Positions 1-64,000 of a stretch of DNA of 64,000 nt are shown here, piece after piece (position 1 is the first letter of the stretch; the number at the start of each line of letters is the position of its first letter). The DNA is taken from assembly GCA_016432325.1 (NCBI GenBank), contig CP066684.1, positions 576,001 through 640,000 on the forward strand, read 5' to 3'. Origin of the DNA: Candidatus Aenigmatarchaeota archaeon. Lineage in GTDB: Archaea > Aenigmatarchaeota > Aenigmatarchaeia > PWEA01 > JACQIF01. The translations under genes were made by a program, and so were the position numbers. The notes under the pieces are model-generated. The model made no database searches. It worked only from the letters and a program-made list of their open reading frames with translations, and was not told the origin of the DNA.

Positions 1-30
1 CGCCACCACATCGCGCACCTCGTCGGCGTC

Positions 31-333
31 GTGGAGGAAGCCGCGAAGAAGAGCGAAGAGGTTTCCCTGGTCGTGGGAAAGAAGGACGGAACTTTAAAAG
101 GACTGAAAGAGGCGCTTGAGAAAGAGGACATGGGTCTGGTCGCGGCTTCCATGGGCGCGCTCGTCGACGAGAACTTCGACGACCTGTGCGTAGAACTGCT
201 GCGATACGCGTCCGCTAAAAATGACCCGAAGGCTCTGATAGCCATGCACGCCGCGTGCGAAATCGCGAGAACGATGGCTCTGGACACGGCGCTGCCGCTC
301 GCTCAGGCGACCGCGTATGTGTCTACAGTGTGA
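31..333 (+). CDS. hypothetical protein (may extend beyond window start)
   Basis: ORF with genome-typical codon usage; no recognisable motif. Confidence 0.5.
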   Translation: MEEAAKKSEEVSLVVGKKDGTLKGLKEALEKEDMGLVAASMGALVDENFDDLCVELLRYASAKNDPKALIAMHAACEIARTMALDTALPLAQATAYVSTV

Positions 334-769
334 CTTGCAGGGCGTCGCCGACATCAACGCCGTGCTTCTCCGCAAAGCCGCCCTGAACTTCTATCGCATA
401 ACGGAACGCGACAGGTGAGGCGTACGTCGGACACTCTTCTTCAAAACACGGAGGCAGGTTCCTGAAGAGCGCGACCACTTTCAAGTCGTCCGAGAGAAGC
501 ACTATATCCAGTTCTTGCGGCACGTCCTTCATCCAGAACGCTCCGCGCGCCGGCGCGCCGAAAACGAAGAGCATGCCTTCGTTCTCTTTTATCGTCGTAT
601 TCATGAGCCCGCGCTCGCGTTCTTCTGGCGAGTCCGCTATCGAGAGGCTGGTCCGATAGCCATCGTCTGTGGTCAGAAGCGCGCCTCCCGAAGGGCCCGC
701 GAACTGCAAAGCGAAGACGAAGAGAGCGCCGAGGATGGCTATTGGCATGAACACGGCAAAAGGTCTCAT
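323..769 (-). CDS. DUF192 family protein
   Basis: N-terminal TM; ADSPEERERGLM...GMLFVF...FWMKD...LDIV...YAIEV motifs; start reassigned to MRPFAVF. Confidence 0.85.
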   Translation of the reverse strand: MRPFAVFMPIAILGALFVFALQFAGPSGGALLTTDDGYRTSLSIADSPEERERGLMNTTIKENEGMLFVFGAPARGAFWMKDVPQELDIVLLSDDLKVVALFRNLPPCFEEECPTYASPVAFRYAIEVQGGFAEKHGVDVGDALQVTL

Positions 770-833
770 AACAGCGCCCCGCACGCAGACATTGTTCTTG
801 ATATTTATATGGTCTTCGCCTATACGAAACCGT

Positions 834-1403
834 ATGAACAAAGGCGTTTTGGCCCTGATTCTCGTGGGAGCTATCGTAATAGGATATTCCTTGTATGTCA
901 CGTACCAATCGGGAGCCGCTGACAGGGGAGTCGTGACGTGCACGACCGACGGAACGTGCGTATGGACGCAGCACATACACGCGTACGTTCCTGTGGAGAT
1001 ATGCGGCGAGCGCGTGGACCTCGGAATAGATGAAGGAGAACTCGGCGACGTGCATACGCACAAGGAGGAGAACGTCATCCACCTTCATACGGCGCTTCCC
1101 TACGATCCTCAAACGCACAACGTGACAAACGCTACGCAACTCAGGCTTGGAACGTTCTTCGACTCGATTGGAACGCGATTCGACCGGACGGGCGTGCTGG
1201 ACAAGACAAACGGAGACGCGTGTCCTGACGGAACGGGAACGCTCAAGATGTTCGTCAACGGGCGCGCGAACGAAGAGTACGGGCAATACGTCTGGAGCAA
1301 CCGTGACGTCATCTTCATAGCCTTCGATAACAGGACAGCAGACGAGATAGAAACCGAGTTGGCCGAGAACCCGATAGCGTTCCCGACTGTAGGAGCGGAG
1401 TAA
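834..1403 (+). CDS. membrane-anchored His-motif protein
   Basis: N-terminal TM; HIHAY, VHTHKE, IHLH motifs; paralog of 5251..5757. Confidence 0.7.
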   Translation: MNKGVLALILVGAIVIGYSLYVTYQSGAADRGVVTCTTDGTCVWTQHIHAYVPVEICGERVDLGIDEGELGDVHTHKEENVIHLHTALPYDPQTHNVTNATQLRLGTFFDSIGTRFDRTGVLDKTNGDACPDGTGTLKMFVNGRANEEYGQYVWSNRDVIFIAFDNRTADEIETELAENPIAFPTVGAE

Positions 1404-1404
1404 G

Positions 1405-2262
1405 ATGGACATGCGGAGGATTGTGTTCGCGCTTTCGTCTCTCGCGGCTGTCGCCGCCCCGGTCTACGCGCAGGGCGTTGTCATAGAGGCTCCTAACCTA
1501 TCGCTTCCCATCCTGATCGGCCTCGCGCTGATAGACTCGATAAATCCGTGCGTCATCGGCGTGCTGATTCTGCTCATGACAGTCCTGCTCAAGGTGGGAA
1601 ACAGGAAAGCCATACTGTCGAACGGCGCGGCTTACACGGCCGGCGTCTACTTCACCTATCTGATAGGAGGCATGACTCTTCTTACCGTGTTCAATCTCGC
1701 GCGAACGCTGACCGCTGTCAGCCAGGCGCTGTACGTCGCCATAGGGGCGCTCGTGCTGTTCGCCGGGCTCCTCGAAACGAAAGATTTCTTCTGGTACGGC
1801 CGCTGGTACAGTTTGTCGATACCCGCCGGCCTCGTACACATGGTAGAGGAACGGGCGTCAGGAGCTCACGCGAGTCTCGCGGCAGCGATGTCGTTCGGTT
1901 TCGTCGTCACGCTCATTGAACTGCCGTGCACAGGCGCTCCGTATCTGGCCGTTCTGACGTTAATGTCCCAGGGAGGTCTGAACTACGTGACGGCTCTGCC
2001 CATGTTGCTGCTATACAACCTAGTGTTCGTGTTGCCTTTGTTGGTGATAATATACCTGGCGTACAAAGGAATGGAGATGAAGAGGCTCGAGTCTCTGCGC
2101 AAGGAGCACAGGGGACTGATGCGCCTCGCGATAGGACTGGCCCTTCTGGCGGTCGGCGTGTGGATTGTGACTGCTGTTGCGGACGTATTCGTTCCGCTCG
2201 TATTGTTCCTGTCAGGCGCAATAGCGCTGATGGCGGTTTTGAAATATGTCTTCAAAGTCTAG
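1405..2262 (+). CDS. CcdA/DsbD-type cytochrome c biogenesis transmembrane protein
   Basis: DSINPC and ELPCTGAPY catalytic Cys motifs; multiple TMs. Confidence 0.85.
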   Translation: MDMRRIVFALSSLAAVAAPVYAQGVVIEAPNLSLPILIGLALIDSINPCVIGVLILLMTVLLKVGNRKAILSNGAAYTAGVYFTYLIGGMTLLTVFNLARTLTAVSQALYVAIGALVLFAGLLETKDFFWYGRWYSLSIPAGLVHMVEERASGAHASLAAAMSFGFVVTLIELPCTGAPYLAVLTLMSQGGLNYVTALPMLLLYNLVFVLPLLVIIYLAYKGMEMKRLESLRKEHRGLMRLAIGLALLAVGVWIVTAVADVFVPLVLFLSGAIALMAVLKYVFKV

Positions 2263-2545
2263 ACGCGCAATAAGGCCGAAGAAGGTGATAAAGAAAGGCG
2301 GCCGCGCGGAAGCGTTCGACCCGCGCAAGATATTCCGCGCGGTTCTCGGGGCTTTCACGGACGCGGGCGTCGAGGACGAGAGCCTCTGCGAGAGACTGGC
2401 GAAGGAAATAACAACAGAGGTCTGCAAGAAGTACGGCGGCAAGGACGTCGACTCGAGAGAGATAAAGAAGGTCGTCGAGCGCGTGCTCGTCAAACACGGC
2501 TACAAGCGGGCCGCGAACCTCTATCTGTTGCACAGGTACATGTGA
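2246..2545 (+). CDS. stand-alone ATP-cone domain protein
   Basis: VIKKGGRAEAFDPRKI...REIKKVVERVL...AANLYLLHR. Confidence 0.85.
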   Translation: MSSKSRRAIRPKKVIKKGGRAEAFDPRKIFRAVLGAFTDAGVEDESLCERLAKEITTEVCKKYGGKDVDSREIKKVVERVLVKHGYKRAANLYLLHRYM

Positions 2546-3508
2546 TTATTCGATTGAGAATATTCTCTTCGGGTTGTGGTATGTCATGGCGTCCGTCTGG
2601 TTCTCTGTCAGACCAAGCCCGGGCAGGAAGTTCTCCACAAGATCGCGATAAAGATACAGCGACGGGAATCCCGACGGGTGGCCGTCGAAGAGCTTCTCGC
2701 CGATCGTATGGGGCGCGTGGTCTGTACCGATGTAATCGGCTTTCCCGTCCTTTACTCTCTGCCTCAAATCAGCTACCGTATCTAAATCGCGCAGGGGAGG
2801 GTTCATCTTGTATATCAGGCCGTCCGGTCTCTGCAGCATCTCGTCTGTCCACATCAGATGATGCGGCGTGACTTCGACAGCGACGCGCAATTCTCCGCGA
2901 GCCGCATCTATCAGTTCCACGGACTCTGCGCACGATATGTGCGCGAAGCATACGGTTCCTTTGAAGTTCGCGTCTTTCGCCAGAAGCAACTGGTCTTTCA
3001 CGGATTCAATTTCGGCTTCCTTGGGCCTGGCGCGGGCGTGCGTTATGGGTCGCGCCGGGTTCCAAAGCTCCGGCTTCAAAAGGCTCTCTTTCTCGCAGTG
3101 CACGACCACCGGTCCCTCGTACCGCAGATTCGAGAGCGTTTGCCACACCCGTTCCTGCGCCACTTCAGAAACTATTCCGAGGTTTCCGGTCGAATGGCCG
3201 GCATAGAGCTTGAAGCCCGCCACTTCGTCGCGTTTGTGGTAGTACTCTACGGCGCCTTGTATTTGGAGATAGTCGTCGATTAATCCCATAAAAAGATAGT
3301 AGTCGCGTTTTCTTGTGCTGGGCACCATCGCCAACCGCTGGTCCACGTTCAGGTCGAGGAGGATTGGAGGGTCTGCGTTCGGCATGTCTATTATCTTCCG
3401 CACGCCCTGCTTTTCGGCGACGGCGAACGTGTTTTCTATCGTTCCTTTGTGCGCCTGCTTGCCATGCCTGCAATGCGTGTGGGCGTCTATGCGATACGGT
3501 ACGGTCAT
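2546..3508 (-). CDS. pyrC: dihydroorotase
   Basis: IDAHTHCR, DMPN, HCE, EVTPHHL, KMNPPLR, GTDHAPH. Confidence 0.9.
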   Translation of the reverse strand: MTVPYRIDAHTHCRHGKQAHKGTIENTFAVAEKQGVRKIIDMPNADPPILLDLNVDQRLAMVPSTRKRDYYLFMGLIDDYLQIQGAVEYYHKRDEVAGFKLYAGHSTGNLGIVSEVAQERVWQTLSNLRYEGPVVVHCEKESLLKPELWNPARPITHARARPKEAEIESVKDQLLLAKDANFKGTVCFAHISCAESVELIDAARGELRVAVEVTPHHLMWTDEMLQRPDGLIYKMNPPLRDLDTVADLRQRVKDGKADYIGTDHAPHTIGEKLFDGHPSGFPSLYLYRDLVENFLPGLGLTENQTDAMTYHNPKRIFSIE

Positions 3509-3559
3509 CCGTTCGTGAACGCAGGGAAAGTATTTAAGCCTGCTGCGCGAACGTCACGC

Positions 3560-4684
3560 ATGAAGGCTCGCACGCTGGCGAAGATAGAGGGCATCGTAAG
3601 GCCTGTGATTTCAGACGTGATGTCGCCCGAAAACCTCATTCGGTTCTATTCCAAGGGCAGGCGGGATTTTCTCGAATTTCTGGGCGACGACAGGCCTGAG
3701 AGTTCGTATGTCCCGCCGGAGAGTCTGAAGCGCACCATGTGGGGACTGACGTTCCAAGGCCCGCTCATGAACGCCGCCGGGATGTTCAAGAACGGCGAGA
3801 GGAAGTACTACGAGGCCTCTGCGCGACAGGGCGCCGGAGCGTGGCTGGCCGGAACCGCGACCGCGTTGCCGCGGGAGGGGAACGAAGTCATGAGCATCGC
3901 CTTCCCATTCGTACCCTACGCCAGATCGCGCGCCGCTTCCAATTATCTGGGCCTGCCCAACGACGGCGATGCGACCATATCGCGCAGGCTCTCCACCATA
4001 GGAAAACTGGCGGGTTGCCCGGCGGGCGTGAGCGTGATGGGCGCGCCAGAACTGGAGGGCGATGGAAAGCTCTGGGCCCTTGTAAGCGGCATGAGATATT
4101 ACGAAGCGGCCGGCGTCGATTTCATCGAGATGAACGAGAGCTGTCCCAATACAGGACGCAGACCGCAGGAGGACGGACTGGCCGAGCGTCTTTCTTACGT
4201 CAGGGACAACTTCCTCGCCTCGCGCAAGAGAAGGCTTCCAGCGATCGCCAAGTTCTCCAACGACACGAAGGTGGAGCAGGTTCCCGGACTGATGGATCTT
4301 CTTTTCGACACGGGGTTCGACGGCGCGAACTTCGGAAACACGTCCACGGACTACAAGAATCTCGAATATTCGATAAACAAAAGAGAGCGCGAGCTTTTCA
4401 ATTACTTCACCAAAAAGTTCGGAGGCGGCGTGAGCGGAGCGCCTCTGAAAATAAGGTCGTTCGGTCTCGCGGCCGCGGCAGTGAAACACGTCAAGGAGAA
4501 CGGCCCCGAACGCGAGTTCCATGTCTGGCGCACCGGGGGGATAAACGGTCTCTCGGATCTCGCGGCGTCTGACATGATAGGAGTGTCGATGAACCAGTGG
4601 TACACCGGTTATTTTGAACGCTTCGCCAAGCACGGCCATCGGGTGTATGCGGAGCTCTACGAGAGGATGTCGGCGAAAGAATAG
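3560..4684 (+). CDS. pyrD: dihydroorotate dehydrogenase
   Basis: NAAGMFKN, PREGN, EMNESCPN, GGVSGAPL, TGGI. Confidence 0.85.
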   Translation: MKARTLAKIEGIVRPVISDVMSPENLIRFYSKGRRDFLEFLGDDRPESSYVPPESLKRTMWGLTFQGPLMNAAGMFKNGERKYYEASARQGAGAWLAGTATALPREGNEVMSIAFPFVPYARSRAASNYLGLPNDGDATISRRLSTIGKLAGCPAGVSVMGAPELEGDGKLWALVSGMRYYEAAGVDFIEMNESCPNTGRRPQEDGLAERLSYVRDNFLASRKRRLPAIAKFSNDTKVEQVPGLMDLLFDTGFDGANFGNTSTDYKNLEYSINKRERELFNYFTKKFGGGVSGAPLKIRSFGLAAAAVKHVKENGPEREFHVWRTGGINGLSDLAASDMIGVSMNQWYTGYFERFAKHGHRVYAELYERMSAKE

Positions 4685-4699
4685 CCATTTAAAGTTTGC

Positions 4700-5254
4700 G
4701 TGCGTTATGTGCTCATGGAATACAATGGCATACTTCTGTCGGGCCTTCCGTCTTCTGGCAAGAGCACTCTTGTTAAGCTACTCAACGAGCGCACGGGCTG
4801 GAACGTCCACTCGATAGGCGACCTCTGGAGAGAGAAGCACGCGAAAGAGGCGCCAGACGTCGCGTTCAGCGAATGGTGGCCGCGACAGCCTCTCGAAGCC
4901 CAGTTCGAGGTCAATCGGCACCTGCGAGAGTTGGCCGAACGGCAGAGCGTCATCGCAGACACGAGATTCGCGCCTCCTCTCGACGGATTGCCGCTGCTCA
5001 AAGTCTTCCTGACGGCGGAAGTAGACGTTCGCGCGGAGCGTGCCGTCGCGCAGAGAAGGTACGCGACGTTCGAAGATGCAAAGGCAGACCTTCTCCTGAG
5101 AGAGGCAAGCGAAGTGGATATTGGAAAAACCATGTTCGGCGCGGACTTCGACTATAGGAAGCCGGAGCATTATCACACGGCATTAAATACGGGCCTGCTC
5201 ACACCGAAGCAGGAAATCGTGTCCGTGATGGCGCTGTTGGGGGAGAAAACGTGA
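4700..5254 (+). CDS. cmk: cytidylate kinase-like P-loop kinase
   Basis: SGLPSSGKST; LKVFLTA...RAER; adjacent to pyr genes. Confidence 0.75.
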   Translation: MRYVLMEYNGILLSGLPSSGKSTLVKLLNERTGWNVHSIGDLWREKHAKEAPDVAFSEWWPRQPLEAQFEVNRHLRELAERQSVIADTRFAPPLDGLPLLKVFLTAEVDVRAERAVAQRRYATFEDAKADLLLREASEVDIGKTMFGADFDYRKPEHYHTALNTGLLTPKQEIVSVMALLGEKT

Positions 5255-5757
5255 AGGGAAACATCGCGATAATAGGCGTTGCCGTGGTCCTTCTGACTGC
5301 CGGAGCGTTCTTCGTTACGCAGAACAGGCCGGACACGCAAGCGATGCCTGAAACGATGGAGGGCTTGCACTGGCACCCCACGCTCGCAATCTTCATCAAC
5401 GACGAACCCTATCCCGTTCCGGCTGGCGTAGGCATCACGCTGGGAAACAACGTAGACAACGACGTGAGCGGCATGCGCATGTCTCCGATACACACGCACG
5501 ACGCGAGCGGCGTGCTGCACATGGAACAACCGTATCCGCGCGAGGATACGGTCACTCTCGGTTACTTTTTCAAGGTCTGGGGCGCGCGCTTCGACGAAAC
5601 GTGCGTCATAGACTGGTGTAATGACGGGACGCGCGACGTCAAGATGTTCGTTAACGGCGAACGCAACTACGAATTCGGTTCGTACAGAATGCAGGACGGG
5701 GATGAGATAGAAATACGGTATGACGAGGGGGATTCGATGAATCCGCAGCTCACGTAA
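5251..5757 (+). CDS. membrane-anchored His-motif protein
   Basis: HWHP, PIHTHDASGVLHME, TLGYFF; paralog of 834..1403. Confidence 0.75.
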   Translation: MKGNIAIIGVAVVLLTAGAFFVTQNRPDTQAMPETMEGLHWHPTLAIFINDEPYPVPAGVGITLGNNVDNDVSGMRMSPIHTHDASGVLHMEQPYPREDTVTLGYFFKVWGARFDETCVIDWCNDGTRDVKMFVNGERNYEFGSYRMQDGDEIEIRYDEGDSMNPQLT

Positions 5758-6436
5758 CCACTCTGACGTCCACGGCCCACGCGCCTTTCTTCGAGACGAC
5801 CAGAGGGTTGAGGTCGAGTTCGCGCACGTTCTCGCGCATTCCGATTGCTGAAACGGCCTTGATTGCCTGTCTTATTGCTTTCATGTCGACGCGCTCTGAG
5901 CCGCGAGCGCCTGCAAGAATCGGATAGCCCTTTATCTCTTTTACCATTTCGTCTGCGTCTTTGTCGCTCACCGGGCAGACGCGGAACGTGACGTCCTTCA
6001 TGATCTCGACGAAGACTCCTCCGAGACCGAACGCTACTACAGGACCGAACTGCGGGTCGCGCTTCAGGCCGACGAGAACGTACGTACCTTCAACCTGCTC
6101 CTGGACGAGCGCTCCCCTGAACGTGAAACGCCGCTTGCGGCAAATCGTCCAGAACTTCTCGAAGGCTTTGTGCGCGTCCGCCTCGGAGCGCACGTCCATC
6201 ACGACCCCGCCGACGTCGCTCTTGTGCACGACATCAGGCGAAACGAGCTTCATGACCACGGGATATTTGTAGCGGCCCAGAACGCGCGACAGTTCCACGG
6301 GCGTGCGGGCGATGCCGTAGCGCGGCGTGCGTATGCGATATTTCTTTGCGAGCACCTGCGAGTCTTCAAAGGTTAGAACCTTTGAAGGGCCGGAAACCAG
6401 AGGTTTCCGTGCATCTTCGAAAGACAGAACTGCCAT
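5750..6436 (-). CDS. acdB: ADP-forming acetate--CoA ligase, beta (ATP-grasp) subunit
   Basis: YPVVMKLVSPDVVHKSDVGGV, DPQFGPVVAFGLGG, ELDLNPL. Confidence 0.9.
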   Translation of the reverse strand: MAVLSFEDARKPLVSGPSKVLTFEDSQVLAKKYRIRTPRYGIARTPVELSRVLGRYKYPVVMKLVSPDVVHKSDVGGVVMDVRSEADAHKAFEKFWTICRKRRFTFRGALVQEQVEGTYVLVGLKRDPQFGPVVAFGLGGVFVEIMKDVTFRVCPVSDKDADEMVKEIKGYPILAGARGSERVDMKAIRQAIKAVSAIGMRENVRELDLNPLVVSKKGAWAVDVRVVT

Positions 6437-6672
6437 AGACAGAAATGGCCAAGTCTGGTAAATAAAGAAGTGGTGCCCGTGGAGGGTTCAATCCCGCCAA
6501 GCAGCGGACAACCGATTTCAGAAGTCGTATATAGATTGGCGGCCTTCTATTTAAGCTTTTCTGCTATTACGACTGCGGTGCATGCAACTGCGGTTTCAAA
6601 CCGCGGTTTACCACACTTACCACCGCGGTGGTCGAAAAAGCTTGACCTTCCAGATTCCAATATAATCGACGC

Positions 6673-6757
6673 GGTGGGGTCGCCAAGTCAGGTGATGGCG
6701 CCGATTTCAGAAGTCGGTACCCGAAAGGGTTCATGGGTTCAAATCCCATCCCCACCG
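6673..6757 (+). tRNA. type II tRNA, anticodon CAG (Leu codon) with Ser-like body
   Basis: GGTGGGG/CCCCACC acceptor, GCC/GGC D-stem, CCGAT-TTCAGAA-GTCGG, long variable arm, ATGGG-TTCAAAT-CCCAT, G73. Confidence 0.8.
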
Positions 6758-6758
6758 C

Positions 6759-7262
6759 CTATAATCTTCTCTCGAAGAACTGCTTCATCTCCTTCCTCGT
6801 CCACCATGCAAAACCGTCAGGCGGATTCTTTGGTGAGAACGCGACGACCTCGGCAACGCGGTTGCCGTGCGTGCCGGCCTTGGGCATCTTTCTCAGGTCC
6901 GCGATAACGTATCCGAGCAGAGCCCAGTGGTCATCCTTCTTCTGCCAGAAGGATTCGAAGTTCACGATGCGCCAGCTCCTGACGCCGACGCCTGCCTGCT
7001 CGCGGACGACGCGGTTTACGAAAACGTCCATCGATTCTCCTTTGCGAATCAGGTTGTGGCAGAAGAAGAGCATTCCTTTTGGATGGTCCTCTGCGCCCGG
7101 CGGCCTTTCGTGACCCGGGATCGACTGGCGCCTGAACGCGACGGCTCTGCCGTGATAGGTCGGAATGATTTCAAAGGTCAGGTGGGCGCCGCCCTTGACC
7201 TGCGTGCGCATAGGTCTTCCAAAATTCGCTTCGTTGTGTTTCCAAGAATAGCGGAAGGGCAT
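6759..7262 (-). CDS. NUDIX-fold-like hypothetical protein
   Basis: degenerate Nudix box KGESMDVFVNRVVREQAGV. Confidence 0.55.
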   Translation of the reverse strand: MPFRYSWKHNEANFGRPMRTQVKGGAHLTFEIIPTYHGRAVAFRRQSIPGHERPPGAEDHPKGMLFFCHNLIRKGESMDVFVNRVVREQAGVGVRSWRIVNFESFWQKKDDHWALLGYVIADLRKMPKAGTHGNRVAEVVAFSPKNPPDGFAWWTRKEMKQFFERRL

Positions 7263-7429
7263 TCGGAGTGTTTCTTTCTGATTAAGATAAGCCTGTATAA
7301 CACCGTTATATCTAAATCAGCATTCTCCACTCGAACCGAAGGTTAAATGAGTATAACAGCGTTATATTCGATGATTTTTGCTGTCCTCTTTTTATACAAG
7401 CGCGCGTAAAGCGCAGCCCGGGGTTGCAA

Positions 7430-8956
7430 ATGACGTCAGTTCCTCTATACAAGATGTTTATCGACGGCAAATGGGTCGGCGCAGACTCAGGCGAAACCTT
7501 CGAAGTAATCAACCCTGCGAACGAACGCCCGATAGCCCGCGTGCCCAAAGGAGGCAAATCCGACGTCAAGAAAGCCATAGACGCCGCAAGGAATGCGTTT
7601 GACAAGGGCGAGTGGCCGCACATGACGCCTGCAGAGCGCACAGCCGTGCTCTGGAGACTCGCGGACCTCGTGGAGAAGGACGCTCCCAATATCGCGCGTC
7701 TCGAGTCCATGGATGTCGGGAAGACCATAAAGTACGCGCGGGACTCTGACCTTCCGTTCATAGTAGACAACCTGCGCTTCTTCGCAGGCGCCGCGCGCGC
7801 CATGGAAGGCAAGGCCGCGTACGAATATGCGGACTTCCACGCCAAGCGCGAACACAAGGGCATGGGCCTCTCGTTCATAAGACGCGAACCCATCGGCGTC
7901 GTAGGCGCCATCGTGCCGTGGAACTATCCTCTGTACATCGCCGTCTGGAAGATAGCGCCTGCGCTGGCAGCGGGAAACACTATGGTCATCAAGCCCGCGA
8001 CGCACACACCTCTCACGACGCTCCGCTTCGCCGAACTCTGCGAGAAGGCGGGCGTTCCGAAAGGCGTTTTGAACGTGGTGACGGGCCCCGGCGAACTCGT
8101 AGGCGCGGAGCTCGCATCGAGCCACAAGGTCGACATGATTGCGATGACAGGCGACACGTCCACCGGCCGCAAGATAATGGAGTACGCTTCTTCGAACGTA
8201 AAGAACGTCCATCTGGAACTCGGAGGAAAGGCGCCGATGGTAGTTCTCCAGGACGCGGACGTCGATGCTGCTGCCGAGGGCGCTGTCGTTGGAGCGTTCT
8301 GGAACACGGGACAGGACTGCACGGCCGTAACGCGAGTCTACGTTCATGAAAAACTTTACGACAAGTTCACCAAGCTCGTCGTCGAAAAGGCGAAGAAGTT
8401 CCGCATCGGCGATCCTCTGTCGCCGAGCACGGACATGGGTCCGCTCATATCGGAACGCCAGCGCGAGCGCGTGGAAGACTACATCGCGTCAGGCATCAAG
8501 CAGGGCGCGAAGCTCGTCTATGGAGGCAAGCGTCCCGCGCACATGAAGAAAGGTTTCTACATCGAACCGACGATTTTCACCAACGCGCCCCAGCACTCCA
8601 AGATATGCCAGGAGGAGATATTCGGTCCGGTACTCACGATAAACAAGTTCAAGACCGTCGACGAAGCCGTCGCCAGCGCGAACGATGTTATGTACGGTTT
8701 GGCGTCATCGGTCTGGGGCTCTGACATCCGCGCGTGCCTTGAGGTGGCGAAACGCCTCGATTTCGGAACGGTCTGGATAAACGAGCACGGCGTTCTCGTT
8801 TCTGAAATGCCTCACGGCGGCTTCAAGCAGTCCGGCTTCGGCAAGGACCTGTCCATGTACTCGTTCGAGGCGTACACGCGCCTGAAGCACGTCTACGTCG
8901 ATATGACCGGACGCGCGAGAAAGCCGTGGCACTATGTGGTGTATGGGGAACAGTAG
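7430..8956 (+). CDS. aldehyde dehydrogenase (aminobutyraldehyde/betaine aldehyde DH-like)
   Basis: PWNYP, LELGGKAP, NTGQDC, EEIFGPV, PHGGFKQSGFGK. Confidence 0.9.
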   Translation: MTSVPLYKMFIDGKWVGADSGETFEVINPANERPIARVPKGGKSDVKKAIDAARNAFDKGEWPHMTPAERTAVLWRLADLVEKDAPNIARLESMDVGKTIKYARDSDLPFIVDNLRFFAGAARAMEGKAAYEYADFHAKREHKGMGLSFIRREPIGVVGAIVPWNYPLYIAVWKIAPALAAGNTMVIKPATHTPLTTLRFAELCEKAGVPKGVLNVVTGPGELVGAELASSHKVDMIAMTGDTSTGRKIMEYASSNVKNVHLELGGKAPMVVLQDADVDAAAEGAVVGAFWNTGQDCTAVTRVYVHEKLYDKFTKLVVEKAKKFRIGDPLSPSTDMGPLISERQRERVEDYIASGIKQGAKLVYGGKRPAHMKKGFYIEPTIFTNAPQHSKICQEEIFGPVLTINKFKTVDEAVASANDVMYGLASSVWGSDIRACLEVAKRLDFGTVWINEHGVLVSEMPHGGFKQSGFGKDLSMYSFEAYTRLKHVYVDMTGRARKPWHYVVYGEQ

Positions 8957-9529
8957 ATGAAGCGTGTCTTCCTTGTCCACGGATGGGAGAGCTCTCCCAA
9001 GAGCGACTGGTTTCCGTGGCTCAAGGATACTCTTGAAAAGAAAGGCTGCGAAGTTGTTGCGCCCGCAATGCCAAACACAGACGCGCCGGAGATAGGACCG
9101 TGGGTTCAGGCTCTCACAAAGGCTGTTGGGACGCCGGACAAGGACACGTACTTCGTAGGCCACAGCATCGGCTGCCAGACGATTCTCCGTTATCTCGAAT
9201 CTCTTCCAGAAGGTTCGAAGGTTGGCGGCGCCCTGTTCGTGGCCGGTTGGTTCACGCTTGTCGGCCTCGAAACCGAAGAGGAGAAAACGATTGCAAAGCC
9301 ATGGATAGAATCCGATATTGATTTCAAGCGCGTCAAGAAAACAACGAAGAAGTTCGTGGCTATATTCTCAGACAACGATCCTTACGTTCCGATAGGACAG
9401 GCGGCAGACTTCGAAATGACCATAGGCGCGCGCGTTCTGATAAGGAAGAGGAAAGGACATTTCAGAAGAGAGGATGGAGTCACGGAATACAAACTCATCT
9501 ACGACGAACTGAAGAAACTAATGAAATGA
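8957..9529 (+). CDS. RBBP9/YdeN family alpha/beta hydrolase
   Basis: VHGW, WFPWL, GHSIGC, SDNDPYV, GHF. Confidence 0.9.
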   Translation: MKRVFLVHGWESSPKSDWFPWLKDTLEKKGCEVVAPAMPNTDAPEIGPWVQALTKAVGTPDKDTYFVGHSIGCQTILRYLESLPEGSKVGGALFVAGWFTLVGLETEEEKTIAKPWIESDIDFKRVKKTTKKFVAIFSDNDPYVPIGQAADFEMTIGARVLIRKRKGHFRREDGVTEYKLIYDELKKLMK

Positions 9530-9749
9530 CGTCCTCGTAATTTCTCTGCGGTATTTCAACCGTCTTAAGCTTCGATGTCCGACCGGACACGAGCGACGCG
9601 CGTCCGAACGTCTTTTTCAGCACGCACAAAAGCTCGGCGTTCGCCTTACCTTCTGTCGGGCGCGCGTGCAACCACACGATGAGCGTGTCGCCGTCCAGAA
9701 CGACGCGCTCCTGCGAAGAGCCGGGCTTTACGCGGACTTTTATTATCAT
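9495..9749 (-). CDS. DUF167 (YggU) family protein
   Basis: VRVKPGS, PTEGKANAEL, SGRTSK. Confidence 0.85.
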   Translation of the reverse strand: MIIKVRVKPGSSQERVVLDGDTLIVWLHARPTEGKANAELLCVLKKTFGRASLVSGRTSKLKTVEIPQRNYEDVISLVSSVRRR

Positions 9750-10472
9750 CTACGCCACCGCATCGAGGATGAACTTCATTCCTATTAGAGCCAGTGCGGC
9801 CAGAACGAGCGTTTTGAAGGTCTGCTGTGAAACGCGCTGGACGACAAGCTTCCCCACGTAAGTGCCTACAAAAGCAAGTACAAACAAGAATGGTATCGTT
9901 GCGTAGTGCTGTGCACCAAGAAACCCGCTCGTGATGTACACTGGTATGCGTACGATGTCGACGCCGAGAGCTATCGCCGACGCGGTCGCCACGTAACGTT
10001 CCTTCCTCATGCCGAAGCCCGTCAGGAACGCGCCTCTCAGCGCGCCTCCTGTGCCTACGAGCCCTGCGAGGAAGCCGGAGAGCACTCCTCCGACGAACTC
10101 GTTGCGGCCTGTCTCGCGTATCACGAACCGATGGTTCGTGAAGGCGGACGCGGAAAACAGGATGAGGAATATTCCGAGAAGCAGCTTGAAAGCGCCCGCA
10201 GAAACGTAAGCCACGAGCAGCGCACCCGCCACCGTGGCGACGACACTTGGGACGCCGAAGCGCACGAGCATCTTCTTGTCGACTCCACTGTGGAAAAACA
10301 TCAGGCGCGACGCGTTAGAGAAGATGTGAAAGATGGCGACAAGAACGAGTGCCGTACGGAAATCCACGAAGAAGAGCGCGAGCGGCTGGAATATCGTCGA
10401 AGAGCCGAAGCCCACGACTGTTCCGACGATAGCGGAGACGAACGCGGCTAGGAGGAATAACGGGTCTGCCAT
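9750..10472 (-). CDS. TauE/SafE (TSUP) family membrane transporter
   Basis: GTVVGFGSS and GLVGTGG repeats; 7-8 TMs. Confidence 0.85.
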   Translation of the reverse strand: MADPLFLLAAFVSAIVGTVVGFGSSTIFQPLALFFVDFRTALVLVAIFHIFSNASRLMFFHSGVDKKMLVRFGVPSVVATVAGALLVAYVSAGAFKLLLGIFLILFSASAFTNHRFVIRETGRNEFVGGVLSGFLAGLVGTGGALRGAFLTGFGMRKERYVATASAIALGVDIVRIPVYITSGFLGAQHYATIPFLFVLAFVGTYVGKLVVQRVSQQTFKTLVLAALALIGMKFILDAVA

Positions 10473-10520
10473 GCGCCTATTTTCAGGCGTTATTTTATAA
10501 AGGACTGGCCAATCTATACC

Positions 10521-11906
10521 ATGCTCGTCCGCTCCTTAAACCCGGCGACGCTCAAGACGAACGTCAAATTCAAGACCATCTCGTCCGCGGCCGCTCTCAG
10601 GCAGGCCCAGAAGTGCCGCGAGGCTTTCGAGTACTGGCGCACGCTCGACGTCAACGAACGCGCGACGCGCATCAGACGTCTCGCGACCGTTCTGCGAAAC
10701 AAGAAAGAGGACTATGCGCGCACGATGACGATTGAGATGGGCAAACCGATAAAGCAAGCGCTGGCCGAGGTGGAGAAGTGCGCTTGGACCGCGGAGGTTT
10801 ACGCGGACAACGCCGCGCGATGGCTCCGCGACGAGCGCGTAGAGGCTGACGGCAAACGCCACTCTGTGACGTTCGAGCCTCTGGGCGTGATACTCGGCAT
10901 AATGCCGTGGAACTTTCCTTTCTGGCAGGTTTTCCGCTTTGCGATTCCCGCCCTGACCGCAGGGAACGCGTGCATGCTGCGCCACTCTAATGTCGTTCCT
11001 ATGTGTTCCTTGGCAATCGAGGACGCCTTCAGGCAGGCGGGCTTCGCCGACCACATCTTCAAATCCGTGATAACGGACCACGACACCGTTGAAGAATTAA
11101 TCGCGAGCCAGCACATCGCAGGCGTCTCGCTCACCGGAAGCGTTGCTGCCGGAGCGCGCGTCGGCGCTCTGGCCGGTGCGAACATCAAACCGTTCGTTCT
11201 CGAGCTCGGAGGCAGCGACCCGTTCATCGTTCTGGAAGACGCGAACGTCACGCTCGCCTGCAAGAATGCCATGACCGGCCGCACGATTAATTCAGGACAG
11301 AGCTGCATAGCCGCGAAGCGCTTCATCGTCGTACGTGACGTTGCAGACGAGTTCACGGAAAAGCTCGTTCGCTACACGGAGAATCTGAATGTCGGAAACC
11401 CGATGGATGAAAGCACGGACGTCGGTCCGTTAGCGAACGCCGAACAGCTCGAGAAGCTCGACAAGCAGGTCAAAGACGCGGTGCGCAAAGGCGCGCGAGT
11501 GCTTACAGGAGGGCGGCGCGCAGGGCTCCTGAAGCCTTTCAATAAGGGATACTTCTACAAGCCGACTGTTCTTGCGAACGTCAAACCGAACATGCTCGTT
11601 CTGCGCGAGGAGGTGTTCGGTCCTGTATCCCCGATAATCGTCGTGAAAGACGAAGAAGAAGCTATACGCGTCGCGAATGAGAGCGAGTTCGGCCTCGGAG
11701 CCAGCGTGTGGACTCGAGACGCGGAGCACGGAGAAGAAGTCGCGCGGCGCCTGCAGGCAGGCTGCGTCTTCGTGAATAGTATAGTCAAATCGGACCCGCG
11801 CATGCCCTTCGGAGGCGTGAAGCGCAGCGGAGTAGGCCGTGAACTGTCGCACTACGGCCTGAAGTCATTCGTTAATATCAAGGGAGTGAATGTATACGAG
11901 GCATGA
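10521..11906 (+). CDS. NAD(P)-dependent succinate-semialdehyde dehydrogenase-like ALDH
   Basis: IMPWNFPFWQVFR, LELGGSDPFIV, NSGQSCIAAKR, EEVFGP. Confidence 0.9.
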   Translation: MLVRSLNPATLKTNVKFKTISSAAALRQAQKCREAFEYWRTLDVNERATRIRRLATVLRNKKEDYARTMTIEMGKPIKQALAEVEKCAWTAEVYADNAARWLRDERVEADGKRHSVTFEPLGVILGIMPWNFPFWQVFRFAIPALTAGNACMLRHSNVVPMCSLAIEDAFRQAGFADHIFKSVITDHDTVEELIASQHIAGVSLTGSVAAGARVGALAGANIKPFVLELGGSDPFIVLEDANVTLACKNAMTGRTINSGQSCIAAKRFIVVRDVADEFTEKLVRYTENLNVGNPMDESTDVGPLANAEQLEKLDKQVKDAVRKGARVLTGGRRAGLLKPFNKGYFYKPTVLANVKPNMLVLREEVFGPVSPIIVVKDEEEAIRVANESEFGLGASVWTRDAEHGEEVARRLQAGCVFVNSIVKSDPRMPFGGVKRSGVGRELSHYGLKSFVNIKGVNVYEA

Positions 11907-11910
11907 CCCT

Positions 11911-12213
11911 TCAAGCGCCGTCCATCTTATCCGAGGTCCCTTTCATCATGGCGCTCCATTTACTCATCTCATCGGCAGTTTTCTTCGCGTCGGGGTACAT
12001 TGAGCGGGCCTTCTCGGCGTATTCTGCGGCTTCTGCCAGATCGCCTCTCTGGCGCGCCTCTTCAGAGCGCCCCCAGTCCATTTCTATCTCATACATGATT
12101 CGTTCGTGTTCCACATGGGCCTCCATAAATCTGGCCTTGTATGACTGCCCTTCCTTGAAGAGGTCAAGCGTTTTCTTCAATTTCGCCAAATCGCGTTCGA
12201 AATCTTTGTCCAT
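11911..12213 (-). CDS. hypothetical helical protein
   Basis: charged helical ORF filling the gap. Confidence 0.55.
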   Translation of the reverse strand: MDKDFERDLAKLKKTLDLFKEGQSYKARFMEAHVEHERIMYEIEMDWGRSEEARQRGDLAEAAEYAEKARSMYPDAKKTADEMSKWSAMMKGTSDKMDGA

Positions 12214-12262
12214 CTTACTATCTTAGCGCAAAGCTTTAAATCCGTCTCGTCAATCGAGTACT

Positions 12263-13429
12263 ATGGCTCGTTATGTCGTTCTGGGCGGCTACGGGGGAAT
12301 GGGGTCCGTTTGCGTAAAAGACCTGTTCGAGACCGCGAAAGGCGCCACTATCGTAATAGCGGGCCGGGACCTGAAGAAGGCGAAGGCGTACGCGTCCACG
12401 TTCCGTTCGCGCCGCGTCAAGGCGGCGGATGTTGACGTCACGAATGTGCGTGCGACAGCGCGTCTGCTCAAGGGCGCGGACGTCTGCATCAACGCCGTGC
12501 AGTACTACTACAATCTCGACGTGATGCGCGCATGTCTGAAAGCGCGCGTCAACTACGTGGATTTGGGCGGTCTTTATCACGTCACGTTAAAACAACTCAA
12601 GCTCAACGCCGCCTTCGCCAAGATTGGCAAAGTAGCCGTTCTTGGATGCGGCTCAACCCCCGGGATAACTAACGTGATGGCCGCGTACGGAGGAGCGCTG
12701 ATGGAACGCGTACACCGCGTACATATCCGCTTCGGGGACAAGGACTATACGAACTGGGGAGTCCCTTTCGTGGTTCCATATTCGATGGATACCGTTTTCG
12801 ACGAGTTCACGATGAAACCCGCGATATTCATGAACGGCAAGCATCGGCTCGTATCGCCGAGAAGCGGCGAGTCTGACGAAAACTTTCCATCGCCTGTAGG
12901 CAAGCTCCGATCATTCCGCATACTTCACTCGGAGCTGGCCACGCTGCCCGCGCATTTCAAAAGAAAGGGGATACGCGACATGGACTTCAAGGCCGGCTTC
13001 CCTCAGGATTTCGTAGACAAGGTCGACTTCCTGGTGGATCTGGGTTTCGCGTCCATAGAGCAAGTGGTCGTAGGCTCTAAAAGCGTACGGCTTCGCGACG
13101 TGATTGTAGCGGTTTTAAACAAACCCAAACCGTCGCCGCGCGTGCGCGTCATGGACGTCGAGATGCTTGTCGTCGAACTCGTCGGCAAGTCCAACGGAAA
13201 GAACGTGACAGTAAGAGTCTTCTGCAAAGCGATAACGCACGACAACATCTCCGCCGGAACATGGGACACAGGAACGCCTCCGTCCATAATCGCGCAGATG
13301 GTGGCGCGCGGTCTGCGCGTCCGAGGCGTCATGGCTCCTGAGACGGCCGTGCCGTCAAAGCCGTTTTTCAAGGAACTCAAAAAACGCGGCATTCACGTCT
13401 ATACGGAAGTCAGGAAACACGATGTCTAG
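12263..13429 (+). CDS. saccharopine dehydrogenase family oxidoreductase
   Basis: VLGGYGGMG, NYVDLGG, GCGSTPGITN, HSELATLP. Confidence 0.85.
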   Translation: MARYVVLGGYGGMGSVCVKDLFETAKGATIVIAGRDLKKAKAYASTFRSRRVKAADVDVTNVRATARLLKGADVCINAVQYYYNLDVMRACLKARVNYVDLGGLYHVTLKQLKLNAAFAKIGKVAVLGCGSTPGITNVMAAYGGALMERVHRVHIRFGDKDYTNWGVPFVVPYSMDTVFDEFTMKPAIFMNGKHRLVSPRSGESDENFPSPVGKLRSFRILHSELATLPAHFKRKGIRDMDFKAGFPQDFVDKVDFLVDLGFASIEQVVVGSKSVRLRDVIVAVLNKPKPSPRVRVMDVEMLVVELVGKSNGKNVTVRVFCKAITHDNISAGTWDTGTPPSIIAQMVARGLRVRGVMAPETAVPSKPFFKELKKRGIHVYTEVRKHDV

Positions 13430-13737
13430 ATGACGCGCAGCGTCGCTTTTAAGAATATCTTTGCTTTCCCCAGTTCCGACCTGCCTTTCGAAGTCGTTGT
13501 GTAGACGATTTCCCGCCCCTCCCGTTCGCGCCTCACGTAGCCTCCTTTCTGCAGCAGGTACAATACCTTGTATACCGTAACGTTCCCCGTTACAAAACCG
13601 AAGCGCTGCGTGACGAGCCTCTTTATCCGCGCGCCGCTCGTGCTTTTCATCGACAGTACGCTCAGAACGAACAGCCAGAGGTTCTCTTTCTCAACCTTGC
13701 GCGCGAGACGTGCTGACGGCTTCTGCATACGCGGCAT
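13426..13737 (-). CDS. PadR family transcriptional regulator
   Basis: VTVYKVLYLLQKGGYV...YTTTSKGR winged helix. Confidence 0.8.
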   Translation of the reverse strand: MPRMQKPSARLARKVEKENLWLFVLSVLSMKSTSGARIKRLVTQRFGFVTGNVTVYKVLYLLQKGGYVRREREGREIVYTTTSKGRSELGKAKIFLKATLRVI

Positions 13738-13780
13738 GTGCGAGAGGCGCTTATATAGATATTTTACAGTATTGTAAAAC

Positions 13781-14821
13781 ATGGTCGTGAAAGCCTACGC
13801 GTACACGATAGTCTCCCCGCGCAAGATGGCGAGAGTGGGGACGAACGTAGAGGCGAGCGAAGGCGATGTTCTTCTGAAGCCCTTACTCACAGGCATCTGC
13901 CCGTCTGACACGGCCTACTTCACGGGCGCGAGACCGCCCGATGTCCTGAAACGCGCTTACCCTCTTATTCCATTCCACGAGTGCGTTGCAGAAGACACTT
14001 CAGGACGCGTTGTCATCCCTGTCCCCAATATCCCGTGCTACGTCCGCGACAAGAACCGCTCAAGGGATTCGTGCCACGCATGCCGCACCGACGGTGCAGG
14101 CGAAAATTACTGCCCAGACGCGCTCTTCTCGTCCAGCAATGCGCCCGGCTTCGCCCGAACGCTCTTCGCCCATCCCAAGGAGTGCGTGCTGCCCGTCCAC
14201 AAGAACGTCCCACTCGAAGTAGCGTGTCTCGCTGAGCCCCTCTCCGTAGCCGTCCACGCAACGCGCGACGCCGGTCTGGAAAAAGGCCAGAGCGTCTGCG
14301 TAGTTGGCGACGGCCCAATAGGCCGGGCTAACGCCCTGCTCGCATACGCACGGGGCATACGAAAAGAAGACAACTACATCGTAGGCGTCTCTGAAAGCAG
14401 GTTGAAGAGGGCTTCAGACTATGCGACTACAATGAACGCATCGCACGATTCCATCGAGAGGGAGTTTGACACGGTCTTCGAATGCGTCGGGGGTGACAGC
14501 CACTCGGCCGTCCTGCAAAGGGCTCTCGGCTTGGTGAGGCCGGGAGGAAAACTTGTTCTCCTGGGCCAGGGCGAAGCGCTGCACACCTCGTCCCGCGCGC
14601 TCATGAAGAAAGGAGTTACAATTCTGCCTCGTGTGCGGTCGTCAACGCAGGACGTCGCAGAGGCGCTGTGGCGCATGACAGGCAAAGAGTTCGGCCGGCA
14701 CGCGGCCCAGCTGGTAGGCGACAGCGTACATGTCAGGGACGTCTATTCCTTCGAAAAGGCATTTGACGTTTCTACGTACTCCGTAGGCAAGCAGATGATG
14801 GACTGGAGGAAACTTGAATGA
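13781..14821 (+). CDS. Zn-dependent dehydrogenase, TarJ (ribulose-5-phosphate reductase)-like
   Basis: GICPSD.AYFTG.RPP, HEC, GENYC, EPLSV, VGDGPIG. Confidence 0.7.
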   Translation: MVVKAYAYTIVSPRKMARVGTNVEASEGDVLLKPLLTGICPSDTAYFTGARPPDVLKRAYPLIPFHECVAEDTSGRVVIPVPNIPCYVRDKNRSRDSCHACRTDGAGENYCPDALFSSSNAPGFARTLFAHPKECVLPVHKNVPLEVACLAEPLSVAVHATRDAGLEKGQSVCVVGDGPIGRANALLAYARGIRKEDNYIVGVSESRLKRASDYATTMNASHDSIEREFDTVFECVGGDSHSAVLQRALGLVRPGGKLVLLGQGEALHTSSRALMKKGVTILPRVRSSTQDVAEALWRMTGKEFGRHAAQLVGDSVHVRDVYSFEKAFDVSTYSVGKQMMDWRKLE

Positions 14822-14877
14822 ACCTCATCGAAAACTGCACTTTTCGAACGGTTCGTTGCAAGAGTCGGTGATGCGCA

Positions 14878-15435
14878 ATGAACCTGCCAAATAAGATAAC
14901 GGTTCTCAGGTTCGTTCTCACGGGCGTAGCTCTTGTCCTTCTCTACCTCCCGGGATTCGAGGCCAAAGCAGGCGCGCTCGCGTTCTTCGTTCTGGCCGCG
15001 CTCTCCGACCAACTGGACGGCTACATCGCGCGCACGCGCAATCTCGAGACGTTCTTCGGCAAGATATTCGACCAGACCGCGGACAAGGTTCTCGTCAACC
15101 TTTTCTGGCTGGCGTTTCTTGACTTGCGGCTCCTGCCGTTCTGGCTCGTCGCTCTCAACCTGTTCCGCGAAATCGTCGTCGTTTCTGTGCGCGGCGCCGT
15201 GGCCGAGAAAGGCGTCATAATGAAGTCCGAGAAATCCGGCAAGTACAAGGCCGCGCTGCAGATGCTCGTGATATTTGCCGGCCTGTCGCTTGTCGTATTG
15301 ACGTATCCGGGCTCGCTTCCTCAATACGCTTCGGACACTCTGCTATGGCTGGGCGTCGCGACAGTTGCCGTGTCATACTGGGCGCTGATAGACTTCTTCG
15401 TCAAGAACAAAGACGCGATTTTCGCGGACGCTTAG
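14878..15435 (+). CDS. CDP-alcohol phosphatidyltransferase (PgsA-like)
   Basis: NLPNKITVLR, DQLDGYIAR...GKIFDQTADK. Confidence 0.9.
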   Translation: MNLPNKITVLRFVLTGVALVLLYLPGFEAKAGALAFFVLAALSDQLDGYIARTRNLETFFGKIFDQTADKVLVNLFWLAFLDLRLLPFWLVALNLFREIVVVSVRGAVAEKGVIMKSEKSGKYKAALQMLVIFAGLSLVVLTYPGSLPQYASDTLLWLGVATVAVSYWALIDFFVKNKDAIFADA

Positions 15436-15797
15436 TCGTACTCTCTCCATCTGTGGCCGCACTTGGCACACGCTAAAAACCGAGTAGGCGGTTCGTCCGC
15501 TGAGCGCGTCTGCTGTATCCACCAGTGGGCCTCGTTGTGCGAGCACTTGGGACACTCTGTTTTCGTTATGGGCAGGGCGTCCATCTCCGTGTTCTTCTCC
15601 ATCACCACGACGCTTTCGGAGGGCTTGGTCTGGATTTTTTCCCTGAGGAGCACGCGTTCGTTGCGCTTCATCGAACGGCGCGTACCGCACGCGCGGCAGG
15701 CTATCACAGTAGTAGTCTTGAGCTTCTTGGGAACCATTATCCCGCCGCACTTCTTGCAGAATTCAACGATGTTAAGCACCCGGAGCGTTCTGACCAA
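15432..15797 (-). CDS. tfs: transcription factor S
   Basis: two Zn ribbons; QTRSADEPPTRF motif; true start probably nearer 15770. Confidence 0.9.
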   Translation of the reverse strand: MVRTLRVLNIVEFCKKCGGIMVPKKLKTTTVIACRACGTRRSMKRNERVLLREKIQTKPSESVVVMEKNTEMDALPITKTECPKCSHNEAHWWIQQTRSADEPPTRFLACAKCGHRWREYD

Positions 15798-15827
15798 TAG
15801 AACGTGGGTCGTATTTAAGCGTTTACG

Positions 15828-16400
15828 TCAGCCTGTCGCGGCCAATCCGCCCAACACAGACGCGAACGTGGCCGCAAAGAACACCGTCGCCAGTATGATG
15901 AGCACGACAATCGGTATTACCAAGCCCGCGAACGCTTTGAGCTTGCTCACTCCGTGAACTTGGGCGAGACCCACGACGTTGAGATATATTCCATACAGTC
16001 CCGCGAGAATTCCCACGAGAGGAATCCATGTGAGAAGCTGCGTCGCGCTCGTGGAGCCGAAGACGCGCACGGTTCCTTCGTACGTTCCCTTGCCTCCGAG
16101 GAAGCCCATCACCACCTGTATGACGCCGCTTCCAAGGAACAGTCCAACCAGCCCTCCGACGATAGAAGCGACTACTGAGATGGGAATCGAGTCCACGCCA
16201 GCGCCGACTCCTTTCAGGCCGAACAGGCTCAGAGCGGCCGCGAGGCCCAGGAAAGAAACTATCCCGGACAGCAGGCCGCCTATGGCCAGGTTTATCGCGG
16301 CGAATTTCGCAGGCTCCGCGTAGCCGCCTGTCACAGGCATCTTGGAGAAGAATTCGCTTGGGTGGATAAGAACGCTCTTGACGTTGTCAACGTATCCCAT
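15828..16400 (-). CDS. Yip1 family membrane protein
   Basis: VLIHPSEFF, GGKGTYEGTVRV; 5 TMs. Confidence 0.8.
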   Translation of the reverse strand: MGYVDNVKSVLIHPSEFFSKMPVTGGYAEPAKFAAINLAIGGLLSGIVSFLGLAAALSLFGLKGVGAGVDSIPISVVASIVGGLVGLFLGSGVIQVVMGFLGGKGTYEGTVRVFGSTSATQLLTWIPLVGILAGLYGIYLNVVGLAQVHGVSKLKAFAGLVIPIVVLIILATVFFAATFASVLGGLAATG

Positions 16401-16452
16401 GGGACTCTGTTCGAGCCGCCGAATATATAAAGGTTGGATGCTATTTGGATGC

Positions 16453-16722
16453 ATGGGACTTTTCGGCGGGTCTAAGACGAGTGCGGAAGATGCCCTGCGC
16501 GACGCTCTAAGAAAGGTGTGTACGGAACTCCCTGCAATGTCGAAGGTACTCGGAATTGGGGAAAAAAACGCGCGCTTCCTCAAAGAAGAGGTAGAGAAGG
16601 GCGCCACACAAAATCTAACATGGAGTACCGCCCAAACCCTGGCAGACAGCTTGGAGAACGAGGCGACTCGCCTCGATGAATTATCTAAAACCCTTAGAGA
16701 CGCGGCCAAGAAGCCCGCCTGA
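16453..16722 (+). CDS. hypothetical protein
   Basis: MGLFGG start after TATA-like TATATAA; helical. Confidence 0.5.
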   Translation: MGLFGGSKTSAEDALRDALRKVCTELPAMSKVLGIGEKNARFLKEEVEKGATQNLTWSTAQTLADSLENEATRLDELSKTLRDAAKKPA

Positions 16723-17463
16723 TTAAAGCTTCTTCACTCTTCCGGGCCTCGGCTCATAGCACGCTCCCGACTCCAGCAGTTCGTTTATCACTGGCTCGAC
16801 GTGCGCCTCTGGCAGCGCGACTTCCTTTATCACGGTCCCGTACTCCGCGCCTGAGCCGTCGTCGAGACGCACGATTGCCGCAAGCACGCGCTCCTTTACG
16901 GTCTTTTTGTCTTCCGTGTTCTCGGCCGCCTCTGACACGAGAACGACTGCCTCGGCCAGCTCCGGGCTTATCCCAGCCGCGGCCGCCAGTTTCTTCAGTT
17001 CTTCCGTATCCGAGATCTGCTTGCGTATCTCAAGAATGCGCGCCTTCGCGTTCTCGAGCGCCTTCTTCTGCGCGGCGAGTTCCGCAAGCCTCAGGAGCAA
17101 AAAGTTCGGGTCCTCGACCTTGCGCATTATTTCAGGCTGTACGTACAGCTCGCCTTCGTACTTCTTTATCTTGCCTATCACGTCCACGAAGTCGCCTATC
17201 TCTATGCCTTCAAGGGGCTTGACGTTTTTGAAGAACTTGACGCGTATCGTCTCCGTTTCATCGTCCAGCACGAGAAAGCCGTACTGGTTGTCCTCGGAAA
17301 CGAACTTGTTCATCACAGTACCGAGCACACGCGCGCGCGACACTCGCATGCCTTCCTTCGTTATCACGTAGGCCGATTCAAATCCCTGGGCCGCGTGATA
17401 TATGCCTGCGGCAAGCTGCCCTATCTGCGCCTTCACTGCCGTCAAACGCGTGCGATCTGCCAT
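16723..17463 (-). CDS. RPA32-like OB-fold ssDNA-binding protein
   Basis: SRARVLGTV, LDDETETIRV, VDVIGK; C-terminal wHTH YEPRPG. Confidence 0.85.
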   Translation of the reverse strand: MADRTRLTAVKAQIGQLAAGIYHAAQGFESAYVITKEGMRVSRARVLGTVMNKFVSEDNQYGFLVLDDETETIRVKFFKNVKPLEGIEIGDFVDVIGKIKKYEGELYVQPEIMRKVEDPNFLLLRLAELAAQKKALENAKARILEIRKQISDTEELKKLAAAAGISPELAEAVVLVSEAAENTEDKKTVKERVLAAIVRLDDGSGAEYGTVIKEVALPEAHVEPVINELLESGACYEPRPGRVKKL

Positions 17464-17473
17464 TCAAATCACC

Positions 17474-19471
17474 TCATACTTTCTGCAAGTGCCCCATTCT
17501 TGGAGCGAACAACATTCCCTTGTGCTTCATTTCGTTCAATATCGTGTTAGCCGCGGTCTCGTCTATGCCCTTGTCTTCCAAAGCGGCCATTATCTCCTGT
17601 TCCGGTATGACCTTTCCGAGGCTTTTCTCCAGCTCTTCTATGGTTTCAACGACAGTGCGTATCCTGTTCCTCTGCGACGCGGATGTGCCGCCCTCGGCTT
17701 TGTCTATGTCAAGCTCGCCCGTTTCGGTGTCAGAACCCAGTTGACGAATAGATTCTTTCATGAGCCGTATCGCGCGTTCCGCGTCTTCGTCGTTTACTTC
17801 CTCCGCCAGCCTCAGGCGCGCCGAAGCTTCGGAGAGCCTCATCAGCGCCTCGTATTGACGCAGAGTTATGGGAACCGCACGGTGTTCGCCTGCCTGCCTG
17901 GCGCGCAGTTCCACGAAGAAGTTCTTGAACATCGCGGCGGCCTTGCGCGTCATCTGCGGCGACGCGGTTTTTCTGGCAAGCGCTATGTACTTCTTGAAGA
18001 ATACCGTGTCCACCTCGGGCTTTACCGCATCGCCACCAAGACGCGAGCGTATCACGTGTTCCACAAGGCGCTCGTCGTTCTCTTTGTCCGGCTTGTCCTT
18101 GAGAACGAACTTCACGTCAAAACGCGAGAGCAGGGTGTCCGGTATCTCTATCTGTTCGGCAATCGAACGGCCCTCGTCGAACCTCGAGAACTTGGGGTTG
18201 CAGCCGGCGAGTATGGCCGTCCGCGCCGGAAGCGTCGTCTGTATCGTCGCCTTTGAAATGGAAACGGTCTGGGCGCTCATCGCCTCGTGGAGGTTTATTT
18301 GGTCCTCGCGCGACATCTTGTCGAACTCGTCTATGCAGAGCACGCTCTTGTTCGACAGGACGACCGCTCCGGCCTCGAGCACCCAGCCGCCCACGAACTC
18401 GTCGTCCTTCACTACCGTCGCCGTAAGGCCGGCCGCGCTTGTGCCTTTGCCAGAAACGTAACGTCCGCGGGGCATGAACTCCGCGACGTGCTGCAACAGT
18501 TGCGTCTTGCCCACGGACGGGTCGCCAACGAGCAGGATATGCAAGTCCCCGCGTATGCGCATTCCGTCAGGCAGCACCTGCGGAACTCCCCCGAAAAGCT
18601 GCAGGATTATCGCTTCCTTGACCTCGTTCAAACCGTACATCGAAGGAGCCAGAGAACGGACGAGCGTGGCGCAGGCGTCTGGTCTCGCCGCGAACTCCCT
18701 TATCGCGCGCTCGTCCTCGGGCGTGATTATGACCTCTTCGAAGTCCTGTTCCACGGCCTTTATAGAGTTTGCTTCCAGGAACATCTCGAGCTGCCTCGAG
18801 CGCACGCCGTCTATCTTCTTCGGCAGCTCGCGGACTATGCCCGTTATCTCCAGACGCGCGCCGGGATCCGTTTTCCTCTGGACCTTCGGAGTCGTCAGAT
18901 CGTCTTTCAGGAATATCTTTATCGTTCCCGGCCTCTCGCCCAGAATCATCTCGAGGTTGTCCTCCATCACTATGTACCGCGCGTCGTGCAGCGTGCGGTC
19001 TATGAACTTGAAGCCTTTCTTGCGGCCGCACGAGCAGCCGTTCGGGTAGGAGAGTGTCTGCGCGACCTGGAGGACTTCGTGCCGCTCTCCGCAGTCCGGG
19101 CATTCGAATATCGCGTTCTGAACTTCGGGCATAACCTCGGAGGCGCGCTTTATCGTTCCTTCCAGGCGGACGAACTTGCCGATGTGCTCGCTTCTCAAAT
19201 CCTTGATGCGGATGCGCACGTCATCGGGCACGCCTTCAAATCTGAACGTTATTCTCTTAGGCTTGTCTGTCCCGAGGTCTATTCCTTTCTGCGCTTCCGC
19301 CAAATCGATGAAGAATCTTTCCGGTGCGTGAAGCAGCACGTCTGAGAGAACAGGGTCGAAGCGGTCGAGGTCCGCATAGTCAACGTAGACGTGGTTGAGT
19401 CCTTCCGAAGCCGCGTTGAGCAACTTCTGATAACACATCTCGCGTATGAACTGCTCCAGTTTTTCTATCAC
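17474..19471 (-). CDS. mcm: replicative helicase MCM
   Basis: GDPSVGKTQ, GLTATV, IDEFDKM, LLSRFD, Zn finger; no intein. Confidence 0.97.
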   Translation of the reverse strand: MIEKLEQFIREMCYQKLLNAASEGLNHVYVDYADLDRFDPVLSDVLLHAPERFFIDLAEAQKGIDLGTDKPKRITFRFEGVPDDVRIRIKDLRSEHIGKFVRLEGTIKRASEVMPEVQNAIFECPDCGERHEVLQVAQTLSYPNGCSCGRKKGFKFIDRTLHDARYIVMEDNLEMILGERPGTIKIFLKDDLTTPKVQRKTDPGARLEITGIVRELPKKIDGVRSRQLEMFLEANSIKAVEQDFEEVIITPEDERAIREFAARPDACATLVRSLAPSMYGLNEVKEAIILQLFGGVPQVLPDGMRIRGDLHILLVGDPSVGKTQLLQHVAEFMPRGRYVSGKGTSAAGLTATVVKDDEFVGGWVLEAGAVVLSNKSVLCIDEFDKMSREDQINLHEAMSAQTVSISKATIQTTLPARTAILAGCNPKFSRFDEGRSIAEQIEIPDTLLSRFDVKFVLKDKPDKENDERLVEHVIRSRLGGDAVKPEVDTVFFKKYIALARKTASPQMTRKAAAMFKNFFVELRARQAGEHRAVPITLRQYEALMRLSEASARLRLAEEVNDEDAERAIRLMKESIRQLGSDTETGELDIDKAEGGTSASQRNRIRTVVETIEELEKSLGKVIPEQEIMAALEDKGIDETAANTILNEMKHKGMLFAPRMGHLQKV

Positions 19472-19803
19472 GGTTCTCGCCGTCTTTGTAGTGGGCGGAT
19501 GGTATTATACTGATATTTCTGGTGCAGTTCCGCTATGCCGCTAGCAAGCGGCTAATGAAACCCGCAGGTTTCACGTTGCCGCTACGAAGATATGTCCCCG
19601 ACGAAGAGAGCAATTGCCGCGAATACTATATAAATTGCTTTTTCACGTGAACAAGCGGGCGTGAATACGAGAAACGGCGTGAAGCTGTTCCGGATAAATG
19701 TCTTATGCGGAGGGGACACTCTCTCTGTCTGTCACGAAGACCTTGTATGCGGTTGGCGAGTCTCGCTCGCCGGTTTTCAATATAACAACTGGTGCGTCAG
19801 CCT

Positions 19804-20628
19804 CTAGTTCACCGCTTCGGCGTCCTTCCAGATGGCCTCGAACATCGGCTGCAGGAGCTGTCCTGCGAGATTCTCGCTCTGCGACCAGATGTGCGTATCT
19901 TGCGTAGGATGCGTTTTCTCGTCGTGCGTCAGCGCGACCAGAGCCTCCTTGCCGTCGGCAATCGCGAAGCGTCCCTCGAGGTTCTTGCGTCCCTTGGTGT
20001 TGCGAACCTCGGCGTACGAACGTATGGCCTGCGCTGTCTGCGCGCCGGCGGACGTTATCGGAGCCGCGATGCGCACGCGGACGCCGCGCTTCGAGGCGTT
20101 CTTCAAAAGGTTGCCGTGGTTGGCCGCAATCTCTTCGAAGCCTTTTTCGGACGTGAGTATGTAGACGTGCGAAGACGCTTTCTTGAACATCGACTCGAGT
20201 TGCTGGTGCATTGCGTGCCTGCCTTTCAGAGAGCCCGTCAGGTCGGAAGACGAAACGGTCTCGACTCCTGTCTTGAAGAGCTCTTCGAGTTCCTTCAGAG
20301 AATCGCTCTTTTTCGCGCGCTCTATGCGGTCCGTGGCAGTTTCATAATCTTCCTTGTGTTTGTTCTTCGCGCGTTCCAGAGCCTCGCGCGGAGGAACGGC
20401 GACGTATTTTATGGGCTTGGAGTTCTGAACCACGACAAAGCCCTTGTCTGCGAGAGATTCGAGAACGTCATACGTGCGCGAGCGAGGCACGCCCGAAAGC
20501 TCGGCCAGCTGGCCGGCGTTCGAAGAGCCCTTGCTCAGAAGGGTCACGAAGAGCTTGCGCTCATACGAATTGAGACCCACCATCGAAAGCAGGTCCATCA
20601 CGCGCTGGTTGACTACGCTTTTAGGCAT
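19804..20628 (-). CDS. TrmB family transcriptional regulator
   Basis: GLNSYE, SGVPRSRTYDVLESLADKGFV. Confidence 0.9.
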   Translation of the reverse strand: MPKSVVNQRVMDLLSMVGLNSYERKLFVTLLSKGSSNAGQLAELSGVPRSRTYDVLESLADKGFVVVQNSKPIKYVAVPPREALERAKNKHKEDYETATDRIERAKKSDSLKELEELFKTGVETVSSSDLTGSLKGRHAMHQQLESMFKKASSHVYILTSEKGFEEIAANHGNLLKNASKRGVRVRIAAPITSAGAQTAQAIRSYAEVRNTKGRKNLEGRFAIADGKEALVALTHDEKTHPTQDTHIWSQSENLAGQLLQPMFEAIWKDAEAVN

Positions 20629-20830
20629 TTACTGGTCCCTCACAACGTTTCTGAGCGGTAAATTCATTTTCAAATACACCCCTTGTTTTATCGGCGAACT
20701 GTGCGTTCGCACCTCTTTAACACGCAAACGCAGGTATTTAAACCTTACTACCATGCCGTGACACCGATTTTGGGCACGTTTTGGCGTATGTAGTTACTAG
20801 AAAGTGAACTATTTAAAGGGCTATTCGGTC

Positions 20831-22510
20831 TTAGCCGCGCCGTCCCTGACTCTCGAAGAGCGCCGCGACCCGTTTCAAATCGTCCGCGTCCTTCGGACCC
20901 TTGTCCGCGCGCACGCGCACGAGCCGCGGAAATCGAAGCGCATAGCCGGACGAGTACGTCGGCGACCTCTGGATTTCCTGGTAGCCGGCCTCGATGACCA
21001 CTCGCGGCTTCAACGAAACGCTCTTGCCCTTCTCGGTTTCGATAAGAGGCTTGAGCGTTTTCGTCATTTCAGCGTATTGTTCTTCCGTCAACCCCGTGGA
21101 CAGCATCCCGCACTCAACGAGACGGTCGGCGTCGCGGCAGGCCAGCACGTACGACGAAAGCCACCTCGCGCGCTTGCCCTCGCCCCACGTCGCGCCGACG
21201 ATTACGAGATCAAGGGTTTCCATGATGGGTTTTACCTTGTACCAGCCGCCGACGTGCCGTCCGAAAACATAAGGCGAATCGAGCGCCTTCAGCATTACCC
21301 CTTCTTGCGCCATCTCGAGAGCGCGCCTGTAGAACGCGTCGGCCTTCTTCACGTCGTCCGTTACGAGCTGCTCGGCCACGACGAACTTGTTGGGAAGTTC
21401 GCGCACGGACTTTTCAAGAATTGCGCGGCGCTCTGTCAGCGGCTTATCCAAGAGTATTTCCCCGTCAACGAAAACGATGTCGAACAGGTTGACCTGGACC
21501 GGCACCTCGCGAACCAACTTCTCGATGTCGTATTTGCGCTGGATTCTTTGCGAGAGCAGCTGGAAGGGCTGCGGCTTCCCGTTCAGGACGGCCCACGCCT
21601 CGCCCTCGACTATGCACTCCTTCGGTTTCAGGGAACTCTTCGCAAACTCCGCTATGTCAGGGAACTGATGCGTGACGTCTTCGAGCCGCCGCGTGAATAC
21701 CCATACCTTGTCGCCTTTCTTGTGAATCTGCGCACGCATGCCGTCGTACTTCATCTCTATGGCGACGCGGCCGTGCTCTTTTATAACGTCCTCGATTTTG
21801 TCCACGGCCAGGCCGAGCATGACCTGGACCGGTTTGCCGAGAGCAGGTCGCACGGCACGCAGACCGCGGACGCCGTCCTCCCGCGCGATCTCCGCGACTT
21901 CTCCGAAATCCGAAAGTATGTTCCACGCGTAGTCGACTGCCTCCGTCGCCTCTTTCTTTTCCTCCTTGCCTTTTCCGAAGTATGCTGCTGCGATTGCGTC
22001 TCTGAGTATTCCTTCCGCCACGCCTATGCGCAAGTCGCTGAGAACGGTTCGAACAAGATAACGCGCCTCAAGGGGGGTCGCTGCGGCAAGAAGCTCCCCG
22101 ACAAGCTCCTGCCTGCGCTCCTGCGAAGACGAGCCTGTCACTGAAGGAAGTTTCCGGAGATTCTCGAATATCTTCTCGACGGTAAGCTGTTTCGGCGACA
22201 GCGTGCGTTGCCTCTTTTTTTCCAGCACGCCCTCCGCGACAAGACCGAGATCGCCTTTTTTGGCGAACATCTTTTCGATGTCCGCGGCGGAGAAACCCGA
22301 CGCCTTTCCAATTATCTTCATCATCGTCTGTTCCGCGATGCCCAGCTCGCGCTGGTCGTAAGAAGGGAAGACGCGGCCCGTGAGCAGGAGAACGACTTCT
22401 CGCGCAGTCTTCGTCTTGTGGAGGAACTCTGCGATTGTCTCGGCCTTCTTTATCTTGGATTGCGTGCTTTCGAGCGCATCACAAACTTCGGCCAGTTCCG
22501 AATATCTCAT
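20831..22510 (-). CDS. lig: ATP-dependent DNA ligase
   Basis: EMKYDGMRAQIH, EGVMLK, DLVIVG, ALRFPR; start at MRYSEL. Confidence 0.95.
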   Translation of the reverse strand: MRYSELAEVCDALESTQSKIKKAETIAEFLHKTKTAREVVLLLTGRVFPSYDQRELGIAEQTMMKIIGKASGFSAADIEKMFAKKGDLGLVAEGVLEKKRQRTLSPKQLTVEKIFENLRKLPSVTGSSSQERRQELVGELLAAATPLEARYLVRTVLSDLRIGVAEGILRDAIAAAYFGKGKEEKKEATEAVDYAWNILSDFGEVAEIAREDGVRGLRAVRPALGKPVQVMLGLAVDKIEDVIKEHGRVAIEMKYDGMRAQIHKKGDKVWVFTRRLEDVTHQFPDIAEFAKSSLKPKECIVEGEAWAVLNGKPQPFQLLSQRIQRKYDIEKLVREVPVQVNLFDIVFVDGEILLDKPLTERRAILEKSVRELPNKFVVAEQLVTDDVKKADAFYRRALEMAQEGVMLKALDSPYVFGRHVGGWYKVKPIMETLDLVIVGATWGEGKRARWLSSYVLACRDADRLVECGMLSTGLTEEQYAEMTKTLKPLIETEKGKSVSLKPRVVIEAGYQEIQRSPTYSSGYALRFPRLVRVRADKGPKDADDLKRVAALFESQGRRG

Positions 22511-22562
22511 GAGCCTAGTTTTGTCTTTGACTTTTATAAGCAGAATGAACCCAACGTTAGGC

Positions 22563-23669
22563 ATGTCGCCGCATGCCAAGGGAGTCTCGCCCATCATAGC
22601 GTCCGTCCTCATACTCCTCGTTACGGTGGCTCTCGTGGCCTCGTACACGGTCTGGACATCAGGCGTCTTCGGCACGGTTTCCGAGAGCGGCCAGGAAGAG
22701 GTCACGCGCAGCACGCAACAGCTCTTCTCAGACTTCCGCATAGAAGGCCTGAGCAAGCAGGACGTCTTCATCAAGAATACGGGTTCGTCCAGGCTCAGCG
22801 TTTCTGCGTTGACTGTGTTTCTGGACGGCGAGCCCGTGACGCACGCGGCCGACTTCGACACGCTCGAAGCAGACGAAGGCGGCACTCTGACGCTTCGCGG
22901 ACTGTGGAAGTTCGGCGTTGGAACGCACGCGCTGAAGGTGAGCGCAGGCGCGTTCTCCGATTCCACGGACGTCACGACAGAACCGGCCGCCGGCGCGGTG
23001 GGCTTATGGGACATGGAGGAAGGTTCGGGCACGGTCGCGAACGACGCGAGCGGGAACGGGAACACGGGAACGTTCGGCAGTTCGCCTGTATGGACGCAAG
23101 ATACGCCGTCTGCGTCTTCCAAGTTCGGGCTGACGTTCGACGGGACAGACGACTCTGTGAACATGAACAGCCCCATCGTCGTAAAAGACCGCGTGACCGT
23201 AGAAGCGTGGGTGAAGTTCGGCGACCTCGGTTCGTGGAGGACGCTCTTCGGCATGTGCAACGATCCGAACAGCGCCTGCTCCGACGCGGACTACGACTAC
23301 CTGCTTCTGAGAAAGCAGAACGACGATAAAGTGAGCTTCATTCTTGGCTACTACAGGACAGGAGGAGGCACATGCGGCTCTGTGTCGACTGCCGCTGTTA
23401 CGCCGAACGTCTGGACTCACGTTGTCGGTACTATTGACATCGGCGCGGGGAGAAGCGAAATGTTCATGAACGGGCTGAAGATACCCACGACCGACGATTT
23501 GGCGTGCACGACCGCGAACATCAACGTCTATCCGTCCATAGGCGCGCTGGCGTACGGCAACAACGCTAATACAGGCCGAACTGAATTCTTCAAGGGTTCT
23601 ATCGACGGCGTGCGCCTCTTTGACCGCGCATACGGGCCTGACGAACTTTACAACCTAGAACAGGCCTAA
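22563..23669 (+). CDS. archaeal pilin/archaellin-type signal peptide fused to a LamG-like jellyroll domain
   Basis: class III signal KG|VSPIIASVLILLVT; WDMEEGSG, FDGTDD, WTHVVGT, FKGSIDGVRLF. Confidence 0.85.
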   Translation: MSPHAKGVSPIIASVLILLVTVALVASYTVWTSGVFGTVSESGQEEVTRSTQQLFSDFRIEGLSKQDVFIKNTGSSRLSVSALTVFLDGEPVTHAADFDTLEADEGGTLTLRGLWKFGVGTHALKVSAGAFSDSTDVTTEPAAGAVGLWDMEEGSGTVANDASGNGNTGTFGSSPVWTQDTPSASSKFGLTFDGTDDSVNMNSPIVVKDRVTVEAWVKFGDLGSWRTLFGMCNDPNSACSDADYDYLLLRKQNDDKVSFILGYYRTGGGTCGSVSTAAVTPNVWTHVVGTIDIGAGRSEMFMNGLKIPTTDDLACTTANINVYPSIGALAYGNNANTGRTEFFKGSIDGVRLFDRAYGPDELYNLEQA

Positions 23670-24070
23670 CCGATGTCGCGTATGACGCGCTTGACTCCGC
23701 ACGCCTGGCACTTCAGCTTCAGCAGCCTGTCTTCGCGAACGAACTCGGTATCCGGCTTGCCGCACGCGCAGAAGACGAACTCGTTCGCGTATTTCTGCAG
23801 CTTGGCCTGCAACTGGTCCTTGCTGAACTTCCCCTGGAATGACGCGCGGGCGCCTTGCATGTCCCCGGGCACGGCCATCTCGCGCGTGAGATATTTCATG
23901 AGATGCTTGGCTTCACGTCTCAAAGTGCGCGCCAGCTCTGCAAAATTCACGACGACGGTCATGTTCCCCTGATTGCTCACGACCGCGTCAGGCATCTCGA
24001 ACCGTTCGTGCGCGCTCGCGCGGGCTATCTTCTGCTCGGCGCGCTTGAGTAGTGTTTCGTAGTCTTGCAT
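23666..24070 (-). CDS. eif2b: translation initiation factor 2 beta subunit
   Basis: YETLLKRA, ERFEMP, CACGKPDT, CQACG. Confidence 0.92.
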   Translation of the reverse strand: MQDYETLLKRAEQKIARASAHERFEMPDAVVSNQGNMTVVVNFAELARTLRREAKHLMKYLTREMAVPGDMQGARASFQGKFSKDQLQAKLQKYANEFVFCACGKPDTEFVREDRLLKLKCQACGVKRVIRDIG

Positions 24071-24121
24071 GCGGAGCGTTCACAGAGGAGGCTTAAATAC
24101 GTTTAACCCGATTGTTCATGC

Positions 24122-24562
24122 ATGCGTAAAATCTACTTCGCCGGCTCCATTAGAGGGGGGAGGGGAGATGTAGACGCATATCGCGCCATCATTACAGATC
24201 TTCAGAAATACGGCCAAGTTCTTACGGAACATATAGGCGATAAAGAAATATCCGCACTCGGCGAGAACATAACTGCAAGGGCAATTCACGACAGGGACTT
24301 GGGATGGCTGCTCTCTTCTGACGTGGTGGTCGCCGACGTTTCAACGCCCAGCCTCGGCGTGGGATGGGAGATCGGAAGGGCCGTGGAACGCGGCAAGCCC
24401 GTGTTGTGCTTGTTCAGATCAGACGAGGGCAAGCGACTCTCCGCCATGATTTCAGGGTGCCCCGACCACACAGTAGCCGAATATAGCACTACCGAGGAGG
24501 CCACGGCTCACATAGGCACATTCTTCCAAAAGCTCGATGGCGCTCAAAAGAGCCCTATTTAA
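24122..24562 (+). CDS. DNPH1/Rcl-like deoxynucleoside 5'-monophosphate N-glycosidase
   Basis: IYFAGSIRGGR, IHDRDLGWL, PSLGVGWEIGRA, LSAMI. Confidence 0.88.
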   Translation: MRKIYFAGSIRGGRGDVDAYRAIITDLQKYGQVLTEHIGDKEISALGENITARAIHDRDLGWLLSSDVVVADVSTPSLGVGWEIGRAVERGKPVLCLFRSDEGKRLSAMISGCPDHTVAEYSTTEEATAHIGTFFQKLDGAQKSPI

Positions 24563-24592
24563 CTTTTTCGCCACAACAGACAGCGTGGTATT

Positions 24593-25159
24593 ATGCCGCG
24601 CGCGACGAGTTTCATCGAACTGCAGGCCAAGCAGGAGAGGCACGACAAGTTCCATCACAACGACATCTACCGCCTCTCGACGTTCGAGAGGATGAACCAT
24701 TTCGGCCACCATTTTGCGAAGTATGTCGCACGACTCGCAAGGCTCAAAGACGAAAAGAATCCTCTCCCCGTGCTAAGCCAAACGCTCGCCGATACAACCA
24801 TCGTCACCCTTTCCTCGGCATACAGCCTCAACATGAATCTCGACCAGACGCTCCAGGAAAGGCACGGCTTGCCTACTTCAAGAGGCACGTTTGGGTACAG
24901 CGGCGGCACGAACGGAAATTCCGCGATCGAGGACGTGCGCCTGTGGCTCCTTCACGAACTCGCGAAACCGACAGGCGACATAGCGAAGGTTCTTGAAGAA
25001 CACGACCACATGGGACAGGGAGCCGTGAGAAAGGGTCTTGAGGACGGCGTCACGGACATATCGTACGTGGCGGTTTGCGGCTTCAACGGCCTGCATCTGG
25101 ACATGGTAAGCGAAGTGTACGACCGCTGGGCTCTTATCGAGAAGAACAGGATTCTTTAG
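24593..25159 (+). CDS. hypothetical protein, possible degenerate MazG-like all-alpha fold
   Basis: two helical repeats (LADTTIV / VTDISYV); immediately follows DNPH1. Confidence 0.5.
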   Translation: MPRATSFIELQAKQERHDKFHHNDIYRLSTFERMNHFGHHFAKYVARLARLKDEKNPLPVLSQTLADTTIVTLSSAYSLNMNLDQTLQERHGLPTSRGTFGYSGGTNGNSAIEDVRLWLLHELAKPTGDIAKVLEEHDHMGQGAVRKGLEDGVTDISYVAVCGFNGLHLDMVSEVYDRWALIEKNRIL

Positions 25160-25713
25160 CGTCCGGTCAACGGATTCCAAACGTACTGTACTGCATACAG
25201 CTTCACGAAACCGAGATACGGAACGCTGAAAATAGTGCGGCCCTGAATCTGTGCTGGTGCAACGGCAGGCCTGTGAGGGGCGCACTGGTCGCAAGTCGGA
25301 TTCGCGTCTCCGCGCGTTATGTATATCACGTCGGAACCGGCGGCCCTCTGTTGTATGTCGTGAGCGGTCAGCTCGTCCCATCCCTGCTTCTTCATGGCTG
25401 TGCCGTTCTCGTATTTGGCGACCACGCGATGGATGATGGGGCGGTCCTCCCATCCCTTGAAGACTATGATGTCCCCGAGCTCGTAAGAACCGCGGCCCTC
25501 TATTATCACCAGATCCCCGACATTCAGGGTGGGGACCATGGAAGTTGACGAAACCGTGACGACTGGAAAGCTCGTTCCCAGGACCGTTCCGAGAGCCGCG
25601 TTGAGAACGACGGCGGCTACGATGCCCAGAACGGCGTATATCACCATTCCCTTCCAGCCCTTTTCGTTGAGAAGTTTTTGAAATGTTATGCGCCGCTTTG
25701 CCATGAAAACCAT
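25156..25713 (-). CDS. signal peptidase I (Sec11 type)
   Basis: VSSTSMVPTLNVGD, IIHRV, TRGDAN, PYLG. Confidence 0.9.
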   Translation of the reverse strand: MVFMAKRRITFQKLLNEKGWKGMVIYAVLGIVAAVVLNAALGTVLGTSFPVVTVSSTSMVPTLNVGDLVIIEGRGSYELGDIIVFKGWEDRPIIHRVVAKYENGTAMKKQGWDELTAHDIQQRAAGSDVIYITRGDANPTCDQCAPHRPAVAPAQIQGRTIFSVPYLGFVKLYAVQYVWNPLTGR

Positions 25714-25758
25714 CTGTGTTATCAGAGTGCGCGATATATAATATAGAAGAAGCGCCGT

Positions 25759-26040
25759 CTATTTCTTTGACGCTTTCTCGAACTCCATCCGCATCTCCTT
25801 GGTGCGCTCGGCGAGGTTCTTTGCCGCGCGCTTCACGGCGGCTATCGGGTCGTCGCCTTCCGTCTCCACGATAAGCACGGGGACACCCACTTCAGGATGG
25901 GTCTTTGCGTATGCGGCGTTCTTGACCTTCTTCGTGTCGCGCACGAGCTCTTGGCGCATCGCGTCCGCGAACGTGTGCCCTTCCCCGCCGAGTTCAATCT
26001 TCACCTTGTTCTTCGTCTTGCTTATCATCTTGAGATGCAT
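25759..26040 (-). CDS. rpoL: DNA-directed RNA polymerase subunit L (Rpo11)
   Basis: GEGHTF...AAYAKTHP. Confidence 0.9.
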   Translation of the reverse strand: MHLKMISKTKNKVKIELGGEGHTFADAMRQELVRDTKKVKNAAYAKTHPEVGVPVLIVETEGDDPIAAVKRAAKNLAERTKEMRMEFEKASKK

Positions 26041-26081
26041 GGTATCGCCACTGGTTATGACCGTTCTCTATTTAAGCATAA

Positions 26082-26423
26082 CTACCAGTCCGCGGGTCCC
26101 CCGCGTCTGGCGATGATGCCGTCTTTCACAAGCATTTCATGCACATCCATGCGTTCTCTGCGGCCTATCCGGGCGCACTTGAGCTTCACGGGTTTCCCGC
26201 GGTCATCGAAACCCGCCACGCCCGCGTACTCGCCCAGTACCATCGGCCTTATCGCGGAGAAGTCGCGTTCGTTGAAACGGCCTGTCACACCGACGGGCCC
26301 GACGAGATATTCGGCATGTCCTCCGTTGTAGCCGAGTTCAACCGTTCTGTAGACATAGATATACGGTATGCGTGTCGCATTGCCCCACAGCGTGCCTGTT
26401 ATGCTACTCTCAACGCGGCTCAT
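26082..26423 (-). CDS. hypothetical protein
   Basis: overlaps the dph2 stop (ATGA coupling). Confidence 0.5.
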   Translation of the reverse strand: MSRVESSITGTLWGNATRIPYIYVYRTVELGYNGGHAEYLVGPVGVTGRFNERDFSAIRPMVLGEYAGVAGFDDRGKPVKLKCARIGRRERMDVHEMLVKDGIIARRGGPADW

Positions 26424-27388
26424 ACGGCTACCCGCGCGGCGCTCTCGAGCTCTCGCATCAGTTCCGCAAACTCGTCGGGGTTGAGAAGGGGCTTCCTAAA
26501 CTCGCCGCGGTTCTCAACGGTTATTCGGGGGCACGCCGTGTTCACGTACGCGTCCGCGCGAATCGCGAGAAGCTTGTCCGGCGTTATCCTGTCCATCGTG
26601 AATATCCACGCCTTCTTGCCCAAGCGTTCGAGACGTTCCTTTATGGTGTACGGGTCGACGAAGTGTTGGCCGGGTTTTCCAGAAACCAGGACGGCAAAAG
26701 ACTGCGCTTCGCGTGCCAGAGCAAGCGCCAGATAACGCTGTTTGAGGAATTTCGTGTAATCCGGTTTTGTAATCTCCGCGCGTTCGAGATCGAGCACGTA
26801 GAAAGGCTTGTCGACGCGAAGCCCAATTCCAAGAGGATGGAAGTGTCCGGAGCCCACGAAGAGGAACGCGTCGACGCGCGCGTCCACGGCAAGCGCGCTC
26901 GAAACGTTGCAGCCGAGAACTTGACCTTCCATCAGAGAGCCTTTGCCTATATGAGCGGCGGCGCCTTTCGATTCGAGGAACGCCTTTACCTCCGGAAGAA
27001 TCTGCAAAAAGTTCACCGATGAAACCAGTCCTATGCTCTTGTATTCGGCGAGCTTCTGCCAGTCTTTTTCCAGCGCAGGAATCGCGTTCGCATCGACCTT
27101 CCAGATGAAGTACAGCGTAGGAATGCGCTCGTTCACGCCAAAGTCGGAGTGGCCCACGTTGACGAGCAGGTCGCAGTTCAGGCTCTCCGCCTCGGCGTCC
27201 CGCAGGTCGCACGCACCGTAGCACGGCTCGAGAGACATGAACGCTTTCACGTTCGCGCTGTCAAAAGCGTCCAGGATGTCCTGCGCGCGCATCAGCAAGC
27301 CTTCCGGTATCTGGATGAATATGCGTTTTGCCCCGCGGGCGCGCACGGCCTCCACGAGTTCGGCTATGTTTCCTTCGACGTTATTCAT
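26420..27388 (-). CDS. dph2: diphthamide biosynthesis radical-SAM enzyme
   Basis: QIPEGL, CYGACD, QVLGC, GHFHPLG, TACPR. Confidence 0.93.
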   Translation of the reverse strand: MNNVEGNIAELVEAVRARGAKRIFIQIPEGLLMRAQDILDAFDSANVKAFMSLEPCYGACDLRDAEAESLNCDLLVNVGHSDFGVNERIPTLYFIWKVDANAIPALEKDWQKLAEYKSIGLVSSVNFLQILPEVKAFLESKGAAAHIGKGSLMEGQVLGCNVSSALAVDARVDAFLFVGSGHFHPLGIGLRVDKPFYVLDLERAEITKPDYTKFLKQRYLALALAREAQSFAVLVSGKPGQHFVDPYTIKERLERLGKKAWIFTMDRITPDKLLAIRADAYVNTACPRITVENRGEFRKPLLNPDEFAELMRELESAARVAV

Positions 27389-27439
27389 GGTTAAAGGGGC
27401 TCCTGCAAGCTATTTAATAGCCAAAGATGACCTCTTGGC

Positions 27440-28624
27440 ATGGTTTCGATAGGCTACTACACTCTCTCTGTCATAGCGTTCGTGGCAGTGCTTGCGGCGT
27501 TCATGTACGCGGACCGCAAGAACATAACGAGGAGCCACGGCATCGTGTTCTACAAGAAGACCAAGAGGGGCCGCGAGTTCGTTGACGCGTTGGCCAAATC
27601 GCATCCGCTCTTCTGGCGCGTGATGGGCAACGCAGGCGTCGCCGCAGGCATCGTCGGCATGATAGGGGCCGTGGCGTTTCTGGTCGACGCCGCGCTGACT
27701 CCGAAGGCCGGTCCGGGGCTGGCTCTTGTCCTGCCTTTTCCGTCCGCCGAGGGCGCAAGCGGCGCCGGCTTCGTGGGCGTCCCGTTCTGGCACTTCATGA
27801 TAGGAATCGCGCTGTTCGTTCTCGTCCACGAAGGCTTCCACGCGATACAGGCGCGCAACGAGAACGTGGCGATAAAGAGCATGGGTGTCGGCCTCGTCGC
27901 CATAATCCCGTGGGCGTTCGTCGAACCCAACGAACGCCAAGTCAGGAAGAAGCCGTGGCTGAGCCGCATGCGGTTGTACGCGGCCGGAGCCTTCGGAAAT
28001 TTCCTGCTCGCGGGCGTGGCGCTGCTCGTGACCAATTTCCTTTTCGTGCCTGCGTTCGCGTCTGGCGCCATAGGCTTCGGCGGTTACGTGGACCCTTCAC
28101 AATACGGCGCGTCCGAGCCCTTCCCGGCGCAGGCGGCCGGACTCGCACCGCCCATAATCGCCTTCGACGGCCAGCGCGTCGAGACGACAGAGGAGTTTTC
28201 TGCCGCACTGGCCGCGAAGAAGCCCGGAGACGCGGTTGTCGTCCAGACTCTGTCCGAATCCTATACGATAAGGCTTGCCGCCCACCCGGAATATCCGGAC
28301 CGCGCGTACCTTGGAGTGGCGGGTCCAAAAGTGGTGCAGGTTCTGAAAGACGCCTATAGAAACGACCCTCTGAAGGCCGGTTCCCTGAACTTCGTCGGAG
28401 ACCTGCTTTATTGGATATTCGCCCTGAGTCTCGGAATAGGGCTGGCCAACCTGTTCCCTATAGGGCCGCTGGACGGCGGGCAGATGCTGCGCACGCTGGC
28501 CGAGCGCTTCACGCCGCGTCTGGCAGGCGATGTGATGCGCGCCTCCACCACGTTCATGATGGTTCTGATACTGTGGATGATAGTACCCGTATTATTGGGG
28601 GCAATTGGCTCGCTTTTTGTATGA
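27440..28624 (+). CDS. site-2 (M50) metalloprotease with PDZ-like domain
   Basis: HEGFH, AAGAFGN, NLFPIGPLDGG. Confidence 0.92.
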   Translation: MVSIGYYTLSVIAFVAVLAAFMYADRKNITRSHGIVFYKKTKRGREFVDALAKSHPLFWRVMGNAGVAAGIVGMIGAVAFLVDAALTPKAGPGLALVLPFPSAEGASGAGFVGVPFWHFMIGIALFVLVHEGFHAIQARNENVAIKSMGVGLVAIIPWAFVEPNERQVRKKPWLSRMRLYAAGAFGNFLLAGVALLVTNFLFVPAFASGAIGFGGYVDPSQYGASEPFPAQAAGLAPPIIAFDGQRVETTEEFSAALAAKKPGDAVVVQTLSESYTIRLAAHPEYPDRAYLGVAGPKVVQVLKDAYRNDPLKAGSLNFVGDLLYWIFALSLGIGLANLFPIGPLDGGQMLRTLAERFTPRLAGDVMRASTTFMMVLILWMIVPVLLGAIGSLFV

Positions 28625-28663
28625 GCTTTTGAATCGCGGTTCGAAAATACCTGAGTTGGCGAT

Positions 28664-29077
28664 ATGATGGATGGCAAGAAGCACATCGTTGCGATAACGG
28701 CGTTCATAAGAAACGGGAATGGTGACAGGTTCCTCGTCGTGAAGAGGAGTGCGAAAGAAATCGCGTATCCGGGTAAGTGGGCCTTCCCCGGAGGCAAGCT
28801 GGAGAAGGGCGAGTCGATACTGCAGACTCTCAAGAGAGAGGTTCTCGAAGAGGTCGGTCTTGAGATAGATGGGCGAAAGAGATTCCTGAAGGACTTCACG
28901 TTCGTGAGACCGGACGGCCACAACGTCGTTGGTATGTGTTTTGAGGTCAGGGCCGCGTCAGAACACGTAAAGCTGGCCGAAGACTTCGATGATTTCAAGT
29001 GGATAGCGCCTGCCGAACTCGCCGGCCTGGATCATATAGAAGGCATGGAAGAGGAAGTTCGAGCCGCGTTCGGCTGA
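28664..29077 (+). CDS. NUDIX hydrolase
   Basis: PGGKLEKGESILQTLKREVLEEVGL. Confidence 0.92.
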   Translation: MMDGKKHIVAITAFIRNGNGDRFLVVKRSAKEIAYPGKWAFPGGKLEKGESILQTLKREVLEEVGLEIDGRKRFLKDFTFVRPDGHNVVGMCFEVRAASEHVKLAEDFDDFKWIAPAELAGLDHIEGMEEEVRAAFG

Positions 29078-29153
29078 CGTGCCTGAACGCGTTCCCGCAC
29101 ACCACTGGCGGCACGTTTATATCTGTTCGCCGCCGTTACTTGTCTTGGATTCT

Positions 29154-30266
29154 ATGGCGCCCGGAACCGTCGTCGACCTCCTCGCACTGGCCGAGATATT
29201 CATAGGAGTCACTATCATCGCAGGCTCGTGGATAGCCGTCCTCAGCTGGTTCTACGAGACCAAAAGGATGATGCGCTGGCGCCCGTACGCGTTCACCGTC
29301 ACGATAGGATTTTCCCTGTCGATGTTCTTCAACGCGTTGGGCATGATAACGGTTGTCAACGGCCTGACTGCGTGGACAGACCTGCTCTTCAATCTCACCG
29401 TGCTGTTCATGCTGCTCTCGTTCTTCGGCATAGGCATGCTGGCGCGGGACATCGCAAGCCTCGAGCGCCTCGGAGTCGGACTAAAGCGCCTGGAAAAGGT
29501 TGCGTTCACAATGCAACCGACGCACGAGGAAAAGGAGGAGCTTGGTATCCCGTGCGTGGACGGCCTGTTGCTGGAGAAGCCGACGAAGGCTCCGATGGTT
29601 CTGTACGGCGAGGACGGCACGCATCCGTGGAGGCTGGGCCAGCACTTCGTCGTCACGGGCCTTCTCAAGGGCGAATCGTGCATATATTTCACGGCCACGA
29701 GGCCGCCGGAGCTCGTGATAGAACAGCTGAACGACGCGCTTGGGAAGCGCGGCAAGAAACTGGAAGACTTCAAGGACTCGTTCGCCATCGTCGACTGCTT
29801 CACGCCTTTCGCCGGTCTCTCCGAACACGAAACGTTCTTGCTCGGAGACGATTACAGGAAAGCCGGATGGAAATACGCGGAAGCGGATCCGCGCGACCTG
29901 AACGACATACATACCGCCTACCGCGACGCGCGACGCCTCTTGGGCTTCAAACCCGATATCCGCACTATATTCGACTCTTTCAGCGGCGTCATCGAACTCG
30001 CCGACCCGCATCTGCTATACCAGTATCTTCTGCACACCGTGACCGCGGAGGAAAAGTTCCGCTACATGAGCCTGTACATAGTGCGCAAGGAGAGCGACCT
30101 CGAACTGATGCGCTACCTTGTCAGCGGAGCGATGAAGGTTACGCTGAAGGACGGCGAACGCTACGTCGAGATACAGAAGATGCCTGCGCGCTACAGGAGC
30201 GGAACATACAAGATGACGGACGATGACGGCGTCGTCGTGACCGGCCTGAAAAAGAGCCCGGCGTGA
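29154..30266 (+). CDS. membrane-anchored KaiC/RAD55-like domain protein with degenerate P-loop
   Basis: 3 TMs, then LGIPCVDGLL, GESCIYF, IVDCF, IFDSFS; Walker A replaced by GEDGTHPW. Confidence 0.7.
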   Translation: MAPGTVVDLLALAEIFIGVTIIAGSWIAVLSWFYETKRMMRWRPYAFTVTIGFSLSMFFNALGMITVVNGLTAWTDLLFNLTVLFMLLSFFGIGMLARDIASLERLGVGLKRLEKVAFTMQPTHEEKEELGIPCVDGLLLEKPTKAPMVLYGEDGTHPWRLGQHFVVTGLLKGESCIYFTATRPPELVIEQLNDALGKRGKKLEDFKDSFAIVDCFTPFAGLSEHETFLLGDDYRKAGWKYAEADPRDLNDIHTAYRDARRLLGFKPDIRTIFDSFSGVIELADPHLLYQYLLHTVTAEEKFRYMSLYIVRKESDLELMRYLVSGAMKVTLKDGERYVEIQKMPARYRSGTYKMTDDDGVVVTGLKKSPA

Positions 30267-30305
30267 GGTCTCGTCCGTGAACCCCGACGAAAGCGGTGAG
30301 GCGCA

Positions 30306-30953
30306 ATGAGCCTGAAGGAACGCCTGCTCGCGCATGTTTCATGCGAAGCCGCGGCCCGCTACCTGATAGAGAACGGCCTTGTGAAGGTCAACGGCCACGT
30401 CATTACCGATTATACGATTCCTGCGGACGGGCTGGACACCATCGAAATCCTCAACGCGGATCCTCCTCTCAGATTGAACGCGCCTGAATCATACTGGCGT
30501 GCGCGCGTGATGCAGGAGCGCGTTGGCTTCGTCTCCTTCGGCGACAGCGTGCTTCACGTCGAGATTAGAGACGGCGGTTTCCCGTTGCTCGTGCGCGATT
30601 ACCGGGCAGAGCCTTACGTGATAACGGCTAAGCAGTTTCTTAATACGAAACGCATCGAGGGCAACCCCTTGACGCTGACACCGGGCGAGATACAAGCGGT
30701 CACGAAGGCGCGCGTGGACGCGCTCGTTCTCGAACTGGAACTGGACGCGTTCAAGGTCTTCCAAGCGCTCGAGCGACTGCTGCCCGCGCTGAAGTCAAGA
30801 GGCAAGCTCGTGGTATTTCTTTCCGGCTTGGGTCGCGACAACAAGAGTCTTGACGAGATGGCGCGTCGTTTCCTGCCTGAGATGTTCGTTGACGTACGCG
30901 AAGTCTTCCCTTTCAAAGAGGGAGTTTACGTCTACGGGAAGCGGACGAACTAG
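30306..30953 (+). CDS. S4-domain protein, degenerate TlyA-like methyltransferase
   Basis: ARYLIENGLVKVNG S4 motif followed by an eroded Rossmann-like region. Confidence 0.6.
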   Translation: MSLKERLLAHVSCEAAARYLIENGLVKVNGHVITDYTIPADGLDTIEILNADPPLRLNAPESYWRARVMQERVGFVSFGDSVLHVEIRDGGFPLLVRDYRAEPYVITAKQFLNTKRIEGNPLTLTPGEIQAVTKARVDALVLELELDAFKVFQALERLLPALKSRGKLVVFLSGLGRDNKSLDEMARRFLPEMFVDVREVFPFKEGVYVYGKRTN

Positions 30954-30955
30954 CA

Positions 30956-31582
30956 TCAGTACGCGAACGTCTTCCAAGGAAGCCGAGCCAGTTCTTCAGC
31001 TTGCTCCACATAATACTGCGAAGGGTCTGCGACATCGTAGACTGCTATGACGCTATTTATTCTGACGACTGTCCTTACCATGAACTTGACGGGCGTTGTC
31101 GCGTCGTCTGCTTCCAGCTCGTATATCGCCGACTGGTCGGCATCCATGTCGATGGTACTGCTTTCCACAACCGTAAACTCCTCTTCGGTGTTTGTAGCCT
31201 CATCCCAGTAAGCGAAGCCCGCCTGCGCAGAGGCGACCGTGTCATAAATCTCTATAGTTTGGTATATCGCCAGAGGCCCGGCGGCATCAGAATCTCTGGT
31301 CCATATTCTGTCCGCCGCGGTAACAACGCCACGTTCTTTCTGCTCGTTGGATGCGTCAAAGCTTTGGAGATGCACGTTGTAGTCCGGCCCGAAATAGGAC
31401 AGCTCAAGGAGAAGGTCCGAGGCGTCTTGTGGGCCTGCAGGGCCCGGCGGCGAGCCGACCGACGACGCCCCTCCGGCAAGGTTCTCTATGCCTGTTCCAA
31501 GGAAGTACGTTCCTGCCGTGCCTGCGATGAACAGGGCTATCGCAAACAGCGTCATGAACTTCACGAAGGAGGTCTCGTTCAT
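30956..31582 (-). CDS. secreted/membrane-anchored acidic hypothetical protein
   Basis: N-terminal TM, Pro/Gly linker. Confidence 0.65.
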   Translation of the reverse strand: MNETSFVKFMTLFAIALFIAGTAGTYFLGTGIENLAGGASSVGSPPGPAGPQDASDLLLELSYFGPDYNVHLQSFDASNEQKERGVVTAADRIWTRDSDAAGPLAIYQTIEIYDTVASAQAGFAYWDEATNTEEEFTVVESSTIDMDADQSAIYELEADDATTPVKFMVRTVVRINSVIAVYDVADPSQYYVEQAEELARLPWKTFAY

Positions 31583-31633
31583 AGCGCTCCTTGGAAGCGC
31601 CGTTTATATAAAACAATGCGTTGTTTTAAAGTT

Positions 31634-31709
31634 CTTACGAACAGCGGTTCGTAAGTTTGCGAACCGAAGGTTCGCAAATCCCGCCCTGTACGGAAAGCGC
31701 GGCTTTCCG
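31634..31709. repeat. three tandem short palindromic hairpins
   Basis: CTTACGAAC-AGCG-GTTCGTAAG; TTTGCGAACC-GAA-GGTTCGCAAA; CGGAAAGC-GCG-GCTTTCCG. Confidence 0.8.
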
Positions 31710-31776
31710 ACATGCCGCAGCATGGCTGCGTGCATCGCGGCAGGAACTATATAAACATGCGCGCCGTGTTAGGCCC

Positions 31777-32649
31777 ATGGGACTCGAGGACGTACTCAAG
31801 TTCGCGTGGGAAACCATGTGGCACCACCCGAAGACGCTCCTGCTCGGAGTGATAAACTGGATACCCGCCGTCTTCGCCTTGTCATATATCGCATTCCTGC
31901 TCTCGGAGCTTACGCTTCTCGATCTCGGATCCATATACAGCGTTGGCGGGATGATCGCGCTGATCTGGAAACTCGCTCCGCTGATAGCGGGTTATACCGT
32001 CCTGTCGTGGGCCGCGTCCGCGTTCTCGGCCGCCGCGTACGCAAGCCTCACGCAGCAGTTCGCGCACCACAAGAAACCTTCGGTCTCGGATGCTTTCTAT
32101 ACAGGGAAGCGGCTCGTCTTGCCGATGATGTGGCTGCAGTTCCTGACAGGCTTGGTGGTCGCTCTGCCTATCATTGTCGCTCTCGCCGTAAGCCTCTTGG
32201 TCATTGGAGGCGCCGGCGCGGCAACCGCCGGGTCCGGTTCCATAACGGCGCTTATCGCAGGAATGGGTCTCTTCGCGTCCTTGCTAATCGTCGCGTTCGC
32301 TGTCACGTTCTACCTGTCAATCAAGACGTGGCTCGCGCCTGTTGCGCTCGTCGTCGAGAACAGGCGCGGGTTCGACGCGGTGAAACGCAGCTTCGAGCTT
32401 ACAAAAGGCAAGTTCTGGCACATCCTGCTCGTGCTGATCGTCATGGGGGTTGTCAATAACGTCGTATTCCAGATTGCCGCTTCCGTGTTCCAGGTGATGG
32501 TTCTCGGCTCTTTGACAGCGGCGCTCGCCGTCTATTTCTCATTCGTCCTGCTCGTCATGCTGCCGTTCGGAATGTGGGCAATGACCGCTCCTGCCGCGCT
32601 GTACTTCGAGTACGGCCTCGGCAAGACGCCGACGAAGGTCAGGAAGTGA
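31777..32649 (+). CDS. integral membrane protein (GPDPase membrane-domain-like)
   Basis: VVENRRGFDAVKRSFELTKGKFW motif; 6 TMs. Confidence 0.75.
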   Translation: MGLEDVLKFAWETMWHHPKTLLLGVINWIPAVFALSYIAFLLSELTLLDLGSIYSVGGMIALIWKLAPLIAGYTVLSWAASAFSAAAYASLTQQFAHHKKPSVSDAFYTGKRLVLPMMWLQFLTGLVVALPIIVALAVSLLVIGGAGAATAGSGSITALIAGMGLFASLLIVAFAVTFYLSIKTWLAPVALVVENRRGFDAVKRSFELTKGKFWHILLVLIVMGVVNNVVFQIAASVFQVMVLGSLTAALAVYFSFVLLVMLPFGMWAMTAPAALYFEYGLGKTPTKVRK

Positions 32650-32661
32650 GTTCGCGCGTTC

Positions 32662-34125
32662 CTAAACCAATATTTCGCCCAGCTTCTCCGCCAGCGCGTC
32701 CACAGGGACGCGCTCCTGCTTGCCTGTATCGCGGTCTCTTATCGTAACGGTCTTCTTCTCAAGGGTCTCGTGGTCCACTGTTATGCAGAAGGGCGTGCCT
32801 GACTCGTCTTGTCGTGCATAACGGCGGCCGATCGAGCCCGAATCGTCGTAGAATATGCGGAACCGTTTTGAAAGCCTCTTGAACAGCACCCAAGCTTCCT
32901 TGTCAAGACCGTCCTTGTTCACCAGCGGGAATATCGCCGCGTCGTACGGGGCGACGCGCTTCGGCAGTGCGAGAATCGTCCGGCCATCGCGTTCTGCGTA
33001 CGCGAGCTCGAGCAGCATATACAGGTTGCGGTCAACGCCGAACGTAATCTCAATCACGTGCGGCACGAAACGCCTGTTGTCATAAAACACTTCCTGATCC
33101 TTCCCGCTCGTGCGCGCGTGGCCCTTCAGGTCGTGGTCCGTGCGGTAGTGGACGGCTCCGACCTCGGAAAAACCTCCGAAGGACGCGACGTCCACTTCCG
33201 CGTCCCAGTGGAACTTGTTATAGAAGGCGCGCTCCTCTGCCGCGAGTTCGTAGAAACGGAACTTCTCCGGCGGTACGCCAAGCACATCAAGATAGAATTT
33301 CTGCAGCTGTGCCATGCAATGGAGATAGAGTTTCGGTATGGCGTGCTTCTCGTTGGCCTGCGCGCACGTGACGTCCTTGACGTGCGCACGGTCGCTCGCG
33401 AACAGAAGACGCAGCTTGTATGTTTTTATCGAGTCCCAGTCTTCGTGCGTGTCGAGCGCCGTGGGGTCGAAGAATATCTGAAGCTCGGCCTGCGTGAACT
33501 CGCGCATCCTGTAGACGCCTTGGCGCGGCGAAATCTCGTTGCGGAACGCGCGGCCCACGACCGCCAGCCCGAGCGGAAGCTTCTTGCGCGTAATCTCGAA
33601 AGTGCGCGCAAAGTTCACGTAAGGAACCTGAGCCGTCTCGGGCCGAAGGAAAGCGCGCGTCTTGGTCTGCACGCCCACTGTCACAGGAAACATGAGGTTC
33701 AGGCGCGCGGCGTTCGCGAACGGGCCGCCGCACTTCGGGCATTTCATCTTGTGCTTCGCTATCAGCGCGTCATACTCGCGCTCGCTCAGCCCTTCAAACT
33801 TTTCTTTAAGATGCTCCTGCAGAAGATGGTCCGCGCGCTCGGACGAGTCGCACTTCTTGCACGTCACCACAGGATCATCGAAGTGTTCCAGGTGCCCAGA
33901 CGCGCGGAACACGTCCTCGGGCATTATCTCGGCGCCTGAAATCTCGTGGAAGTTCTGGTGGAGACCCAGGAAGTAGTCGAGCCACGCGCTCTCGAGCCTG
34001 CGTTTCATGGAGGCGCCCAGAACGCCGTAGTCATAGAACCCGGCCAAGCCGCCGTAAAGCTCCGAGGACTGGACCACGAAACCTCTTCGCGTTGCGAGTT
34101 CCATCACCTTGTCTGGCGCGCCCAT
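32662..34125 (-). CDS. glyS: glycyl-tRNA synthetase (alpha2 type)
   Basis: YDYGVLG, LRPETAQ, FRNEISPR, IGRRYARQDE. Confidence 0.95.
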   Translation of the reverse strand: MGAPDKVMELATRRGFVVQSSELYGGLAGFYDYGVLGASMKRRLESAWLDYFLGLHQNFHEISGAEIMPEDVFRASGHLEHFDDPVVTCKKCDSSERADHLLQEHLKEKFEGLSEREYDALIAKHKMKCPKCGGPFANAARLNLMFPVTVGVQTKTRAFLRPETAQVPYVNFARTFEITRKKLPLGLAVVGRAFRNEISPRQGVYRMREFTQAELQIFFDPTALDTHEDWDSIKTYKLRLLFASDRAHVKDVTCAQANEKHAIPKLYLHCMAQLQKFYLDVLGVPPEKFRFYELAAEERAFYNKFHWDAEVDVASFGGFSEVGAVHYRTDHDLKGHARTSGKDQEVFYDNRRFVPHVIEITFGVDRNLYMLLELAYAERDGRTILALPKRVAPYDAAIFPLVNKDGLDKEAWVLFKRLSKRFRIFYDDSGSIGRRYARQDESGTPFCITVDHETLEKKTVTIRDRDTGKQERVPVDALAEKLGEILV

Positions 34126-34195
34126 GGTATCGGCCCTGAATGAAACTGGTATGCTTATATTGGTTATCCGGAACGGACTGATAGGGGCATTACAG

Positions 34196-34879
34196 ATGAT
34201 ATCCGTGGTAATACCGGCGTATAATGAGGAATCCTACATAGAGCATACCCTACGCAGCCTTCACGGCCAGGGCGTCGAATATGAGTCTATTGTGGTCGAC
34301 GGAGGCTCGACAGACAGGACCGTGCAGATAGCCAGGAAATATGCGGACAGAACCCTCGTCGTGAAGAAGGGGGGTGTTTCGGCGGCTCGCAACGCAGGCG
34401 CGTCTGCGGCCAAAGGCGACATCATACTGTTTCTTGACGCAGACACACGAATGGACAAAGGCTCGCTTACAACGATACGGAACGCGTTTAGCGACGGCGT
34501 CGTAGGCGTCTGCGCGAACGTCCGTTCGGACGGCCCGCTCCACGCGAAGGTCGTTTACAAGATTACGTCCGCCGTGGCCTGCGTAACGTCCCTGCTGCGC
34601 ATTCCGCTGTTCTACGGCATGTGCATGGCTTGGCGGCGCGATGCCTTCAGGCGCGCGGGCGGCTTCGACGAGGCGACGCGCGTGGGCGAGGACATGAAAC
34701 TGACGCTCGCGCTGCACAACAAAGGCCGCTGCAAATGGTTGCGCCGTGCTACCGTGGTCACGTCCTCACGAAGGCTGAGAGGAAAGTTCCTGTTCATATC
34801 GCCGTACATGCACTTTAAGAACTTCTTCAAACTCGTGTTATTCGGGCGCACGGACAAAGACTATCCGGTGATACGATGA
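34196..34879 (+). CDS. glycosyltransferase family 2
   Basis: VIPAYNEE, VDGGSTD, FLDAD, GED. Confidence 0.9.
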   Translation: MISVVIPAYNEESYIEHTLRSLHGQGVEYESIVVDGGSTDRTVQIARKYADRTLVVKKGGVSAARNAGASAAKGDIILFLDADTRMDKGSLTTIRNAFSDGVVGVCANVRSDGPLHAKVVYKITSAVACVTSLLRIPLFYGMCMAWRRDAFRRAGGFDEATRVGEDMKLTLALHNKGRCKWLRRATVVTSSRRLRGKFLFISPYMHFKNFFKLVLFGRTDKDYPVIR

Positions 34880-35853
34880 TACGAGTGTTTCACTACCTCG
34901 AACTGGAAAGGAAGCTTCTCACAAGCGGCGGCATAGGCGTCGCGACGCAGAACCAGAGGAAGGCGATGACTCTTGCAGGCATCACGGCCGTAGGCAAAGG
35001 CGAAGCTCACGACGTCGTACACCTCTGCACAGTCGGTCCCAAATCCTTCGCATACGCAAAGCTCGCGAAGCACAAAGGCACCCCTCTCGTGATGAGCACG
35101 CACACGACGGCCGAAGACTTCAAGGGCAGTTTCGCGATGAGCGACACCGCAGCGCCCTCCCTGAGAAAATACCTGAAGACATTCTATTCCATGGCCGACG
35201 TCCTTATCGCGCCCACGCAATATACGGCGGACCTGATACGCTCGTACGGCCTGACGAACAGAATAGAGGTCGTGAGCAACGGCATCGACATGTCTCTTTT
35301 CACCGGCCTCAAGCAGAGGCGCGAGGATTACAGAAAGAAGTACGGCCTTGAGGGAACTGTCGTCTACTCGGTGGGTCACGTATTCCTCAAAAAAGGGCTC
35401 GAGACGTTCGTGAACGTCGCGCGCACTTCGGACGTACCGTTCGTCTGGTTCGGCAGGGTCTACAACGGCGCGCATTCTGCGAAGACTGACGACGTTCTGA
35501 AGAGCGCTCCGCCCAACGTGCGCTTCACCGGATGGGTCGAGGACGCGATAGCGTGCCACGCCGCCGGCGACGTCTTCCTCTTCCCGACGCACAATGAGAA
35601 CCAGGGAATCGTGCTTCTGGAAGCCGCGGCCTGCGGTCGCGCCGCTGTCGTACGGGACATACCCGTGTTCAATGGCTGGAAGTCCTGCATCAGGGCCGAC
35701 GACGACCAAACGTTCGCAAAACAGGTGGCGGCGCTAGTCAAAGACGCGTCCAAACGCTCGCGCCGCGGAGCCGCAATGAAGCGCGAGGTGCGCGCGCACT
35801 CTCTTGAAAGCGTCGGCAAGAAATTGGCGGCGATATACGAGAGTCTTGTTTAG
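34876..35853 (+). CDS. glycosyltransferase family 4
   Basis: HTTAEDF, SNGID, ENQGIVLLEA. Confidence 0.9.
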   Translation: MIRVFHYLELERKLLTSGGIGVATQNQRKAMTLAGITAVGKGEAHDVVHLCTVGPKSFAYAKLAKHKGTPLVMSTHTTAEDFKGSFAMSDTAAPSLRKYLKTFYSMADVLIAPTQYTADLIRSYGLTNRIEVVSNGIDMSLFTGLKQRREDYRKKYGLEGTVVYSVGHVFLKKGLETFVNVARTSDVPFVWFGRVYNGAHSAKTDDVLKSAPPNVRFTGWVEDAIACHAAGDVFLFPTHNENQGIVLLEAAACGRAAVVRDIPVFNGWKSCIRADDDQTFAKQVAALVKDASKRSRRGAAMKREVRAHSLESVGKKLAAIYESLV

Positions 35854-35867
35854 GCGCTTCCGTAAGG

Positions 35868-37046
35868 ATGGTGAAGAGATTCATGAAAATCGGAATGTTC
35901 ACGGATACATATCACCCGCAGATAAACGGAGTCGTTACGACCATCGACGCGTGGAAAAAGGAGCTCGAAAAACGCGGCCACGAGGTCGTGGTGGTCTATC
36001 CAGGGCCGTTGGGCAATAAAAAAGACGGCATCGCTGTTCCTTCCGTTCACGTTCCGTTCTACGGCGGCTACTATGCGGGCGTTCCGTACGGCCGCATACA
36101 CGCGGAGCTGCGCTCGCTGGACGTCGTTCACACGCACAGTCCGTTCGCCTTGGGCGCTTACGGCGCGTACGTTGCGTCGAAATTTCGTCTGCCTCGAATA
36201 GCAACGCATAATACTCCTATCGAAGAGTACGTGCACTACATGATTTCGCGCGACGCGTTCCACGACGTCGCCGTTCGCATGTATCTCGCATGGCAGCGGC
36301 GCTATATGGCTCTCGCCGATACTGTCACGGCGCCGACGCAGGAAGCGGCTCACGATCTTCAAAGAAAGATAGGCAGGCGCGTGGTCGTGATGTCGAACGG
36401 TATCGATACCGAACGATTCAAGCGCGTCAGCGCTGAACGCTTCAAACGCAAGCACGGTCTGTCCGGGCCGCTGGTGGGTTTCGCAGGCCGACACTCCGCA
36501 GAGAAGAGGCTCGAAGACCTCATAGCCGCCGCGGATGAGATAGATGCGACCGTCGTCATAACAGGCGACGGACCCATGCGTCGCACGTACGAACGGATGG
36601 CCAAGGGCAAGAACGTAGTATTTACAGGATTCCTTCCGGACGAAGAGATGCCCGGCTTCTACTCGGCTCTTGAGACGCTCGTTCTTCCCTCTGTCGCCGA
36701 GACGCAAGGACTGGTCGTTCTGGAAGCGAACGCATGCGGCACGCCTGTCGTGGGCGCCAGAGCCGCCGCGTTGAGGAACACGATAAAGCCCAGAGTGAAC
36801 GGCTTTTTGTACGAACCGGGTGATGTCGGAACCCTGGCGAAGCTCGTGGCAAAAGCGATGGAAGGAAAGGCGCGTATGGCCTCGCGTTGTGTGAAAGAGG
36901 CCGAAAGCCACTCCGTAAAACGAACCGCGGACAATCTGGAGGAGATATACGAGCGTGCGCGCTACAAGGAAGGCAAGTTCAACCACTCCTATCTGTACGA
37001 GCCTTTCCGCGTCTTTTCCTACGGAATGTACAGGCTTTTGGGTTGA
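35868..37046 (+). CDS. glycosyltransferase family 4 (glycolipid synthase-like)
   Basis: FTDTYHPQINGV, HTHSPF, ETQGLVVLEA. Confidence 0.9.
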   Translation: MVKRFMKIGMFTDTYHPQINGVVTTIDAWKKELEKRGHEVVVVYPGPLGNKKDGIAVPSVHVPFYGGYYAGVPYGRIHAELRSLDVVHTHSPFALGAYGAYVASKFRLPRIATHNTPIEEYVHYMISRDAFHDVAVRMYLAWQRRYMALADTVTAPTQEAAHDLQRKIGRRVVVMSNGIDTERFKRVSAERFKRKHGLSGPLVGFAGRHSAEKRLEDLIAAADEIDATVVITGDGPMRRTYERMAKGKNVVFTGFLPDEEMPGFYSALETLVLPSVAETQGLVVLEANACGTPVVGARAAALRNTIKPRVNGFLYEPGDVGTLAKLVAKAMEGKARMASRCVKEAESHSVKRTADNLEEIYERARYKEGKFNHSYLYEPFRVFSYGMYRLLG

Positions 37047-37090
37047 ACGCTTTTATACGCTCGGGAACAATTAGCCGCGAAGGATGAACC

Positions 37091-38341
37091 ATGTACCGTT
37101 TGACAGCAGAAGGCAAGAAGTATCTTGACAAAGGCCTCCCTGAGATTAATCTCGTTCTCTACGTCCGCGAGAAAGGGCCCACGAACATCAAGCACATACA
37201 GAAGGAACTCGATGAGGCGTCTGTGGCAGTCAACTGGGCCCTGCGCAACAAGTGGATTGAGATGCGCGGGGGCGACGTGCACGTCGTGCAGACGCCGCAG
37301 AAGTACGATGTGGAGGACGCGCTAAAACTGGTCGAAAAGGGACGTGCGCCGTCCGACGGCCTCTTGCCAACGCTTCTCAAGCGCAGGCTCGTCGAGGAGG
37401 TCCGCGAAACGCTCGAGCACCGCGCGCAGAAGATGGTCGGCAGCGATATCGGCACGCTCACGGAAGACCTAATCAAGACAGGCGCGTGGAAACAGGTCAA
37501 GCTCAAGCCGTACAACGTCGAAGCGGTTGGAAAGCAGATATATCCGGGCAAGCGCCAGCCTTACTTCGCGTTTCTCGCGCAAATCAAGCGCAAGCTTGTC
37601 GAGCTCGGCTTCAAGGAGTACCGCGGCCCTTCCGTGGAACTCGAGTTCTGGAACTTCGATGCGTTATACCAGCCGCAGGGCCATCCGGCGCGCGACTGGA
37701 CTCAAACATATTCAATGAAAACTCCGCAAGGCGGCCGCCTGCCTGACAGGAAGGTCGTGAACGCGGTCAAGGCCGCACACGAACGCGGCGGCGACACTGG
37801 TTCGACAGGCTGGGGTTACTCGTGGAGCGAGGAGCGCGCCGCCCGATTGATGCCAAGGGCGCACGACACGGCCATAACGCCGCGCCTTCTCGTCAGCGGA
37901 ATCGAAATTCCCGGAAAGTACTTCAACATCTCGCGCTGCTACAGACCGGACATCATCGACGCCACGCATGCAGTCGAGTTTGACCAGATGGGAGGGATAG
38001 TCGTCGACCGCAACGTCACACTGCGCCACCTGCTCGGCGTATTGAAAGAGTTCGCCACCGAAGTCACGGGCGTCAAGAAAGTAAAGTTCGTGCCATCGTA
38101 CTTCCCATTCACTGAACCGAGCGTCGAGGCGTTCGGCTATCACGAAGAGCTGGGCTGGATAGAAGTCGGAGGCGCGGGAATATTCCGTCCAGAACTGACG
38201 CAACCCCTCGGCATCAAGGAACCGGTCATCGCGTGGGGCATGGGAATCGGACGGCTCGCGATGCTCACGTACGGAATAAAAGATATCAGATATCTGTTTG
38301 CGCAAGATTTGGCGTGGCTAAGAAAAACTCCTGTAAGGTGA
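37091..38341 (+). CDS. pheS: phenylalanyl-tRNA synthetase alpha subunit
   Basis: WNFDALYQPQGHPARD, DATHAVEF, YFPFTEPS, AWGMG. Confidence 0.95.
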   Translation: MYRLTAEGKKYLDKGLPEINLVLYVREKGPTNIKHIQKELDEASVAVNWALRNKWIEMRGGDVHVVQTPQKYDVEDALKLVEKGRAPSDGLLPTLLKRRLVEEVRETLEHRAQKMVGSDIGTLTEDLIKTGAWKQVKLKPYNVEAVGKQIYPGKRQPYFAFLAQIKRKLVELGFKEYRGPSVELEFWNFDALYQPQGHPARDWTQTYSMKTPQGGRLPDRKVVNAVKAAHERGGDTGSTGWGYSWSEERAARLMPRAHDTAITPRLLVSGIEIPGKYFNISRCYRPDIIDATHAVEFDQMGGIVVDRNVTLRHLLGVLKEFATEVTGVKKVKFVPSYFPFTEPSVEAFGYHEELGWIEVGGAGIFRPELTQPLGIKEPVIAWGMGIGRLAMLTYGIKDIRYLFAQDLAWLRKTPVR

Positions 38342-38345
38342 TTTT

Positions 38346-40022
38346 GTGCCGACCATAGAAGTTTCATACAACGACCTGTGCAAGCTTGTGGGAAAGAAGA
38401 TTCCTCTCGAAGAGCTGAAGGAACGCTCGCTTTGGCAGGCGAAAGCCGAGTTTGAGAATGCGACCAAACAGGGAAATTATCTGCGCATGACTCTGAAGCC
38501 CGCGGACACGAACCGCCCGGACCTGTGGAGCGCCGAGGGGATTGCGCGCGTGCTTCGCGCGTACTATGGCAAGGGAGGCCTGCCCCAGTACAAGATGAAA
38601 CGGTCTGGGATCACAGTGAAGGCCGACGTGAAGGTCAAGCGCGTGCGCCCTTACACCGTTTGCGCTGTTGTGCGCGGCCTCAAGATAACGGAAGAGGTTC
38701 TTTTGCAGTCGATACAACTGCAGGAAAAGGTCGCGGGGACATTCGGCCGTGGAAGGCGTGACGTGGCGATAGGAATATACGACCTCTCGCGCATCAAGCC
38801 GCCAATCTATTACACCGCGGCCAAGCCCGATGAACTCGCATTCGTTCCTCTGGAGTTCAAGCAGAAACTGACCCTGCGCGAAATTCTCAAGCAACATCCG
38901 AAGGGGAAGGAGTTCGGGCATCTGCTTGCGGACGCGGAAGAGTATCCCGTATTCATCGACTCGGACGAGAACGTGCTCTCGATGCCTCCCATTGTGAACT
39001 CGGACTTCACAGGCAAGGTCACCACGCAGACAAGGGATGTCTTCATCGAATGTTCGGGTTTCGACATGAAGAGGCTCAAGACTGCTCTCAATATCGTCGC
39101 GCTCGCCCTCGCAGACCGGGGCGGCCGTCTGGAGACCGTCGACGTCTTCATAGAAGGCAAGAAGTTCACGACGCCTGACCTGACTCCGAAACAGATCGAG
39201 GTGGACGTAGCGTACGCCCGCTCGCTCTCGGGTCTCGATTTGAATGCGAAGGAGTTCGCCGCGCTCCTGAAGAAACAGCTCTATGACGTGACGGTCAAGG
39301 GCGCCAAGCTCGCCGTCTCGTATCCGTCCTTCAGACAGGATATCATGCACCCGTGCGACGTCGTCGAAGATGCGATAATCGCCTACGGTTATGAGAATCT
39401 TTCTCCGATTGTTGTGCCTGCAACGACGAAAGGCTCTCTGCATCCGACAGAAGCGTTCACGAGCCGCCTCGAAGAGATTCTTGTCGGATTGGGACTCCAG
39501 CAAGTTGCCTCATACACGCTCACCAACAAGCGCTTCCTCTTCGAGCGCATGAACGTCGGCCATGCGCCTGTCGCTGAGATTGCGAACCCTCAATCCGAGA
39601 ACTGGTCATGCTTCCGCAACTCGCTGCTTCCAAGCATTCTCGAGTTCCTTGCCGCGAACCGCCATGTCGAATATCCGCATGAAGTGTTCGAGATAGGCGA
39701 CTGCGTTCTTCTGAACGAAAGTACTGACACAAAGACGCGCGACGTGCGCAAGCTCGCGGTCGCGCTAACGGACGTGACGATCGCGTACGAACGCATCGCC
39801 TCGATGCTCGACGCGCTCATGCGCAACCTCGGGCTGGCGTACGTTTTGAAGCGCTCGCAACACAATTCGTTCACGCCCGACCGCGTCGCGGAGGTCGTCG
39901 TCAACGGCCACAGCCTCGGCTACATCGGCGAAATACATCCGCAGGTCCTGAACAACTGGGGGTTGGAGAAACCGGTGGTTGCGTTCGAGATAGACGTAGA
40001 CAGGCTCTCTGCCAACACCTAG
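38346..40022 (+). CDS. pheT: phenylalanyl-tRNA synthetase beta subunit
   Basis: MPTI, NRPDLWSAEG, SMPPIVN, DVVED.IIAYGY, GEIHP. Confidence 0.95.
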   Translation: MPTIEVSYNDLCKLVGKKIPLEELKERSLWQAKAEFENATKQGNYLRMTLKPADTNRPDLWSAEGIARVLRAYYGKGGLPQYKMKRSGITVKADVKVKRVRPYTVCAVVRGLKITEEVLLQSIQLQEKVAGTFGRGRRDVAIGIYDLSRIKPPIYYTAAKPDELAFVPLEFKQKLTLREILKQHPKGKEFGHLLADAEEYPVFIDSDENVLSMPPIVNSDFTGKVTTQTRDVFIECSGFDMKRLKTALNIVALALADRGGRLETVDVFIEGKKFTTPDLTPKQIEVDVAYARSLSGLDLNAKEFAALLKKQLYDVTVKGAKLAVSYPSFRQDIMHPCDVVEDAIIAYGYENLSPIVVPATTKGSLHPTEAFTSRLEEILVGLGLQQVASYTLTNKRFLFERMNVGHAPVAEIANPQSENWSCFRNSLLPSILEFLAANRHVEYPHEVFEIGDCVLLNESTDTKTRDVRKLAVALTDVTIAYERIASMLDALMRNLGLAYVLKRSQHNSFTPDRVAEVVVNGHSLGYIGEIHPQVLNNWGLEKPVVAFEIDVDRLSANT

Positions 40023-41377
40023 ACAATGCTCGTTCTCGGAACCGTCGCGTCCTCTATTGCGTCCTCCACTGCCCACAGGGTGTGTTTCAGGTCCGCGGGC
40101 GCGTGCGAATAGCAAACGAACATCGGTTCTTCGTTGTCCTCGTCGACCATCACGCCGCGCCTCAGGAGTTCGTAGTGGAAACGCGCGTAGAGTTCCTGAT
40201 CCACGCGCTGCAGATCCCTGTATTCCGTAACGGACTCGTCGGTGAACATGAACTGGAACATCTGCGGGAAGCCCTGCACCTCGCATGATATGTCACGGTC
40301 CTTGAAGACGCGGCCGATGCCTTTCATGAGCTTGGAACCATACGCCTTTATCCTGTCGTGCACCGGGTGCTTCCTGAGAATGTTCAGGGTCGTTATCGCC
40401 GCAGTAAGCGATATCGGGTTTGCCGAATACGTGCCGCCGTGCGCCACTTTCATGGGCCCGACGACGCCCATCGTGTCGGCTTTGCCCGCTATGGCTGCAA
40501 CAGGGTAGCCGTTGCCCAGGGATTTCGAATATGTCGCCAAGTCAGGAGTAACCTTGAAGAGCTGTTGCGCGCCGCCGTGCGTTATGCGGAAGCCTGTCTT
40601 GACTTCGTCGAATATCAAAACAATGTTGTACTTGTCGCACAGCTCGCGCAGGTGTTTCAGGAATCCGGCGGCAGGCGGTATGACGGCCGCGTTGCCCATT
40701 ATCGGCTCCAGTATTATCGCGGCTAGTTCTTTGTGGTGTTCTCGCACGGCCGTCTCGACGCCGACAAAGTCATTCCAGCGTTCGACGAGCACAAGCTCCC
40801 GAATGGAGGAGGGTATCCCGTCAGACGCCTCTATGGGCTGTGCCGTGGGCTGCAGCTTTTCGAATGGAGTGTCCGTGCTGAACAGCACGTAATCATGCGC
40901 GCCGTGATAGTGGCCCTCGAACTTCAGAATCTTGTCCTTCTTGGTGAACGCGCGGGCGATGCGTATGGCAGTCATAGTGGCTTCTGTTCCAGAATTGGCG
41001 AAGCGAACCTGCTCTGCGCACGGCACGAGCTTGCACATCAGTTCGGCGAGCGTTATCTCCAGCTCGTTGGCCAGCGCATAGACCTCGCCTCTAAGCGAGG
41101 CCTTCATTACCGCGTCGTTGACAGGCTTGTACGCGTGTCCCAGAATGACGGGCCCGTATCCCAGGCGATAGTCGACGTACTCGTTGTTGTCGACGTCCCA
41201 GATATGCGAGCCGCGCGCGTGGTCTATGAATATGGAGCAGGGCATGTACGTCGGGCATACAGTGCGCCAGAGGCGAGCGTTGGACGAGACGCCGAAGGGT
41301 ATGTGTTCGAGCGCACGCTGGTAGAGAGCGTAAGAACGGTCGAAATCCAGCTTGCGCGCGCGTACGGGCAGGACCAT
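40019..41377 (-). CDS. class III aminotransferase, glutamate-1-semialdehyde aminomutase-like
   Basis: YGPVILGH, ANSGTEA, FEGHYHG, FDEVKTGFR, SKSLGNG. Confidence 0.88.
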   Translation of the reverse strand: MVLPVRARKLDFDRSYALYQRALEHIPFGVSSNARLWRTVCPTYMPCSIFIDHARGSHIWDVDNNEYVDYRLGYGPVILGHAYKPVNDAVMKASLRGEVYALANELEITLAELMCKLVPCAEQVRFANSGTEATMTAIRIARAFTKKDKILKFEGHYHGAHDYVLFSTDTPFEKLQPTAQPIEASDGIPSSIRELVLVERWNDFVGVETAVREHHKELAAIILEPIMGNAAVIPPAAGFLKHLRELCDKYNIVLIFDEVKTGFRITHGGAQQLFKVTPDLATYSKSLGNGYPVAAIAGKADTMGVVGPMKVAHGGTYSANPISLTAAITTLNILRKHPVHDRIKAYGSKLMKGIGRVFKDRDISCEVQGFPQMFQFMFTDESVTEYRDLQRVDQELYARFHYELLRRGVMVDEDNEEPMFVCYSHAPADLKHTLWAVEDAIEDATVPRTSIV

Positions 41378-41414
41378 AAGCAACGTTTAAGTTCAGCCGA
41401 TATATAATCTCTTC

Positions 41415-42731
41415 ATGGCCACGCGTTTCGTCTGCAAGCCTCCGGGGCCGCGCGCACGTGAATGGATAAAGCGAGATACACGTGTAGTCGGTCCGTCGTA
41501 TCCGCGCGAGTTCGACTTCGTTTTCGAGCGCGGCCGCGGCATGTACCTGTGGGACGTTGACGGTCGCAGGCATCTCGACTTCGCGGCCGGAATAGCGGTG
41601 AACAACATCGGCCACGACAATCCGGATGTCGTCCGCGCGGTCAAGGCGCAGCTGCGCAAAGGCATCCACGCGGGCTTTCTCGACATGTACGCGCGTCTGC
41701 CCGTGGAGTTCTGCGAAACGCTTCTGGAACACATGCCCGCTCCGTTGAACAAAGGCCGCGTCTTCCTGTCCAACTCGGGAACCGAATCCGTCGAGGCGGC
41801 ATACAAGATGGTCAAGTGGACGACGCACGCGCCGTACGTGCACTCGTTCGCAGGCGCATTCCACGGCAGGACCATGGGCGCTCTATCGCTGACGAACACC
41901 GCAAGCAAGGTTCAGAAAGAAGGGTTTGAACCGTTCCTGCCAGCGCGCCATTCGCCGTTCTGCAACCCCTATCGCGCGCCCTGCGGCGTCTCGCATGACT
42001 GTGTCAACGGATGCCTTCACCTCTTCGAGCGCGCGATAAAGGACGGGCAGGTCGGGGCCGTTTTTATGGAGCCTGTGCAGGGCGAAGGCGGTTACGTCGT
42101 TCCTCCGCGCGAGTTCGTCAAAGGCGTGCGCGAGGCGTGCAACAGGCACGGCGTCTATCTCGTTTCCGATGAGGTGCAGGCGGGCTGCTATCGCACAGGA
42201 AGGTTCTTGTCCATAGAGAACTTCGGCGTGCGCGCTGATGTCGCCTGCATTTCGAAGGCGATTGGAGGCGGCGTTCCTCTCGCCGCGACTGTGTCGATTC
42301 CAGAGCTTCAGCAATGGCATCCGGGCGCTCACGCGAACACGTTCGGCGGAAATCTTCTGGCGTGCGCCGCGGGGATTGCCGCATTGAAGTTCATGCGCCG
42401 CGAGCGGCTGGGCGAAAACGCCAAACGCATCGGCGCGTACATGCTCAAGCGCTTGGAGAAGATGAAGAATCGTTACGAAATAATAGGAGACGTGCGCGGC
42501 CTTGGCCTGATGATAGGCATCGAATTGGTCAAGGACAGGAAGACAAAGGAACCGGCAGTGGATGCGCGGCACGCGGTTCTGTGCGACGCAACAGGCAAGG
42601 GTCTCGTGCTGCTGCCCGCCGGTGAATCTACGATACGCATCTGCCCGCCATTGATAATCACGAAGAAGCAGGCTGACACGGGCTTGGATATTTTGGAGAG
42701 TTGTTTTGAGGATTTACGGGGCGCGCTATAA
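41415..42731 (+). CDS. class III aminotransferase (4-aminobutyrate/acetylornithine-like)
   Basis: DFAAGIAV, NSGTES, FHGRT, EPVQGEGG, DEVQAG. Confidence 0.9.
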   Translation: MATRFVCKPPGPRAREWIKRDTRVVGPSYPREFDFVFERGRGMYLWDVDGRRHLDFAAGIAVNNIGHDNPDVVRAVKAQLRKGIHAGFLDMYARLPVEFCETLLEHMPAPLNKGRVFLSNSGTESVEAAYKMVKWTTHAPYVHSFAGAFHGRTMGALSLTNTASKVQKEGFEPFLPARHSPFCNPYRAPCGVSHDCVNGCLHLFERAIKDGQVGAVFMEPVQGEGGYVVPPREFVKGVREACNRHGVYLVSDEVQAGCYRTGRFLSIENFGVRADVACISKAIGGGVPLAATVSIPELQQWHPGAHANTFGGNLLACAAGIAALKFMRRERLGENAKRIGAYMLKRLEKMKNRYEIIGDVRGLGLMIGIELVKDRKTKEPAVDARHAVLCDATGKGLVLLPAGESTIRICPPLIITKKQADTGLDILESCFEDLRGAL

Positions 42732-42753
42732 CAGGGAATGAATTTTTACTCAT

Positions 42754-43560
42754 TTATTCCAATCTAGAGAGGATATCATCTATTCCCCTGAGGCCTTCGT
42801 CGATCTGGCTTCTGTATCGTTTCAGTTCAGCGACAGCCTCTTCATCCAAAACGCGCGGTCTTGGAACATCGGTTCCAAGCCTCGAAACTTCGTTTCGAGA
42901 CGTCGCAGGTTGCGCAGCAACCTTTCCGGACTCCTGTCCGGAATACTCGGAACCCCGGGTTCCGAGATGCTCTGACCTACGGCACGCACGACCACCAACG
43001 TCCGAGTACCTGCCGTCAGGCCCACAGTGCGCGTCGACGTAGAAGGGCCCGCCGACGTCGAGGCTGAGGCCCCGAAGCACGGGCCTAAAGCCTTCTTTGT
43101 CGCCCAAGAAATATGAAGCGTCCTGGCCGAACCTTGCGACCGCATCTTCTCTGTCGCCTGTTTTCGTAGGAACGCCAAGAGTAGGATGATAATCGAGTCC
43201 CCAGCCGTCTTCAGGCATTCGGACTTTCGTGCGTACGCCGCCCTCGACTTCCCAAGTGTCGCCGTCACTAACGAGACGCGCTACTTCGTGGACGTACTTG
43301 CCGTCTTCCCACGCGGTCGAGGTCCACTCGCCGCAACTGCGCTGGGCGTAAACGGCTTGTTTGAACGGTTGAGAAGTATCGAAAGCGTGGCGCAGTTGAC
43401 CAAGCGTCGGAACGCCGCGGGCTTGGTGCTCTACGGTCGTTAGATAACAACCGTTTTGCTGTGGAAACTCTATCTGGTTGGCGAGTTCGAAGGCTGGAAT
43501 GACCGTTTTACCGCCAACTATTTTAGGTTCTATGCGTAGCATCTGAAGTGATGTTGCCAT
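42754..43560 (-). CDS. hypothetical protein with CLec-type DGR variable-region-like segment
   Basis: GEWT motif; VLRG...GPFYVDA...P...SDVGGR encoded by runs of NNC codons. Confidence 0.7.
   Translation of the reverse strand: MATSLQMLRIEPKIVGGKTVIPAFELANQIEFPQQNGCYLTTVEHQARGVPTLGQLRHAFDTSQPFKQAVYAQRSCGEWTSTAWEDGKYVHEVARLVSDGDTWEVEGGVRTKVRMPEDGWGLDYHPTLGVPTKTGDREDAVARFGQDASYFLGDKEGFRPVLRGLSLDVGGPFYVDAHCGPDGRYSDVGGRACRRSEHLGTRGSEYSGQESGKVAAQPATSRNEVSRLGTDVPRPRVLDEEAVAELKRYRSQIDEGLRGIDDILSRLE
42860..42966. repeat. array of five tandem perfect hairpins (7-9 bp stems)
   Basis: 42860-79, 42881-99, 42907-23, 42924-43 and 42946-66 are each perfect inverted repeats. Confidence 0.9.
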
Positions 43561-43624
43561 ACCATTTCTAACGGTAGTTAACTATTTAAGCTCGTTGGGG
43601 TTCACTACCTATCAATGAGCACGA

Positions 43625-43894
43625 TTAGCCAAGCGCCTCGTCAATCGCCTCCTTCAAATCTTCCTTTGAAGTGACGCCGACCCACTGGCGCACAATCGCC
43701 CCGTTCTTCTCCAGAATCAGAGTAGGAATCGACATCACGCCGTACTTGCCCGCCTCTTCGATATTCTCATCGACGTTTATCTCCTCGAACTTGACTTTCT
43801 TCTTGTACTCTTCCTCAAGCTCCTTGACTATCGGCGTTTGCACGCGGCAAGGACCGCACCACGGCGCCCAGAAGTCTTTGAGAGTTACCGTCAT
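43625..43894 (-). CDS. trxA: thioredoxin
   Basis: WAPWCGPC, SIPT. Confidence 0.95.
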   Translation of the reverse strand: MTVTLKDFWAPWCGPCRVQTPIVKELEEEYKKKVKFEEINVDENIEEAGKYGVMSIPTLILEKNGAIVRQWVGVTSKEDLKEAIDEALG

Positions 43895-43951
43895 TGATTC
43901 ACCCGAAACATAGTCCGCACTAATCGTTTATAAAAGCCGGAAACCCGGACT

Positions 43952-44260
43952 TCAGTAAGTCGCCGCGGCCTTCTCGTCCTTCTCTTCCCCGGACCCCAGC
44001 AGCTGGTTCGCTATCGGCTTGATTATCACGATGTCTCCGACGCTCTGAACCATCTGGTACGGCACTACTATTCCTCTCTTGCCGCCAAGCGACTGAGCAA
44101 GCGGCGAGCCGCGAGCTGCTTCTATCACAAGCGACTTGAGGCGGAACTTGACAAGGTCGACTTTTACGTCGGTTATCTTGCCGTAATAGTCTCCGCGGGC
44201 CGTGAAGACGTCCTTGCTAAATACTTCAGAAACGTTTTTCACGTTTACAGCCATTTCCAA
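43952..44260 (-). CDS. PRC-barrel domain protein
   Basis: KDVFTARGDYYGKITDV...VPYQMVQSVGDIVII. Confidence 0.88.
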   Translation of the reverse strand: MEMAVNVKNVSEVFSKDVFTARGDYYGKITDVKVDLVKFRLKSLVIEAARGSPLAQSLGGKRGIVVPYQMVQSVGDIVIIKPIANQLLGSGEEKDEKAAATY

Positions 44261-44435
44261 ATTACCTCCTACTGTTTCTCTCCCTTTACAGCCAGTTCCA
44301 GTGGCTGGTTCTAATGGCCCCGGGAGATATATAAACGTTTAGCGCTTCGTGCCGTTTAAATGCGCGTGGCCGCGCGTGACGTTCGTTTGCGTTCTCCTGT
44401 TGCTTTTAAGTAACTATTCGCAAAATTAAGCTTGA

Positions 44436-44677
44436 GCTGGGGTAGCAAAGCTTGGTATGCGCCTTTTTGGGCATCTCGGAATGGAACATTCCGAGTTTTC
44501 GGACGCGGTCCGAAAACGTCCGCCCAAAAACCCGCGGGAAAAATACGCTCCCGCAAGCGACCAACTGCGCCGGATTGCTAATCCGGTGGGCGCAAGCCCG
44601 CGCGAGTTCAAGCGCCTTTTTGCTGCGGCAAAAACCCGCGGGAAAAACGGCACGAACGAATCTCGTCCCCAGCGCCA
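44436..44677 (+). tRNA. tRNA-Ser(GCT) with two BHB introns (D-loop 44459-44565; T-loop 58/59 44612-44659)
   Basis: GCTGGGG/CCCCAGC-G-CCA; CCGGA-TTGCTAA-TCCGG; BHB helices TGGT/ACCA and GTTC/GAAC. Confidence 0.9.
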
Positions 44678-44807
44678 AAAGCCTTTTACGAAAAAGCTTT
44701 GGCAAGAATATGTTACGCGCGCACAGGCAGGCCGCAACCGCTTTTATATCCTAGGCCGCACGAGAGAAACATGAACTTATGGATGCCACAAACGGGGGGG
44801 GGTTCGC

Positions 44808-45989
44808 ATGAACCTCATGACTAAGGCCGTTATCGTATTTCTTCTGATTGGCGTATTGCCCGTCTCAGTACTAACGTATGTAGGCATAAGCCAGATGGAA
44901 AAGAGTTACACAGAGAGCGTCGGCACTACTCTCGAACTGTCTCTCCAGAGCGCCGTCTCCGGGCTCATAGAATATTTCCAGCGCATATTGGTCGAGACTT
45001 CCACAGACTCCAAGGACCCGGTAATCGCAAAAGAGCTGTCGGGCATAGAGGCCGGCGGTTCGCCTGCGACGCTCAACGCTCACCTGTCCAAGACGCTTAC
45101 GCGGCCGCCGGTGATTCCGACGCTCAACGCAACGCTCAAGGGAATACAGGCAGTCGTAGTCACTGACGCGAACGGCAGGATAGTCTCTTCGACTCATAAC
45201 TCGCTGATAGGCGGCGACGTGTCTCAGGAGTTCTTCTTCAAGCAGGCCGCCGGCAGCGGCGCGGGAACCAACGCGAACACCACTTACTTCACCGGAATAG
45301 TCGACCATCCGCTGGTTCTGGCCAACGCGGTCAAGGAAGACGGCAGGACAATCGGGGTATACGCCGCGGTTCACGACATCTCGGACTTGGCCAACGTCAT
45401 GCAGGGAGAGTCGAGCCGCGAACTGCTCGTCAACTCAAGAGGCGATTTGACGGCGTTCGACAACTTCGCCAATCTCGAATCTATATCGATATACGCGACC
45501 ACTGTCACCCAGACCGTATCGATAGCGCCGTCGCAGAATCCCGACCTCGTCGGCAGGACCATCGATATATACCCGGTTAACTTGTGCACGGCGGAAGGAA
45601 AGTCCTACAAGGGCGAATACGTCAACTACGACGGCATCACCGTCATCGGCGCGGTCCTCTGCGGCGCCGCGAGGACTGCATTCATCGCGGAAATTCCAAA
45701 GGACGAGGCCACGCAACCGCTCCAGAGTGCCAAACAACTCTTCCAGGGAATGGCGTTGATTATGGGAGCTCTCATAACAGTGGCTCTCTATGCGTTCCGC
45801 TCCCACATAATCAAGCCGATAGGCAGGCTGACCGAAACGATAAACAGCATCAGCATGGGCCGCTTGGACGTTGAAGTCGAGGGCAAGGAACGCAAGGACG
45901 AGATAGGCGATCTGGCGCGCGCCTTCGAACGCACCGTGGTCAGCCTCAAGCTCGCCGCGCTCGGCAAAAACAAGGAAAAAGAGAAGTGA
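44808..45989 (+). CDS. membrane sensor: TM-Cache-like-TM-HAMP, no output domain
   Basis: two TMs; IIKPIGRLTETINSISMG...DEIGDLARAFER HAMP at the extreme C-terminus. Confidence 0.85.
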   Translation: MNLMTKAVIVFLLIGVLPVSVLTYVGISQMEKSYTESVGTTLELSLQSAVSGLIEYFQRILVETSTDSKDPVIAKELSGIEAGGSPATLNAHLSKTLTRPPVIPTLNATLKGIQAVVVTDANGRIVSSTHNSLIGGDVSQEFFFKQAAGSGAGTNANTTYFTGIVDHPLVLANAVKEDGRTIGVYAAVHDISDLANVMQGESSRELLVNSRGDLTAFDNFANLESISIYATTVTQTVSIAPSQNPDLVGRTIDIYPVNLCTAEGKSYKGEYVNYDGITVIGAVLCGAARTAFIAEIPKDEATQPLQSAKQLFQGMALIMGALITVALYAFRSHIIKPIGRLTETINSISMGRLDVEVEGKERKDEIGDLARAFERTVVSLKLAALGKNKEKEK

Positions 45990-45994
45990 GGCCG

Positions 45995-46204
45995 ATGGCC
46001 GCAACTTCGTCGCGGGAGTCTGTTGACAACCTTTTTCGCACCTATCTCGGCCCGATGGCAATCGTGGTTCTTCCGGACCTAGAAAAGAAGGGCCTGACAA
46101 AGGAGCGCGTGCTGTCGTACATAGACGACCTGCAGAAGAAAGGCGTCCTCGGCGCTGACTCGGCGGTCAAGTTCAAGAGGGAGATTGAGGCTGTTTTCGC
46201 GTAG
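45995..46204 (+). CDS. small hypothetical protein
   Basis: directly follows the sensor gene; YLGPMA motif. Confidence 0.6.
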   Translation: MAATSSRESVDNLFRTYLGPMAIVVLPDLEKKGLTKERVLSYIDDLQKKGVLGADSAVKFKREIEAVFA

Positions 46205-46476
46205 GCGTCTGCTTTAAGAAGCTTTCTACACAAGTCAGAGCGTGGTATCATGGAAGGTTATACAGGCTGCATGGATACGTCGTACGAAAAGATAGCGAAT
46301 CGCTTTGTGAGACACGGATATCCGAGCGGCGGCCCAGACCATCCGGTGCCCGACATGCCAGAGCATCTTCCTGTTCACCCGAGAGGCTATATCCCGCCAA
46401 GCGCGCAGATGGGCCCGAACCACTACTTGTGGAGGCTCTAAACAGTTTTATAGCTACTCCTTTCATTCTGCCCTAC

Positions 46477-46680
46477 GGGCCGGTAGTCTAGAAAGCTTTT
46501 CAGAAAGGCTTTAGCAAAACACGATCTGAAAGTTTGGACAATGGTTATGACGTCGCCCTATGCAAGCCGTTTCGATTGTTTGCAGACGACTACAAGGCGA
46601 AGGTCGCAAGTTCGAACCGGGCTTTTTAGAAAAAAGCACGGGTGCAAAAAACGCACGCGAGAATCTTGCCCGGCCCACCA
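46477..46680 (+). tRNA. tRNA-Val(TAC) with three BHB introns (15/16 46492-46541; 33/34 46560-46590; 59/60 46617-46663)
   Basis: GGGCCGG/CCGGCCC-A-CCA; spliced TCGCC-CTTACAA-GGCGA and GCAAG-TTCGAAT-CTTGC. Confidence 0.85.
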
Positions 46681-46715
46681 ATCCTCAATAAATACATGCA
46701 TCGATTAAACCGCTC

Positions 46716-47501
46716 ATGCTCTTCGTAGGAATCGACTTGGCGTGGTCGCCGAAGAACGGCAGCGGTCTTGCGGTGATGCGGTCCGACGGCACTTTGCAAG
46801 CGAGCGCGGTTCTGTATTCAAACGAAGAAGTTGTTGAATACGTGCACGCACAGGTTCAACAGAAGAATGCGCTGGTTGCCATAGACGCGCCGTTGGTGGT
46901 GCCGAACGAAGAAGGTCGGCGCGTCGCTGAAGCTATCGTGGGCAACCTTTTCAGAAAATACAACGCCGGCGCGCATCCTTCGAACCGCAAACGCCTGGGA
47001 CAGTGGGGAGGCCGGCCGCGCGGCGAGGTCATAACAGAGCTTCTCGGGAAGAAGGGCTTCGTCCACGACCCGTTCTTGCGGCAGCACGAAGAGTCGAGAA
47101 AGGTCTTTGAGGTCTATCCGCACCCTTCGATGGTGGTGTTGTTCAATCTCGAAACTGTCATACCGTACAAAGCGAAGCCGAAACGCAGTTACGAATCGAG
47201 ATGGAACGCTTTCGTCCAGTATCAGAAACACATGCAATCTTTGGGCAAGGCGAACCCGCCGGCGGTCCTCGGCGATATTGTAACGAAAGACGTTCGTGCG
47301 ATGAAAGGCAACGCCCTCAAGAGCTACGAGGATGCCTTGGACGCGATATTCTGCGCGTACATCGCCTACTATTACTGGTCTTTGCCGGAGAAGTGCGCCG
47401 TCCTGGGGACGATGAAAGACGGCTACATTTTAACGCCTATATTTGACCGCATGCGCGGCGCATTGAAACCCAAAGGCGTCCAGACGAAACTTACGCTCTG
47501 A
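46716..47501 (+). CDS. DUF429 family RNase H-like predicted nuclease
   Basis: GIDLAW, IDAPL, EVYPHP, EDALDA. Confidence 0.88.
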   Translation: MLFVGIDLAWSPKNGSGLAVMRSDGTLQASAVLYSNEEVVEYVHAQVQQKNALVAIDAPLVVPNEEGRRVAEAIVGNLFRKYNAGAHPSNRKRLGQWGGRPRGEVITELLGKKGFVHDPFLRQHEESRKVFEVYPHPSMVVLFNLETVIPYKAKPKRSYESRWNAFVQYQKHMQSLGKANPPAVLGDIVTKDVRAMKGNALKSYEDALDAIFCAYIAYYYWSLPEKCAVLGTMKDGYILTPIFDRMRGALKPKGVQTKLTL

Positions 47502-47970
47502 CCCATTCTCCGCGGTCGCCGTTCCTGCGTTTGTCTGCCATGGCGAGCTCGTCGAGGATACCGTCGATGAGATTGTATTTCTTCGCCTCTTCGAAAGTTA
47601 CCCAAGTGTGTTCTACGGCTTCCTCTGCCTGGAGTCTGACCTCGCCTCCTTTCCAATCGGCCATGCAGGAAATGACTATGGACGGCGAACCGTCCGCGTG
47701 TATTGTGGCCAAGCTCGTCACGTAATCAATGTTCGTTATATCCAAACCGACCTCTTCCATTACCTCGCGACGGAGCGTGCGCTCGAGAACGTTGTACCAG
47801 TATGCCTGCGTGTCTTTCGGATGCTGCGTATAGTCCGAGGTTTCGAGCTTGCCGCCCGGGACGGTCCACATGCTCGGGAAGCGTTTCTTATTCGGGTGGC
47901 GTTTTATAATCAGGTATTTCCCGTCTTTTACGACTATCGCGGTTATGACGACTTCGTGCAGATGCGACAT
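47491..47970 (-). CDS. NUDIX hydrolase
   Basis: PGGKLE...REVMEEVGL. Confidence 0.9.
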   Translation of the reverse strand: MSHLHEVVITAIVVKDGKYLIIKRHPNKKRFPSMWTVPGGKLETSDYTQHPKDTQAYWYNVLERTLRREVMEEVGLDITNIDYVTSLATIHADGSPSIVISCMADWKGGEVRLQAEEAVEHTWVTFEEAKKYNLIDGILDELAMADKRRNGDRGEWVRA

Positions 47971-48031
47971 GTTACTCCAGAAGTCTAGGCGATTCCTCGA
48001 TTTAAATACGCTTCGTCGTAAACGAGTCCGG

Positions 48032-48224
48032 GCTCCCATAGTCTAGACCGGCCAAGCTTCCCGCCCTTGCGGGGCAGGAAGAAGCCGAGAGGATCCCGCC
48101 CTTTCAAGTCAGACTTGAAAAACTGTAGGTTGTAAAACCAATGACATGGGCAGGCGGTGACTCGGGAAAGCCTTTTGAGAAATGCTCAAGGGCTTCGAGA
48201 CTTCAAATCCCGATGGGAGCACCA
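48032..48224 (+). tRNA. tRNA-Glu(TTC) with three BHB introns (D-loop 48055-48089; 37/38 48107-48151; 53/54 48167-48201)
   Basis: GCTCCCA/TGGGAGC-A-CCA; spliced CCGCC-CTTTCAA-GGCGG and TCGGG-TTCAAAT-CCCGA; BHB helices CGGC/GCCG and CTCG/CGAG. Confidence 0.88.
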
Positions 48225-48239
48225 CTAATTTTCTGTAAA

Positions 48240-48647
48240 CTAGTAGGGGAGCCGTGGCTTCCATTGGCGCGGAACACTGCCGTAATCGATGAGAGGAATG
48301 ACGTGCCTTGCATGTATTCCGTATTCTCCGGCCACCTTTCTAACAGGACCGCTGACGTCTACGAGCGGGAATTTCTTCGCCGCAATCTTTTTAGGAACTT
48401 CCACCAACGGCTTGATAGGCAGGAACTTGCTTCCTTCCTTGGGCTTGGTGTGCAGCGCGTATGCGGGTTCTGCTGTGAAATATCCTCTGGTAATGACCTT
48501 GTCGCCTGCCCAATCCTCCCCTTCGAGAATCAGGTCTGCCAGATGAATGCGCGCTCCGTATTTCTTGTGAATCGTTGCTTCCAGCGCGTCGTATGCTCGC
48601 GCCTTTTCCATGTCGCGCGGAGGTCCCCACGCGCTTTTGGTCGCCAT
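48240..48647 (-). CDS. hypothetical protein
   Basis: ORF with plausible start; no motif recognised. Confidence 0.55.
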   Translation of the reverse strand: MATKSAWGPPRDMEKARAYDALEATIHKKYGARIHLADLILEGEDWAGDKVITRGYFTAEPAYALHTKPKEGSKFLPIKPLVEVPKKIAAKKFPLVDVSGPVRKVAGEYGIHARHVIPLIDYGSVPRQWKPRLPY

Positions 48648-48708
48648 GGTTCAATTGAACATGGCAAACTATTAATACCCGGCGGTTAACGTTCGTAAAG
48701 GCGATTCC

Positions 48709-48912
48709 ATGCTCAGGATAGAAACCAGAGACGAAAAGATAGGAAACCTCGTCGGCTTCTGGGCCGGAATGGCGGTCTTCGCGAGCATGTTCTACTATCT
48801 GTCCACGAACGTCGCGCACCACGCATGGCCTATAGGATACGTGGAGCTGATGACAGCGCTCACCGTTCTTTACATAATCGCGCGATTTGCAAGAGGCGAA
48901 CTCACGATATGA
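48709..48912 (+). CDS. small 2-TM membrane protein
   Basis: ATGA-coupled to the next gene. Confidence 0.65.
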   Translation: MLRIETRDEKIGNLVGFWAGMAVFASMFYYLSTNVAHHAWPIGYVELMTALTVLYIIARFARGELTI

Positions 48913-49154
48913 GTTTCAAGGAGTTCGCAACCGGTTTCAAGTCGGGCTTCCAGGGCTTCGGCCATTTTGTCAGCGACGTTGTGAACTTCGTGCTGCTCAC
49001 GTTCGTCTGGCTCATAGGCATCGGCCCGGCGTCTGTTCTGGGCAAGTTTACAGGCAAGAAGTTCCTCGACATGGAACTCGTTATGAGAGAGAGTTACTGG
49101 GTTGCGTACGTAGTGAAGACCGAGCCGCTCGAGAGCTACGAGAAACAGTATTGA
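48909..49154 (+). CDS. SxtJ-like membrane protein
   Basis: GHFVSDVVNFVLLTFVWLIGIGP...SYW...YEKQY resembles the SxtJ C-terminal region. Confidence 0.7.
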   Translation: MSFKEFATGFKSGFQGFGHFVSDVVNFVLLTFVWLIGIGPASVLGKFTGKKFLDMELVMRESYWVAYVVKTEPLESYEKQY

Positions 49155-49162
49155 GGGATGGA

Positions 49163-50908
49163 ATGGTCAACGTTCTGGGCATATCCGCGTACTTCCACGA
49201 TTCGTCCGCGGCGCTCGTCAAGGACGGCGTCGTCGTTGCCGCAGCGGACGAGGAGCGCTTCACGCGCGTCAAGCACGACAATGCGTTTCCGATAAACGCG
49301 ATAAACTACTGCCTGAAGGAAGGAGGCGTCACCGCCGAACAAATAGACTACGTCGCGTTCTACGAAAAGCCTTTCATAAAATTCGAGCGCGTCCTGAACC
49401 AGTTCCTGCAGTCCTTCCCGAGTGGCGGATACACGTTTTACAAAGCGATGCCTCCATGGCTCACGCAAAAACTGCGCATACGCCAGACCCTGCGCAAGAA
49501 GCTCGGCTTCCGCGGACGCACGCTGTTCCTTGAACACCACATGGCCCACGCCGCGTCGTCTTATCTCGCTTCTCCGTTTGACGAGTCCGCGATACTCACC
49601 ATAGACGGCGTGGGAGAGATTACGACGGCCGCGTGCGGATACGCGAAAGGCAATGACATCACGCTGACGAGACGTCTGGAATTCCCGCACTCTCTCGGTC
49701 TTCTGTACAGTACTATAACGGCGTACCTCGGCTTCAAGGTCAACAACGACGAGTACAAGGTGATGGGTCTCGCGCCTTACGGCAAGCCGACGTACTACGA
49801 CAAGCTCCGCAAGACTCTCGCGATAGGCGAAGACGGAAGCGTCCATCTCGACATGAGATACTTCGTCTATACGAAAGAACTCTCAATGGCCGGGAAGAAG
49901 CTCTTCGAAGAGCTGGGCCCGCCACGCAAACGGGAAGAACCTGTCGAGCAGATGCACAAGGACATCGCCGCGAGCGTCCAGAAGATAACAGAGGAGGTCA
50001 TAATCAAGATGGCCCGTTCGGTTTACGAAGAAACCAAATCAAAGAACCTCTGCGTGGCGGGCGGCGTCGCGCTGAACAGCGTCGCCAACGGCAAGATTCT
50101 CAGGAGCACGCCTTTCGAGAACATCTTCATCCAGCCTTCTGCAGGCGATTCAGGAACGAGCCTCGGCGCGGCGCTCTACGCGTACAACACTATTCTGAAG
50201 AATCCGAGAAAGTACGTGCAAACGCACGCGTATCTCGGCCCCGGATATTCGCGCGACCAGATTAAGAAATATCTGGACGAGAACAAGATTGTTTACAGCG
50301 AGTTCCGTGACGAACGCGAACTCCTCCAAAAGGTCTCCAAGCTAATCTGGGAGAACAACGTCATCGGCTGGTTCCAAGGAAGGATGGAGTGGGGACCGCG
50401 CGCGCTCGGCGCCCGTTCGATTCTTTCGAATCCGTGCAACCCCGAGATGAAGGACATTCTGAACCTGAAGGTAAAGCACCGCGAAGCGTTCCGCCCTTTC
50501 GCGCCTGCCGTGTGCGTCGATGATGCGGACGAGTACTTCGAGTGCGACGTTCCCGTGCAAGCGCCTACGGACTACATGCTGATGGTCTATCCGATACGCG
50601 AAGAAAAGCGCGCGCTCTTGCCGGCGGTGACGCACGTGGACGGTTCCGGTCGTCTGCAGACAGTACGCCGCGAACAGAATCCTCTTTACTACGACCTAAT
50701 CAAAGAGTTCGGCAAGCTGAGCGGCGTTCCTGTTCTGGTAAACACGTCGTTCAACATCCGCGGAGAGCCCATCGTTTGCGAACCGCGGCACGCGTACAGA
50801 TGCATGATGGGCACTGGAATCGATTTTTTGGTCATGGATAAGTTTTTAATAGCCAGAAGTGCCAATCCGAAGGACATGTGGGACAGCGAAAAGGTAGCGG
50901 GCGATTAA
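49163..50908 (+). CDS. O-carbamoyltransferase (CmcH/NodU/SxtI family)
   Basis: GISAYFHDSSAAL, EERFTRVKH, HHMAHAAS, EYKVMGLA, GPRALG, NTSFN. Confidence 0.95.
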   Translation: MVNVLGISAYFHDSSAALVKDGVVVAAADEERFTRVKHDNAFPINAINYCLKEGGVTAEQIDYVAFYEKPFIKFERVLNQFLQSFPSGGYTFYKAMPPWLTQKLRIRQTLRKKLGFRGRTLFLEHHMAHAASSYLASPFDESAILTIDGVGEITTAACGYAKGNDITLTRRLEFPHSLGLLYSTITAYLGFKVNNDEYKVMGLAPYGKPTYYDKLRKTLAIGEDGSVHLDMRYFVYTKELSMAGKKLFEELGPPRKREEPVEQMHKDIAASVQKITEEVIIKMARSVYEETKSKNLCVAGGVALNSVANGKILRSTPFENIFIQPSAGDSGTSLGAALYAYNTILKNPRKYVQTHAYLGPGYSRDQIKKYLDENKIVYSEFRDERELLQKVSKLIWENNVIGWFQGRMEWGPRALGARSILSNPCNPEMKDILNLKVKHREAFRPFAPAVCVDDADEYFECDVPVQAPTDYMLMVYPIREEKRALLPAVTHVDGSGRLQTVRREQNPLYYDLIKEFGKLSGVPVLVNTSFNIRGEPIVCEPRHAYRCMMGTGIDFLVMDKFLIARSANPKDMWDSEKVAGD

Positions 50909-50909
50909 T

Positions 50910-51059
50910 ATGGGAATGGCAAGCGAACTCGTCGGATTTTTGGTGAAAGAGAAGAAGTGGTGGCTCGTTCCGGCGGTCGTGCTGCTGCTCGTCGTCGGAA
51001 TACTGATAATATTTGCCGCAGCTTCGCCTGTCTCGCCCTTCATCTACGCGCTGTTCTGA
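50910..51059 (+). CDS. SxtK/DUF5989-like small membrane protein (49 aa; absent from ORF track)
   Basis: MGMASELVGFLVKEKKWWLVPAVVLLLVVGILIIFAAASPVSPFIYALF. Confidence 0.85.
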   Translation: MGMASELVGFLVKEKKWWLVPAVVLLLVVGILIIFAAASPVSPFIYALF

Positions 51060-51181
51060 CGATGAGCCCGTTAAATGCCTTCAAGCCGTGTTTCTGACCA
51101 AAACCTTTATATAGCCCCCCAGCGCCCTTTAAAACGTACTTTACGCGGTTCGATAATTCAGAAACAAACGGGGGTGAAATG

Positions 51182-51346
51182 ATGGCTGTTATAGTTAAGA
51201 GCGCGGTCAAGGACTGCTGCAAGGGTTTCAACGTCAGCGCAGACTTCTACGGCGCGTTGGACTCTTCTGTGCAGAACGTGATAAAGGCCGCTTCGAAGCG
51301 CGCGTCGGCAAACGGTCGCAAGACCGTGCAGGCGAGAGACCTTTAA
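51182..51346 (+). CDS. small histone-fold protein (54 aa; absent from ORF track)
   Basis: SD GGGGTGA; MAVIVKSAVKD...NVSADFYGALD...RASANGRKTVQARDL. Confidence 0.88.
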   Translation: MAVIVKSAVKDCCKGFNVSADFYGALDSSVQNVIKAASKRASANGRKTVQARDL

Positions 51347-51409
51347 TTAAGACAGAACCTCGGGGTTCTCCGTCTTTTCTTTTTTATTCTCCTTTTTTCC
51401 ATTGTTCTT

Positions 51410-51751
51410 ATGCCCGGACAAGGAACCGCGTTCCACCATCTGCACAAGCGCATTCGCGTCCACAAGAAGCTCGAGAAGTATCCGCACCCGGACAGGCTCA
51501 CGAATGCAATGGACAAGCTCATCTACGTGGTGTCCATAATAATGCCGCTTCTGACCGTGCCTCAGGTGCTGACTGTTTGGTTGGACGGAAATGTTTCCGG
51601 ACTGTCTCTGGTTACTTGGGTGTCGTATCTCGTCGCGTCCGTATTCTGGCTGGCTTACGGAATTCTGCACAGGGAGAAGCCGATTATCATATCGAACGTC
51701 CTGTGGATAGTGGTGTTCGCGTTTATCGTCGTTGGAATAATGATGCGCTAG
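51410..51751 (+). CDS. SemiSWEET/PQ-loop family transporter
   Basis: TVPQV, SGLSLVTW, WLAYG, PIIISN. Confidence 0.85.
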   Translation: MPGQGTAFHHLHKRIRVHKKLEKYPHPDRLTNAMDKLIYVVSIIMPLLTVPQVLTVWLDGNVSGLSLVTWVSYLVASVFWLAYGILHREKPIIISNVLWIVVFAFIVVGIMMR

Positions 51752-51754
51752 AAG

Positions 51755-53494
51755 TTAGCCGCCTGACGTCTCGCCGCCACCGGATTCTCCGCCAGTCTCT
51801 TCGCCTCCTGATCCTCCAGAGTCTCCTCCAGATTCGCCTCCGCTAGAATCTCCTCCGCCTTCGGATCCTCCTGTTTCTCCGCCTCCCTGTTCGCCGCCGG
51901 ACGGGGTCGTGTACCCTTCAGGCGTCTGATATCCTTCAGGAGACTGGTAACCCTCTGGCGACTGGTAGCCTTCGGGGGATTGGTAGTTCGGATATTCGCC
52001 ACCTTGTGGAGTCTGGTAGTACTGGCCTTGCTCGCCTCCCGGATAACCGCCCTGGCCCTGCTGGTAACCTTCAGGGCATCCTTCGGGCGGACACTGGAAC
52101 CCTTCCTCATAGCCCGGTCCGCCTGGCTGGCCTGGTCCGGGTCCCTGACCGTATTGTCCCTCCTGTTGCTGGCCGAACCCACAGCTCTCCGGATTCGATT
52201 GACAATAAGACTGGCAGTCCTGCGGCGCAACGCCTGCAGACTGGCAAGCGCTCAGCGCCTTTCCAAAGTCTCCGCCGCCTTCTCCTTCAGGCGGTCCGAA
52301 ACCGCATTCTGTCGGGTTGTTCTCGCAGAAGCTTCGACAGTCACTCGTTGAGATTCCTCTTGACTTGCACGCTTCAAGAGCGCCTCTTGCCTCCTCTGGA
52401 ATCTCGATGCCGCACGCCTCTGGGTCGTTCTCGCAGTAGTTTCGGCAGTCGTCCTGCGACAATCCTTTCTCCTTGCATATCCTCATGATGCCTGCGACGT
52501 CTATTCCCTGTGACTTTGCATTCTGGAAATCTTCGTATTCAGAATCGCTCATGAATCCCACGTCGTGCGACCATTCGACGCACTCTTCGATGTTATCCGG
52601 CTCCTGGCAGTACTCCTCGCAGTCGCGGCCCGTACATCCGCCCGGACCGACGCCGCCTGCCTCGGCGAACTTCTTGGCCATCTCATACTCCTCGTCGCCC
52701 ATGAATCCTATTTCGTGGGCCCACTCGACGCATTCAAGCATGTTGTCGGGATTCTCGCAAAACGCTTCGCAGTCGCGGCCTGTGCAGCCGCCGGGCCCTC
52801 TTCCACCGCTCTCGGCGAACTTCTTGGCAAATTCGTAATCTTCGTCGCTTATCTCTCCCAACTCGTGGGCGAACTCGACGCACGCGAGCATGTTGTCCGG
52901 ATTGTCGCAGAAGGCCTCGCATTCGCTCAGCCTGCAACCGCCAGGACCGACGCCACCGCGTTCAATCATCTTCTTCGCCATGCGCGCGTCCTCTTCGTCC
53001 ATGAAGCCCGCCTTTATCGCGAACTCTATGCATGCTTCCGCGTTGTCCGTATCGTCGCAATAAATTCGGCACTCCTCTTCGTTCGAGCAGCCTCCGGGGG
53101 TCTCGCCTCTCTGTATATACGGCAGGAGTTCCCGCGCATCTTCCAGCTCTTCGGCTGTCATGAGCCCGTTCTCCTCCGCGTAGTCGAGACAGGCTCCCAT
53201 ATTATCCGGGTCAGAGCAGTACGTTCTGCACTCGTCCTCGCTCGAACAACCGCCCAAAGCGGCTATGGACTGGTCGACTCCGGCTCCTGAAACGGTCGAT
53301 TCGATATCGTGCGTCTCGGCGAATGCAGAGCACGCGCCCCAGTTGGCCGGCTCGTTGCAGTACGTCCGGCACTCGTCTTCTGAGGCGCAGCCCCCCAGCT
53401 CCGAGACGGGGAACGTTACGTCGGAAGTTTGCGCGTGGACGTACGTTATGGAAAGCAGGAACGCGAATGCCGCGAAAAACAGTATGCGCTTCAT
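51755..53494 (-). CDS. secreted Cys-rich repeat protein with Gly/Glu/Ser-rich tail
   Basis: signal peptide; repeated GGC..(E/D)C..(Y/F)C..P.N...C units; SPEGYQ tandem repeats. Confidence 0.85.
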   Translation of the reverse strand: MKRILFFAAFAFLLSITYVHAQTSDVTFPVSELGGCASEDECRTYCNEPANWGACSAFAETHDIESTVSGAGVDQSIAALGGCSSEDECRTYCSDPDNMGACLDYAEENGLMTAEELEDARELLPYIQRGETPGGCSNEEECRIYCDDTDNAEACIEFAIKAGFMDEEDARMAKKMIERGGVGPGGCRLSECEAFCDNPDNMLACVEFAHELGEISDEDYEFAKKFAESGGRGPGGCTGRDCEAFCENPDNMLECVEWAHEIGFMGDEEYEMAKKFAEAGGVGPGGCTGRDCEEYCQEPDNIEECVEWSHDVGFMSDSEYEDFQNAKSQGIDVAGIMRICKEKGLSQDDCRNYCENDPEACGIEIPEEARGALEACKSRGISTSDCRSFCENNPTECGFGPPEGEGGGDFGKALSACQSAGVAPQDCQSYCQSNPESCGFGQQQEGQYGQGPGPGQPGGPGYEEGFQCPPEGCPEGYQQGQGGYPGGEQGQYYQTPQGGEYPNYQSPEGYQSPEGYQSPEGYQTPEGYTTPSGGEQGGGETGGSEGGGDSSGGESGGDSGGSGGEETGGESGGGETSGG

Positions 53495-53746
53495 CTATCC
53501 ACCTGAGAACGGGTTTTTGTATCCGTACGGATTGGCCTCGTCAAAGGCGTTCGTATCCGGTATCTTGTTGGTCGCCTCGAACGTTTGGCCCAGTTTCTCC
53601 GTGCCTGCGCCGAACGAAAGGTCGGGCAGGAACAGGCCGTTGCCTCCCGCACCGCCTAAAAGGAAGTAGCCGGCGCCTATCAGAATGACGATGCCGACAG
53701 CTACTATGGCTATTGTAGGTATCTTCTTGCCCTGTTTTTCAGCCAT
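53495..53746 (-). CDS. small single-TM protein
   Basis: N-terminal TM; NPY/NPF tail; abuts the Cys-rich gene. Confidence 0.65.
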   Translation of the reverse strand: MAEKQGKKIPTIAIVAVGIVILIGAGYFLLGGAGGNGLFLPDLSFGAGTEKLGQTFEATNKIPDTNAFDEANPYGYKNPFSGG

Positions 53747-53853
53747 CGAATCTCCTTTATATCGCACTTATAAAAAGCTTTAGAACGGCTATATCGCAGC
53801 GCGGGGGTTCAGGAAACGCAAGCGTTTCAACACCCCCTCGCCTCGAAGTGCAT

Positions 53854-54093
53854 GCGGGGGTTCCGTAGCTTGGTCAATCCCTGAACGGCATTCAAATTTC
53901 CGTTCCGGGAACGAAAAACGGGGGGGACTTAAGTTTGCCGACTTAAGTGCTGAGACACGACGTCTGTGAAAAGAAATCCCCTGGCCTAGCGCCTTCGCAG
54001 GTTCAAACCGGGCTTTCTTTAAAAAGAAAGCACGGGTGCAAAGAAACTCCGGCTTCCGCCATGATGCCGGCGAGAATCCTGCCCCCCGCACCA
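53854..54093 (+). tRNA. tRNA-Leu(TAA) with three BHB introns (D-loop 53877-53916; 37/38 53934-53975; 59/60 54008-54076)
   Basis: GCGGGGG/CCCCCGC-A-CCA; spliced GGGGA-CTTAAGA-TCCCC; Leu variable arm; GCAGG-TTCAAAT-CCTGC. Confidence 0.85.
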
Positions 54094-54122
54094 TTTTTAT
54101 TCTACACCTACCAAATTACGCC

Positions 54123-54287
54123 ATGCCCGTCGCATCAGAACGCCACGTCCACAACAAGAGGAACTGCCGCGCGTTCGTCTCGAGGCACATCAAGGCGCAC
54201 GTGAAAGAAGGCATGCCGCAGAGGCAGGCCGTCGCAGCAGCCCTTTCAGAAGCCCGTCGGTTGGGATGCAAAATCAGCAAGCAGTAA
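54123..54287 (+). CDS. small basic protein
   Basis: VSRHIK...EGMPQRQAVAAALSEARR, a motif typical of small phage-like basic proteins. Confidence 0.6.
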   Translation: MPVASERHVHNKRNCRAFVSRHIKAHVKEGMPQRQAVAAALSEARRLGCKISKQ

Positions 54288-54289
54288 CG

Positions 54290-54682
54290 TCATCTCCGCG
54301 CCGTCTTCAGGCCCCAGACGTACATCATCACAAGGATGGCGACCGCGGCCAGCGCATACTTGGCGAACATGCTCTGAACGACGTAGATTGAGATGCCCAT
54401 TCCTATCGCTATCGCGATGACAGCCGCCTTCTTTGCCCCGAGTGTCATCTGTTTTCTCTTGTAGTTCCTTATCGCCGGTCCGAAGCGGCTTGCCATCAGA
54501 CGGCGATGCAGACGCTTGGACGACTTGGCGAACATGAGCGCAGAGAGGAACAGGAAGTCCGTTCCCGGAACGACGGGCAGAAAGAGTCCTGCCACGCCGA
54601 TGATAAAGAAAAGGATTCCCAGCAAAAGGAAAACCTTCTTTTTGACAGAGCCGAGAATATTCATGAACCCGCCTCGCGTCAT
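54290..54682 (-). CDS. DUF454/YbaN family membrane protein
   Basis: GVAGLFLPVVPGTDF...FAKSSKRLHRRL...FGPAI. Confidence 0.88.
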   Translation of the reverse strand: MTRGGFMNILGSVKKKVFLLLGILFFIIGVAGLFLPVVPGTDFLFLSALMFAKSSKRLHRRLMASRFGPAIRNYKRKQMTLGAKKAAVIAIAIGMGISIYVVQSMFAKYALAAVAILVMMYVWGLKTARR

Positions 54683-54818
54683 TCTTGGCGCCGCCTATTT
54701 ATATCGCGTTGGCAGGCGAGACCCGGAAATGTTGAAATAGAAGCAGTCTTTACAGCAGAAGGGGCTGACGCGAAGGGCGCATATTTAAATAAGCGAAACA
54801 GTATATCCACGCGATAGC

Positions 54819-55505
54819 ATGGGACGTGATAGCATGGGTCTTCTACGGGCGCTCTTCGGTTCGGATGAGGAGAAACTGGCGACACGGAGGGCAACGGCCA
54901 GACGCGATGCCGCACGGTCCGCGGCTGCGAGCATATCATTGGCGCGCAAGGATATAGAAACCGGCAACTTCCATCATTATGCGCGCGCTGAGATTCCCTC
55001 CGACATGTGGGAGCTGAACGAGCTGGATCGAGCGGAACTATGCCTTACAGGCAGCGGTCTTCAGATATCTCCAGAGATAGCCGAATTGAGGAAGACGGCC
55101 ATATTGGCTCGCATGGCTTCCGTAGTAGAGGAGACACTGAAGGCCGAGGATAGTTGTCTCCGATTTCGTCTTGAAGATATCGAGGAGACCACTACCATCG
55201 CGTCGAAGGCAGGCGTACCACTGACGCGCGAGTTCGAGACCGTAGAAATGCAGGCGTTAAGTAGGATTGTCAACTATCACCTCAAGGATTATTGGTACAA
55301 TATGCACGATGGTTGGTATGGGGTTCGGCCCTCAAGCGCCTCTAGTAATGTCCAAGCCGCTCAATACTACATAATGAAAGGAAGGCTGCCTGTTCCAGAG
55401 GAATTCTTTGTTAAACGTGATGCTCTCGAGGAGTTCTTGATGAAGCACAAGAACGTGCTTGCCAAACTCGCTCCCTACGAAGAAAAGCGTAAGAGCGCCG
55501 CCTGA
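54819..55505 (+). CDS. hypothetical protein
   Basis: long ORF with upstream TATA; no motif recognised. Confidence 0.6.
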   Translation: MGRDSMGLLRALFGSDEEKLATRRATARRDAARSAAASISLARKDIETGNFHHYARAEIPSDMWELNELDRAELCLTGSGLQISPEIAELRKTAILARMASVVEETLKAEDSCLRFRLEDIEETTTIASKAGVPLTREFETVEMQALSRIVNYHLKDYWYNMHDGWYGVRPSSASSNVQAAQYYIMKGRLPVPEEFFVKRDALEEFLMKHKNVLAKLAPYEEKRKSAA

Positions 55506-55560
55506 GGCTTCTGCAACCACGCGATATTGAAATAGCTCTTCCTCCAATCAATCGTCGGGT

Positions 55561-56649
55561 GTGCGCTTGAGAATCGTTATGATGGTCGATTTGGATTACT
55601 TCTACGCCCGCGTGGAAGAGAACAGGAGGCCCGAGCTGAAGGGCAAGCCCGTGGTCGTGGGAATGTATTCCGGACGAACGGAAACGAGCGGCGCGGTGGC
55701 GACGTGCAACTATGAGGCTCGCAAATACGGCGTGCGCTCCGGCATTCCGCTCTTCCGCGCAAAAGCGCTTCTGAAAGATGCCCCGAACGCCGTCTTCCTG
55801 CATCCGGATTTTGACGAGTACGAACGCGTGTCGAATAATGTGATGGAGATTCTGCGCAAGCACGCCGAGAAATTTGAGCAGGTAAGCATAGACGAGGCCT
55901 TCCTAGACGTGAGCGACGCGTGCAAGAGCTACGGCGAGGCCGAGAAGCTCGCGAAACAGATAAAGCATGAGATTCTGAAGCAGGAGAACGTGACCTGTTC
56001 CGTAGGCATAGGCCCGAACAAGGTCGTCGCAAAGATGGCCTCGAAACTGCAGAAGCCCGACGGTTTGACGGTCGTGCGCGCAGAAGAATTTGCAAAAACG
56101 TTTGGAGACAAACCCGTGCGCGAGCTTTACGGCATAGGCCCGAAGACCGTTGAGAAACTGGCGGAGATAGACGTCGAGAGCATCGGAGAGCTGGCGCAGA
56201 CCGGCCTGAAACAGCTGCAATCGATTTTCGGGGAGAAGCTCGGGGCGTACTTTCATAACGCTGCGCGGGGCGTAGACGAAGAGGCTGTCGAAGAGAAGGA
56301 GCAGAAGCAGTTCGGCCGCATCGTCACGCTCAAGAAAAACGCGCGGAACGTCAAAGATTTTGAAGATGTGATAGACGAGCTTTCCAAAGACGTCGTTCGC
56401 ATGTGCGCGGAGAAAGGCTTCGAGTTCAAGAACGTCGGCCTGTTCGCTGTGATGGAAGATATGGAAAATGTCACGCGCTCGCGGACTCTTGACGACTTCG
56501 CCACAGACTGGAAGCTCGTCGCGTCTGTAACGAAAGAACTCTACGAGAATCTTCTGAAGGACAGCTCCAAGTCGATAAGGCGCGCCGGCGTACGGGTAGC
56601 GACGCTGAGGAAGAAGGGGGAAGGCCTTAAGAAATTCTTTAAGGGTTAA
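55561..56649 (+). CDS. dinB: DNA polymerase IV (Y-family, Dpo4/DinB)
   Basis: VDLDYFYA, NYEARKYGV, SIDEAFLD, KPDG. Confidence 0.95.
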   Translation: MRLRIVMMVDLDYFYARVEENRRPELKGKPVVVGMYSGRTETSGAVATCNYEARKYGVRSGIPLFRAKALLKDAPNAVFLHPDFDEYERVSNNVMEILRKHAEKFEQVSIDEAFLDVSDACKSYGEAEKLAKQIKHEILKQENVTCSVGIGPNKVVAKMASKLQKPDGLTVVRAEEFAKTFGDKPVRELYGIGPKTVEKLAEIDVESIGELAQTGLKQLQSIFGEKLGAYFHNAARGVDEEAVEEKEQKQFGRIVTLKKNARNVKDFEDVIDELSKDVVRMCAEKGFEFKNVGLFAVMEDMENVTRSRTLDDFATDWKLVASVTKELYENLLKDSSKSIRRAGVRVATLRKKGEGLKKFFKG

Positions 56650-57153
56650 ATGCTTTTGCACGCAATGGAGAGCATGCGATTCTTGGACGGGGCAGAAGCA
56701 GTTGAAGCCGAACGGTTCACCGCGGAAGCCGTGACTGTTGCGAGGCGTTCTCCCTGCGAGAAATCCAAGCGCGGAGTCATCATAGTCAGCGACAGCGAAG
56801 TGATAGGCCGCGGGTACAACAAGCCGCCTGCGGACGTGCCGTGCGTCGAGGAGTTCTGCGGCCTGATATGCAGGAAATATTGCGTTCACGCCGAGACGAA
56901 CGCCGTAATGGACGCGCTGCGCGGCGGCCATGAACTGAAGGGCTCAAGAGGCTATCACATCAAGGTGAAGGGCGGCGCCGTGCGAGATTCCGACGACCTC
57001 TCTTGCGTGCCGTGCGCCGCGCTCGTGCTGGAAAGCGGAATGGGTGAGTTCGTCCTCAAACATCCCCGCGGATTCGCGGTCTATGGCGCGCGGGAGTTCT
57101 ACGAACTGTCGTTAGACGCCTTTATTAGGCAGAAAAGCTCCAATGGTAAGTGA
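56650..57153 (+). CDS. dCMP deaminase-like Zn deaminase
   Basis: SPC, GYN, VHAETNA, SCVPC. Confidence 0.8.
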   Translation: MLLHAMESMRFLDGAEAVEAERFTAEAVTVARRSPCEKSKRGVIIVSDSEVIGRGYNKPPADVPCVEEFCGLICRKYCVHAETNAVMDALRGGHELKGSRGYHIKVKGGAVRDSDDLSCVPCAALVLESGMGEFVLKHPRGFAVYGAREFYELSLDAFIRQKSSNGK

Positions 57154-57380
57154 TTGCAATGTGCTTCACGAAACAGCAGCTCTGGACCGTCGCAGCCGTG
57201 ATTTTCGGCTTGGTGACGTTGCTTCACGCCCTTCGGCTCGCCAACAACTGGGCTGCGCAGATAGGCCCTTACGTTATACCGATTTGGTTCAGCTGGATTG
57301 CTGTCGCCGTTGCAGCGTACCTCGCATACGAGTTCTGGAAGCATTCCGGAGAGAAACCGGCCAAGAAAGGAAGGAAGTAA
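57150..57380 (+). CDS. small 2-TM membrane protein
   Basis: IFGLVTLLHALRL...IPIWFSW. Confidence 0.75.
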   Translation: MIAMCFTKQQLWTVAAVIFGLVTLLHALRLANNWAAQIGPYVIPIWFSWIAVAVAAYLAYEFWKHSGEKPAKKGRK

Positions 57381-57424
57381 TGAAACCGTTGTTTCAAACT
57401 TTCTTCGTATGTCTCGGAAAGTAG

Positions 57425-57892
57425 TCAGCGTTCCCTGAGTCCTTTCTCCCGCGCGATGGTCTTCATGGCCTTGAGTATTCTTGCCTTGCTCACTTCGTCC
57501 GCTTTCTCGAAAACAGACCTCAACTCGTGGTCGTGCTCTTTGTAGAGCCCTGTCCAGTGCCTCTCGACACGAGACTGACTATAGTCCTGGACTTCTCCGG
57601 ACAGAGCGCCTCTCTGGTGATCGTAACCCGCGAGCTTCAGCAGCTCTTCCTTTTCGGACGGGCTGCAGCCGTAGAACTTCAGGGCGGTCGCAAGGAATTC
57701 GTAGGACGGCCTGCCGGGAACGCCGTCGTGGCCGCGGCCTGTTTCTATGTTGTATATGTGGGCTGTGGAGACTCCTACCTGTTTCGCCACGACCTCGCGC
57801 CTCATGCCCAAGTCTTCGCGCTTGACGCGCAGCAGTTTGCCTAGGCGTATCAGCTCTTTCGCATGGCGCCTGTTGTAAGCCCTGAGTCCCAT
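57425..57892 (-). CDS. XRE-family HTH regulator
   Basis: LGKLLRVKRE...VAKQVGVSTAHIYNIETG. Confidence 0.8.
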   Translation of the reverse strand: MGLRAYNRRHAKELIRLGKLLRVKREDLGMRREVVAKQVGVSTAHIYNIETGRGHDGVPGRPSYEFLATALKFYGCSPSEKEELLKLAGYDHQRGALSGEVQDYSQSRVERHWTGLYKEHDHELRSVFEKADEVSKARILKAMKTIAREKGLRER

Positions 57893-58091
57893 TCCAGCAC
57901 CATAGCCATTAACCGCAGGAAGCAATTTAAACCGGACGGGCGCGCCGTTTGAACGTATTTAAAGACTGTACGCGAATCGGAGTACGGTGCTGACAATGCG
58001 CGGTGTTAGTCTTCATCCGGGAATGTAGGAAACCTGTTAGCCGCGCATATTCGAATTCTGAAGTTATAAACTCTGCCTGCGAGGTGTCTCT

Positions 58092-59357
58092 ATGACCCAG
58101 TCGCCTAAAGGCACGCAGGACTTCGGTCCCAAGGAAGCGATGGCGCGTGGCGAAATGATAGGCGCGCTCAGGCAGGTATTCCAGCTCTACGGCTTCGAGC
58201 CTCTCGAAACGACGTCTCTTCAGAACTTCGAGGTTCTCTCTTCAAAGTACACAGGCGGCGCGGAGATTCTCAAGGAGACTTACAAGCTCGAAGACCAAGG
58301 CGGGCGCAAGCTCGGATTGCGATACGATCTCACGGTCCCTCTCGTGCGCTTCATGGCCGAGAACCGTTCGCTCGCCAAGCCGTTCAAGCGCTACGAGATA
58401 GGAAAGGTGTGGCGCGACGGCCCTCTCAAGGCCGGGCGCTATCGCGAATTCATGCAGGTCGACGCTGACGTCATCGGCGTAACGAGCGTCGCTGCCGAGG
58501 CCGAACTGCTGGCGATGGCCCAGACGTTTTTCAAGGCGCTGGGAATCGACGCTGTGATAAAGTACAACAACCGGAAGGTTCTGAACGGCCTGCTCAAGAA
58601 GTTCAGCATTCCCGAACGCGAGTGGAATGGCGTGCTCCAGAGCATGGACAAGCTCGAGAAGATGGGGCGCGCTTACGTGGAGAAGGAACTCACGGAGAAA
58701 GGCGTCGACAAGGGCGTGGCCAAGGACGTCGTGGAGATTATAGCAAAGACCAAGGACCTCGAGCTGCTCACAGGCGTCATAGACAACGACGTCGGAAGGA
58801 AAGGCATCGAAGAGCTTCTGGCGCTGCAGGAGTATCTGGTCTATCTCGGCGTCGATACGGCAGAGTGGGACCTTTCGCTTTCGCGCGGTCTGGATTACTA
58901 CACAGGCACGGTCTTTGAGGCGTTCTTTACCGGAGGGAAAGTAACGTCTTCGATAGCCGGCGGCGGCCGTTATGACAAGATGATAGGCGCGCTCATCGGC
59001 TCAAAGGAAGACGTGCCGGCGGTCGGCATTTCGTTTGGTCTTGACGCGATACTGGACGGCTTTGCGCTGGAGCGCGAGCGAACGATAACGCGCGTGCTTG
59101 TCGTCCCTATAAACGCTCTGGACTACGCTCTCACTGTCGCGCAGGCGATCCGCGCGTGGAACGTAAATACTGAAGTCGACATGATGAACCGTAACTTGTC
59201 AAAGAACCTTGACTACGCGAACAAGAAAGGAATTGCGCGTGTGATAATAGTAGGAGAGAAGGAGAAGAAAGAGCAGACCGTTACATACAAGGATATGGAG
59301 AGCGGCAAGCAAGAAACAGACACGTTAGAAAAACTGAAGAAGAGAATAGTTTCGTAG
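58092..59357 (+). CDS. hisS: histidyl-tRNA synthetase
   Basis: PKGTQDF, LRYDLTVP, GRYREFMQ, RGLDYYTG, GGGRYD. Confidence 0.96.
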   Translation: MTQSPKGTQDFGPKEAMARGEMIGALRQVFQLYGFEPLETTSLQNFEVLSSKYTGGAEILKETYKLEDQGGRKLGLRYDLTVPLVRFMAENRSLAKPFKRYEIGKVWRDGPLKAGRYREFMQVDADVIGVTSVAAEAELLAMAQTFFKALGIDAVIKYNNRKVLNGLLKKFSIPEREWNGVLQSMDKLEKMGRAYVEKELTEKGVDKGVAKDVVEIIAKTKDLELLTGVIDNDVGRKGIEELLALQEYLVYLGVDTAEWDLSLSRGLDYYTGTVFEAFFTGGKVTSSIAGGGRYDKMIGALIGSKEDVPAVGISFGLDAILDGFALERERTITRVLVVPINALDYALTVAQAIRAWNVNTEVDMMNRNLSKNLDYANKKGIARVIIVGEKEKKEQTVTYKDMESGKQETDTLEKLKKRIVS

Positions 59358-59365
59358 ATACGGAT

Positions 59366-59594
59366 GGCTGCGGTGGTGTTAGCCTGGATAACACGCTTTT
59401 TCAAAAAGTGTGAGAAGCCAGCAAGCATGCAGGCCTGTGGTCCGAGCTTTTGAGAAAAAGCTCGAGCAAAAACGACGAAGCCACGGACAGATAGCCTGAG
59501 GGGCGAGTTCAAACCGGGCTTTTCTTTCGCAAAGAAAAGCACGGGTGCAAAAGAAACTTTTGCGCCCACCGTGAAATTCTCGCCCGCGGCCCCA
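59366..59594 (+). tRNA. tRNA-His(GTG) with encoded G-1 and three BHB introns (D-loop 59390-59423; 37/38 59441-59492; 59/60 59514-59577)
   Basis: G-GCTGCGG/CCGCGGC-C-CCA; CAGGC-CTGTGGA-GCCTG; BHB helices CTGG/CCAG, CTGT/ACAG, TTCA/TGAA. Confidence 0.9.
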
Positions 59595-59616
59595 TTAACC
59601 TTTTCTAAGAGCGGCC

Positions 59617-60408
59617 TCACTCAAGTCCTCTGATGAAAAGGAAGACGAAATACGCCACTATCATGGAAACGGCGTAGGACAAGACGGTTCCGAGAACCAG
59701 ACCGTACGCGACGTAGAAGTATCTCAAGGCGAGACCATACGAAGCGCCAGTCAACATTCCGCTAAAGAACAGAGGCTTCGTCACCGACCGGGCAAACGCC
59801 AAGCCTCCGGTCCTGTTCGTAATGAACAACGTGGACATGTACACGGCTGGGAATGGGGAGAAGATGCCGCCAAAGACAGGGCCGCCGACTTTGCTCATGA
59901 ACACGGCAAGCGCGACAATCAATCCGCTAAGGAGCGCGCGGCCCGCTATCTGCAGATGCGTATAGCGCATGCGCAATCTTCCGGCGGAGGGAAGCTTCAA
60001 CCTCTTTTCAAATATCACGAACGATGCCACGAGTATTGAAACGTAGCCAACAGCGGAAAGCGCGAAGTTCTCTATACCGAACACTACAAGCGATGAAACC
60101 AGCGAAGCCCATAGAAGAAGCGATGCAACGAATGCAACGCCGAAACCTCTGTCAGCCAACAGCGCGAAGGACACCAAGAACAGACCGGAGAAGGCCACGG
60201 ATAGCAGGAACCCGTTGGTCGCCTGTGCCGCAACGGCCGGCGACTGGTTGAGGCCGATGAACAGGAATGCCACGACCATCGTGGATGGCAGGCCGCCGAT
60301 GAACCCGCCTATTTTGCTTCCAAACCGCTCTGCGGCCACAGTAACCAGCGTTATCCAGACGCCCCCGACTATGAAAGCAAACAGCAGATTTACTGCGAAA
60401 GAATCCAT
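59617..60408 (-). CDS. DUF3147-like duplicated membrane protein
   Basis: FIVGG...IGGFIGGLP and GPVFGGIFSPFP repeats. Confidence 0.75.
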   Translation of the reverse strand: MDSFAVNLLFAFIVGGVWITLVTVAAERFGSKIGGFIGGLPSTMVVAFLFIGLNQSPAVAAQATNGFLLSVAFSGLFLVSFALLADRGFGVAFVASLLLWASLVSSLVVFGIENFALSAVGYVSILVASFVIFEKRLKLPSAGRLRMRYTHLQIAGRALLSGLIVALAVFMSKVGGPVFGGIFSPFPAVYMSTLFITNRTGGLAFARSVTKPLFFSGMLTGASYGLALRYFYVAYGLVLGTVLSYAVSMIVAYFVFLFIRGLE

Positions 60409-60487
60409 CGTTGTCTACTCTCCGAGAGGCCATTTAAAAGCGTTGACGCCGTGCGTTGCATCACGGCAATCGCATCCGAACGCTCAT

Positions 60488-60503
60488 AAACAAAGCTTAA
60501 ATA
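60488..60503 (+). promoter_or_regulatory. probable BRE/TATA promoter of the pre-16S transcript
   Basis: purine-rich AAACAAAGC followed by TTAAATA, upstream of a structured leader. Confidence 0.5.
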
Positions 60504-60780
60504 CCTTCTTCGCGCTCTTCAGTGCACTAAAAGCAGGGGAAGCGTACGCGAGGATCCCTGTTCTACAGCCGCGCGGCGAGCAGGCTTGAATTTCCGTACG
60601 CGAGTACGGATGATGATTGCCATCGGAAACCTTTGTTTCCGAGGCGCCGGGAACCGTGTTCCCGTGCGTCTGCATTCATGTTGCGGCTACAAGTTCCATA
60701 ATCACCACAGACGACGAGTCGGGGTGCCTGAAACTTCAAGGACGGGTTTCGTTAACGATGGGACGGATTGAATAGTTCTG

Positions 60781-60813
60781 CTATTCGATTGGCAGGCGAA
60801 TACTTGTTGGTGT
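60781..60813 (+). other. 5' arm of the 16S processing stem (pairs with 63325-63357; BHB-like)
   Basis: CTATTCGATTGGCAG/CTGCCAGTCGAGTAG and TTGTTGGTG/CGCCAACAA flank GCGAA/TTCGC with 3-nt bulges. Confidence 0.8.
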
Positions 60814-61549
60814 AATTTCAAGACTAAAGTTTTGAAATAAAACTGACTCTGCAAGGGTCAGTGTTCACCGCACTTACCATAACGCAAGTTGTGGTAGGGC
60901 TTGGAAAGAAAGTTTCGAGATTTTCTGGTAAACAGAAAACTTGAAAACGGATTTTCAAGACAATTCCAATAGAAAGTGTGCAGTTAACTCCCAATCGAAG
61001 TTCTCGTACTGTTGATGAAATATCGTAGGACCTACTTTGAGACAGAGCGTTGTTAGGGATAACAGACGCTGGGAACATACGTTCGATTGAAATAATTCTG
61101 GTTGATCCCGCCAGAGGTCACTGCTATCTGGATCCGATTAAGACATGCTAGCCGAGTGCGAAAGCACGGCAGACGGCTCAGTAACACGTAGTCAACCTGC
61201 CCTCAGGTAGGGGATAACCCCGCGAAAGTGGGACTAACACCCTATGGGGAAAAGATACTGGAATGTTCTTTTCCTGAAAGGCAACGCCTGAGGATGGGAC
61301 TGCGGCGGATTAGGCTGTTGTTGGGGTAAAGGCCCAACAAACCTATAATCCGTACGGGCGTTGAGAGACGTAGCCCGGAGATGGGCTCTGAGACAAGAGC
61401 CCAGGCCCTACGGGGCGCAGCAGTCGCGAAACCTTTACAATGGCTTCACGGCCGATAGGGGGATCCAGAGTGAGTGCGCAATGCGTACTCTTTTGCCGAG
61501 TCTAAACAGCTCGGAGAATAAGGGGTGGGCAATACGAGTGCCAGCCGCC

Positions 61550-61593
61550 ATCTTGCGTAGGACGGAAACTTTTCCGCCCTTGCGGGACGGAAA
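61550..61593 (+). other. 16S intron at 526/527 (44 nt)
   Basis: interrupts GCCAGCCGCC|ACGGTAA; hairpin with relaxed BHB GCCG/CGGA. Confidence 0.8.
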
Positions 61594-61626
61594 ACGGTAA
61601 TACTCGAGCCCCGAGTGGTGACCACG

Positions 61627-61657
<31 letters not shown>

Positions 61658-61978
61658 GGACAAGTTCCTAGTGAAATCCTGCGTTAAACGCGGGGCGTGC
61701 TGGGAAGACTGTCCGGCTTGGGACCGGGAGACGTTAGCAGTACTCCAGGGGTAAGGGTAAAATCTTATCATCCTTGGAGGACTACCTGTGGCGAAGGCGG
61801 CTAACGAGAACGGCTCCGACGGTGAGGGACGAAAGCGTGGGGAGCAAATGGGATTAGATACCCCAGTAGTCCACGCTGTAAACGATGCCCCCTTGATGTC
61901 GCGTCTTCTTCGGGAAGACGCGGTGTCGTAGAGTAGTTGTTAAGGGGGCCGCCTGGGGAGTACGGCCGCAAGGTTGAA

Positions 61979-62021
61979 ACTCAGCAGAACGTTCGTTCTG
62001 AACGTTCGTTGCGAGCAACGA
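61979..62021 (+). other. 16S intron at 908/909 (43 nt)
   Basis: canonical BHB GTTG-AA|A ... CAAC-GA|A. Confidence 0.9.
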
Positions 62022-62340
62022 ACTTAAGGGAATTGGCGGGGGAGCACTTCAAGGGGTGGAGGCTGCGGTTCAATTGGATTCAACGCCAGACATTTTACCA
62101 GGGGTGACAGCAGGATGAAGGTCAGTCTGAAGGGCTTACCTGACGCGCTGAGAGGAGTTGCATGGCCATCGTCAGCTCGTACCGTGAGGCGTGCGCTTAA
62201 GTGCGTTAACGAGCGAGACCCACGCCCTCTGTTGCTATCTTGTCCTCCGGGATGAGAGCACTCTGAGGGGACCGCCGGCGATAAGTCGGAGGAAGGAGTG
62301 GGCGACGGTAGGTCCGTATGGCCCGAATCTCCTGGGCTAC

Positions 62341-62862
62341 ACCGAGTCCAGGCTAGCGAGGAAGAGCAAATGTTTTGGAACGAAAGTTTCAGGATACGTT
62401 GAACCGTTTTTGATTGTGCTAACGGCATGCTACTTACGAAAGTAATAGTATATCCGTCACGCACAAACCTTTACATGAACCCTGATTTAGCATATCTGAT
62501 AGGTCTCATCGGAGGCGACGGTTCGCTGACTTACAAGAAAGGAAGCGAATACCGTGTCTCAGTCGTTGACGAGTGCTTGGAATTTCATGAGCACGTCGTC
62601 AAACCTACAATGGATGCGACTTTCAACAAAGCCGCGTACGAATATCCGCGCGTCGCTCTGCAGGTTGCAAACAGTGGTATCAGAAACGAATTGGTCGAAC
62701 TTCTGAAGAGGTTTGGCATCGCACCGAGCGTTTGGAAGTACAAGCAAATGTTCGGTTTGCAAATAATCGGTTTCGATAAGGTTAGGCTGTATTCAGAGAA
62801 TGTCGGTTTTCGGCATCCCTCGAAACAGAAACGGTTGCTCGAGCTGCTTGGCTTGGGGCCTA
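62341..62862 (+). mobile_element. 16S intron at 1226/1227 (522 nt) carrying a homing endonuclease ORF
   Basis: BHB GGCT-AC|A ... GGCC-TA|A; splicing restores GGGCTACACGCGG. Confidence 0.9.
62475..62862 (+). CDS. LAGLIDADG homing endonuclease, probably degenerate; no stop inside the linear intron
   Basis: LAYLIGLIGGDGSL motif; LLKRFGI; GFRHPSKQKRL; second LAGLIDADG helix not seen. Confidence 0.8.
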
Positions 62863-63116
62863 ACGCGGCCTACAATGACCCGGACAAAGAGTTGCCACGC
62901 CGAAAGGCGGAGCCAATCTCTAAACCGGGCCTTAGTTCGGATTGAGGGTTGAAACTCACCCTCATGAAGCCGGAATCCCTAGTAAGCGGGTGTCACTATC
63001 ACTCGCTGAATACGACCCTGCTCCTTGCACACACCGCCCGTCAAGCCATGCGAGTGTTCCCTTGATGAGGCTTGGGTTATTGCCCAGGACGAATCGAGGG
63101 GACGCGAGCGGGGCTA

Positions 63117-63224
63117 ATCTCAAGGAGTTCATCTCAGAACAAGATGATTAAACTGGCTTGACTCTGACAAAATATGAGGAGTCTTGGAGGTGGAATGATT
63201 GCTTGAGAGCTCCTGGGAGCCTAG
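63117..63224 (+). other. 16S intron between A1492 and A1493 (108 nt)
   Basis: BHB GGGC-TA|A ... GCCT-AG|A; splicing restores GGGCTAAGTCGTAAC. Confidence 0.88.
63144..63198 (+). ncRNA. putative intron-encoded box C/D guide RNA
   Basis: C ATGATTA, D' CTGA, C' ATGAGGA, D ATGA; D' guide TGGCTTGAC complementary to 16S 63040-63048. Confidence 0.65.
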
Positions 63225-63369
63225 AGTCGTAACAAGGTAGCCCTACGGGAACGTGGGGCTGGATCACCTCCTATATCTTTTCTCTGTCGTTACAGACGGA
63301 GATTGGATTATAACCGGTGTACAAGCGCCAACAATTCGCATACTGCCAGTCGAGTAGTTTTTTATCGAA

Positions 63370-63960
63370 TTAGCGCGAGCTATGCCGCGATTGTTTATTG
63401 CGTTTGAATGTCTTGCGTTTTTCGTCAAGCAGATTGTAAAATTCGACGAGCGTCTTGTTCCTGATTTCGCCTGTCCTGATTTTCTCGCTTACGCCGTCCC
63501 AGAACGGTTGCAGGTCCATCGAATGCTCCCTTTCATACTCGAATGCCTGCAAAACCATCTCAAGCTTATCCAGTTCATAAACGAGCTGCGCCTCCTTTGT
63601 TTGGCGCGTCTCGTACTCGTCCCAGAGTTCCAGAAACTCCTTCCGATTGGCAAAAAGACCGGACAGCTCCTTCATCGCCGCCGTCTCCATGGCGGGTTTG
63701 GTGGCATAGTCCGCGCGACCGACAGGAATATCGCCTATTACCGACTCTCCGAGGTCGTGTATCAATGCCATCTTGACCATTCTGTTCCTGTCCGCACCGA
63801 GTTCGTCTGCCAGAGCGAATGCCATCAGAGCGACGCGGAACGAATGCTCGGCGACAGATTCGGGATGCGGTACGTTGTGCAAAACCCAGCCGGTTCTTCG
63901 TATCTTCTTCAGCTCTCCCGACCTCAACAGCAGCTTCAGTGCCTTCTCAAGCTCGACCAT
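63370..63960 (-). CDS. HD-domain 5'-deoxynucleotidase (YfbR/HDDC2-like)
   Basis: LKKIRRTGW, ESVAEHSFR, IHDLGES, DKLE. Confidence 0.9.
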   Translation of the reverse strand: MVELEKALKLLLRSGELKKIRRTGWVLHNVPHPESVAEHSFRVALMAFALADELGADRNRMVKMALIHDLGESVIGDIPVGRADYATKPAMETAAMKELSGLFANRKEFLELWDEYETRQTKEAQLVYELDKLEMVLQAFEYEREHSMDLQPFWDGVSEKIRTGEIRNKTLVEFYNLLDEKRKTFKRNKQSRHSSR

Positions 63961-64000
63961 GAGCCTGTTTGGCGTTCTGTTTAAATAACTTCGCATCGTC

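What the first reader, a model, noticed from the sequence alone, without database searches (positions are those of the whole stretch)
6673..6757. tRNA with serine-type identity elements but a leucine CAG anticodon
Seen in sequence: the anticodon loop is TT-CAG-AA. The discriminator is G73, position 37 is A, and the variable arm is T-ACCC-GAAA-GGGT-T-C. The whole body parallels this genome's tRNA-Ser(GCT) (G.TGGGG, TT-NNN-AA, 4-bp arm with GNRA loop, G73), not its tRNA-Leu (A73, G37, CTAGC loop). Established knowledge: archaeal LeuRS needs A73 and variable-arm determinants, SerRS ignores the anticodon, and Ser-CAG tRNAs underlie CUG recoding in yeasts. CTG still encodes conserved Leu here (ALDH H-L-ELGGK, MCM I-L-LVGDP), so full reassignment is unlikely. 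Inference: a mistranslating or ambiguous CUG decoder, or a repurposed tRNA.
Basis: partly seen in the sequence, partly recalled or inferred. Interest (0 to 1): 0.7.

Follow-up and report, generated by a model that had tools for sequence, protein, structure and literature searches.

The report
Serine-type tRNA reading leucine codon
A tiny groundwater archaeon keeps an extra, well-folded tRNA built like a serine tRNA but carrying the anticodon for its commonest leucine codon; the genetic code itself is unchanged, so this looks like a deliberately restrained mistranslating tRNA, a kind I found described only in yeasts and bacteria.

Summary
Window 6673-6757 is a sound 85-nt class II tRNA with anticodon CAG, A37, G73 and variable arm U-ACCC-GAAA-GGGU-U-C.

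My census found four tRNA-Ser genes (all G73, A37, 4-bp+GNRA arm) and four tRNA-Leu genes (all A73, G37, 3-bp+YUAGY arm). The query sits on the Ser side: +37 bits in a Ser-versus-Leu profile.

It belongs to a family of five genes found only in this Aenigmarchaeota genus: one here, and four in the sister MAG JACQIF01 (CAG and three GAG). Fifteen of 24 stem pairs show compensatory changes and none is broken, so the family is under selection.

The code is standard. 3,291 CTG codons align to Leu (50.6%) and not Ser (1.2%), exactly like CTC, and CTG is the commonest Leu codon (37%). Canonical Leu decoders of CUG, one SerRS, one full-length LeuRS and a CCA-adding enzyme are all present.

Each complete unit carries an upstream copy of its own anticodon arm beside a promoter-like box. 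This is consistent with a cognate antisense RNA.

Best reading (about 0.5): a serylated CUG decoder kept in check, either toxin-antitoxin-like or a conditional mistranslator. Charging and expression are untested.

The scan noted this same stretch in an overlapping window; that follow-up was withheld. A sequence look-up with the sister MAG's CAG gene (its closest counterpart) found no note on other DNA.

The parts
6673..6757 (+). Hybrid class II tRNA: anticodon CAG (36-38 of the gene), A37, G73, 4-bp + GAAA variable arm, 7/5 cloverleaf, no intron
   Evidence: family covariation
6758..6761 (+). 3' trailer CCTA. CCA is not encoded, unlike the other tRNA genes examined. The stop codon (TAG on the minus strand) of the NUDIX-like ORF 6759-7262 overlaps it.
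   Evidence: an archaeal CCA-adding enzyme is present in the genome
6512..6527 (+). Exact 16-nt same-strand copy of tRNA positions 29-44 (anticodon stem and loop). Read on the minus strand it is a perfect antisense seed.
   Evidence: longer than in all 500 shuffles; cross-matches to other units' tRNAs are 10 nt or less
6467..6533 (-). Candidate small antisense RNA. Its 5' ~20 nt are predicted unpaired and complementary to the tRNA anticodon arm. It also holds diverged copies of the D-arm and variable-arm regions and ends in a GC hairpin plus CACCA(U/C)-rich tail. Ends are inferred, not mapped.
6543..6556 (.). TATA-like box (TTCTATTTAAGC) conserved in all four complete units. A purine-rich BRE-like tract lies on the minus-strand side. 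Orientation is not proven.
6576..6651 (+). Dispersed palindromic hairpin repeat (ACNGCGGT motifs, CCACCGCGGTGG) between the TATA-like box and the tRNA. It has copies elsewhere in the genome and is not specific to this tRNA.
   Evidence: 89% over 76 nt at genome 467590; 32-35-nt copies at 225516, 321135 and 559079, 97-100% identical
6633..6646 (+). Conserved CGAAAAAGCTTGAC motif about 30-40 nt upstream of the tRNA in all four complete units; the likely tRNA promoter region
   Evidence: inference
44436..44674 (+). Canonical tRNA-Ser(GCU), two introns, used for comparison
53854..54090 (+). Canonical tRNA-Leu(UAA), three introns, used for comparison

Best explanation
This is a real, selected, extra tRNA that combines the serine identity set with the leucine anticodon CAG. 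The serine features are discriminator G73, a Ser-type long variable arm and A37; SerRS does not read the anticodon. The organism's single SerRS is predicted to charge it with serine. G73 and the absence of the conserved Leu variable-loop motif should keep LeuRS off it. On the ribosome it would then put Ser at CUG, the commonest leucine codon. The genetic code remains standard and canonical Leu-tRNAs for CUG are kept. The tRNA therefore cannot be a normal, freely active decoder. Most likely its activity is gated by the divergently encoded small RNA, whose 5' end is complementary to the tRNA's own anticodon arm. That would make the pair an RNA-only toxin-antitoxin-like or conditional-mistranslation module that has multiplied and moved within one Aenigmarchaeota genus.

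Shown: the sequence features, the family, covariation, the standard code, the enzyme inventory and the cognate upstream copies.

Inferred: serylation, transcription of the antisense RNA, toxicity and gating.
For: Identity features are read directly and compared with all 4 Ser and 4 Leu genes of the genome. The Ser-versus-Leu profile gives +37.4 bits; leave-one-out Ser tRNAs score +29 to +74 and Leu tRNAs -31 to -61. The best matches in class relatives are tRNA-Ser GCU/GGA at 72-73% identity.

In 301 genomes of the class, the Ser-type arm next to the anticodon arm carries only Ser anticodons outside this genus (an apparent UGU case proved to be an intron).

Five family members share G73, A37 and a 4-bp GNRA arm. 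Of 24 stem pairs, 15 are compensatory and 0 are broken.

Published work reviewed in PMC9976931 reports that G73 is a strong SerRS determinant in archaea, that G73 is an antideterminant for H. volcanii LeuRS, and that serine identity is anticodon-independent.

CTG means Leu: 3,291 codons align 50.6% to Leu and 1.2% to Ser, the same as CTC, and CTG makes up 37% of Leu codons. There is one SerRS, one full-length archaeal LeuRS and a CCA-adding enzyme. Canonical Leu GAG and UAG/CAG genes are kept in both species.

Each of four complete units holds an upstream copy of its own anticodon arm: 16, 13, 11 and 12 nt exact, above all 500 shuffles, with cross-matches of 10 nt or less. In the C10 unit the three mismatches that extend the match are all G-U-compatible in an antisense duplex. 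A shared TATA-like box and a 3' hairpin are present. The C10 unit's flanking genes lie directly adjacent, without a unit, in this genome, and the Pfam-annotated flanking genes of the other units differ from those here.
Against: There are no expression, charging or proteomic data. The query lacks the weaker Ser determinant G30:C40 (it has A30:U40). Three of the five family members have Leu-like GCGG acceptor stems. The orientation of the TATA-like box is not established, and the upstream copies could be remnants of duplication kept similar by gene conversion. Whole-length duplex energies are not clearly cognate-specific (z = -3.2 for this unit, -1.2 for the C10 unit). No defence, toxin or mobile-element genes flank the units. 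The family is known from only two genomes.
Confidence: 0.5

Rival explanations
1. It is an unusual but genuine tRNA-Leu isoacceptor. LeuRS of this genus tolerates G73 and a Ser-type arm, and these mostly intronless genes simply add capacity for the most used Leu codons in a genome where almost every other tRNA needs splicing.
For: The anticodons (CAG, GAG) match the two commonest Leu codons. Three of five members have Leu-like GCGG acceptor stems, and one has a Leu(GAG)-like D-arm. The query is the only intronless class II tRNA gene in this genome.
Against: All canonical Leu tRNAs of this genome and the sampled relatives keep A73, G37 and the YUAGY loop on a 3-bp arm. That argues that LeuRS, which is full length including its C-terminal domain, still uses them. 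G73 is an antideterminant for archaeal LeuRS (PMC9976931). This reading gives no reason for all three Leu features to be switched to the Ser state in five diverged paralogues, nor for a cognate antisense element.
Confidence: 0.17
2. CUG decoding is constitutively ambiguous, as in the yeast Ascoidea asiatica. Ser- and Leu-tRNAs with the same anticodon compete all the time, giving a statistical proteome.
For: A Ser-type tRNA(CAG) with A37 coexists with a canonical Leu decoder. This is the CUG-Ser2 arrangement described in PMC11415595 and PMC6041473.
Against: CUG is the commonest Leu codon. It is as frequent at conserved Leu positions as CTC (66.0% versus 66.3% Leu in conserved context; Ser 0.5%), so there is no sign of avoidance. 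The antisense-matched element suggests restraint rather than free competition.
Confidence: 0.08
3. The tRNA has a non-translational role. It could be a decoy or target mimic for an anticodon nuclease, a partner in an RNA-RNA regulatory pair that controls neighbouring genes, or a structural part of a small mobile element.
For: The units sit at different loci in the two species and vary in copy number, 1 versus at least 4. In this genome the candidate antisense RNA would run into the start of the adjacent ATP-grasp (acetate-CoA ligase-like) gene. A dispersed hairpin repeat lies inside the unit.
Against: Strict conservation of the full cloverleaf, G73, N-A-G anticodons and A37 across five diverged copies is what a charged, decoding tRNA needs. 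A decoy would not need a preserved Ser-type arm plus G73. The flanking genes differ between units, so a role in regulating one neighbour is unlikely.
Confidence: 0.15
4. It is a pseudogene, an assembly error or a chance tRNA-like sequence.
For: It is the only tRNA gene examined in this genome without an encoded CCA.
Against: Its Rfam score is high. All 24 stem pairs are intact. Five paralogues in two independently assembled genomes show 15 compensatory pairs and none broken. A CCA-adding enzyme is present. The missing CCA is explained by the overlapping stop codon of the downstream ORF.
Confidence: 0.02

Closest known systems
tRNA-Ser(CAG) of CUG-Ser2 yeasts (Ascoidea, Saccharomycopsis), described in PMC6041473 and PMC11415595
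   Same: A serine-type body with the leucine anticodon CAG and A37 rather than m1G37. It coexists with a canonical tRNA-Leu(CAG). It works because SerRS ignores the anticodon. A route from an NGA Ser anticodon by insertion of an A (NGA to NAG-A) would fit here too and would also explain the GAG members; that route is my recollection of the yeast literature and was not checked here.
   Different: This case is in the Archaea. The proteome shows no shift or avoidance of CUG. The family also carries GAG anticodons, is multi-copy in one species, and each complete unit has a cognate antisense-matched element.
Bacterial allo-tRNAs (Mukai et al., PMC5389517)
   Same: Serine-identity tRNAs with non-serine anticodons, including Leu CUA/CUG. 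They are patchily distributed.
   Different: Allo-tRNAs have 8/4 or 9/3 acceptor/T-stem geometry. This tRNA is a standard 7/5 cloverleaf. Allo-tRNAs were described from bacteria and no antisense partner is mentioned.
tRNAProX/ProRSx of Streptomyces and nematode nev-tRNAs (PMC11415595, PMC3333845)
   Same: Natural tRNAs whose body identity and anticodon disagree, and which are kept by selection.
   Different: Those cases involve different amino acids and domains of life. tRNAProX comes with a dedicated synthetase, and no extra SerRS or LeuRS exists here.
RNA-only toxin-antitoxin pairs (type I hok/sok logic; type VIII SdsR/RyeA, CreTA)
   Same: A potentially harmful RNA gene sits next to a divergent small RNA with extended complementarity to it. 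The units are multi-copy, lineage-restricted and non-syntenic.
   Different: I found no described system in which the toxin is a mis-identity tRNA. Toxicity, RNA stabilities and transcription are untested here.

Membership tests
tRNA (Rfam RF00005), class II | Cloverleaf with 7-bp acceptor stem and 5-bp T stem, conserved U8, G18G19 and T-loop; score above the gathering threshold; long variable arm | tested here: met
   54.8 bits against 29; cloverleaf fold z = -4.8; 15-nt variable region with a 4-bp stem
Archaeal tRNA-Ser identity set | Discriminator G73 | tested here: met
   G at 6757. All 4 Ser genes have G73 and all Leu genes have A73. Role as a determinant is from PMC9976931.
Archaeal tRNA-Ser identity set | Long variable arm of Ser-type size and architecture (U, 4-bp stem, GNRA loop, one nucleotide, C) | tested here: met
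   The architecture is identical to the genome's Ser genes. Across 301 genomes of the class, this arm pairs only with Ser anticodons outside the genus.
Archaeal tRNA-Ser identity set | G30:C40 pair (the weaker determinant) | tested here: not met
   The query has A30:U40. The four canonical Ser genes and three of the four sister-species members have G:C.
Archaeal tRNA-Ser identity set | Charged with serine by SerRS | not testable with these tools
   One full-length SerRS gene is present. An aminoacylation assay is needed.
Archaeal tRNA-Leu | A73, G37, and a 3-bp variable stem with a YUAGY loop followed by UU-C | tested here: not met
   The query has G73, A37 and a 4-bp stem with a GAAA loop. 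All Leu genes of G000, G001 and G037 have the Leu set. The ARAGORN-spliced G037 Leu(UAA) reads A at position 37, probably a splice-boundary artefact.
Archaeal tRNA-Leu | Leucine anticodon | tested here: met
   CAG
CUG-to-Ser codon reassignment (yeast type) | CUG codons occupy serine positions in conserved proteins, and CUG is avoided at conserved Leu positions | tested here: not met
   3,291 CTG codons aligned with the codon masked against an order-level relative: 50.6% Leu and 1.2% Ser. In conserved context: 66.0% Leu and 0.5% Ser, the same as CTC.
Allo-tRNA | 8/4 or 9/3 acceptor/T-stem geometry | tested here: not met
   7/5 in all five members. Two extra leader-trailer pairs are possible only in the precursor.
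RNA toxin-antitoxin pair | Adjacent antisense RNA gene with specific complementarity to the putative toxin RNA | tested here: inconclusive
   Cognate copies of 11-16 nt occur in 4 of 4 complete units, above all shuffles, next to a conserved TATA-like box. Transcription and strand are not shown.
RNA toxin-antitoxin pair | Toxicity of the tRNA and neutralisation by the small RNA | not testable with these tools
   Needs expression experiments

The most novel reading that the evidence does not exclude
The tRNA and its divergent small RNA form an RNA-only toxin-antitoxin or abortive-infection module. The toxin is a stable, mostly intron-free, serine-charged tRNA that misreads the commonest leucine codons. 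The antitoxin is a labile antisense RNA that traps the tRNA's anticodon arm. The module copies itself and moves within a DPANN genus.
Probability: 0.3. Interest if true: 0.9.

Novelty: new variant of a known kind. Interest (0 to 1): 0.78.

Why it matters
Natural tRNAs whose body and anticodon disagree are known from yeasts, a few bacteria and nematodes. I found none described in Archaea.

This one targets about 37% of all leucine codons in an organism whose code is demonstrably standard. The cell must therefore either silence it or use it only under special conditions. That makes it a direct test case for how cells tolerate, or exploit, encoded mistranslation.

If the matched antisense RNA is its keeper, this would be the first toxin-antitoxin-like pair in which the toxin is a tRNA.

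It also warns annotators: tRNA callers label this gene tRNA-Leu from its anticodon alone.

Tried and rejected
1. Standard tRNA finders for a census. ARAGORN and Rfam find only about 12 tRNAs in the 875-kb genome because nearly all genes are multiply interrupted. I replaced them with motif scans and hand splicing by coordinates.

2. Broad D-arm and variable-arm regexes were far too permissive.

I redid it from coordinates.

4. The whole-length RNAduplex of the candidate antisense RNA against the tRNAs was not clearly cognate-specific (z = -3.2 and -1.2). I rely on exact-match statistics instead.

5. MAFFT misaligned one family member, so covariation was counted on a structure-guided alignment built from coordinates.

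6. The metagenome scan with a tight pattern gave no match. A loose pattern gave 29, all of which were A73 tRNA-Leu genes, tmRNA-like ends or non-tRNAs.

7. An apparent Ser-type tRNA with a UGU anticodon in genome G206 is a normal Ser(GCU) with a 37/38 intron.

8. Pfam, NCBIfam and PADLOC scans of neighbouring genes gave no defence or mobile-element signal.

9. Rfam at a permissive threshold found no other RNA family in 6300-6800.

10. Box C/D guide and hammerhead readings of the upstream element were considered and dropped. No conserved C/D boxes are present, and CUGAUGA occurs in only one copy (reading).

11. Infernal isotype models were not built, because too few intronless Leu references could be given by reference. 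A column log-odds profile was used instead.

Full report
**1. Observation**

Window 6673-6757 (+) reads as a complete class II tRNA:

- acceptor GGUGGGG/CCCCACC
- U8-C9
- D-arm GCC-AAGUCAGGUGAU-GGC
- G26
- anticodon stem CCGAU/GUCGG
- anticodon loop UU-CAG-AA
- variable region U-ACCC-GAAA-GGGU-U-C
- T-arm AUGGG-UUCAAAU-CCCAU
- discriminator G

ARAGORN calls it tRNA-Leu(cag). Rfam tRNA scores 54.8 bits against a gathering score of 29. It folds as a cloverleaf with z = -4.8.

**2. Genome setting**

The window lies in a single 874,869-bp contig of a small archaeon. Its sister genome is recorded as a Candidatus Aenigmatarchaeota groundwater MAG, JACQIF01.

Standard finders see only about a dozen tRNAs, because almost every gene is interrupted, often several times. 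The query is the only intronless class II tRNA gene. It is also the only tRNA gene examined that does not encode CCA. The stop codon of the downstream NUDIX-like ORF overlaps the CC-T trailer. An archaeal CCA-adding enzyme is present, so the missing CCA is not a defect.

**3. Census of class II tRNAs**

I used motif scans and spliced the genes by coordinates. Splice boundaries inside the D- and T-loops are approximate.

| Isotype | Genes | Shared features |
|---|---|---|
| Ser | GGA, UGA, CGA, GCU | G73, A37, G30:C40, acceptor GCUG(G/A)GG, identical arm U-GGGC-GCAA-GCCC-G-C |
| Leu | GAG, CAA, UAA, and one gene with two alternative anticodon micro-exons (UAG and CAG) | A73, G37, G3:C70, arm U-NNC-YUAGY-GNN-UU-C |

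The query has the Ser state at positions 73, 37, 3:70 and the variable arm. It differs from both sets at 2:71, at position 9 and at 30:40 (A:U).

**4. Ser or Leu?**

- The query's best matches in 40 relatives are tRNA-Ser(GCU/GGA) genes of another family, at 72-73% identity.
- I built a column log-odds profile from 10 Ser and 6 Leu tRNAs with the anticodon excluded. Leave-one-out scores are +29 to +74 bits for Ser and -31 to -61 for Leu. The query scores +37.4.
- A pattern search was run over 301 genomes of the class. A 4-bp + GNRA arm placed directly between an anticodon arm with A37-A38 and a T-arm goes only with Ser anticodons, except in this genus. One apparent exception was an intron artefact.
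- According to the review PMC9976931, G73 is a strong determinant for archaeal SerRS, and G73 in H. volcanii tRNA-Ser blocks LeuRS. The same review states that serine identity rests on the variable arm and ignores the anticodon.
- The genome has one SerRS and one full-length archaeal LeuRS, with no extra paralogue.

Serylation is therefore the expected outcome. It has not been shown.

**5. A family, not a single oddity**

The sister MAG (G001) carries four full genes of the same kind:

| G001 contig | Anticodon | Intron |
|---|---|---|
| C10 | CAG | none |
| C8 | GAG | none |
| C33 | GAG | 13-nt T-loop intron |
| C21 | GAG | 41-nt T-loop intron |

There is also a rearranged remnant on C23.

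All five genes share G73, the N-A-G anticodon, A37 and a 4-bp GNRA arm. They are only 65-70% identical to one another. Of the 24 cloverleaf pairs, 8 are invariant, 1 varies on one side, 15 show compensatory changes and none is broken in any copy. This is the signature of functional tRNAs.

Acceptor stems vary. Two are Ser-like (U3:A70) and three are Leu-like (GCGG...). The constant features are exactly the major Ser determinants.

The tight-pattern scan of one genome per species of GTDB matched only the two intronless G001 genes (the window's own genome may be left out of that scan). No G73 member turned up in JGI metagenome contigs.

**6. The code is standard**

I masked each codon in turn as X. 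I then aligned 359 conserved ORFs to 800 kb of an order-level relative, G019.

| Codon | n | Aligned to Leu | Aligned to Ser |
|---|---|---|---|
| CTG, all positions | 3,291 | 50.6% | 1.2% |
| CTG, conserved context | 968 | 66.0% | 0.5% |
| CTC, all positions | 3,071 | 51.8% | 1.6% |
| CTC, conserved context | 946 | 66.3% | 0.2% |

Ser codons align to Ser as expected. CTG is the commonest Leu codon (37%) and CTC is second (35%).

Canonical Leu(GAG) and Leu(UAG/CAG) genes are kept in both species. The hybrid tRNAs are therefore supernumerary. They target the most used Leu codons, which is the worst choice for harmless ambiguity.

**7. The partner element**

About 150 nt upstream on the same strand lies an exact 16-nt copy of tRNA positions 29-44. 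Weaker copies of the D-arm and variable-arm regions lie nearby.

All four units with upstream sequence available have such a copy of their own anticodon arm. The exact matches are 16, 13, 11 and 12 nt, each above all 500 shuffles. Cross-matches between units are 10 nt or less. In the C10 unit, the three mismatches that extend the match to 21 nt are all G-U-compatible in an antisense duplex.

The copies lie 20-25 nt from a conserved TATA-like box with a purine-rich tract on its minus-strand side. A minus-strand RNA would start with an unpaired anti-anticodon-arm seed. It would end in a GC hairpin followed by CACCA and a U/C-rich tail.

Transcription, strand and ends remain inferred. In this genome the same RNA would run towards the start codon of the adjacent ATP-grasp gene. 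In G001 the flanking genes are different: RNase HII, SecD/F and RtcB-archease. In this genome the RNase HII gene and the homologue of its G001 neighbour are directly adjacent, with no unit between them. The stretch between the box and the tRNA is a dispersed hairpin repeat.

**8. Reading**

The most economical account is a serine-accepting decoder of CUG that is normally restrained by a cognate antisense RNA. This could be a toxin-antitoxin-like or conditional-mistranslation module.

I put about 0.5 on this as a whole. Component estimates:

| Step | Probability |
|---|---|
| The tRNA is functional | about 0.95 |
| It is charged with Ser rather than Leu | about 0.75 |
| The antisense RNA gates it | about 0.6 |
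| It serves an addiction or defence role | about 0.3 |

The rivals are an odd tRNA-Leu, constitutive ambiguity, a non-translational role and a pseudogene. They are weighed in their own sections.

**9. Known relatives and novelty**

The nearest analogues are:

- the A37-bearing tRNA-Ser(CAG) of CUG-Ser2 yeasts, which also coexists with tRNA-Leu(CAG)
- bacterial allo-tRNAs with Leu anticodons
- tRNAProX and nev-tRNAs

A 2024 review of natural mistranslating tRNAs mentions Archaea only in generic statements. My searches found no archaeal case and no tRNA-as-toxin pair.

I class this as a new variant of a known kind, with a plausible route to something categorically new.

Noticed in passing
L018:1495-1500, L019:335-340, L020:1495-1500, L017:1586-1591 (minus strand); window 6667-6672: All four sister-species hybrid tRNA genes are preceded by GGT, which can pair (with one G-U) with G73-C74-C75. 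This would extend the precursor acceptor helix to 10 bp and hide the discriminator. The query has GC, giving two extra pairs. The canonical Ser and Leu genes whose flanks I read (three) lack this.
   Followed up: partly
L011:640-885 (minus strand; G001 contig C23): A rearranged unit lies directly after the stop codon of the archease gene of an RtcB-archease (tRNA ligase) operon. The conserved upstream-element hairpin is fused to a tRNA 3' half with a CC-CAG-AA loop, a TGGC-GCAAA-GCCA arm, A73 and CCA. It may be a decayed or recombined family member.
   Followed up: partly
window 6576-6651: Palindrome-rich repeat (ACNGCGGT motifs, CCACCGCGGTGG) with copies at genome 467590 (76 nt, 89%) and at 225516, 321135 and 559079 (32-35 nt, 97-100%). 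The CCACCGCGGTGGTCG part resembles the tRNA's own 3' and 5' ends, yet it is conserved upstream of sister-species tRNAs that have different acceptor stems.
   Followed up: partly
window 5251-5757 (+): A 168-aa ORF without Pfam, NCBIfam or PADLOC hits is 29% identical (E = 9e-9) to the C-terminal part of the unannotated 390-aa protein that flanks the G001 C10 unit. The true orthologue of that protein lies elsewhere (genome 498704-499351). A link to the tRNA units is possible but unproven.
   Followed up: partly
window 6705:6713 (tRNA positions 31:39) and the family alignment: A U31-G39 wobble closes the anticodon stem in four of the five hybrid tRNAs (C:G in the fifth). The canonical Ser genes have A:U or U:A there. 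This could tune decoding strength.
   Followed up: no
genome 30081-29821 (minus strand; outside the window) and L127: The tRNA-Leu gene with two alternative 8-nt anticodon micro-exons (GCTTAGGT and GCTCAGGT) is present in this genome. The sister species has the same gene with GCTTAGG and GCTCAGGT. My reading places positions 31-38 in the micro-exon.
   Followed up: partly
window 61095-63272: The 16S rRNA gene spans 2,178 nt against a 1,478-position model, with at least one 45-nt and several larger insertions. These are rRNA introns.
   Followed up: no
genome 339614-339700 (outside the window): ARAGORN's tRNA-Asp(atc) call looks like protein-coding sequence, does not reach Rfam's tRNA model at E <= 1, and is probably a false positive.
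   Followed up: no

Follow-up and report, generated by a model that had tools for sequence, protein, structure and literature searches.

Three tRNA genes of one archaeal genome carry T-loop introns in which a purine tract repeats the purine arm of an upstream hairpin in mirror order, and we asked what keeps the two tracts in step. The genes lie in a 64,000-nt stretch (the window) of Candidatus Aenigmatarchaeota archaeon (GCA_016432325.1 CP066684.1:576001-640000), a groundwater archaeon with a genome of 875 kb. We favor, with a probability of roughly 0.55, the reading that the mirror covariation reflects a selected fold-back three-stranded structure in the module of a spreading family of bulge–helix–bulge (BHB) tRNA introns.

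The module consists of a GC-clamped pyrimidine/purine hairpin (tracts Y and R), a short GC-rich spacer, and a purine tract mirroring the purine arm of the hairpin (third tract, R′). As a mirror of the purine arm, the third tract is also the parallel complement of the pyrimidine arm. The following features were assigned (positions counted from the first letter of the window):

44617–44647, plus strand: module of type F3 in the T-loop intron of tRNA-Ser(GCU); Y 44617–44621 (T5), R 44630–44634 (A5), an 8-nt GC palindrome, R′ 44643–44647 (A5)
46477–46680, plus strand: tRNA-Val(UAC) gene with three introns (D-loop, anticodon loop at about 33/34, T-loop 59/60), by hand reading
46492–46541 (approximate boundaries), plus strand: D-loop intron of tRNA-Val with an F2-type module, by comparison with other F2 copies; Y 46497–46500 (T4), R 46504–46507, R′ 46516–46519 (A4)
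46617–46663, plus strand: T-loop intron of tRNA-Val, family F1; Y 46623–46627 (T5), R 46630–46635 (A6), R′ 46646–46651 (A6)
53854–54093, plus strand: class II tRNA-Leu gene, probably UAA, with multiple introns, by hand reading, internal exons partly assigned
54008–54076, plus strand: T-loop intron of tRNA-Leu, family F1; Y 54014–54020 (T3CT3), R 54023–54029 (A3GA3), R′ 54040–54046 (A3GA3)
59367–59594, plus strand: tRNA-His(GUG) gene with three introns (about 25/26, 37/38, 59/60), by hand reading
59441–59492, plus strand: canonical 37/38 intron of tRNA-His with an F2 module; Y 59448–59451 (T4), R 59455–59459, R′ 59468–59472 (A5)
59514–59577, plus strand: T-loop intron of tRNA-His, family F1; Y 59520–59527 (T4CT3), R 59531–59538 (A3GA4), R′ 59549–59556 (A4GA3); fold z = −5.6

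All three multi-intron genes (Val, Leu, and His) were missed by ARAGORN and Rfam searches of the window. By hand reading, the anticodons were UAC in tRNA-Val and GUG in tRNA-His; the anticodon of tRNA-Leu, probably UAA, is less certain. The 5′ acceptor strand of tRNA-Val begins at 46477, CCA occupies 46678–46680, and the D-arm is canonical once 46492–46541 is taken out. Intron removal restored the T-arm and a 7-nt T-loop in all three genes. A preliminary description of this DNA had placed homologous introns at tRNA position 59/60 in Val, Leu, and His; positions and tracts proved to be as claimed, including the offset of the G from the GC anchor (3 nt in Leu, 4 nt in His), and the His boundary was fixed exactly by the uninterrupted tRNA-His of a genome of the same genus (G001). 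The 5′ end of tRNA-Leu has a 10-nt duplicate at 53801–53810.

The junction folded as a 3-4-3 BHB, made up of the T-stem, two 3-nt bulges, and a 4-bp helix between T54–57 and the 3′ end of the intron. In MFE folds of five copies the central helix had 3–4 bp, with three standard pairs in Val and Leu; the Val T-loop intron folded into the T-stem, an H helix, HP1, and a 4-bp HP2, the 7-nt loop of which is R′. One EndA protein of 201 aa with domains PF02778 and PF01974 was encoded at genome positions 849760–850362 on the minus strand, and a second EndA homolog was not found there. Judging from the folds, the Val, Leu, and His elements are bulge–helix–bulge introns and predicted substrates of the archaeal splicing endonuclease. 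An ORF adjoining endA was considered as a beta subunit and rejected, as it showed no similarity.

A scan of the whole genome, which the preliminary description had proposed, revealed a family larger than the one claimed: the Val, Leu, and His introns belong to family F1, with 10 copies in 10 different tRNA genes and 85–96% identity over the module. The head, hairpin, GC block, and third tract are shared by 10/10 copies. Nine of the 10 are located at 59/60; the tenth, in tRNA-Ser(UGA), interrupts the canonical 37/38 position. Judged by these likenesses, the 10 copies are one recently spreading family. F1 relatives were present in other families of the same order, while the module itself was found throughout this DPANN class. 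Type F3 has a second copy at genome position 700574, its first copy (44617–44647) lying outside the range of the preliminary description. The module had also been described there as ORF-less and mobile, and several observations agree with movement or turnover. At the exact 59/60 site that is filled in the host genome, tRNA-His of G001 has an intact T-arm, and this two-genome comparison indicates a recent gain or loss, in either direction; the 37/38 intron, with tracts T5/A5/A5 in G001, is shared. Insertions occur at two site types (59/60 and 37/38), and the host genome and G001 carry a subvariant, with G as the first nucleotide of the head, in tRNAs that are not orthologous. The order Y–R–R′ is read in the tRNA sense in 10/10 F1 copies and in about 80% of the sampled modules; others are antisense to the host tRNA (for example, inverted pairs within one intron of genome G033), and modules were also seen just beyond tRNA 3′ ends and behind a protein gene. 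We failed to find HUH, RT, or TnpB genes in this genome; the co-occurring HUH or RT enzyme envisaged earlier was thus not found here. One module copy is flanked by a 16-nt duplicate of the 3′ end of tRNA-Leu(CAA).

The spacer before the third tract was 10 nt long in F1 and ranged over 7–17 nt in relatives; part of it pairs with other segments. The preliminary reading of this 10-nt GC-rich "palindrome" as a stem of its own does not hold: nucleotides 1–6 of the block pair with the intron head, where a G·A mismatch is conserved and compensatory changes occur, and the last 4–5 nt pair with a downstream segment, where compensatory changes were found as well. Because the end of the GC block pairs downstream, the third tract forms the 5′ part of the loop of the second hairpin. 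Both HP1 and HP2 show compensatory changes and G·U pairs that work on the sense strand only. In the fold, Y and R′ begin at about the same height above the junction and are parallel to each other. The HP2 loop of Val is only the 7-nt tract, so that hairpin and triplex are mutually exclusive there. The third tract of His can pair in the fold with a downstream pyrimidine run. In a MAFFT alignment, the hairpin arms fell out of register.

Only about four copies of this genome are informative on mirror versus direct repetition, and the covariation was assessed in relatives. A full copy of the tract was sought ≤30 nt downstream of the hairpin in the sampled loci, which cover 14 distinct core types. 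Among 175 asymmetric T-rich hairpins, 29 were followed by the mirror copy only, 2 by the direct copy only, and 2 by both; with permuted downstream regions the count averaged 4.6 and never exceeded 12 in 2000 permutations, against the 29 observed. The class-wide search found T4CT2 hairpins followed by A4GA2 414 times in 131 genomes, with 14 in the backwards control. The direct tract followed 126 such hairpins, about 111 of them within symmetric A4GA4 tracts, which leaves a net of about 300 mirror only versus about 15 direct only. For the reciprocal core, strict T2CT4 hairpins followed by A2GA4 occurred in 53 copies from 23/271 genomes and 15 genera, and the direct tract in 3; the copies are related by descent, and all these counts therefore overstate the number of independent events. 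Cores with several C residues track too (T3CTCT4 with A3GAGA4, T4CT3CT with A4GA3GA), and so do the lengths of pure T/A tracts. The host genome holds three exceptions: in c2 a 44-nt insert disrupts the hairpin and the third tract is unchanged, in c5 one C of the Y tract is unpaired, and at genome position 849754 a T5 hairpin is combined with an A3GA2 third tract. Single mismatches in third tracts, which bear on purine versus pyrimidine motif since T opposite A-T fits the purine motif only, were seen in a few cases. With relatives counted, the claim that the third tract changes with the hairpin in the mirror sense stands far beyond chance.

The test named in the preliminary description, mirror tract against alternative Watson–Crick partner, favors the mirror (29:2 and 53:3). 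A helix switch in which the third tract pairs with the pyrimidine tract would be feasible in the commonest variant, T3CT3, where the third tract equals the purine arm and a 7-bp alternative helix can form, and the downstream pairing of the His third tract also fits it. However, direct repeats would be expected from a helix switch, and an unchanging tract from a conserved A-rich motif independent of the hairpin, whereas the tract flips with the hairpin in all three comparisons; mirror tracts in asymmetric cores moreover lose at least 2 bp of Watson–Crick potential. The reciprocal T4CT2 and T2CT4 counts thus exclude the fixed-motif and alternative Watson–Crick readings, which we rate as very improbable. 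Mirror symmetry might also arise from a protein reading hairpin and third tract together, or from a templated mutational process, the module then being a protein-binding or insertion signal. The triplex is itself predicted from sequence only, and the mobile-like duplications at the tRNA-Leu(CAA) 3′ end (16 nt) and at the Leu 5′ end (10 nt) hint at enzyme-mediated insertion. Against such a cause stand the lack of HUH, RT, and TnpB genes among those found in the genome and the base-by-base tracking over 14 core types, which is the prediction of direct base contacts; further, we know of no protein or polymerase mechanism that gives non-complementary mirror repeats, and we consider this origin improbable.

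We know of no cause other than a triple helix for mirror symmetry of this kind. The fold-back three-stranded structure that we favor would form in the single-stranded state and be under selection, the Y–R–R′ strand as an intrastrand triplex of class II and the complement strand as one of class IV. Its seat may be RNA or DNA, in the latter case the non-template strand or an intermediate of mobility, and we lean slightly towards DNA. Nearly all copies here read Y–R–R′ in the tRNA sense, a strand that allows just the purine motif, and triplexes of this motif reportedly fail to form in RNA and owe their stability to G·G-C triads (Holder et al. 2015, PMC4666352). Against a triplex count the A/T-rich tracts with 0–2 G, the F1 spacer, longer (as in relatives) than the 1–6 nt loops that define intrastrand triplex motifs such as class II in the ITxF search, and the position of the third tract at the RNA level in the loop of a second hairpin with compensatory changes and G·U pairs. 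These last features fit an RNA-level tertiary module, in which the A-rich third tract would dock along the Y/R helix of a three-way junction, whether in the pre-tRNA or, after excision, in the (circular) intron, via base triples or minor-groove contacts, and either stiffen the junction to present the BHB to the endonuclease or stabilize the intron. The prevailing tRNA-sense orientation, the sense-strand-only pairs of HP1 and HP2, and the parallel course of Y and R′, which is the geometry a third strand needs, all speak for it. However, modules antisense to the host tRNA, in inverted pairs, after tRNA 3′ ends, or after a protein gene speak against it, the HP2 loop of Val is too short to reach along HP1, and the reported failure of purine-motif triplexes in RNA applies here as well; we regard this explanation as unlikely. 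Under the favored triplex reading, what inserts into tRNA genes would be the module, which may survive there because the endonuclease can excise it. A more general proposal is tentative and, on balance, doubtful: ORF-less elements with a selected intramolecular triple helix, class-wide and probably DPANN-wide, would insert into tRNA genes and seed BHB introns, the triplex being the recognition or intermediate structure of insertion.

Non-canonical archaeal BHB tRNA introns, including those at 59/60, are known from ARMAN-2 (Fujishima et al. 2011, PMC3239211), and intron "transposition" has been described among tRNA genes of Thermoproteales (Fujishima et al. 2010, cited in PMC4090602). Like those introns, the present ones are protein-spliced, occupy the T-loop and other sites, occur several per gene in genes invisible to standard tRNA finders, and have near-identical copies in non-orthologous tRNAs; closely similar introns in tRNAs of different identity, the hallmark in Thermoproteales, were found here too. 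Unlike them, they contain the three-tract module with mirror covariation, a feature not described in those papers. The lineage is a DPANN class rather than Thermoproteales, and the one EndA gene found is of the alpha type, whereas alpha-beta or epsilon types are those linked to relaxed motifs. Bacterial intrastrand triplex motifs comprise class II PIT elements, BoxC, and TMECO (Hoyne et al. 2000; Holder et al. 2015, PMC4666352). As in class II, one strand of the module runs from a pyrimidine arm through a purine arm to a mirror purine tract; like the bacterial motifs, it is a multi-copy dispersed repeat, and its complement strand has a pyrimidine-motif layout. TMECO, which forms a triplex in vitro (PMC4666352), is a bacterial intergenic repeat rich in G/C with second loops of 3 nt, whereas the module is A/T-rich, has a 7–17 nt spacer, is archaeal, lies mostly in tRNA introns, and is known from sequence alone. 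It departs from the G/C-rich consensus of TMECO and BoxC, and the resemblance is architectural only, with no sequence homology.

In ENE/MALAT1-type RNA triple helices, built of U·A-U with C+·G-C triples, two U-rich strands clamp an A-rich strand. The antisense strand of the module, which the preliminary description likened to them, likewise combines a purine tract with two pyrimidine tracts in suitable orientation, whereas in the sense transcript a single U-rich tract is accompanied by two A-rich ones and there is no poly(A)-type 3′ end to protect. No published description of the mirror module was found in the literature searched, and within that literature the earlier view of an undescribed system holds.

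To our knowledge, archaeal tRNA intron gain at new positions has been called "transposition" from similarity of sequence, with the mechanism lacking. Here a spreading unit can be defined, a hairpin and mirror tract of about 45 nt that covaries over hundreds of copies in many families, and one insertion (His 59/60) is polymorphic between two congeners. If the covariation does reflect a triple helix, it would be the first natural triplex backed by comparative covariation at this scale, also the first in archaea and within introns, and would give a concrete handle on intron gain; if the insertion reading is true, it would supply a physical basis for archaeal "intron transposition".

Contigs compared at the locus yielded no intron-less allele; they broke at the repeat, and paralogous copies cross-mapped. 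An exact 16-nt scan of genome contigs gave chance matches only, and one contig labelled Ca. Burarchaeum was not module-like. No RNA sequencing run was listed with the locus; it was present in four groundwater DNA runs, which may be where this DNA came from, all from one study.

The genome (G000) consisted of one contig of 874,869 bp with 56% GC, and window DNA was contained in four groundwater metagenome runs, all from one study. ARAGORN with introns allowed found 10 tRNA genes in the whole genome and no more, and the Val, Leu and His genes of the window were missed by the Rfam tRNA model even at E = 10; thus, most tRNA genes of this archaeon are multiply interrupted. The three genes were reconstructed by hand, and their homologous T-loop introns were confirmed in the sequence with the coordinates and tracts assigned to them in the preliminary description.

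Interrupted genes (window coordinates) and heads of the intron family F1 (genome coordinates)
46477–46680: tRNA-Val(UAC), three introns, hand reconstruction
46617–46663: T-loop intron of tRNA-Val, between T-loop positions 59 and 60
53854–54093: tRNA-Leu, class II, hand reconstruction
54008–54076: T-loop intron of tRNA-Leu, between T-loop positions 59 and 60
59367–59594: tRNA-His(GUG), three introns, hand reconstruction
59514–59577: T-loop intron of tRNA-His, between T-loop positions 59 and 60
61095–63272: intron-bearing 16S rRNA gene, 2178 nt vs. a 1478-position model, i.e., ~700 nt of insertions (introns)
F1 heads: 25964 (−), 29930 (−), 32627 (−), 204326 (+), 545543 (+), 622617 (+), 630008 (+), 635514 (+), 741056 (−), 829840 (+)

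The F1 family comprised 10 copies in the genome, nine at site 59/60 and one (32627) in tRNA-Ser(UGA), where it occupies the canonical position 37/38. Each carries a module: a hairpin of a pyrimidine and a purine arm, a GC-rich block and a third purine tract, for which mirror covariation with the hairpin had been proposed. Within this genome alone, the evidence for the mirror relation is thin. The commonest F1 variant is self-mirror; the informative copies, namely c3 and c8 (T4CT3 with A4GA3), c10 (T3CT2 with A3GA2) and one of the further module type F2 (TCT3 with AGA3+), were mirror in 4/4, and Val has lost the C-G pair along with the G of the third tract. Exceptions were c2, c5 and the copy at 849754.

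The genomes of relatives settle the mirror relation. The same architecture, with other clamps and spacers, was found throughout the host DPANN class. Loci were sampled by hairpin pattern or intron similarity, never via the third tract; among their 175 asymmetric T-rich hairpins, which included 14 distinct core types (T3CTCT4 and T4CT3CT among them), a full mirror copy only followed 29, a direct copy only 2 and both 2, although module copies share descent and neither these nor the following counts represent independent events. Shuffling the downstream regions between hairpins (2000 trials) gave a mean of 4.6 and a maximum of 12. In whole genomes, 414 cases of A4GA2 behind a T4CT2 hairpin were counted, spread over 131 genomes, and the backwards control gave 14; the direct tract took that place in 126 cases, ~111 of which lay within symmetric A4GA4 tracts. 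Reciprocally, A2GA4 was seen 53 times behind the strict T2CT4 hairpin, in 23/271 genomes from 15 genera and at least 9 families, compared with 3 occurrences of the direct tract. Pure T/A tracts match in length: T4 with A4, T5 with A5, and T6 with A6. Together, the reciprocal results and the sampled loci show that the third tract flips with the hairpin, which excludes a fixed A-rich motif. An alternative Watson–Crick partner of the pyrimidine arm is also excluded, as it would favour direct repeats; the tract follows the hairpin as its mirror image, as claimed.

When a third purine tract mirrors a purine arm without being complementary to it, the symmetry is the hallmark of intramolecular triplexes, and neither an enzymatic process nor a symmetry of proteins that yields mirror repeats is known to us. 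Selection for a three-stranded fold is therefore the best available explanation of the covariation; a triple helix in the module is plausible but unproven. The order of pyrimidine arm, purine arm and third tract corresponds to a class II intrastrand triplex, and its complement to class IV (Holder et al. 2015, PMC4666352). Such triplex repeats are known from bacteria (Holder et al. 2015), as are non-canonical bulge-helix-bulge introns, including 59/60 in ARMAN-2 (Fujishima et al. 2011, PMC3239211), from archaea. The tRNA-intron module combines these two known kinds; the searchable literature yielded no account of a covarying, triplex-type module within archaeal tRNA introns.

Minimum free energy folding gave a consistent structure over five F1 copies. 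The T-stem runs on into a 4-bp helix, T54–R57 paired with the intron 3′ end, with a 3-nt bulge on each side; this 3-4-3 bulge-helix-bulge motif encloses a three-way junction. The hairpin of the preliminary description was recovered but proved longer (HP1): the intron head is also paired, its partners being the six leading bases of the GC-rich block, with a conserved G·A mismatch in between. Compensatory changes support this head pairing: C-G to G-C in c1 and the congener G001, and C-G to A-T in the relatives G004/G013. In a second hairpin (HP2), the final 4–5 bases of the block are paired with sequence farther downstream, again with compensatory changes (C-G to G-C in G004/G013, G-C to C-G in c5) and with G·U pairs. 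In the HP2 loop, the third tract makes up the 5′ portion and, in Val, all 7 nt. Despite abundant non-canonical introns, the only detectable splicing endonuclease (EndA) was a single alpha-type protein of 201 aa (encoded within G000:848284–851562); a second subunit was not detected in the genome, and the ORF adjoining endA (180 aa) matched no Pfam family and showed no resemblance to EndA.

The predicted three-stranded fold may form in RNA, given that every F1 copy and about four-fifths of the sampled modules lie in tRNA sense and that the helices flanking the module are clearly selected on that strand. However, RNA is reported to be unable to form the purine motif (Holder et al. 2015), in Val the HP2 loop lacks the length to hold both hairpin and triplex, and modules also occur in antisense, as inverted pairs in one intron (relative G033), at tRNA ends and behind a protein gene. 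On the complement, a pyrimidine motif would fit the A/T-rich tracts better than a purine motif would on the sense strand, and the sense bias could also result from avoiding additional oligo-T terminator-like runs. Of the initial interpretation, covariation and mobility stand; the antisense-RNA reading is unsupported.

Movement or turnover of the module is supported by an empty site: the tRNA-His ortholog of G001 has an uninterrupted T-arm and keeps the 37/38 intron, the insert relative to it being exactly 64 nt (59514–59577). Furthermore, the F1 head variant with an initial G occupies different host tRNAs in the two genomes. A co-occurring HUH or RT enzyme, named as something to look for, was not found: the genome yielded neither a Y1-HUH transposase nor a reverse transcriptase gene, and a TnpB gene was likewise not found. 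Spread of introns among tRNA genes is already known (Fujishima et al. 2010, as cited in PMC4090602). The 37/38 intron of tRNA-His, of F2 type, is conserved between the congeners; the ~25/26 intron is unrelated in sequence, with only its last 6 nt in common.

F2 modules also occur in the Val D-loop intron and further introns, and one directly follows the endA stop codon. Another lies antisense directly 3′ of tRNA-Leu(CAA) (genome 683061–683105; locus G000:682850–683300), bracketed by 16-nt direct repeats of the tRNA 3′ end, an arrangement resembling integration or target duplication. A third type, F3, is the T-loop intron of tRNA-Ser(GCU) (window 44617; gene region 44540–44680), with the layout T5, A5, 8-nt GC palindrome, A5; the same gene contains, ~100 nt farther upstream, a partial palindrome copy flanked by A5 runs. 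In G033, a T-loop intron contains two modules in opposite orientation with adjacent third tracts; both direct-repeat cases of the sample are the sense-strand view of an inverted copy in such pairs.

A duplicate of the initial 10 nt of tRNA-Leu lies 53 nt upstream (window 53801–53863), and the two copies flank a small hairpin of non-triplex type with a 7-bp stem; the arrangement resembles an insertion bounded by repeats at the 5′ end of the tRNA. At window 54272–54332 (minus strand), the C/D-box sRNA model sR35 matched weakly, far under the gathering score (15.8 bits, E 5.7); the C, D′, C′ and D boxes could be recognised. The rRNA regions are preceded upstream by identical 6-bp hairpins at genome positions 636921 and 643714.

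Follow-up and report, generated by a model that had tools for sequence, protein, structure and literature searches.

The closest described relative of the RNA reported here is sRNA13 (sR13) of Nanoarchaeum equitans, a guide encoded by a free-standing gene between NEQ365 and NEQ366 and represented by 45,100 RNA-seq reads (Randau 2012, PMC3491384). PLEXY puts the target of its D′ guide at CGUC(Am)AGCC, which corresponds to A1408 of 16S rRNA (PMC3491384), one of the few sites predicted in helix 44 (Dennis 2015, PMC4644070). MALDI-MS and RiboMeth-seq of N. equitans 16S rRNA have shown stoichiometric Am1408 (and Am1409) and Am1534; Am1408/Am1409 were assigned to the D′ guide of sR13 and Am1534 to its D guide (Seistrup 2017, PMC5389701). 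For N. equitans, which is without RsmA/Dim1, the free-standing sR13 has been proposed to serve as an assembly checkpoint (Seistrup, PMC5389701). BHB introns in 16S rRNA genes have been described in Thermoproteales, at loci from position 374 to 1391 and with none at 1492, 1499, 1513 or 1520 (Jay and Inskeep 2015, PMC4496867). Those introns either encode homing endonucleases or have no recognisable content, and none is reported to contain a guide RNA (PMC4496867).

Here we analyze a BHB intron in the 16S rRNA gene at the end of a 64-kb stretch of archaeal DNA (called the window, by which we mean the whole stretch of 64,000 nucleotides), the body of which resembles sR13. The two RNAs have the same box order. 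In both, a D′ guide (UGGCUUGACU followed by CUGA) with a spacer of 13 nt is aimed at A1408, and a D guide with the core GGAGGUG is aimed at the anti-Shine-Dalgarno tail. Neither genome has a detectable RsmA/Dim1 gene. The two differ in boxes C and D (AUGAUGU/CUGA in sR13, AUGAUUA/AUGA in the window intron) and, by one base, in the register of the D arm, which is directed at A1534 in N. equitans and is predicted to face C1535 in the window. Unlike the free-standing sR13 gene, the guide in the window forms the body of a BHB intron within its target 16S rRNA.

Results

The 16S rRNA gene, host and target of the guide, spans window positions 61095–63272 on the + strand (Rfam RF01959, 1213 bits, full length; all window features below are on this strand) and carries several insertions. 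Alignment to SSU models shows helix 44 to be enlarged by 108 nt. A preliminary description had placed a BHB intron exactly between the equivalents of A1492 (63116) and A1493 (63225), and we arrive at the same boundaries: excision of the 108 nt from 63117 to 63224 restores the mature sequence GGGGCUA/AGUCGUAACAAGG (the slash marks the joint) as found in intron-less relatives, the spliced reading at the A1492/A1493 joint being given also as GGGGCUA/AGUCGUAAC, and the BHB motif is kept in ten introns. Its central helix is formed in the predicted fold by the exonic strand GGGC (63111–63114) and the intronic strand GCCU (63219–63222), the latter supported by homologous introns as well. This helix is nearly invariant, with 4/4 pairs in 10/10 homologous introns and a single G-C to G-U change in one of them. 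It is flanked on opposite strands by two bulges of 3 nt, UA/A at 63115–63117, with the 5′ splice site after 63116 (fold and homologous introns), and AG/A at 63223–63225, with the 3′ splice site after 63224 (fold), so that the cut follows the second bulge base on either side. The outer exon helix is weak, with 2 bp offset by one. Within the intron, helix h′ pairs 63118–63127 with 63210–63218 in the MFE fold, its 3′ strand again being supported by homologous introns, and compensatory changes are found in 5 of 12 pairs across the ten introns at 1492/1493.

The window genome, a single contig of 875 kb scored as 90% complete, encodes the splicing endonuclease EndA (PF01974, 3.4e-28) and the ligase RtcB (PF01139, 3.6e-160). 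None of the public sequencing runs matched over half of the sampled words; in the RNA runs, only conserved rRNA segments of other organisms were covered, and the joints found all begin in helix 44 of other taxa. Three further insertions are present in the same 16S gene: 45 nt in the 530-loop region (61549–61593), a short repeat-rich segment near position 900 (about 61985–62015), and a 522-nt intron with a LAGLIDADG-type ORF (62341–62862).

The interior of the 108-nt intron reads as a box C/D RNA with two guides. The terminal stem on the C side of the K-turn consists of CAA (63140–63142) paired with UUG (63199–63201). Inside it follow box C AUGAUUA (ATGATTA in the DNA; 63144–63150), a D′ guide of 13 nt (63151–63163), box D′ CUGA (63164–63167), a D′-C′ loop of 6 nt, box C′ AUGAGGA (63174–63180), a D guide of 14 nt (63181–63194), and box D AUGA (ATGA in the DNA; 63195–63198), which is supported by the family parse and by the sequence itself. 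On re-reading the sequence, all box and spacer coordinates of the preliminary description proved exact. The K-turn retains the tandem G-A/A-G pairs and the U-U pair, and its G-C pair is replaced by U-A, formed between position 6 of box C (U) and position 1 of box D (A). In the K-loop, position 6 of box C′ (G) pairs with position 1 of box D′ (C), and U-U is replaced by G-U.

Nine nucleotides of the D′ guide, TGGCTTGAC (63154–63162), are exactly complementary to GTCAAGCCA (63040–63048; 9/9 Watson-Crick pairs), which is the 5′ strand of helix 44 at 16S positions 1405–1413. The fifth base from box D′, 63159, faces A1408 (63043), the predicted site of 2′-O-methylation; both the perfect complement and the prediction for A1408 had been put forward before, and both agree with the sequence. 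In the D guide, GGAGGUGG (63186–63193) is antisense to the anti-Shine-Dalgarno tail (16S 1532–1539, 63264–63271): GGAGGTGG and TCACCTCC form 8 bp with one G-U, and 63190, the fifth base from box D, faces C1535 (63267), again in line with the earlier prediction. The further suggestion that GGAGGTGG might be only a relic Shine-Dalgarno sequence with an ATG does not hold, since in the family described below this segment is conserved as the D guide, and Am1534 of N. equitans has been assigned to this arm.

In the 64-kb window, the 9-mer GTCAAGCCA has just two occurrences, the target itself and the antisense copy within the intron. When both strands of the whole 875-kb genome were searched with a relaxed C/D regular expression, the intron was the sole match. 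An Rfam scan of the intron alone with E up to 10 gave only noise and no C/D family, a null result that says little because the archaeal sRNA families in Rfam are species-specific.

We located homologues by scanning a single genome of each species for the pattern, which yielded 55 loci with about 50 true copies. Nearly all of these are in Aenigmatarchaeota MAGs, and one is in N. equitans Kin4-M. The window genome belongs to the same class as these MAGs and is therefore itself an Aenigmatarchaeote. Because this N. equitans copy is sR13, the window intron is the orthologue of an expressed guide with measured target modifications. The claim that the intron encodes a C/D guide aimed at A1408 thus gains a homologue whose D′ guide has been assigned to a measured Am1408. 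A metagenome scan added 65 further distinct copies in the same host classes, which brings the distinct homologues to about 125. A family model trained on 48 members, including N. equitans sR13, finds a single match in the window genome, the intron (36.8 bits, E = 1e-9).

For family statistics we parsed 61 distinct members and left out two mis-parsed ones (L052 and L108; n = 59). Spacers of 12/12 nt are found in 39/59 members, box D′ is CUGA in 57/59, and box C′ is RUGAUGA in 47/59, with AUGAUGA as the mode. The K-turn pair between position 6 of box C and position 1 of box D is Watson-Crick in 52/59 members, as A-U (43), G-C (6), or U-A (3, among them the window copy), and the U-A state is found in other lineages as well (L121 and L123). 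The exchange of G-C for U-A, which had been noted in the window copy as compensatory, is thus one instance of a pair that covaries across the family. Stems flanking the C and D boxes have a mean length of 4.6 bp, compared with 1.9 ± 0.18 bp when the 3′ flanks are shuffled among members; 0 of 1000 shuffles reached as high a value.

A comparison of homologous 1492/1493 introns for conserved boxes and guide covariation had been put forward in the preliminary description. We find the boxes family-wide and guide-target covariation at positions 1410 and 1405. Where the target has A1410, the guide has U in 5/5 such 16S-hosted members, and G1410 is faced by a wobbling guide U in three members. At position 1405, the guide of G032 has U opposite A1405, and G004 and G013 have A opposite A1405, a mismatch at the dispensable second position. 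Five tRNA-Ser-hosted members of one family (L116, L120, L121, L123, and L133; f19) keep the A1408 arm and have a different D guide, GUGAUAGGCGKA.

Judged by their sequences, homologues of the same guide are housed in at least four 16S intron sites and in one tRNA intron. With sites assigned by the canonical BHB rule, the 16S hosts lie at 1492/1493 (the window and about 23 other copies), 1499/1500 (about 22 copies), 1513/1514 (about 44 copies), and 1520/1521 (L041); more than 40 copies occupy an anticodon-loop intron of tRNA-Ser(UGA), and the N. equitans guide is free-standing. All four 16S sites are located between the two targets, 1405–1413 and 1532–1539, and three different 16S sites are used within one genus (g44). 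A DNA search of 60 related genomes found most of them to be without an insertion at 1492/1493. Relatives from the same order carry the guide in tRNA-Ser (G004, G013, G017, G019, and G006). In the window genome, the 16S intron holds the only copy, and tRNA-Ser(UGA) has an anticodon-loop intron of roughly 56 nt without a guide. This tRNA gene, which we located by a short blastn search with the exons of a relative, lies outside the window at genome positions of about 32480–32697 on the minus strand and contains three introns. ARAGORN and the Rfam tRNA model return only 8–12 tRNAs in the window genome, where multiple introns seem to interrupt most tRNA genes.

Two genomes of the same class (G054 and G060) have an intron of nearly identical inner sequence at a different site. 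Placement of this intron at 1498/1499 was ruled out by the BHB rule and by intron-less relatives reading AAGUCGCCACAAGG, which put it at 1499/1500. U1498 and A1499 of the decoding region are almost universal. The mature 16S rRNA of many Aenigmatarchaeota reads AAGUCGCCACAAGG, with C1498 and C1499 (L042, L056, L062, L066, L072, and other f22-type loci).

Other introns were observed around these sites. G031 (L006) and G032 (L029) have mini-introns of 30–33 nt at 1492/1493, with a good BHB and too short for a guide; these may be either emptied hosts or hosts still unfilled. At about 1500/1501, a few bases from guide-intron sites, L039 (G008), L040 (G051), and L036 (G003) have ORF-bearing introns of ∼800 nt. 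In the window genome, an ORF-less intron of the 23S rRNA gene at genome positions of about 645843–646017, 5.8 kb past the window end, has the 12-mer ACTCTGACAAAA (box D′ plus loop) in common with the 16S intron. Its terminal stem measures 11 bp, and it contains two CTGA motifs without a clear box C; it may be a second, degenerate guide-intron.

All three sRNP proteins are encoded in the window genome: L7Ae (PF01248, 2.6e-30), Nop5 (PF01798, 2.3e-47), and fibrillarin (PF01269, 1.7e-83). The methyltransferase RsmA/Dim1 is near-universal. We found no match to it (KsgA, PF00398) in the window genome, with matches in 14/14 control genomes, and tblastn searches of the window genome with three RsmA proteins of the same class gave a best E of only 0.36. 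Although RsmA/Dim1 was not found, helix 45 retains an intact GGAA loop with A1518/A1519 (63243–63246). Across 151 genomes of the class, about 79 have a full-length RsmA, which is absent from whole families (f1, f4, f14, f22, f29, and others). Guide matches are found in 45/72 RsmA-minus and in 18/79 RsmA-plus genomes. The double guide with an anti-SD arm is found in families f1, f14, f22, and f29, all of them without full-length RsmA, G099 being the exception. These counts are suggestive only, since the genomes are related and the model was trained on the double-guide form.

This distribution bears on an explanation that would add to a methylation guide rather than replace it, namely that the RNA acts mainly in cis as an assembly checkpoint or chaperone and takes the place of the RsmA/Dim1 checkpoint. 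In the pre-rRNA its arms would keep the 5′ strand of helix 44 and the 3′ tail occupied, and formation of the decoding site would have to await the action of the sRNP and the excision of the intron. A cis-acting role that delays folding is plausible because the intron lies between the targets, as all four 16S host sites do, because such a checkpoint has been proposed for free-standing sR13 in an organism likewise without RsmA/Dim1 (Seistrup, PMC5389701), and because the RsmA gene is missing here. The association of the anti-SD double guide with families devoid of full-length RsmA is in line with it. Yet many relatives have the guide in a tRNA-Ser intron or a free gene, so that placement in cis is not necessary, and guides with the D′ arm are also found in RsmA-plus genomes (G006, G089, G099, f8, and f17). 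The correlation itself stems from a few related families whose members are not independent, and the double-guide training of the model renders it less sensitive to diverged copies in RsmA-plus families. We hold a primarily non-methylating function to be possible and propose it only tentatively. The coupling of splicing to modification or chaperoning, suggested in the preliminary description, fits both the checkpoint proposed for sR13 and the lack of an RsmA/Dim1 gene here, and is still an inference.

A wider version of this idea is that lineages without RsmA/Dim1 have built sR13 into their pre-16S rRNA as a mobile, self-targeting guide-intron, which would provide a checkpoint in cis before A1492 and A1493 are joined. 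Helix 44 would be clamped at its 5′ strand by one arm and the anti-SD by the other, the sRNP would methylate and release both, and only then would EndA and the ligase join the exons. Repeated moves among BHB introns (the four 16S sites and tRNA-Ser) would have preserved the same two targets throughout. We regard this combined scenario as doubtful.

The window copy departs from the family norm in ways that raise the question of whether it is a decaying relic, an intron still spliced around a guide that no longer assembles or methylates. Its spacers measure 13 and 14 nt (family mode 12/12; 13/12 in N. equitans sR13), three of its four boxes are non-consensus, including C′ AUGAGGA and D AUGA, and its box-adjacent terminal stem is only 3 bp long. 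In archaeal sRNPs, activity declines when the spacing deviates from 12 nt, most of all at the second guide. We nevertheless consider decay very unlikely: the copy is the only one in the genome, its 9-nt D′ antisense is perfect, its change at C6:D1 is compensated and recurs in L121 and L123, AUGAGGA is found as a box in other family members, the D′ spacer of N. equitans sR13 also has 13 nt, and the 875-kb genome retains the genes for all three sRNP proteins. The proposal that boxes and antisense are due to chance, or that GGAGGTG and ATG are the ribosome-binding site and start codon left from a lost intron ORF, can draw on the commonness of UGA-containing motifs and on the Shine-Dalgarno-like word GGAGGTG, but is refuted by the comparative data, since box order and spacing are common to about 125 distinct homologues including the expressed N. 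equitans sRNA, the generic C/D pattern occurs nowhere else in the genome, the intron has no ORF, and the GGAGGUG arm is fixed 12 nt from C′ and adjoins box D family-wide.

Discussion

We conclude, with a probability of roughly 85%, that the segment 63117–63224 is a BHB intron with a double-guide C/D sRNA as its body, the orthologue of sR13 and its sole copy in this genome, directing methylation of A1408 and C1535. The anatomy and homology of the element are observed, as are the covariation and the protein genes. Expression, circularization, L7Ae binding, splicing, methylation in this organism, and the choice between action in cis and in trans are inferred. Points against our conclusion, as far as sequence alone can weigh them, are the off-norm spacers, boxes, and stem, the D-arm duplex of only 8 bp with one G-U, the +5 position one base off A1534, and the lack of RNA data.

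From the predicted structure and the encoded proteins we envisage the following pathway. EndA would cut at both bulges, and RtcB would join the exons to form the A1492-A1493 linkage and probably also close the intron into a 108-nt circle. L7Ae would bind the C/D K-turn and the C′/D′ K-loop, and Nop5 and fibrillarin would complete the sRNP. Annealing of the D′ arm to 16S 1405–1413 is predicted to lead to 2′-O-methylation of A1408, and annealing of the D arm to the anti-SD tail at 1532–1539 to methylation of C1535.

We know of no function assigned so far to the ORF-less rRNA introns of archaea; its guide RNA gives the present one a likely job. Its retention can be explained because it carries the sole copy of a conserved decoding-site guide, such that loss of the intron would mean loss of the guide. 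With one guide in six different genomic contexts, three of which occur in a single genus, the mobility of a C/D RNA and of BHB introns can be traced directly. Considered along with the missing RsmA/Dim1, the intron makes it possible to test across the phylum whether an RNA guide can stand in for the RsmA checkpoint, as has been proposed in print.

The guide RNA and its targets are already known, and what is new is the host. In the full-text literature, which does not cover subscription journals, we found no report of a guide within an rRNA intron of its own target, and none of multiple alternative host introns or of a tRNA-Ser host for this guide. Like the 16S introns of Thermoproteales, some of which are also short and ORF-less, the window intron has a BHB at its junctions and lies in conserved rRNA; it differs from them in its site, 1492/1493, which is outside the reported loci, and in carrying a guide RNA.

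With the C/D guides known from introns of archaeal tRNA-Trp it shares a BHB intron with a double-guide C/D body, two targets that flank the intron in the host RNA, and, by inference, release by the tRNA splicing endonuclease. In contrast to these, its host is an rRNA, its guide occurs in more than one kind of host, and its targets lie 69–77 nt upstream and 40–47 nt downstream of the intron, whereas in the tRNA case they are in the same stem-loop. The locus also offers a prokaryotic parallel to the intron-hosted C/D snoRNAs of eukaryotes, in that a guide for rRNA methylation comes from an excised intron and is co-produced with the host transcript. The eukaryotic RNAs reside in spliceosomal introns of mRNA or lncRNA genes and are trimmed by exonucleases, whereas in the window it is the target rRNA that serves as host, and the guide would be released by the BHB endonuclease, probably as a circle.
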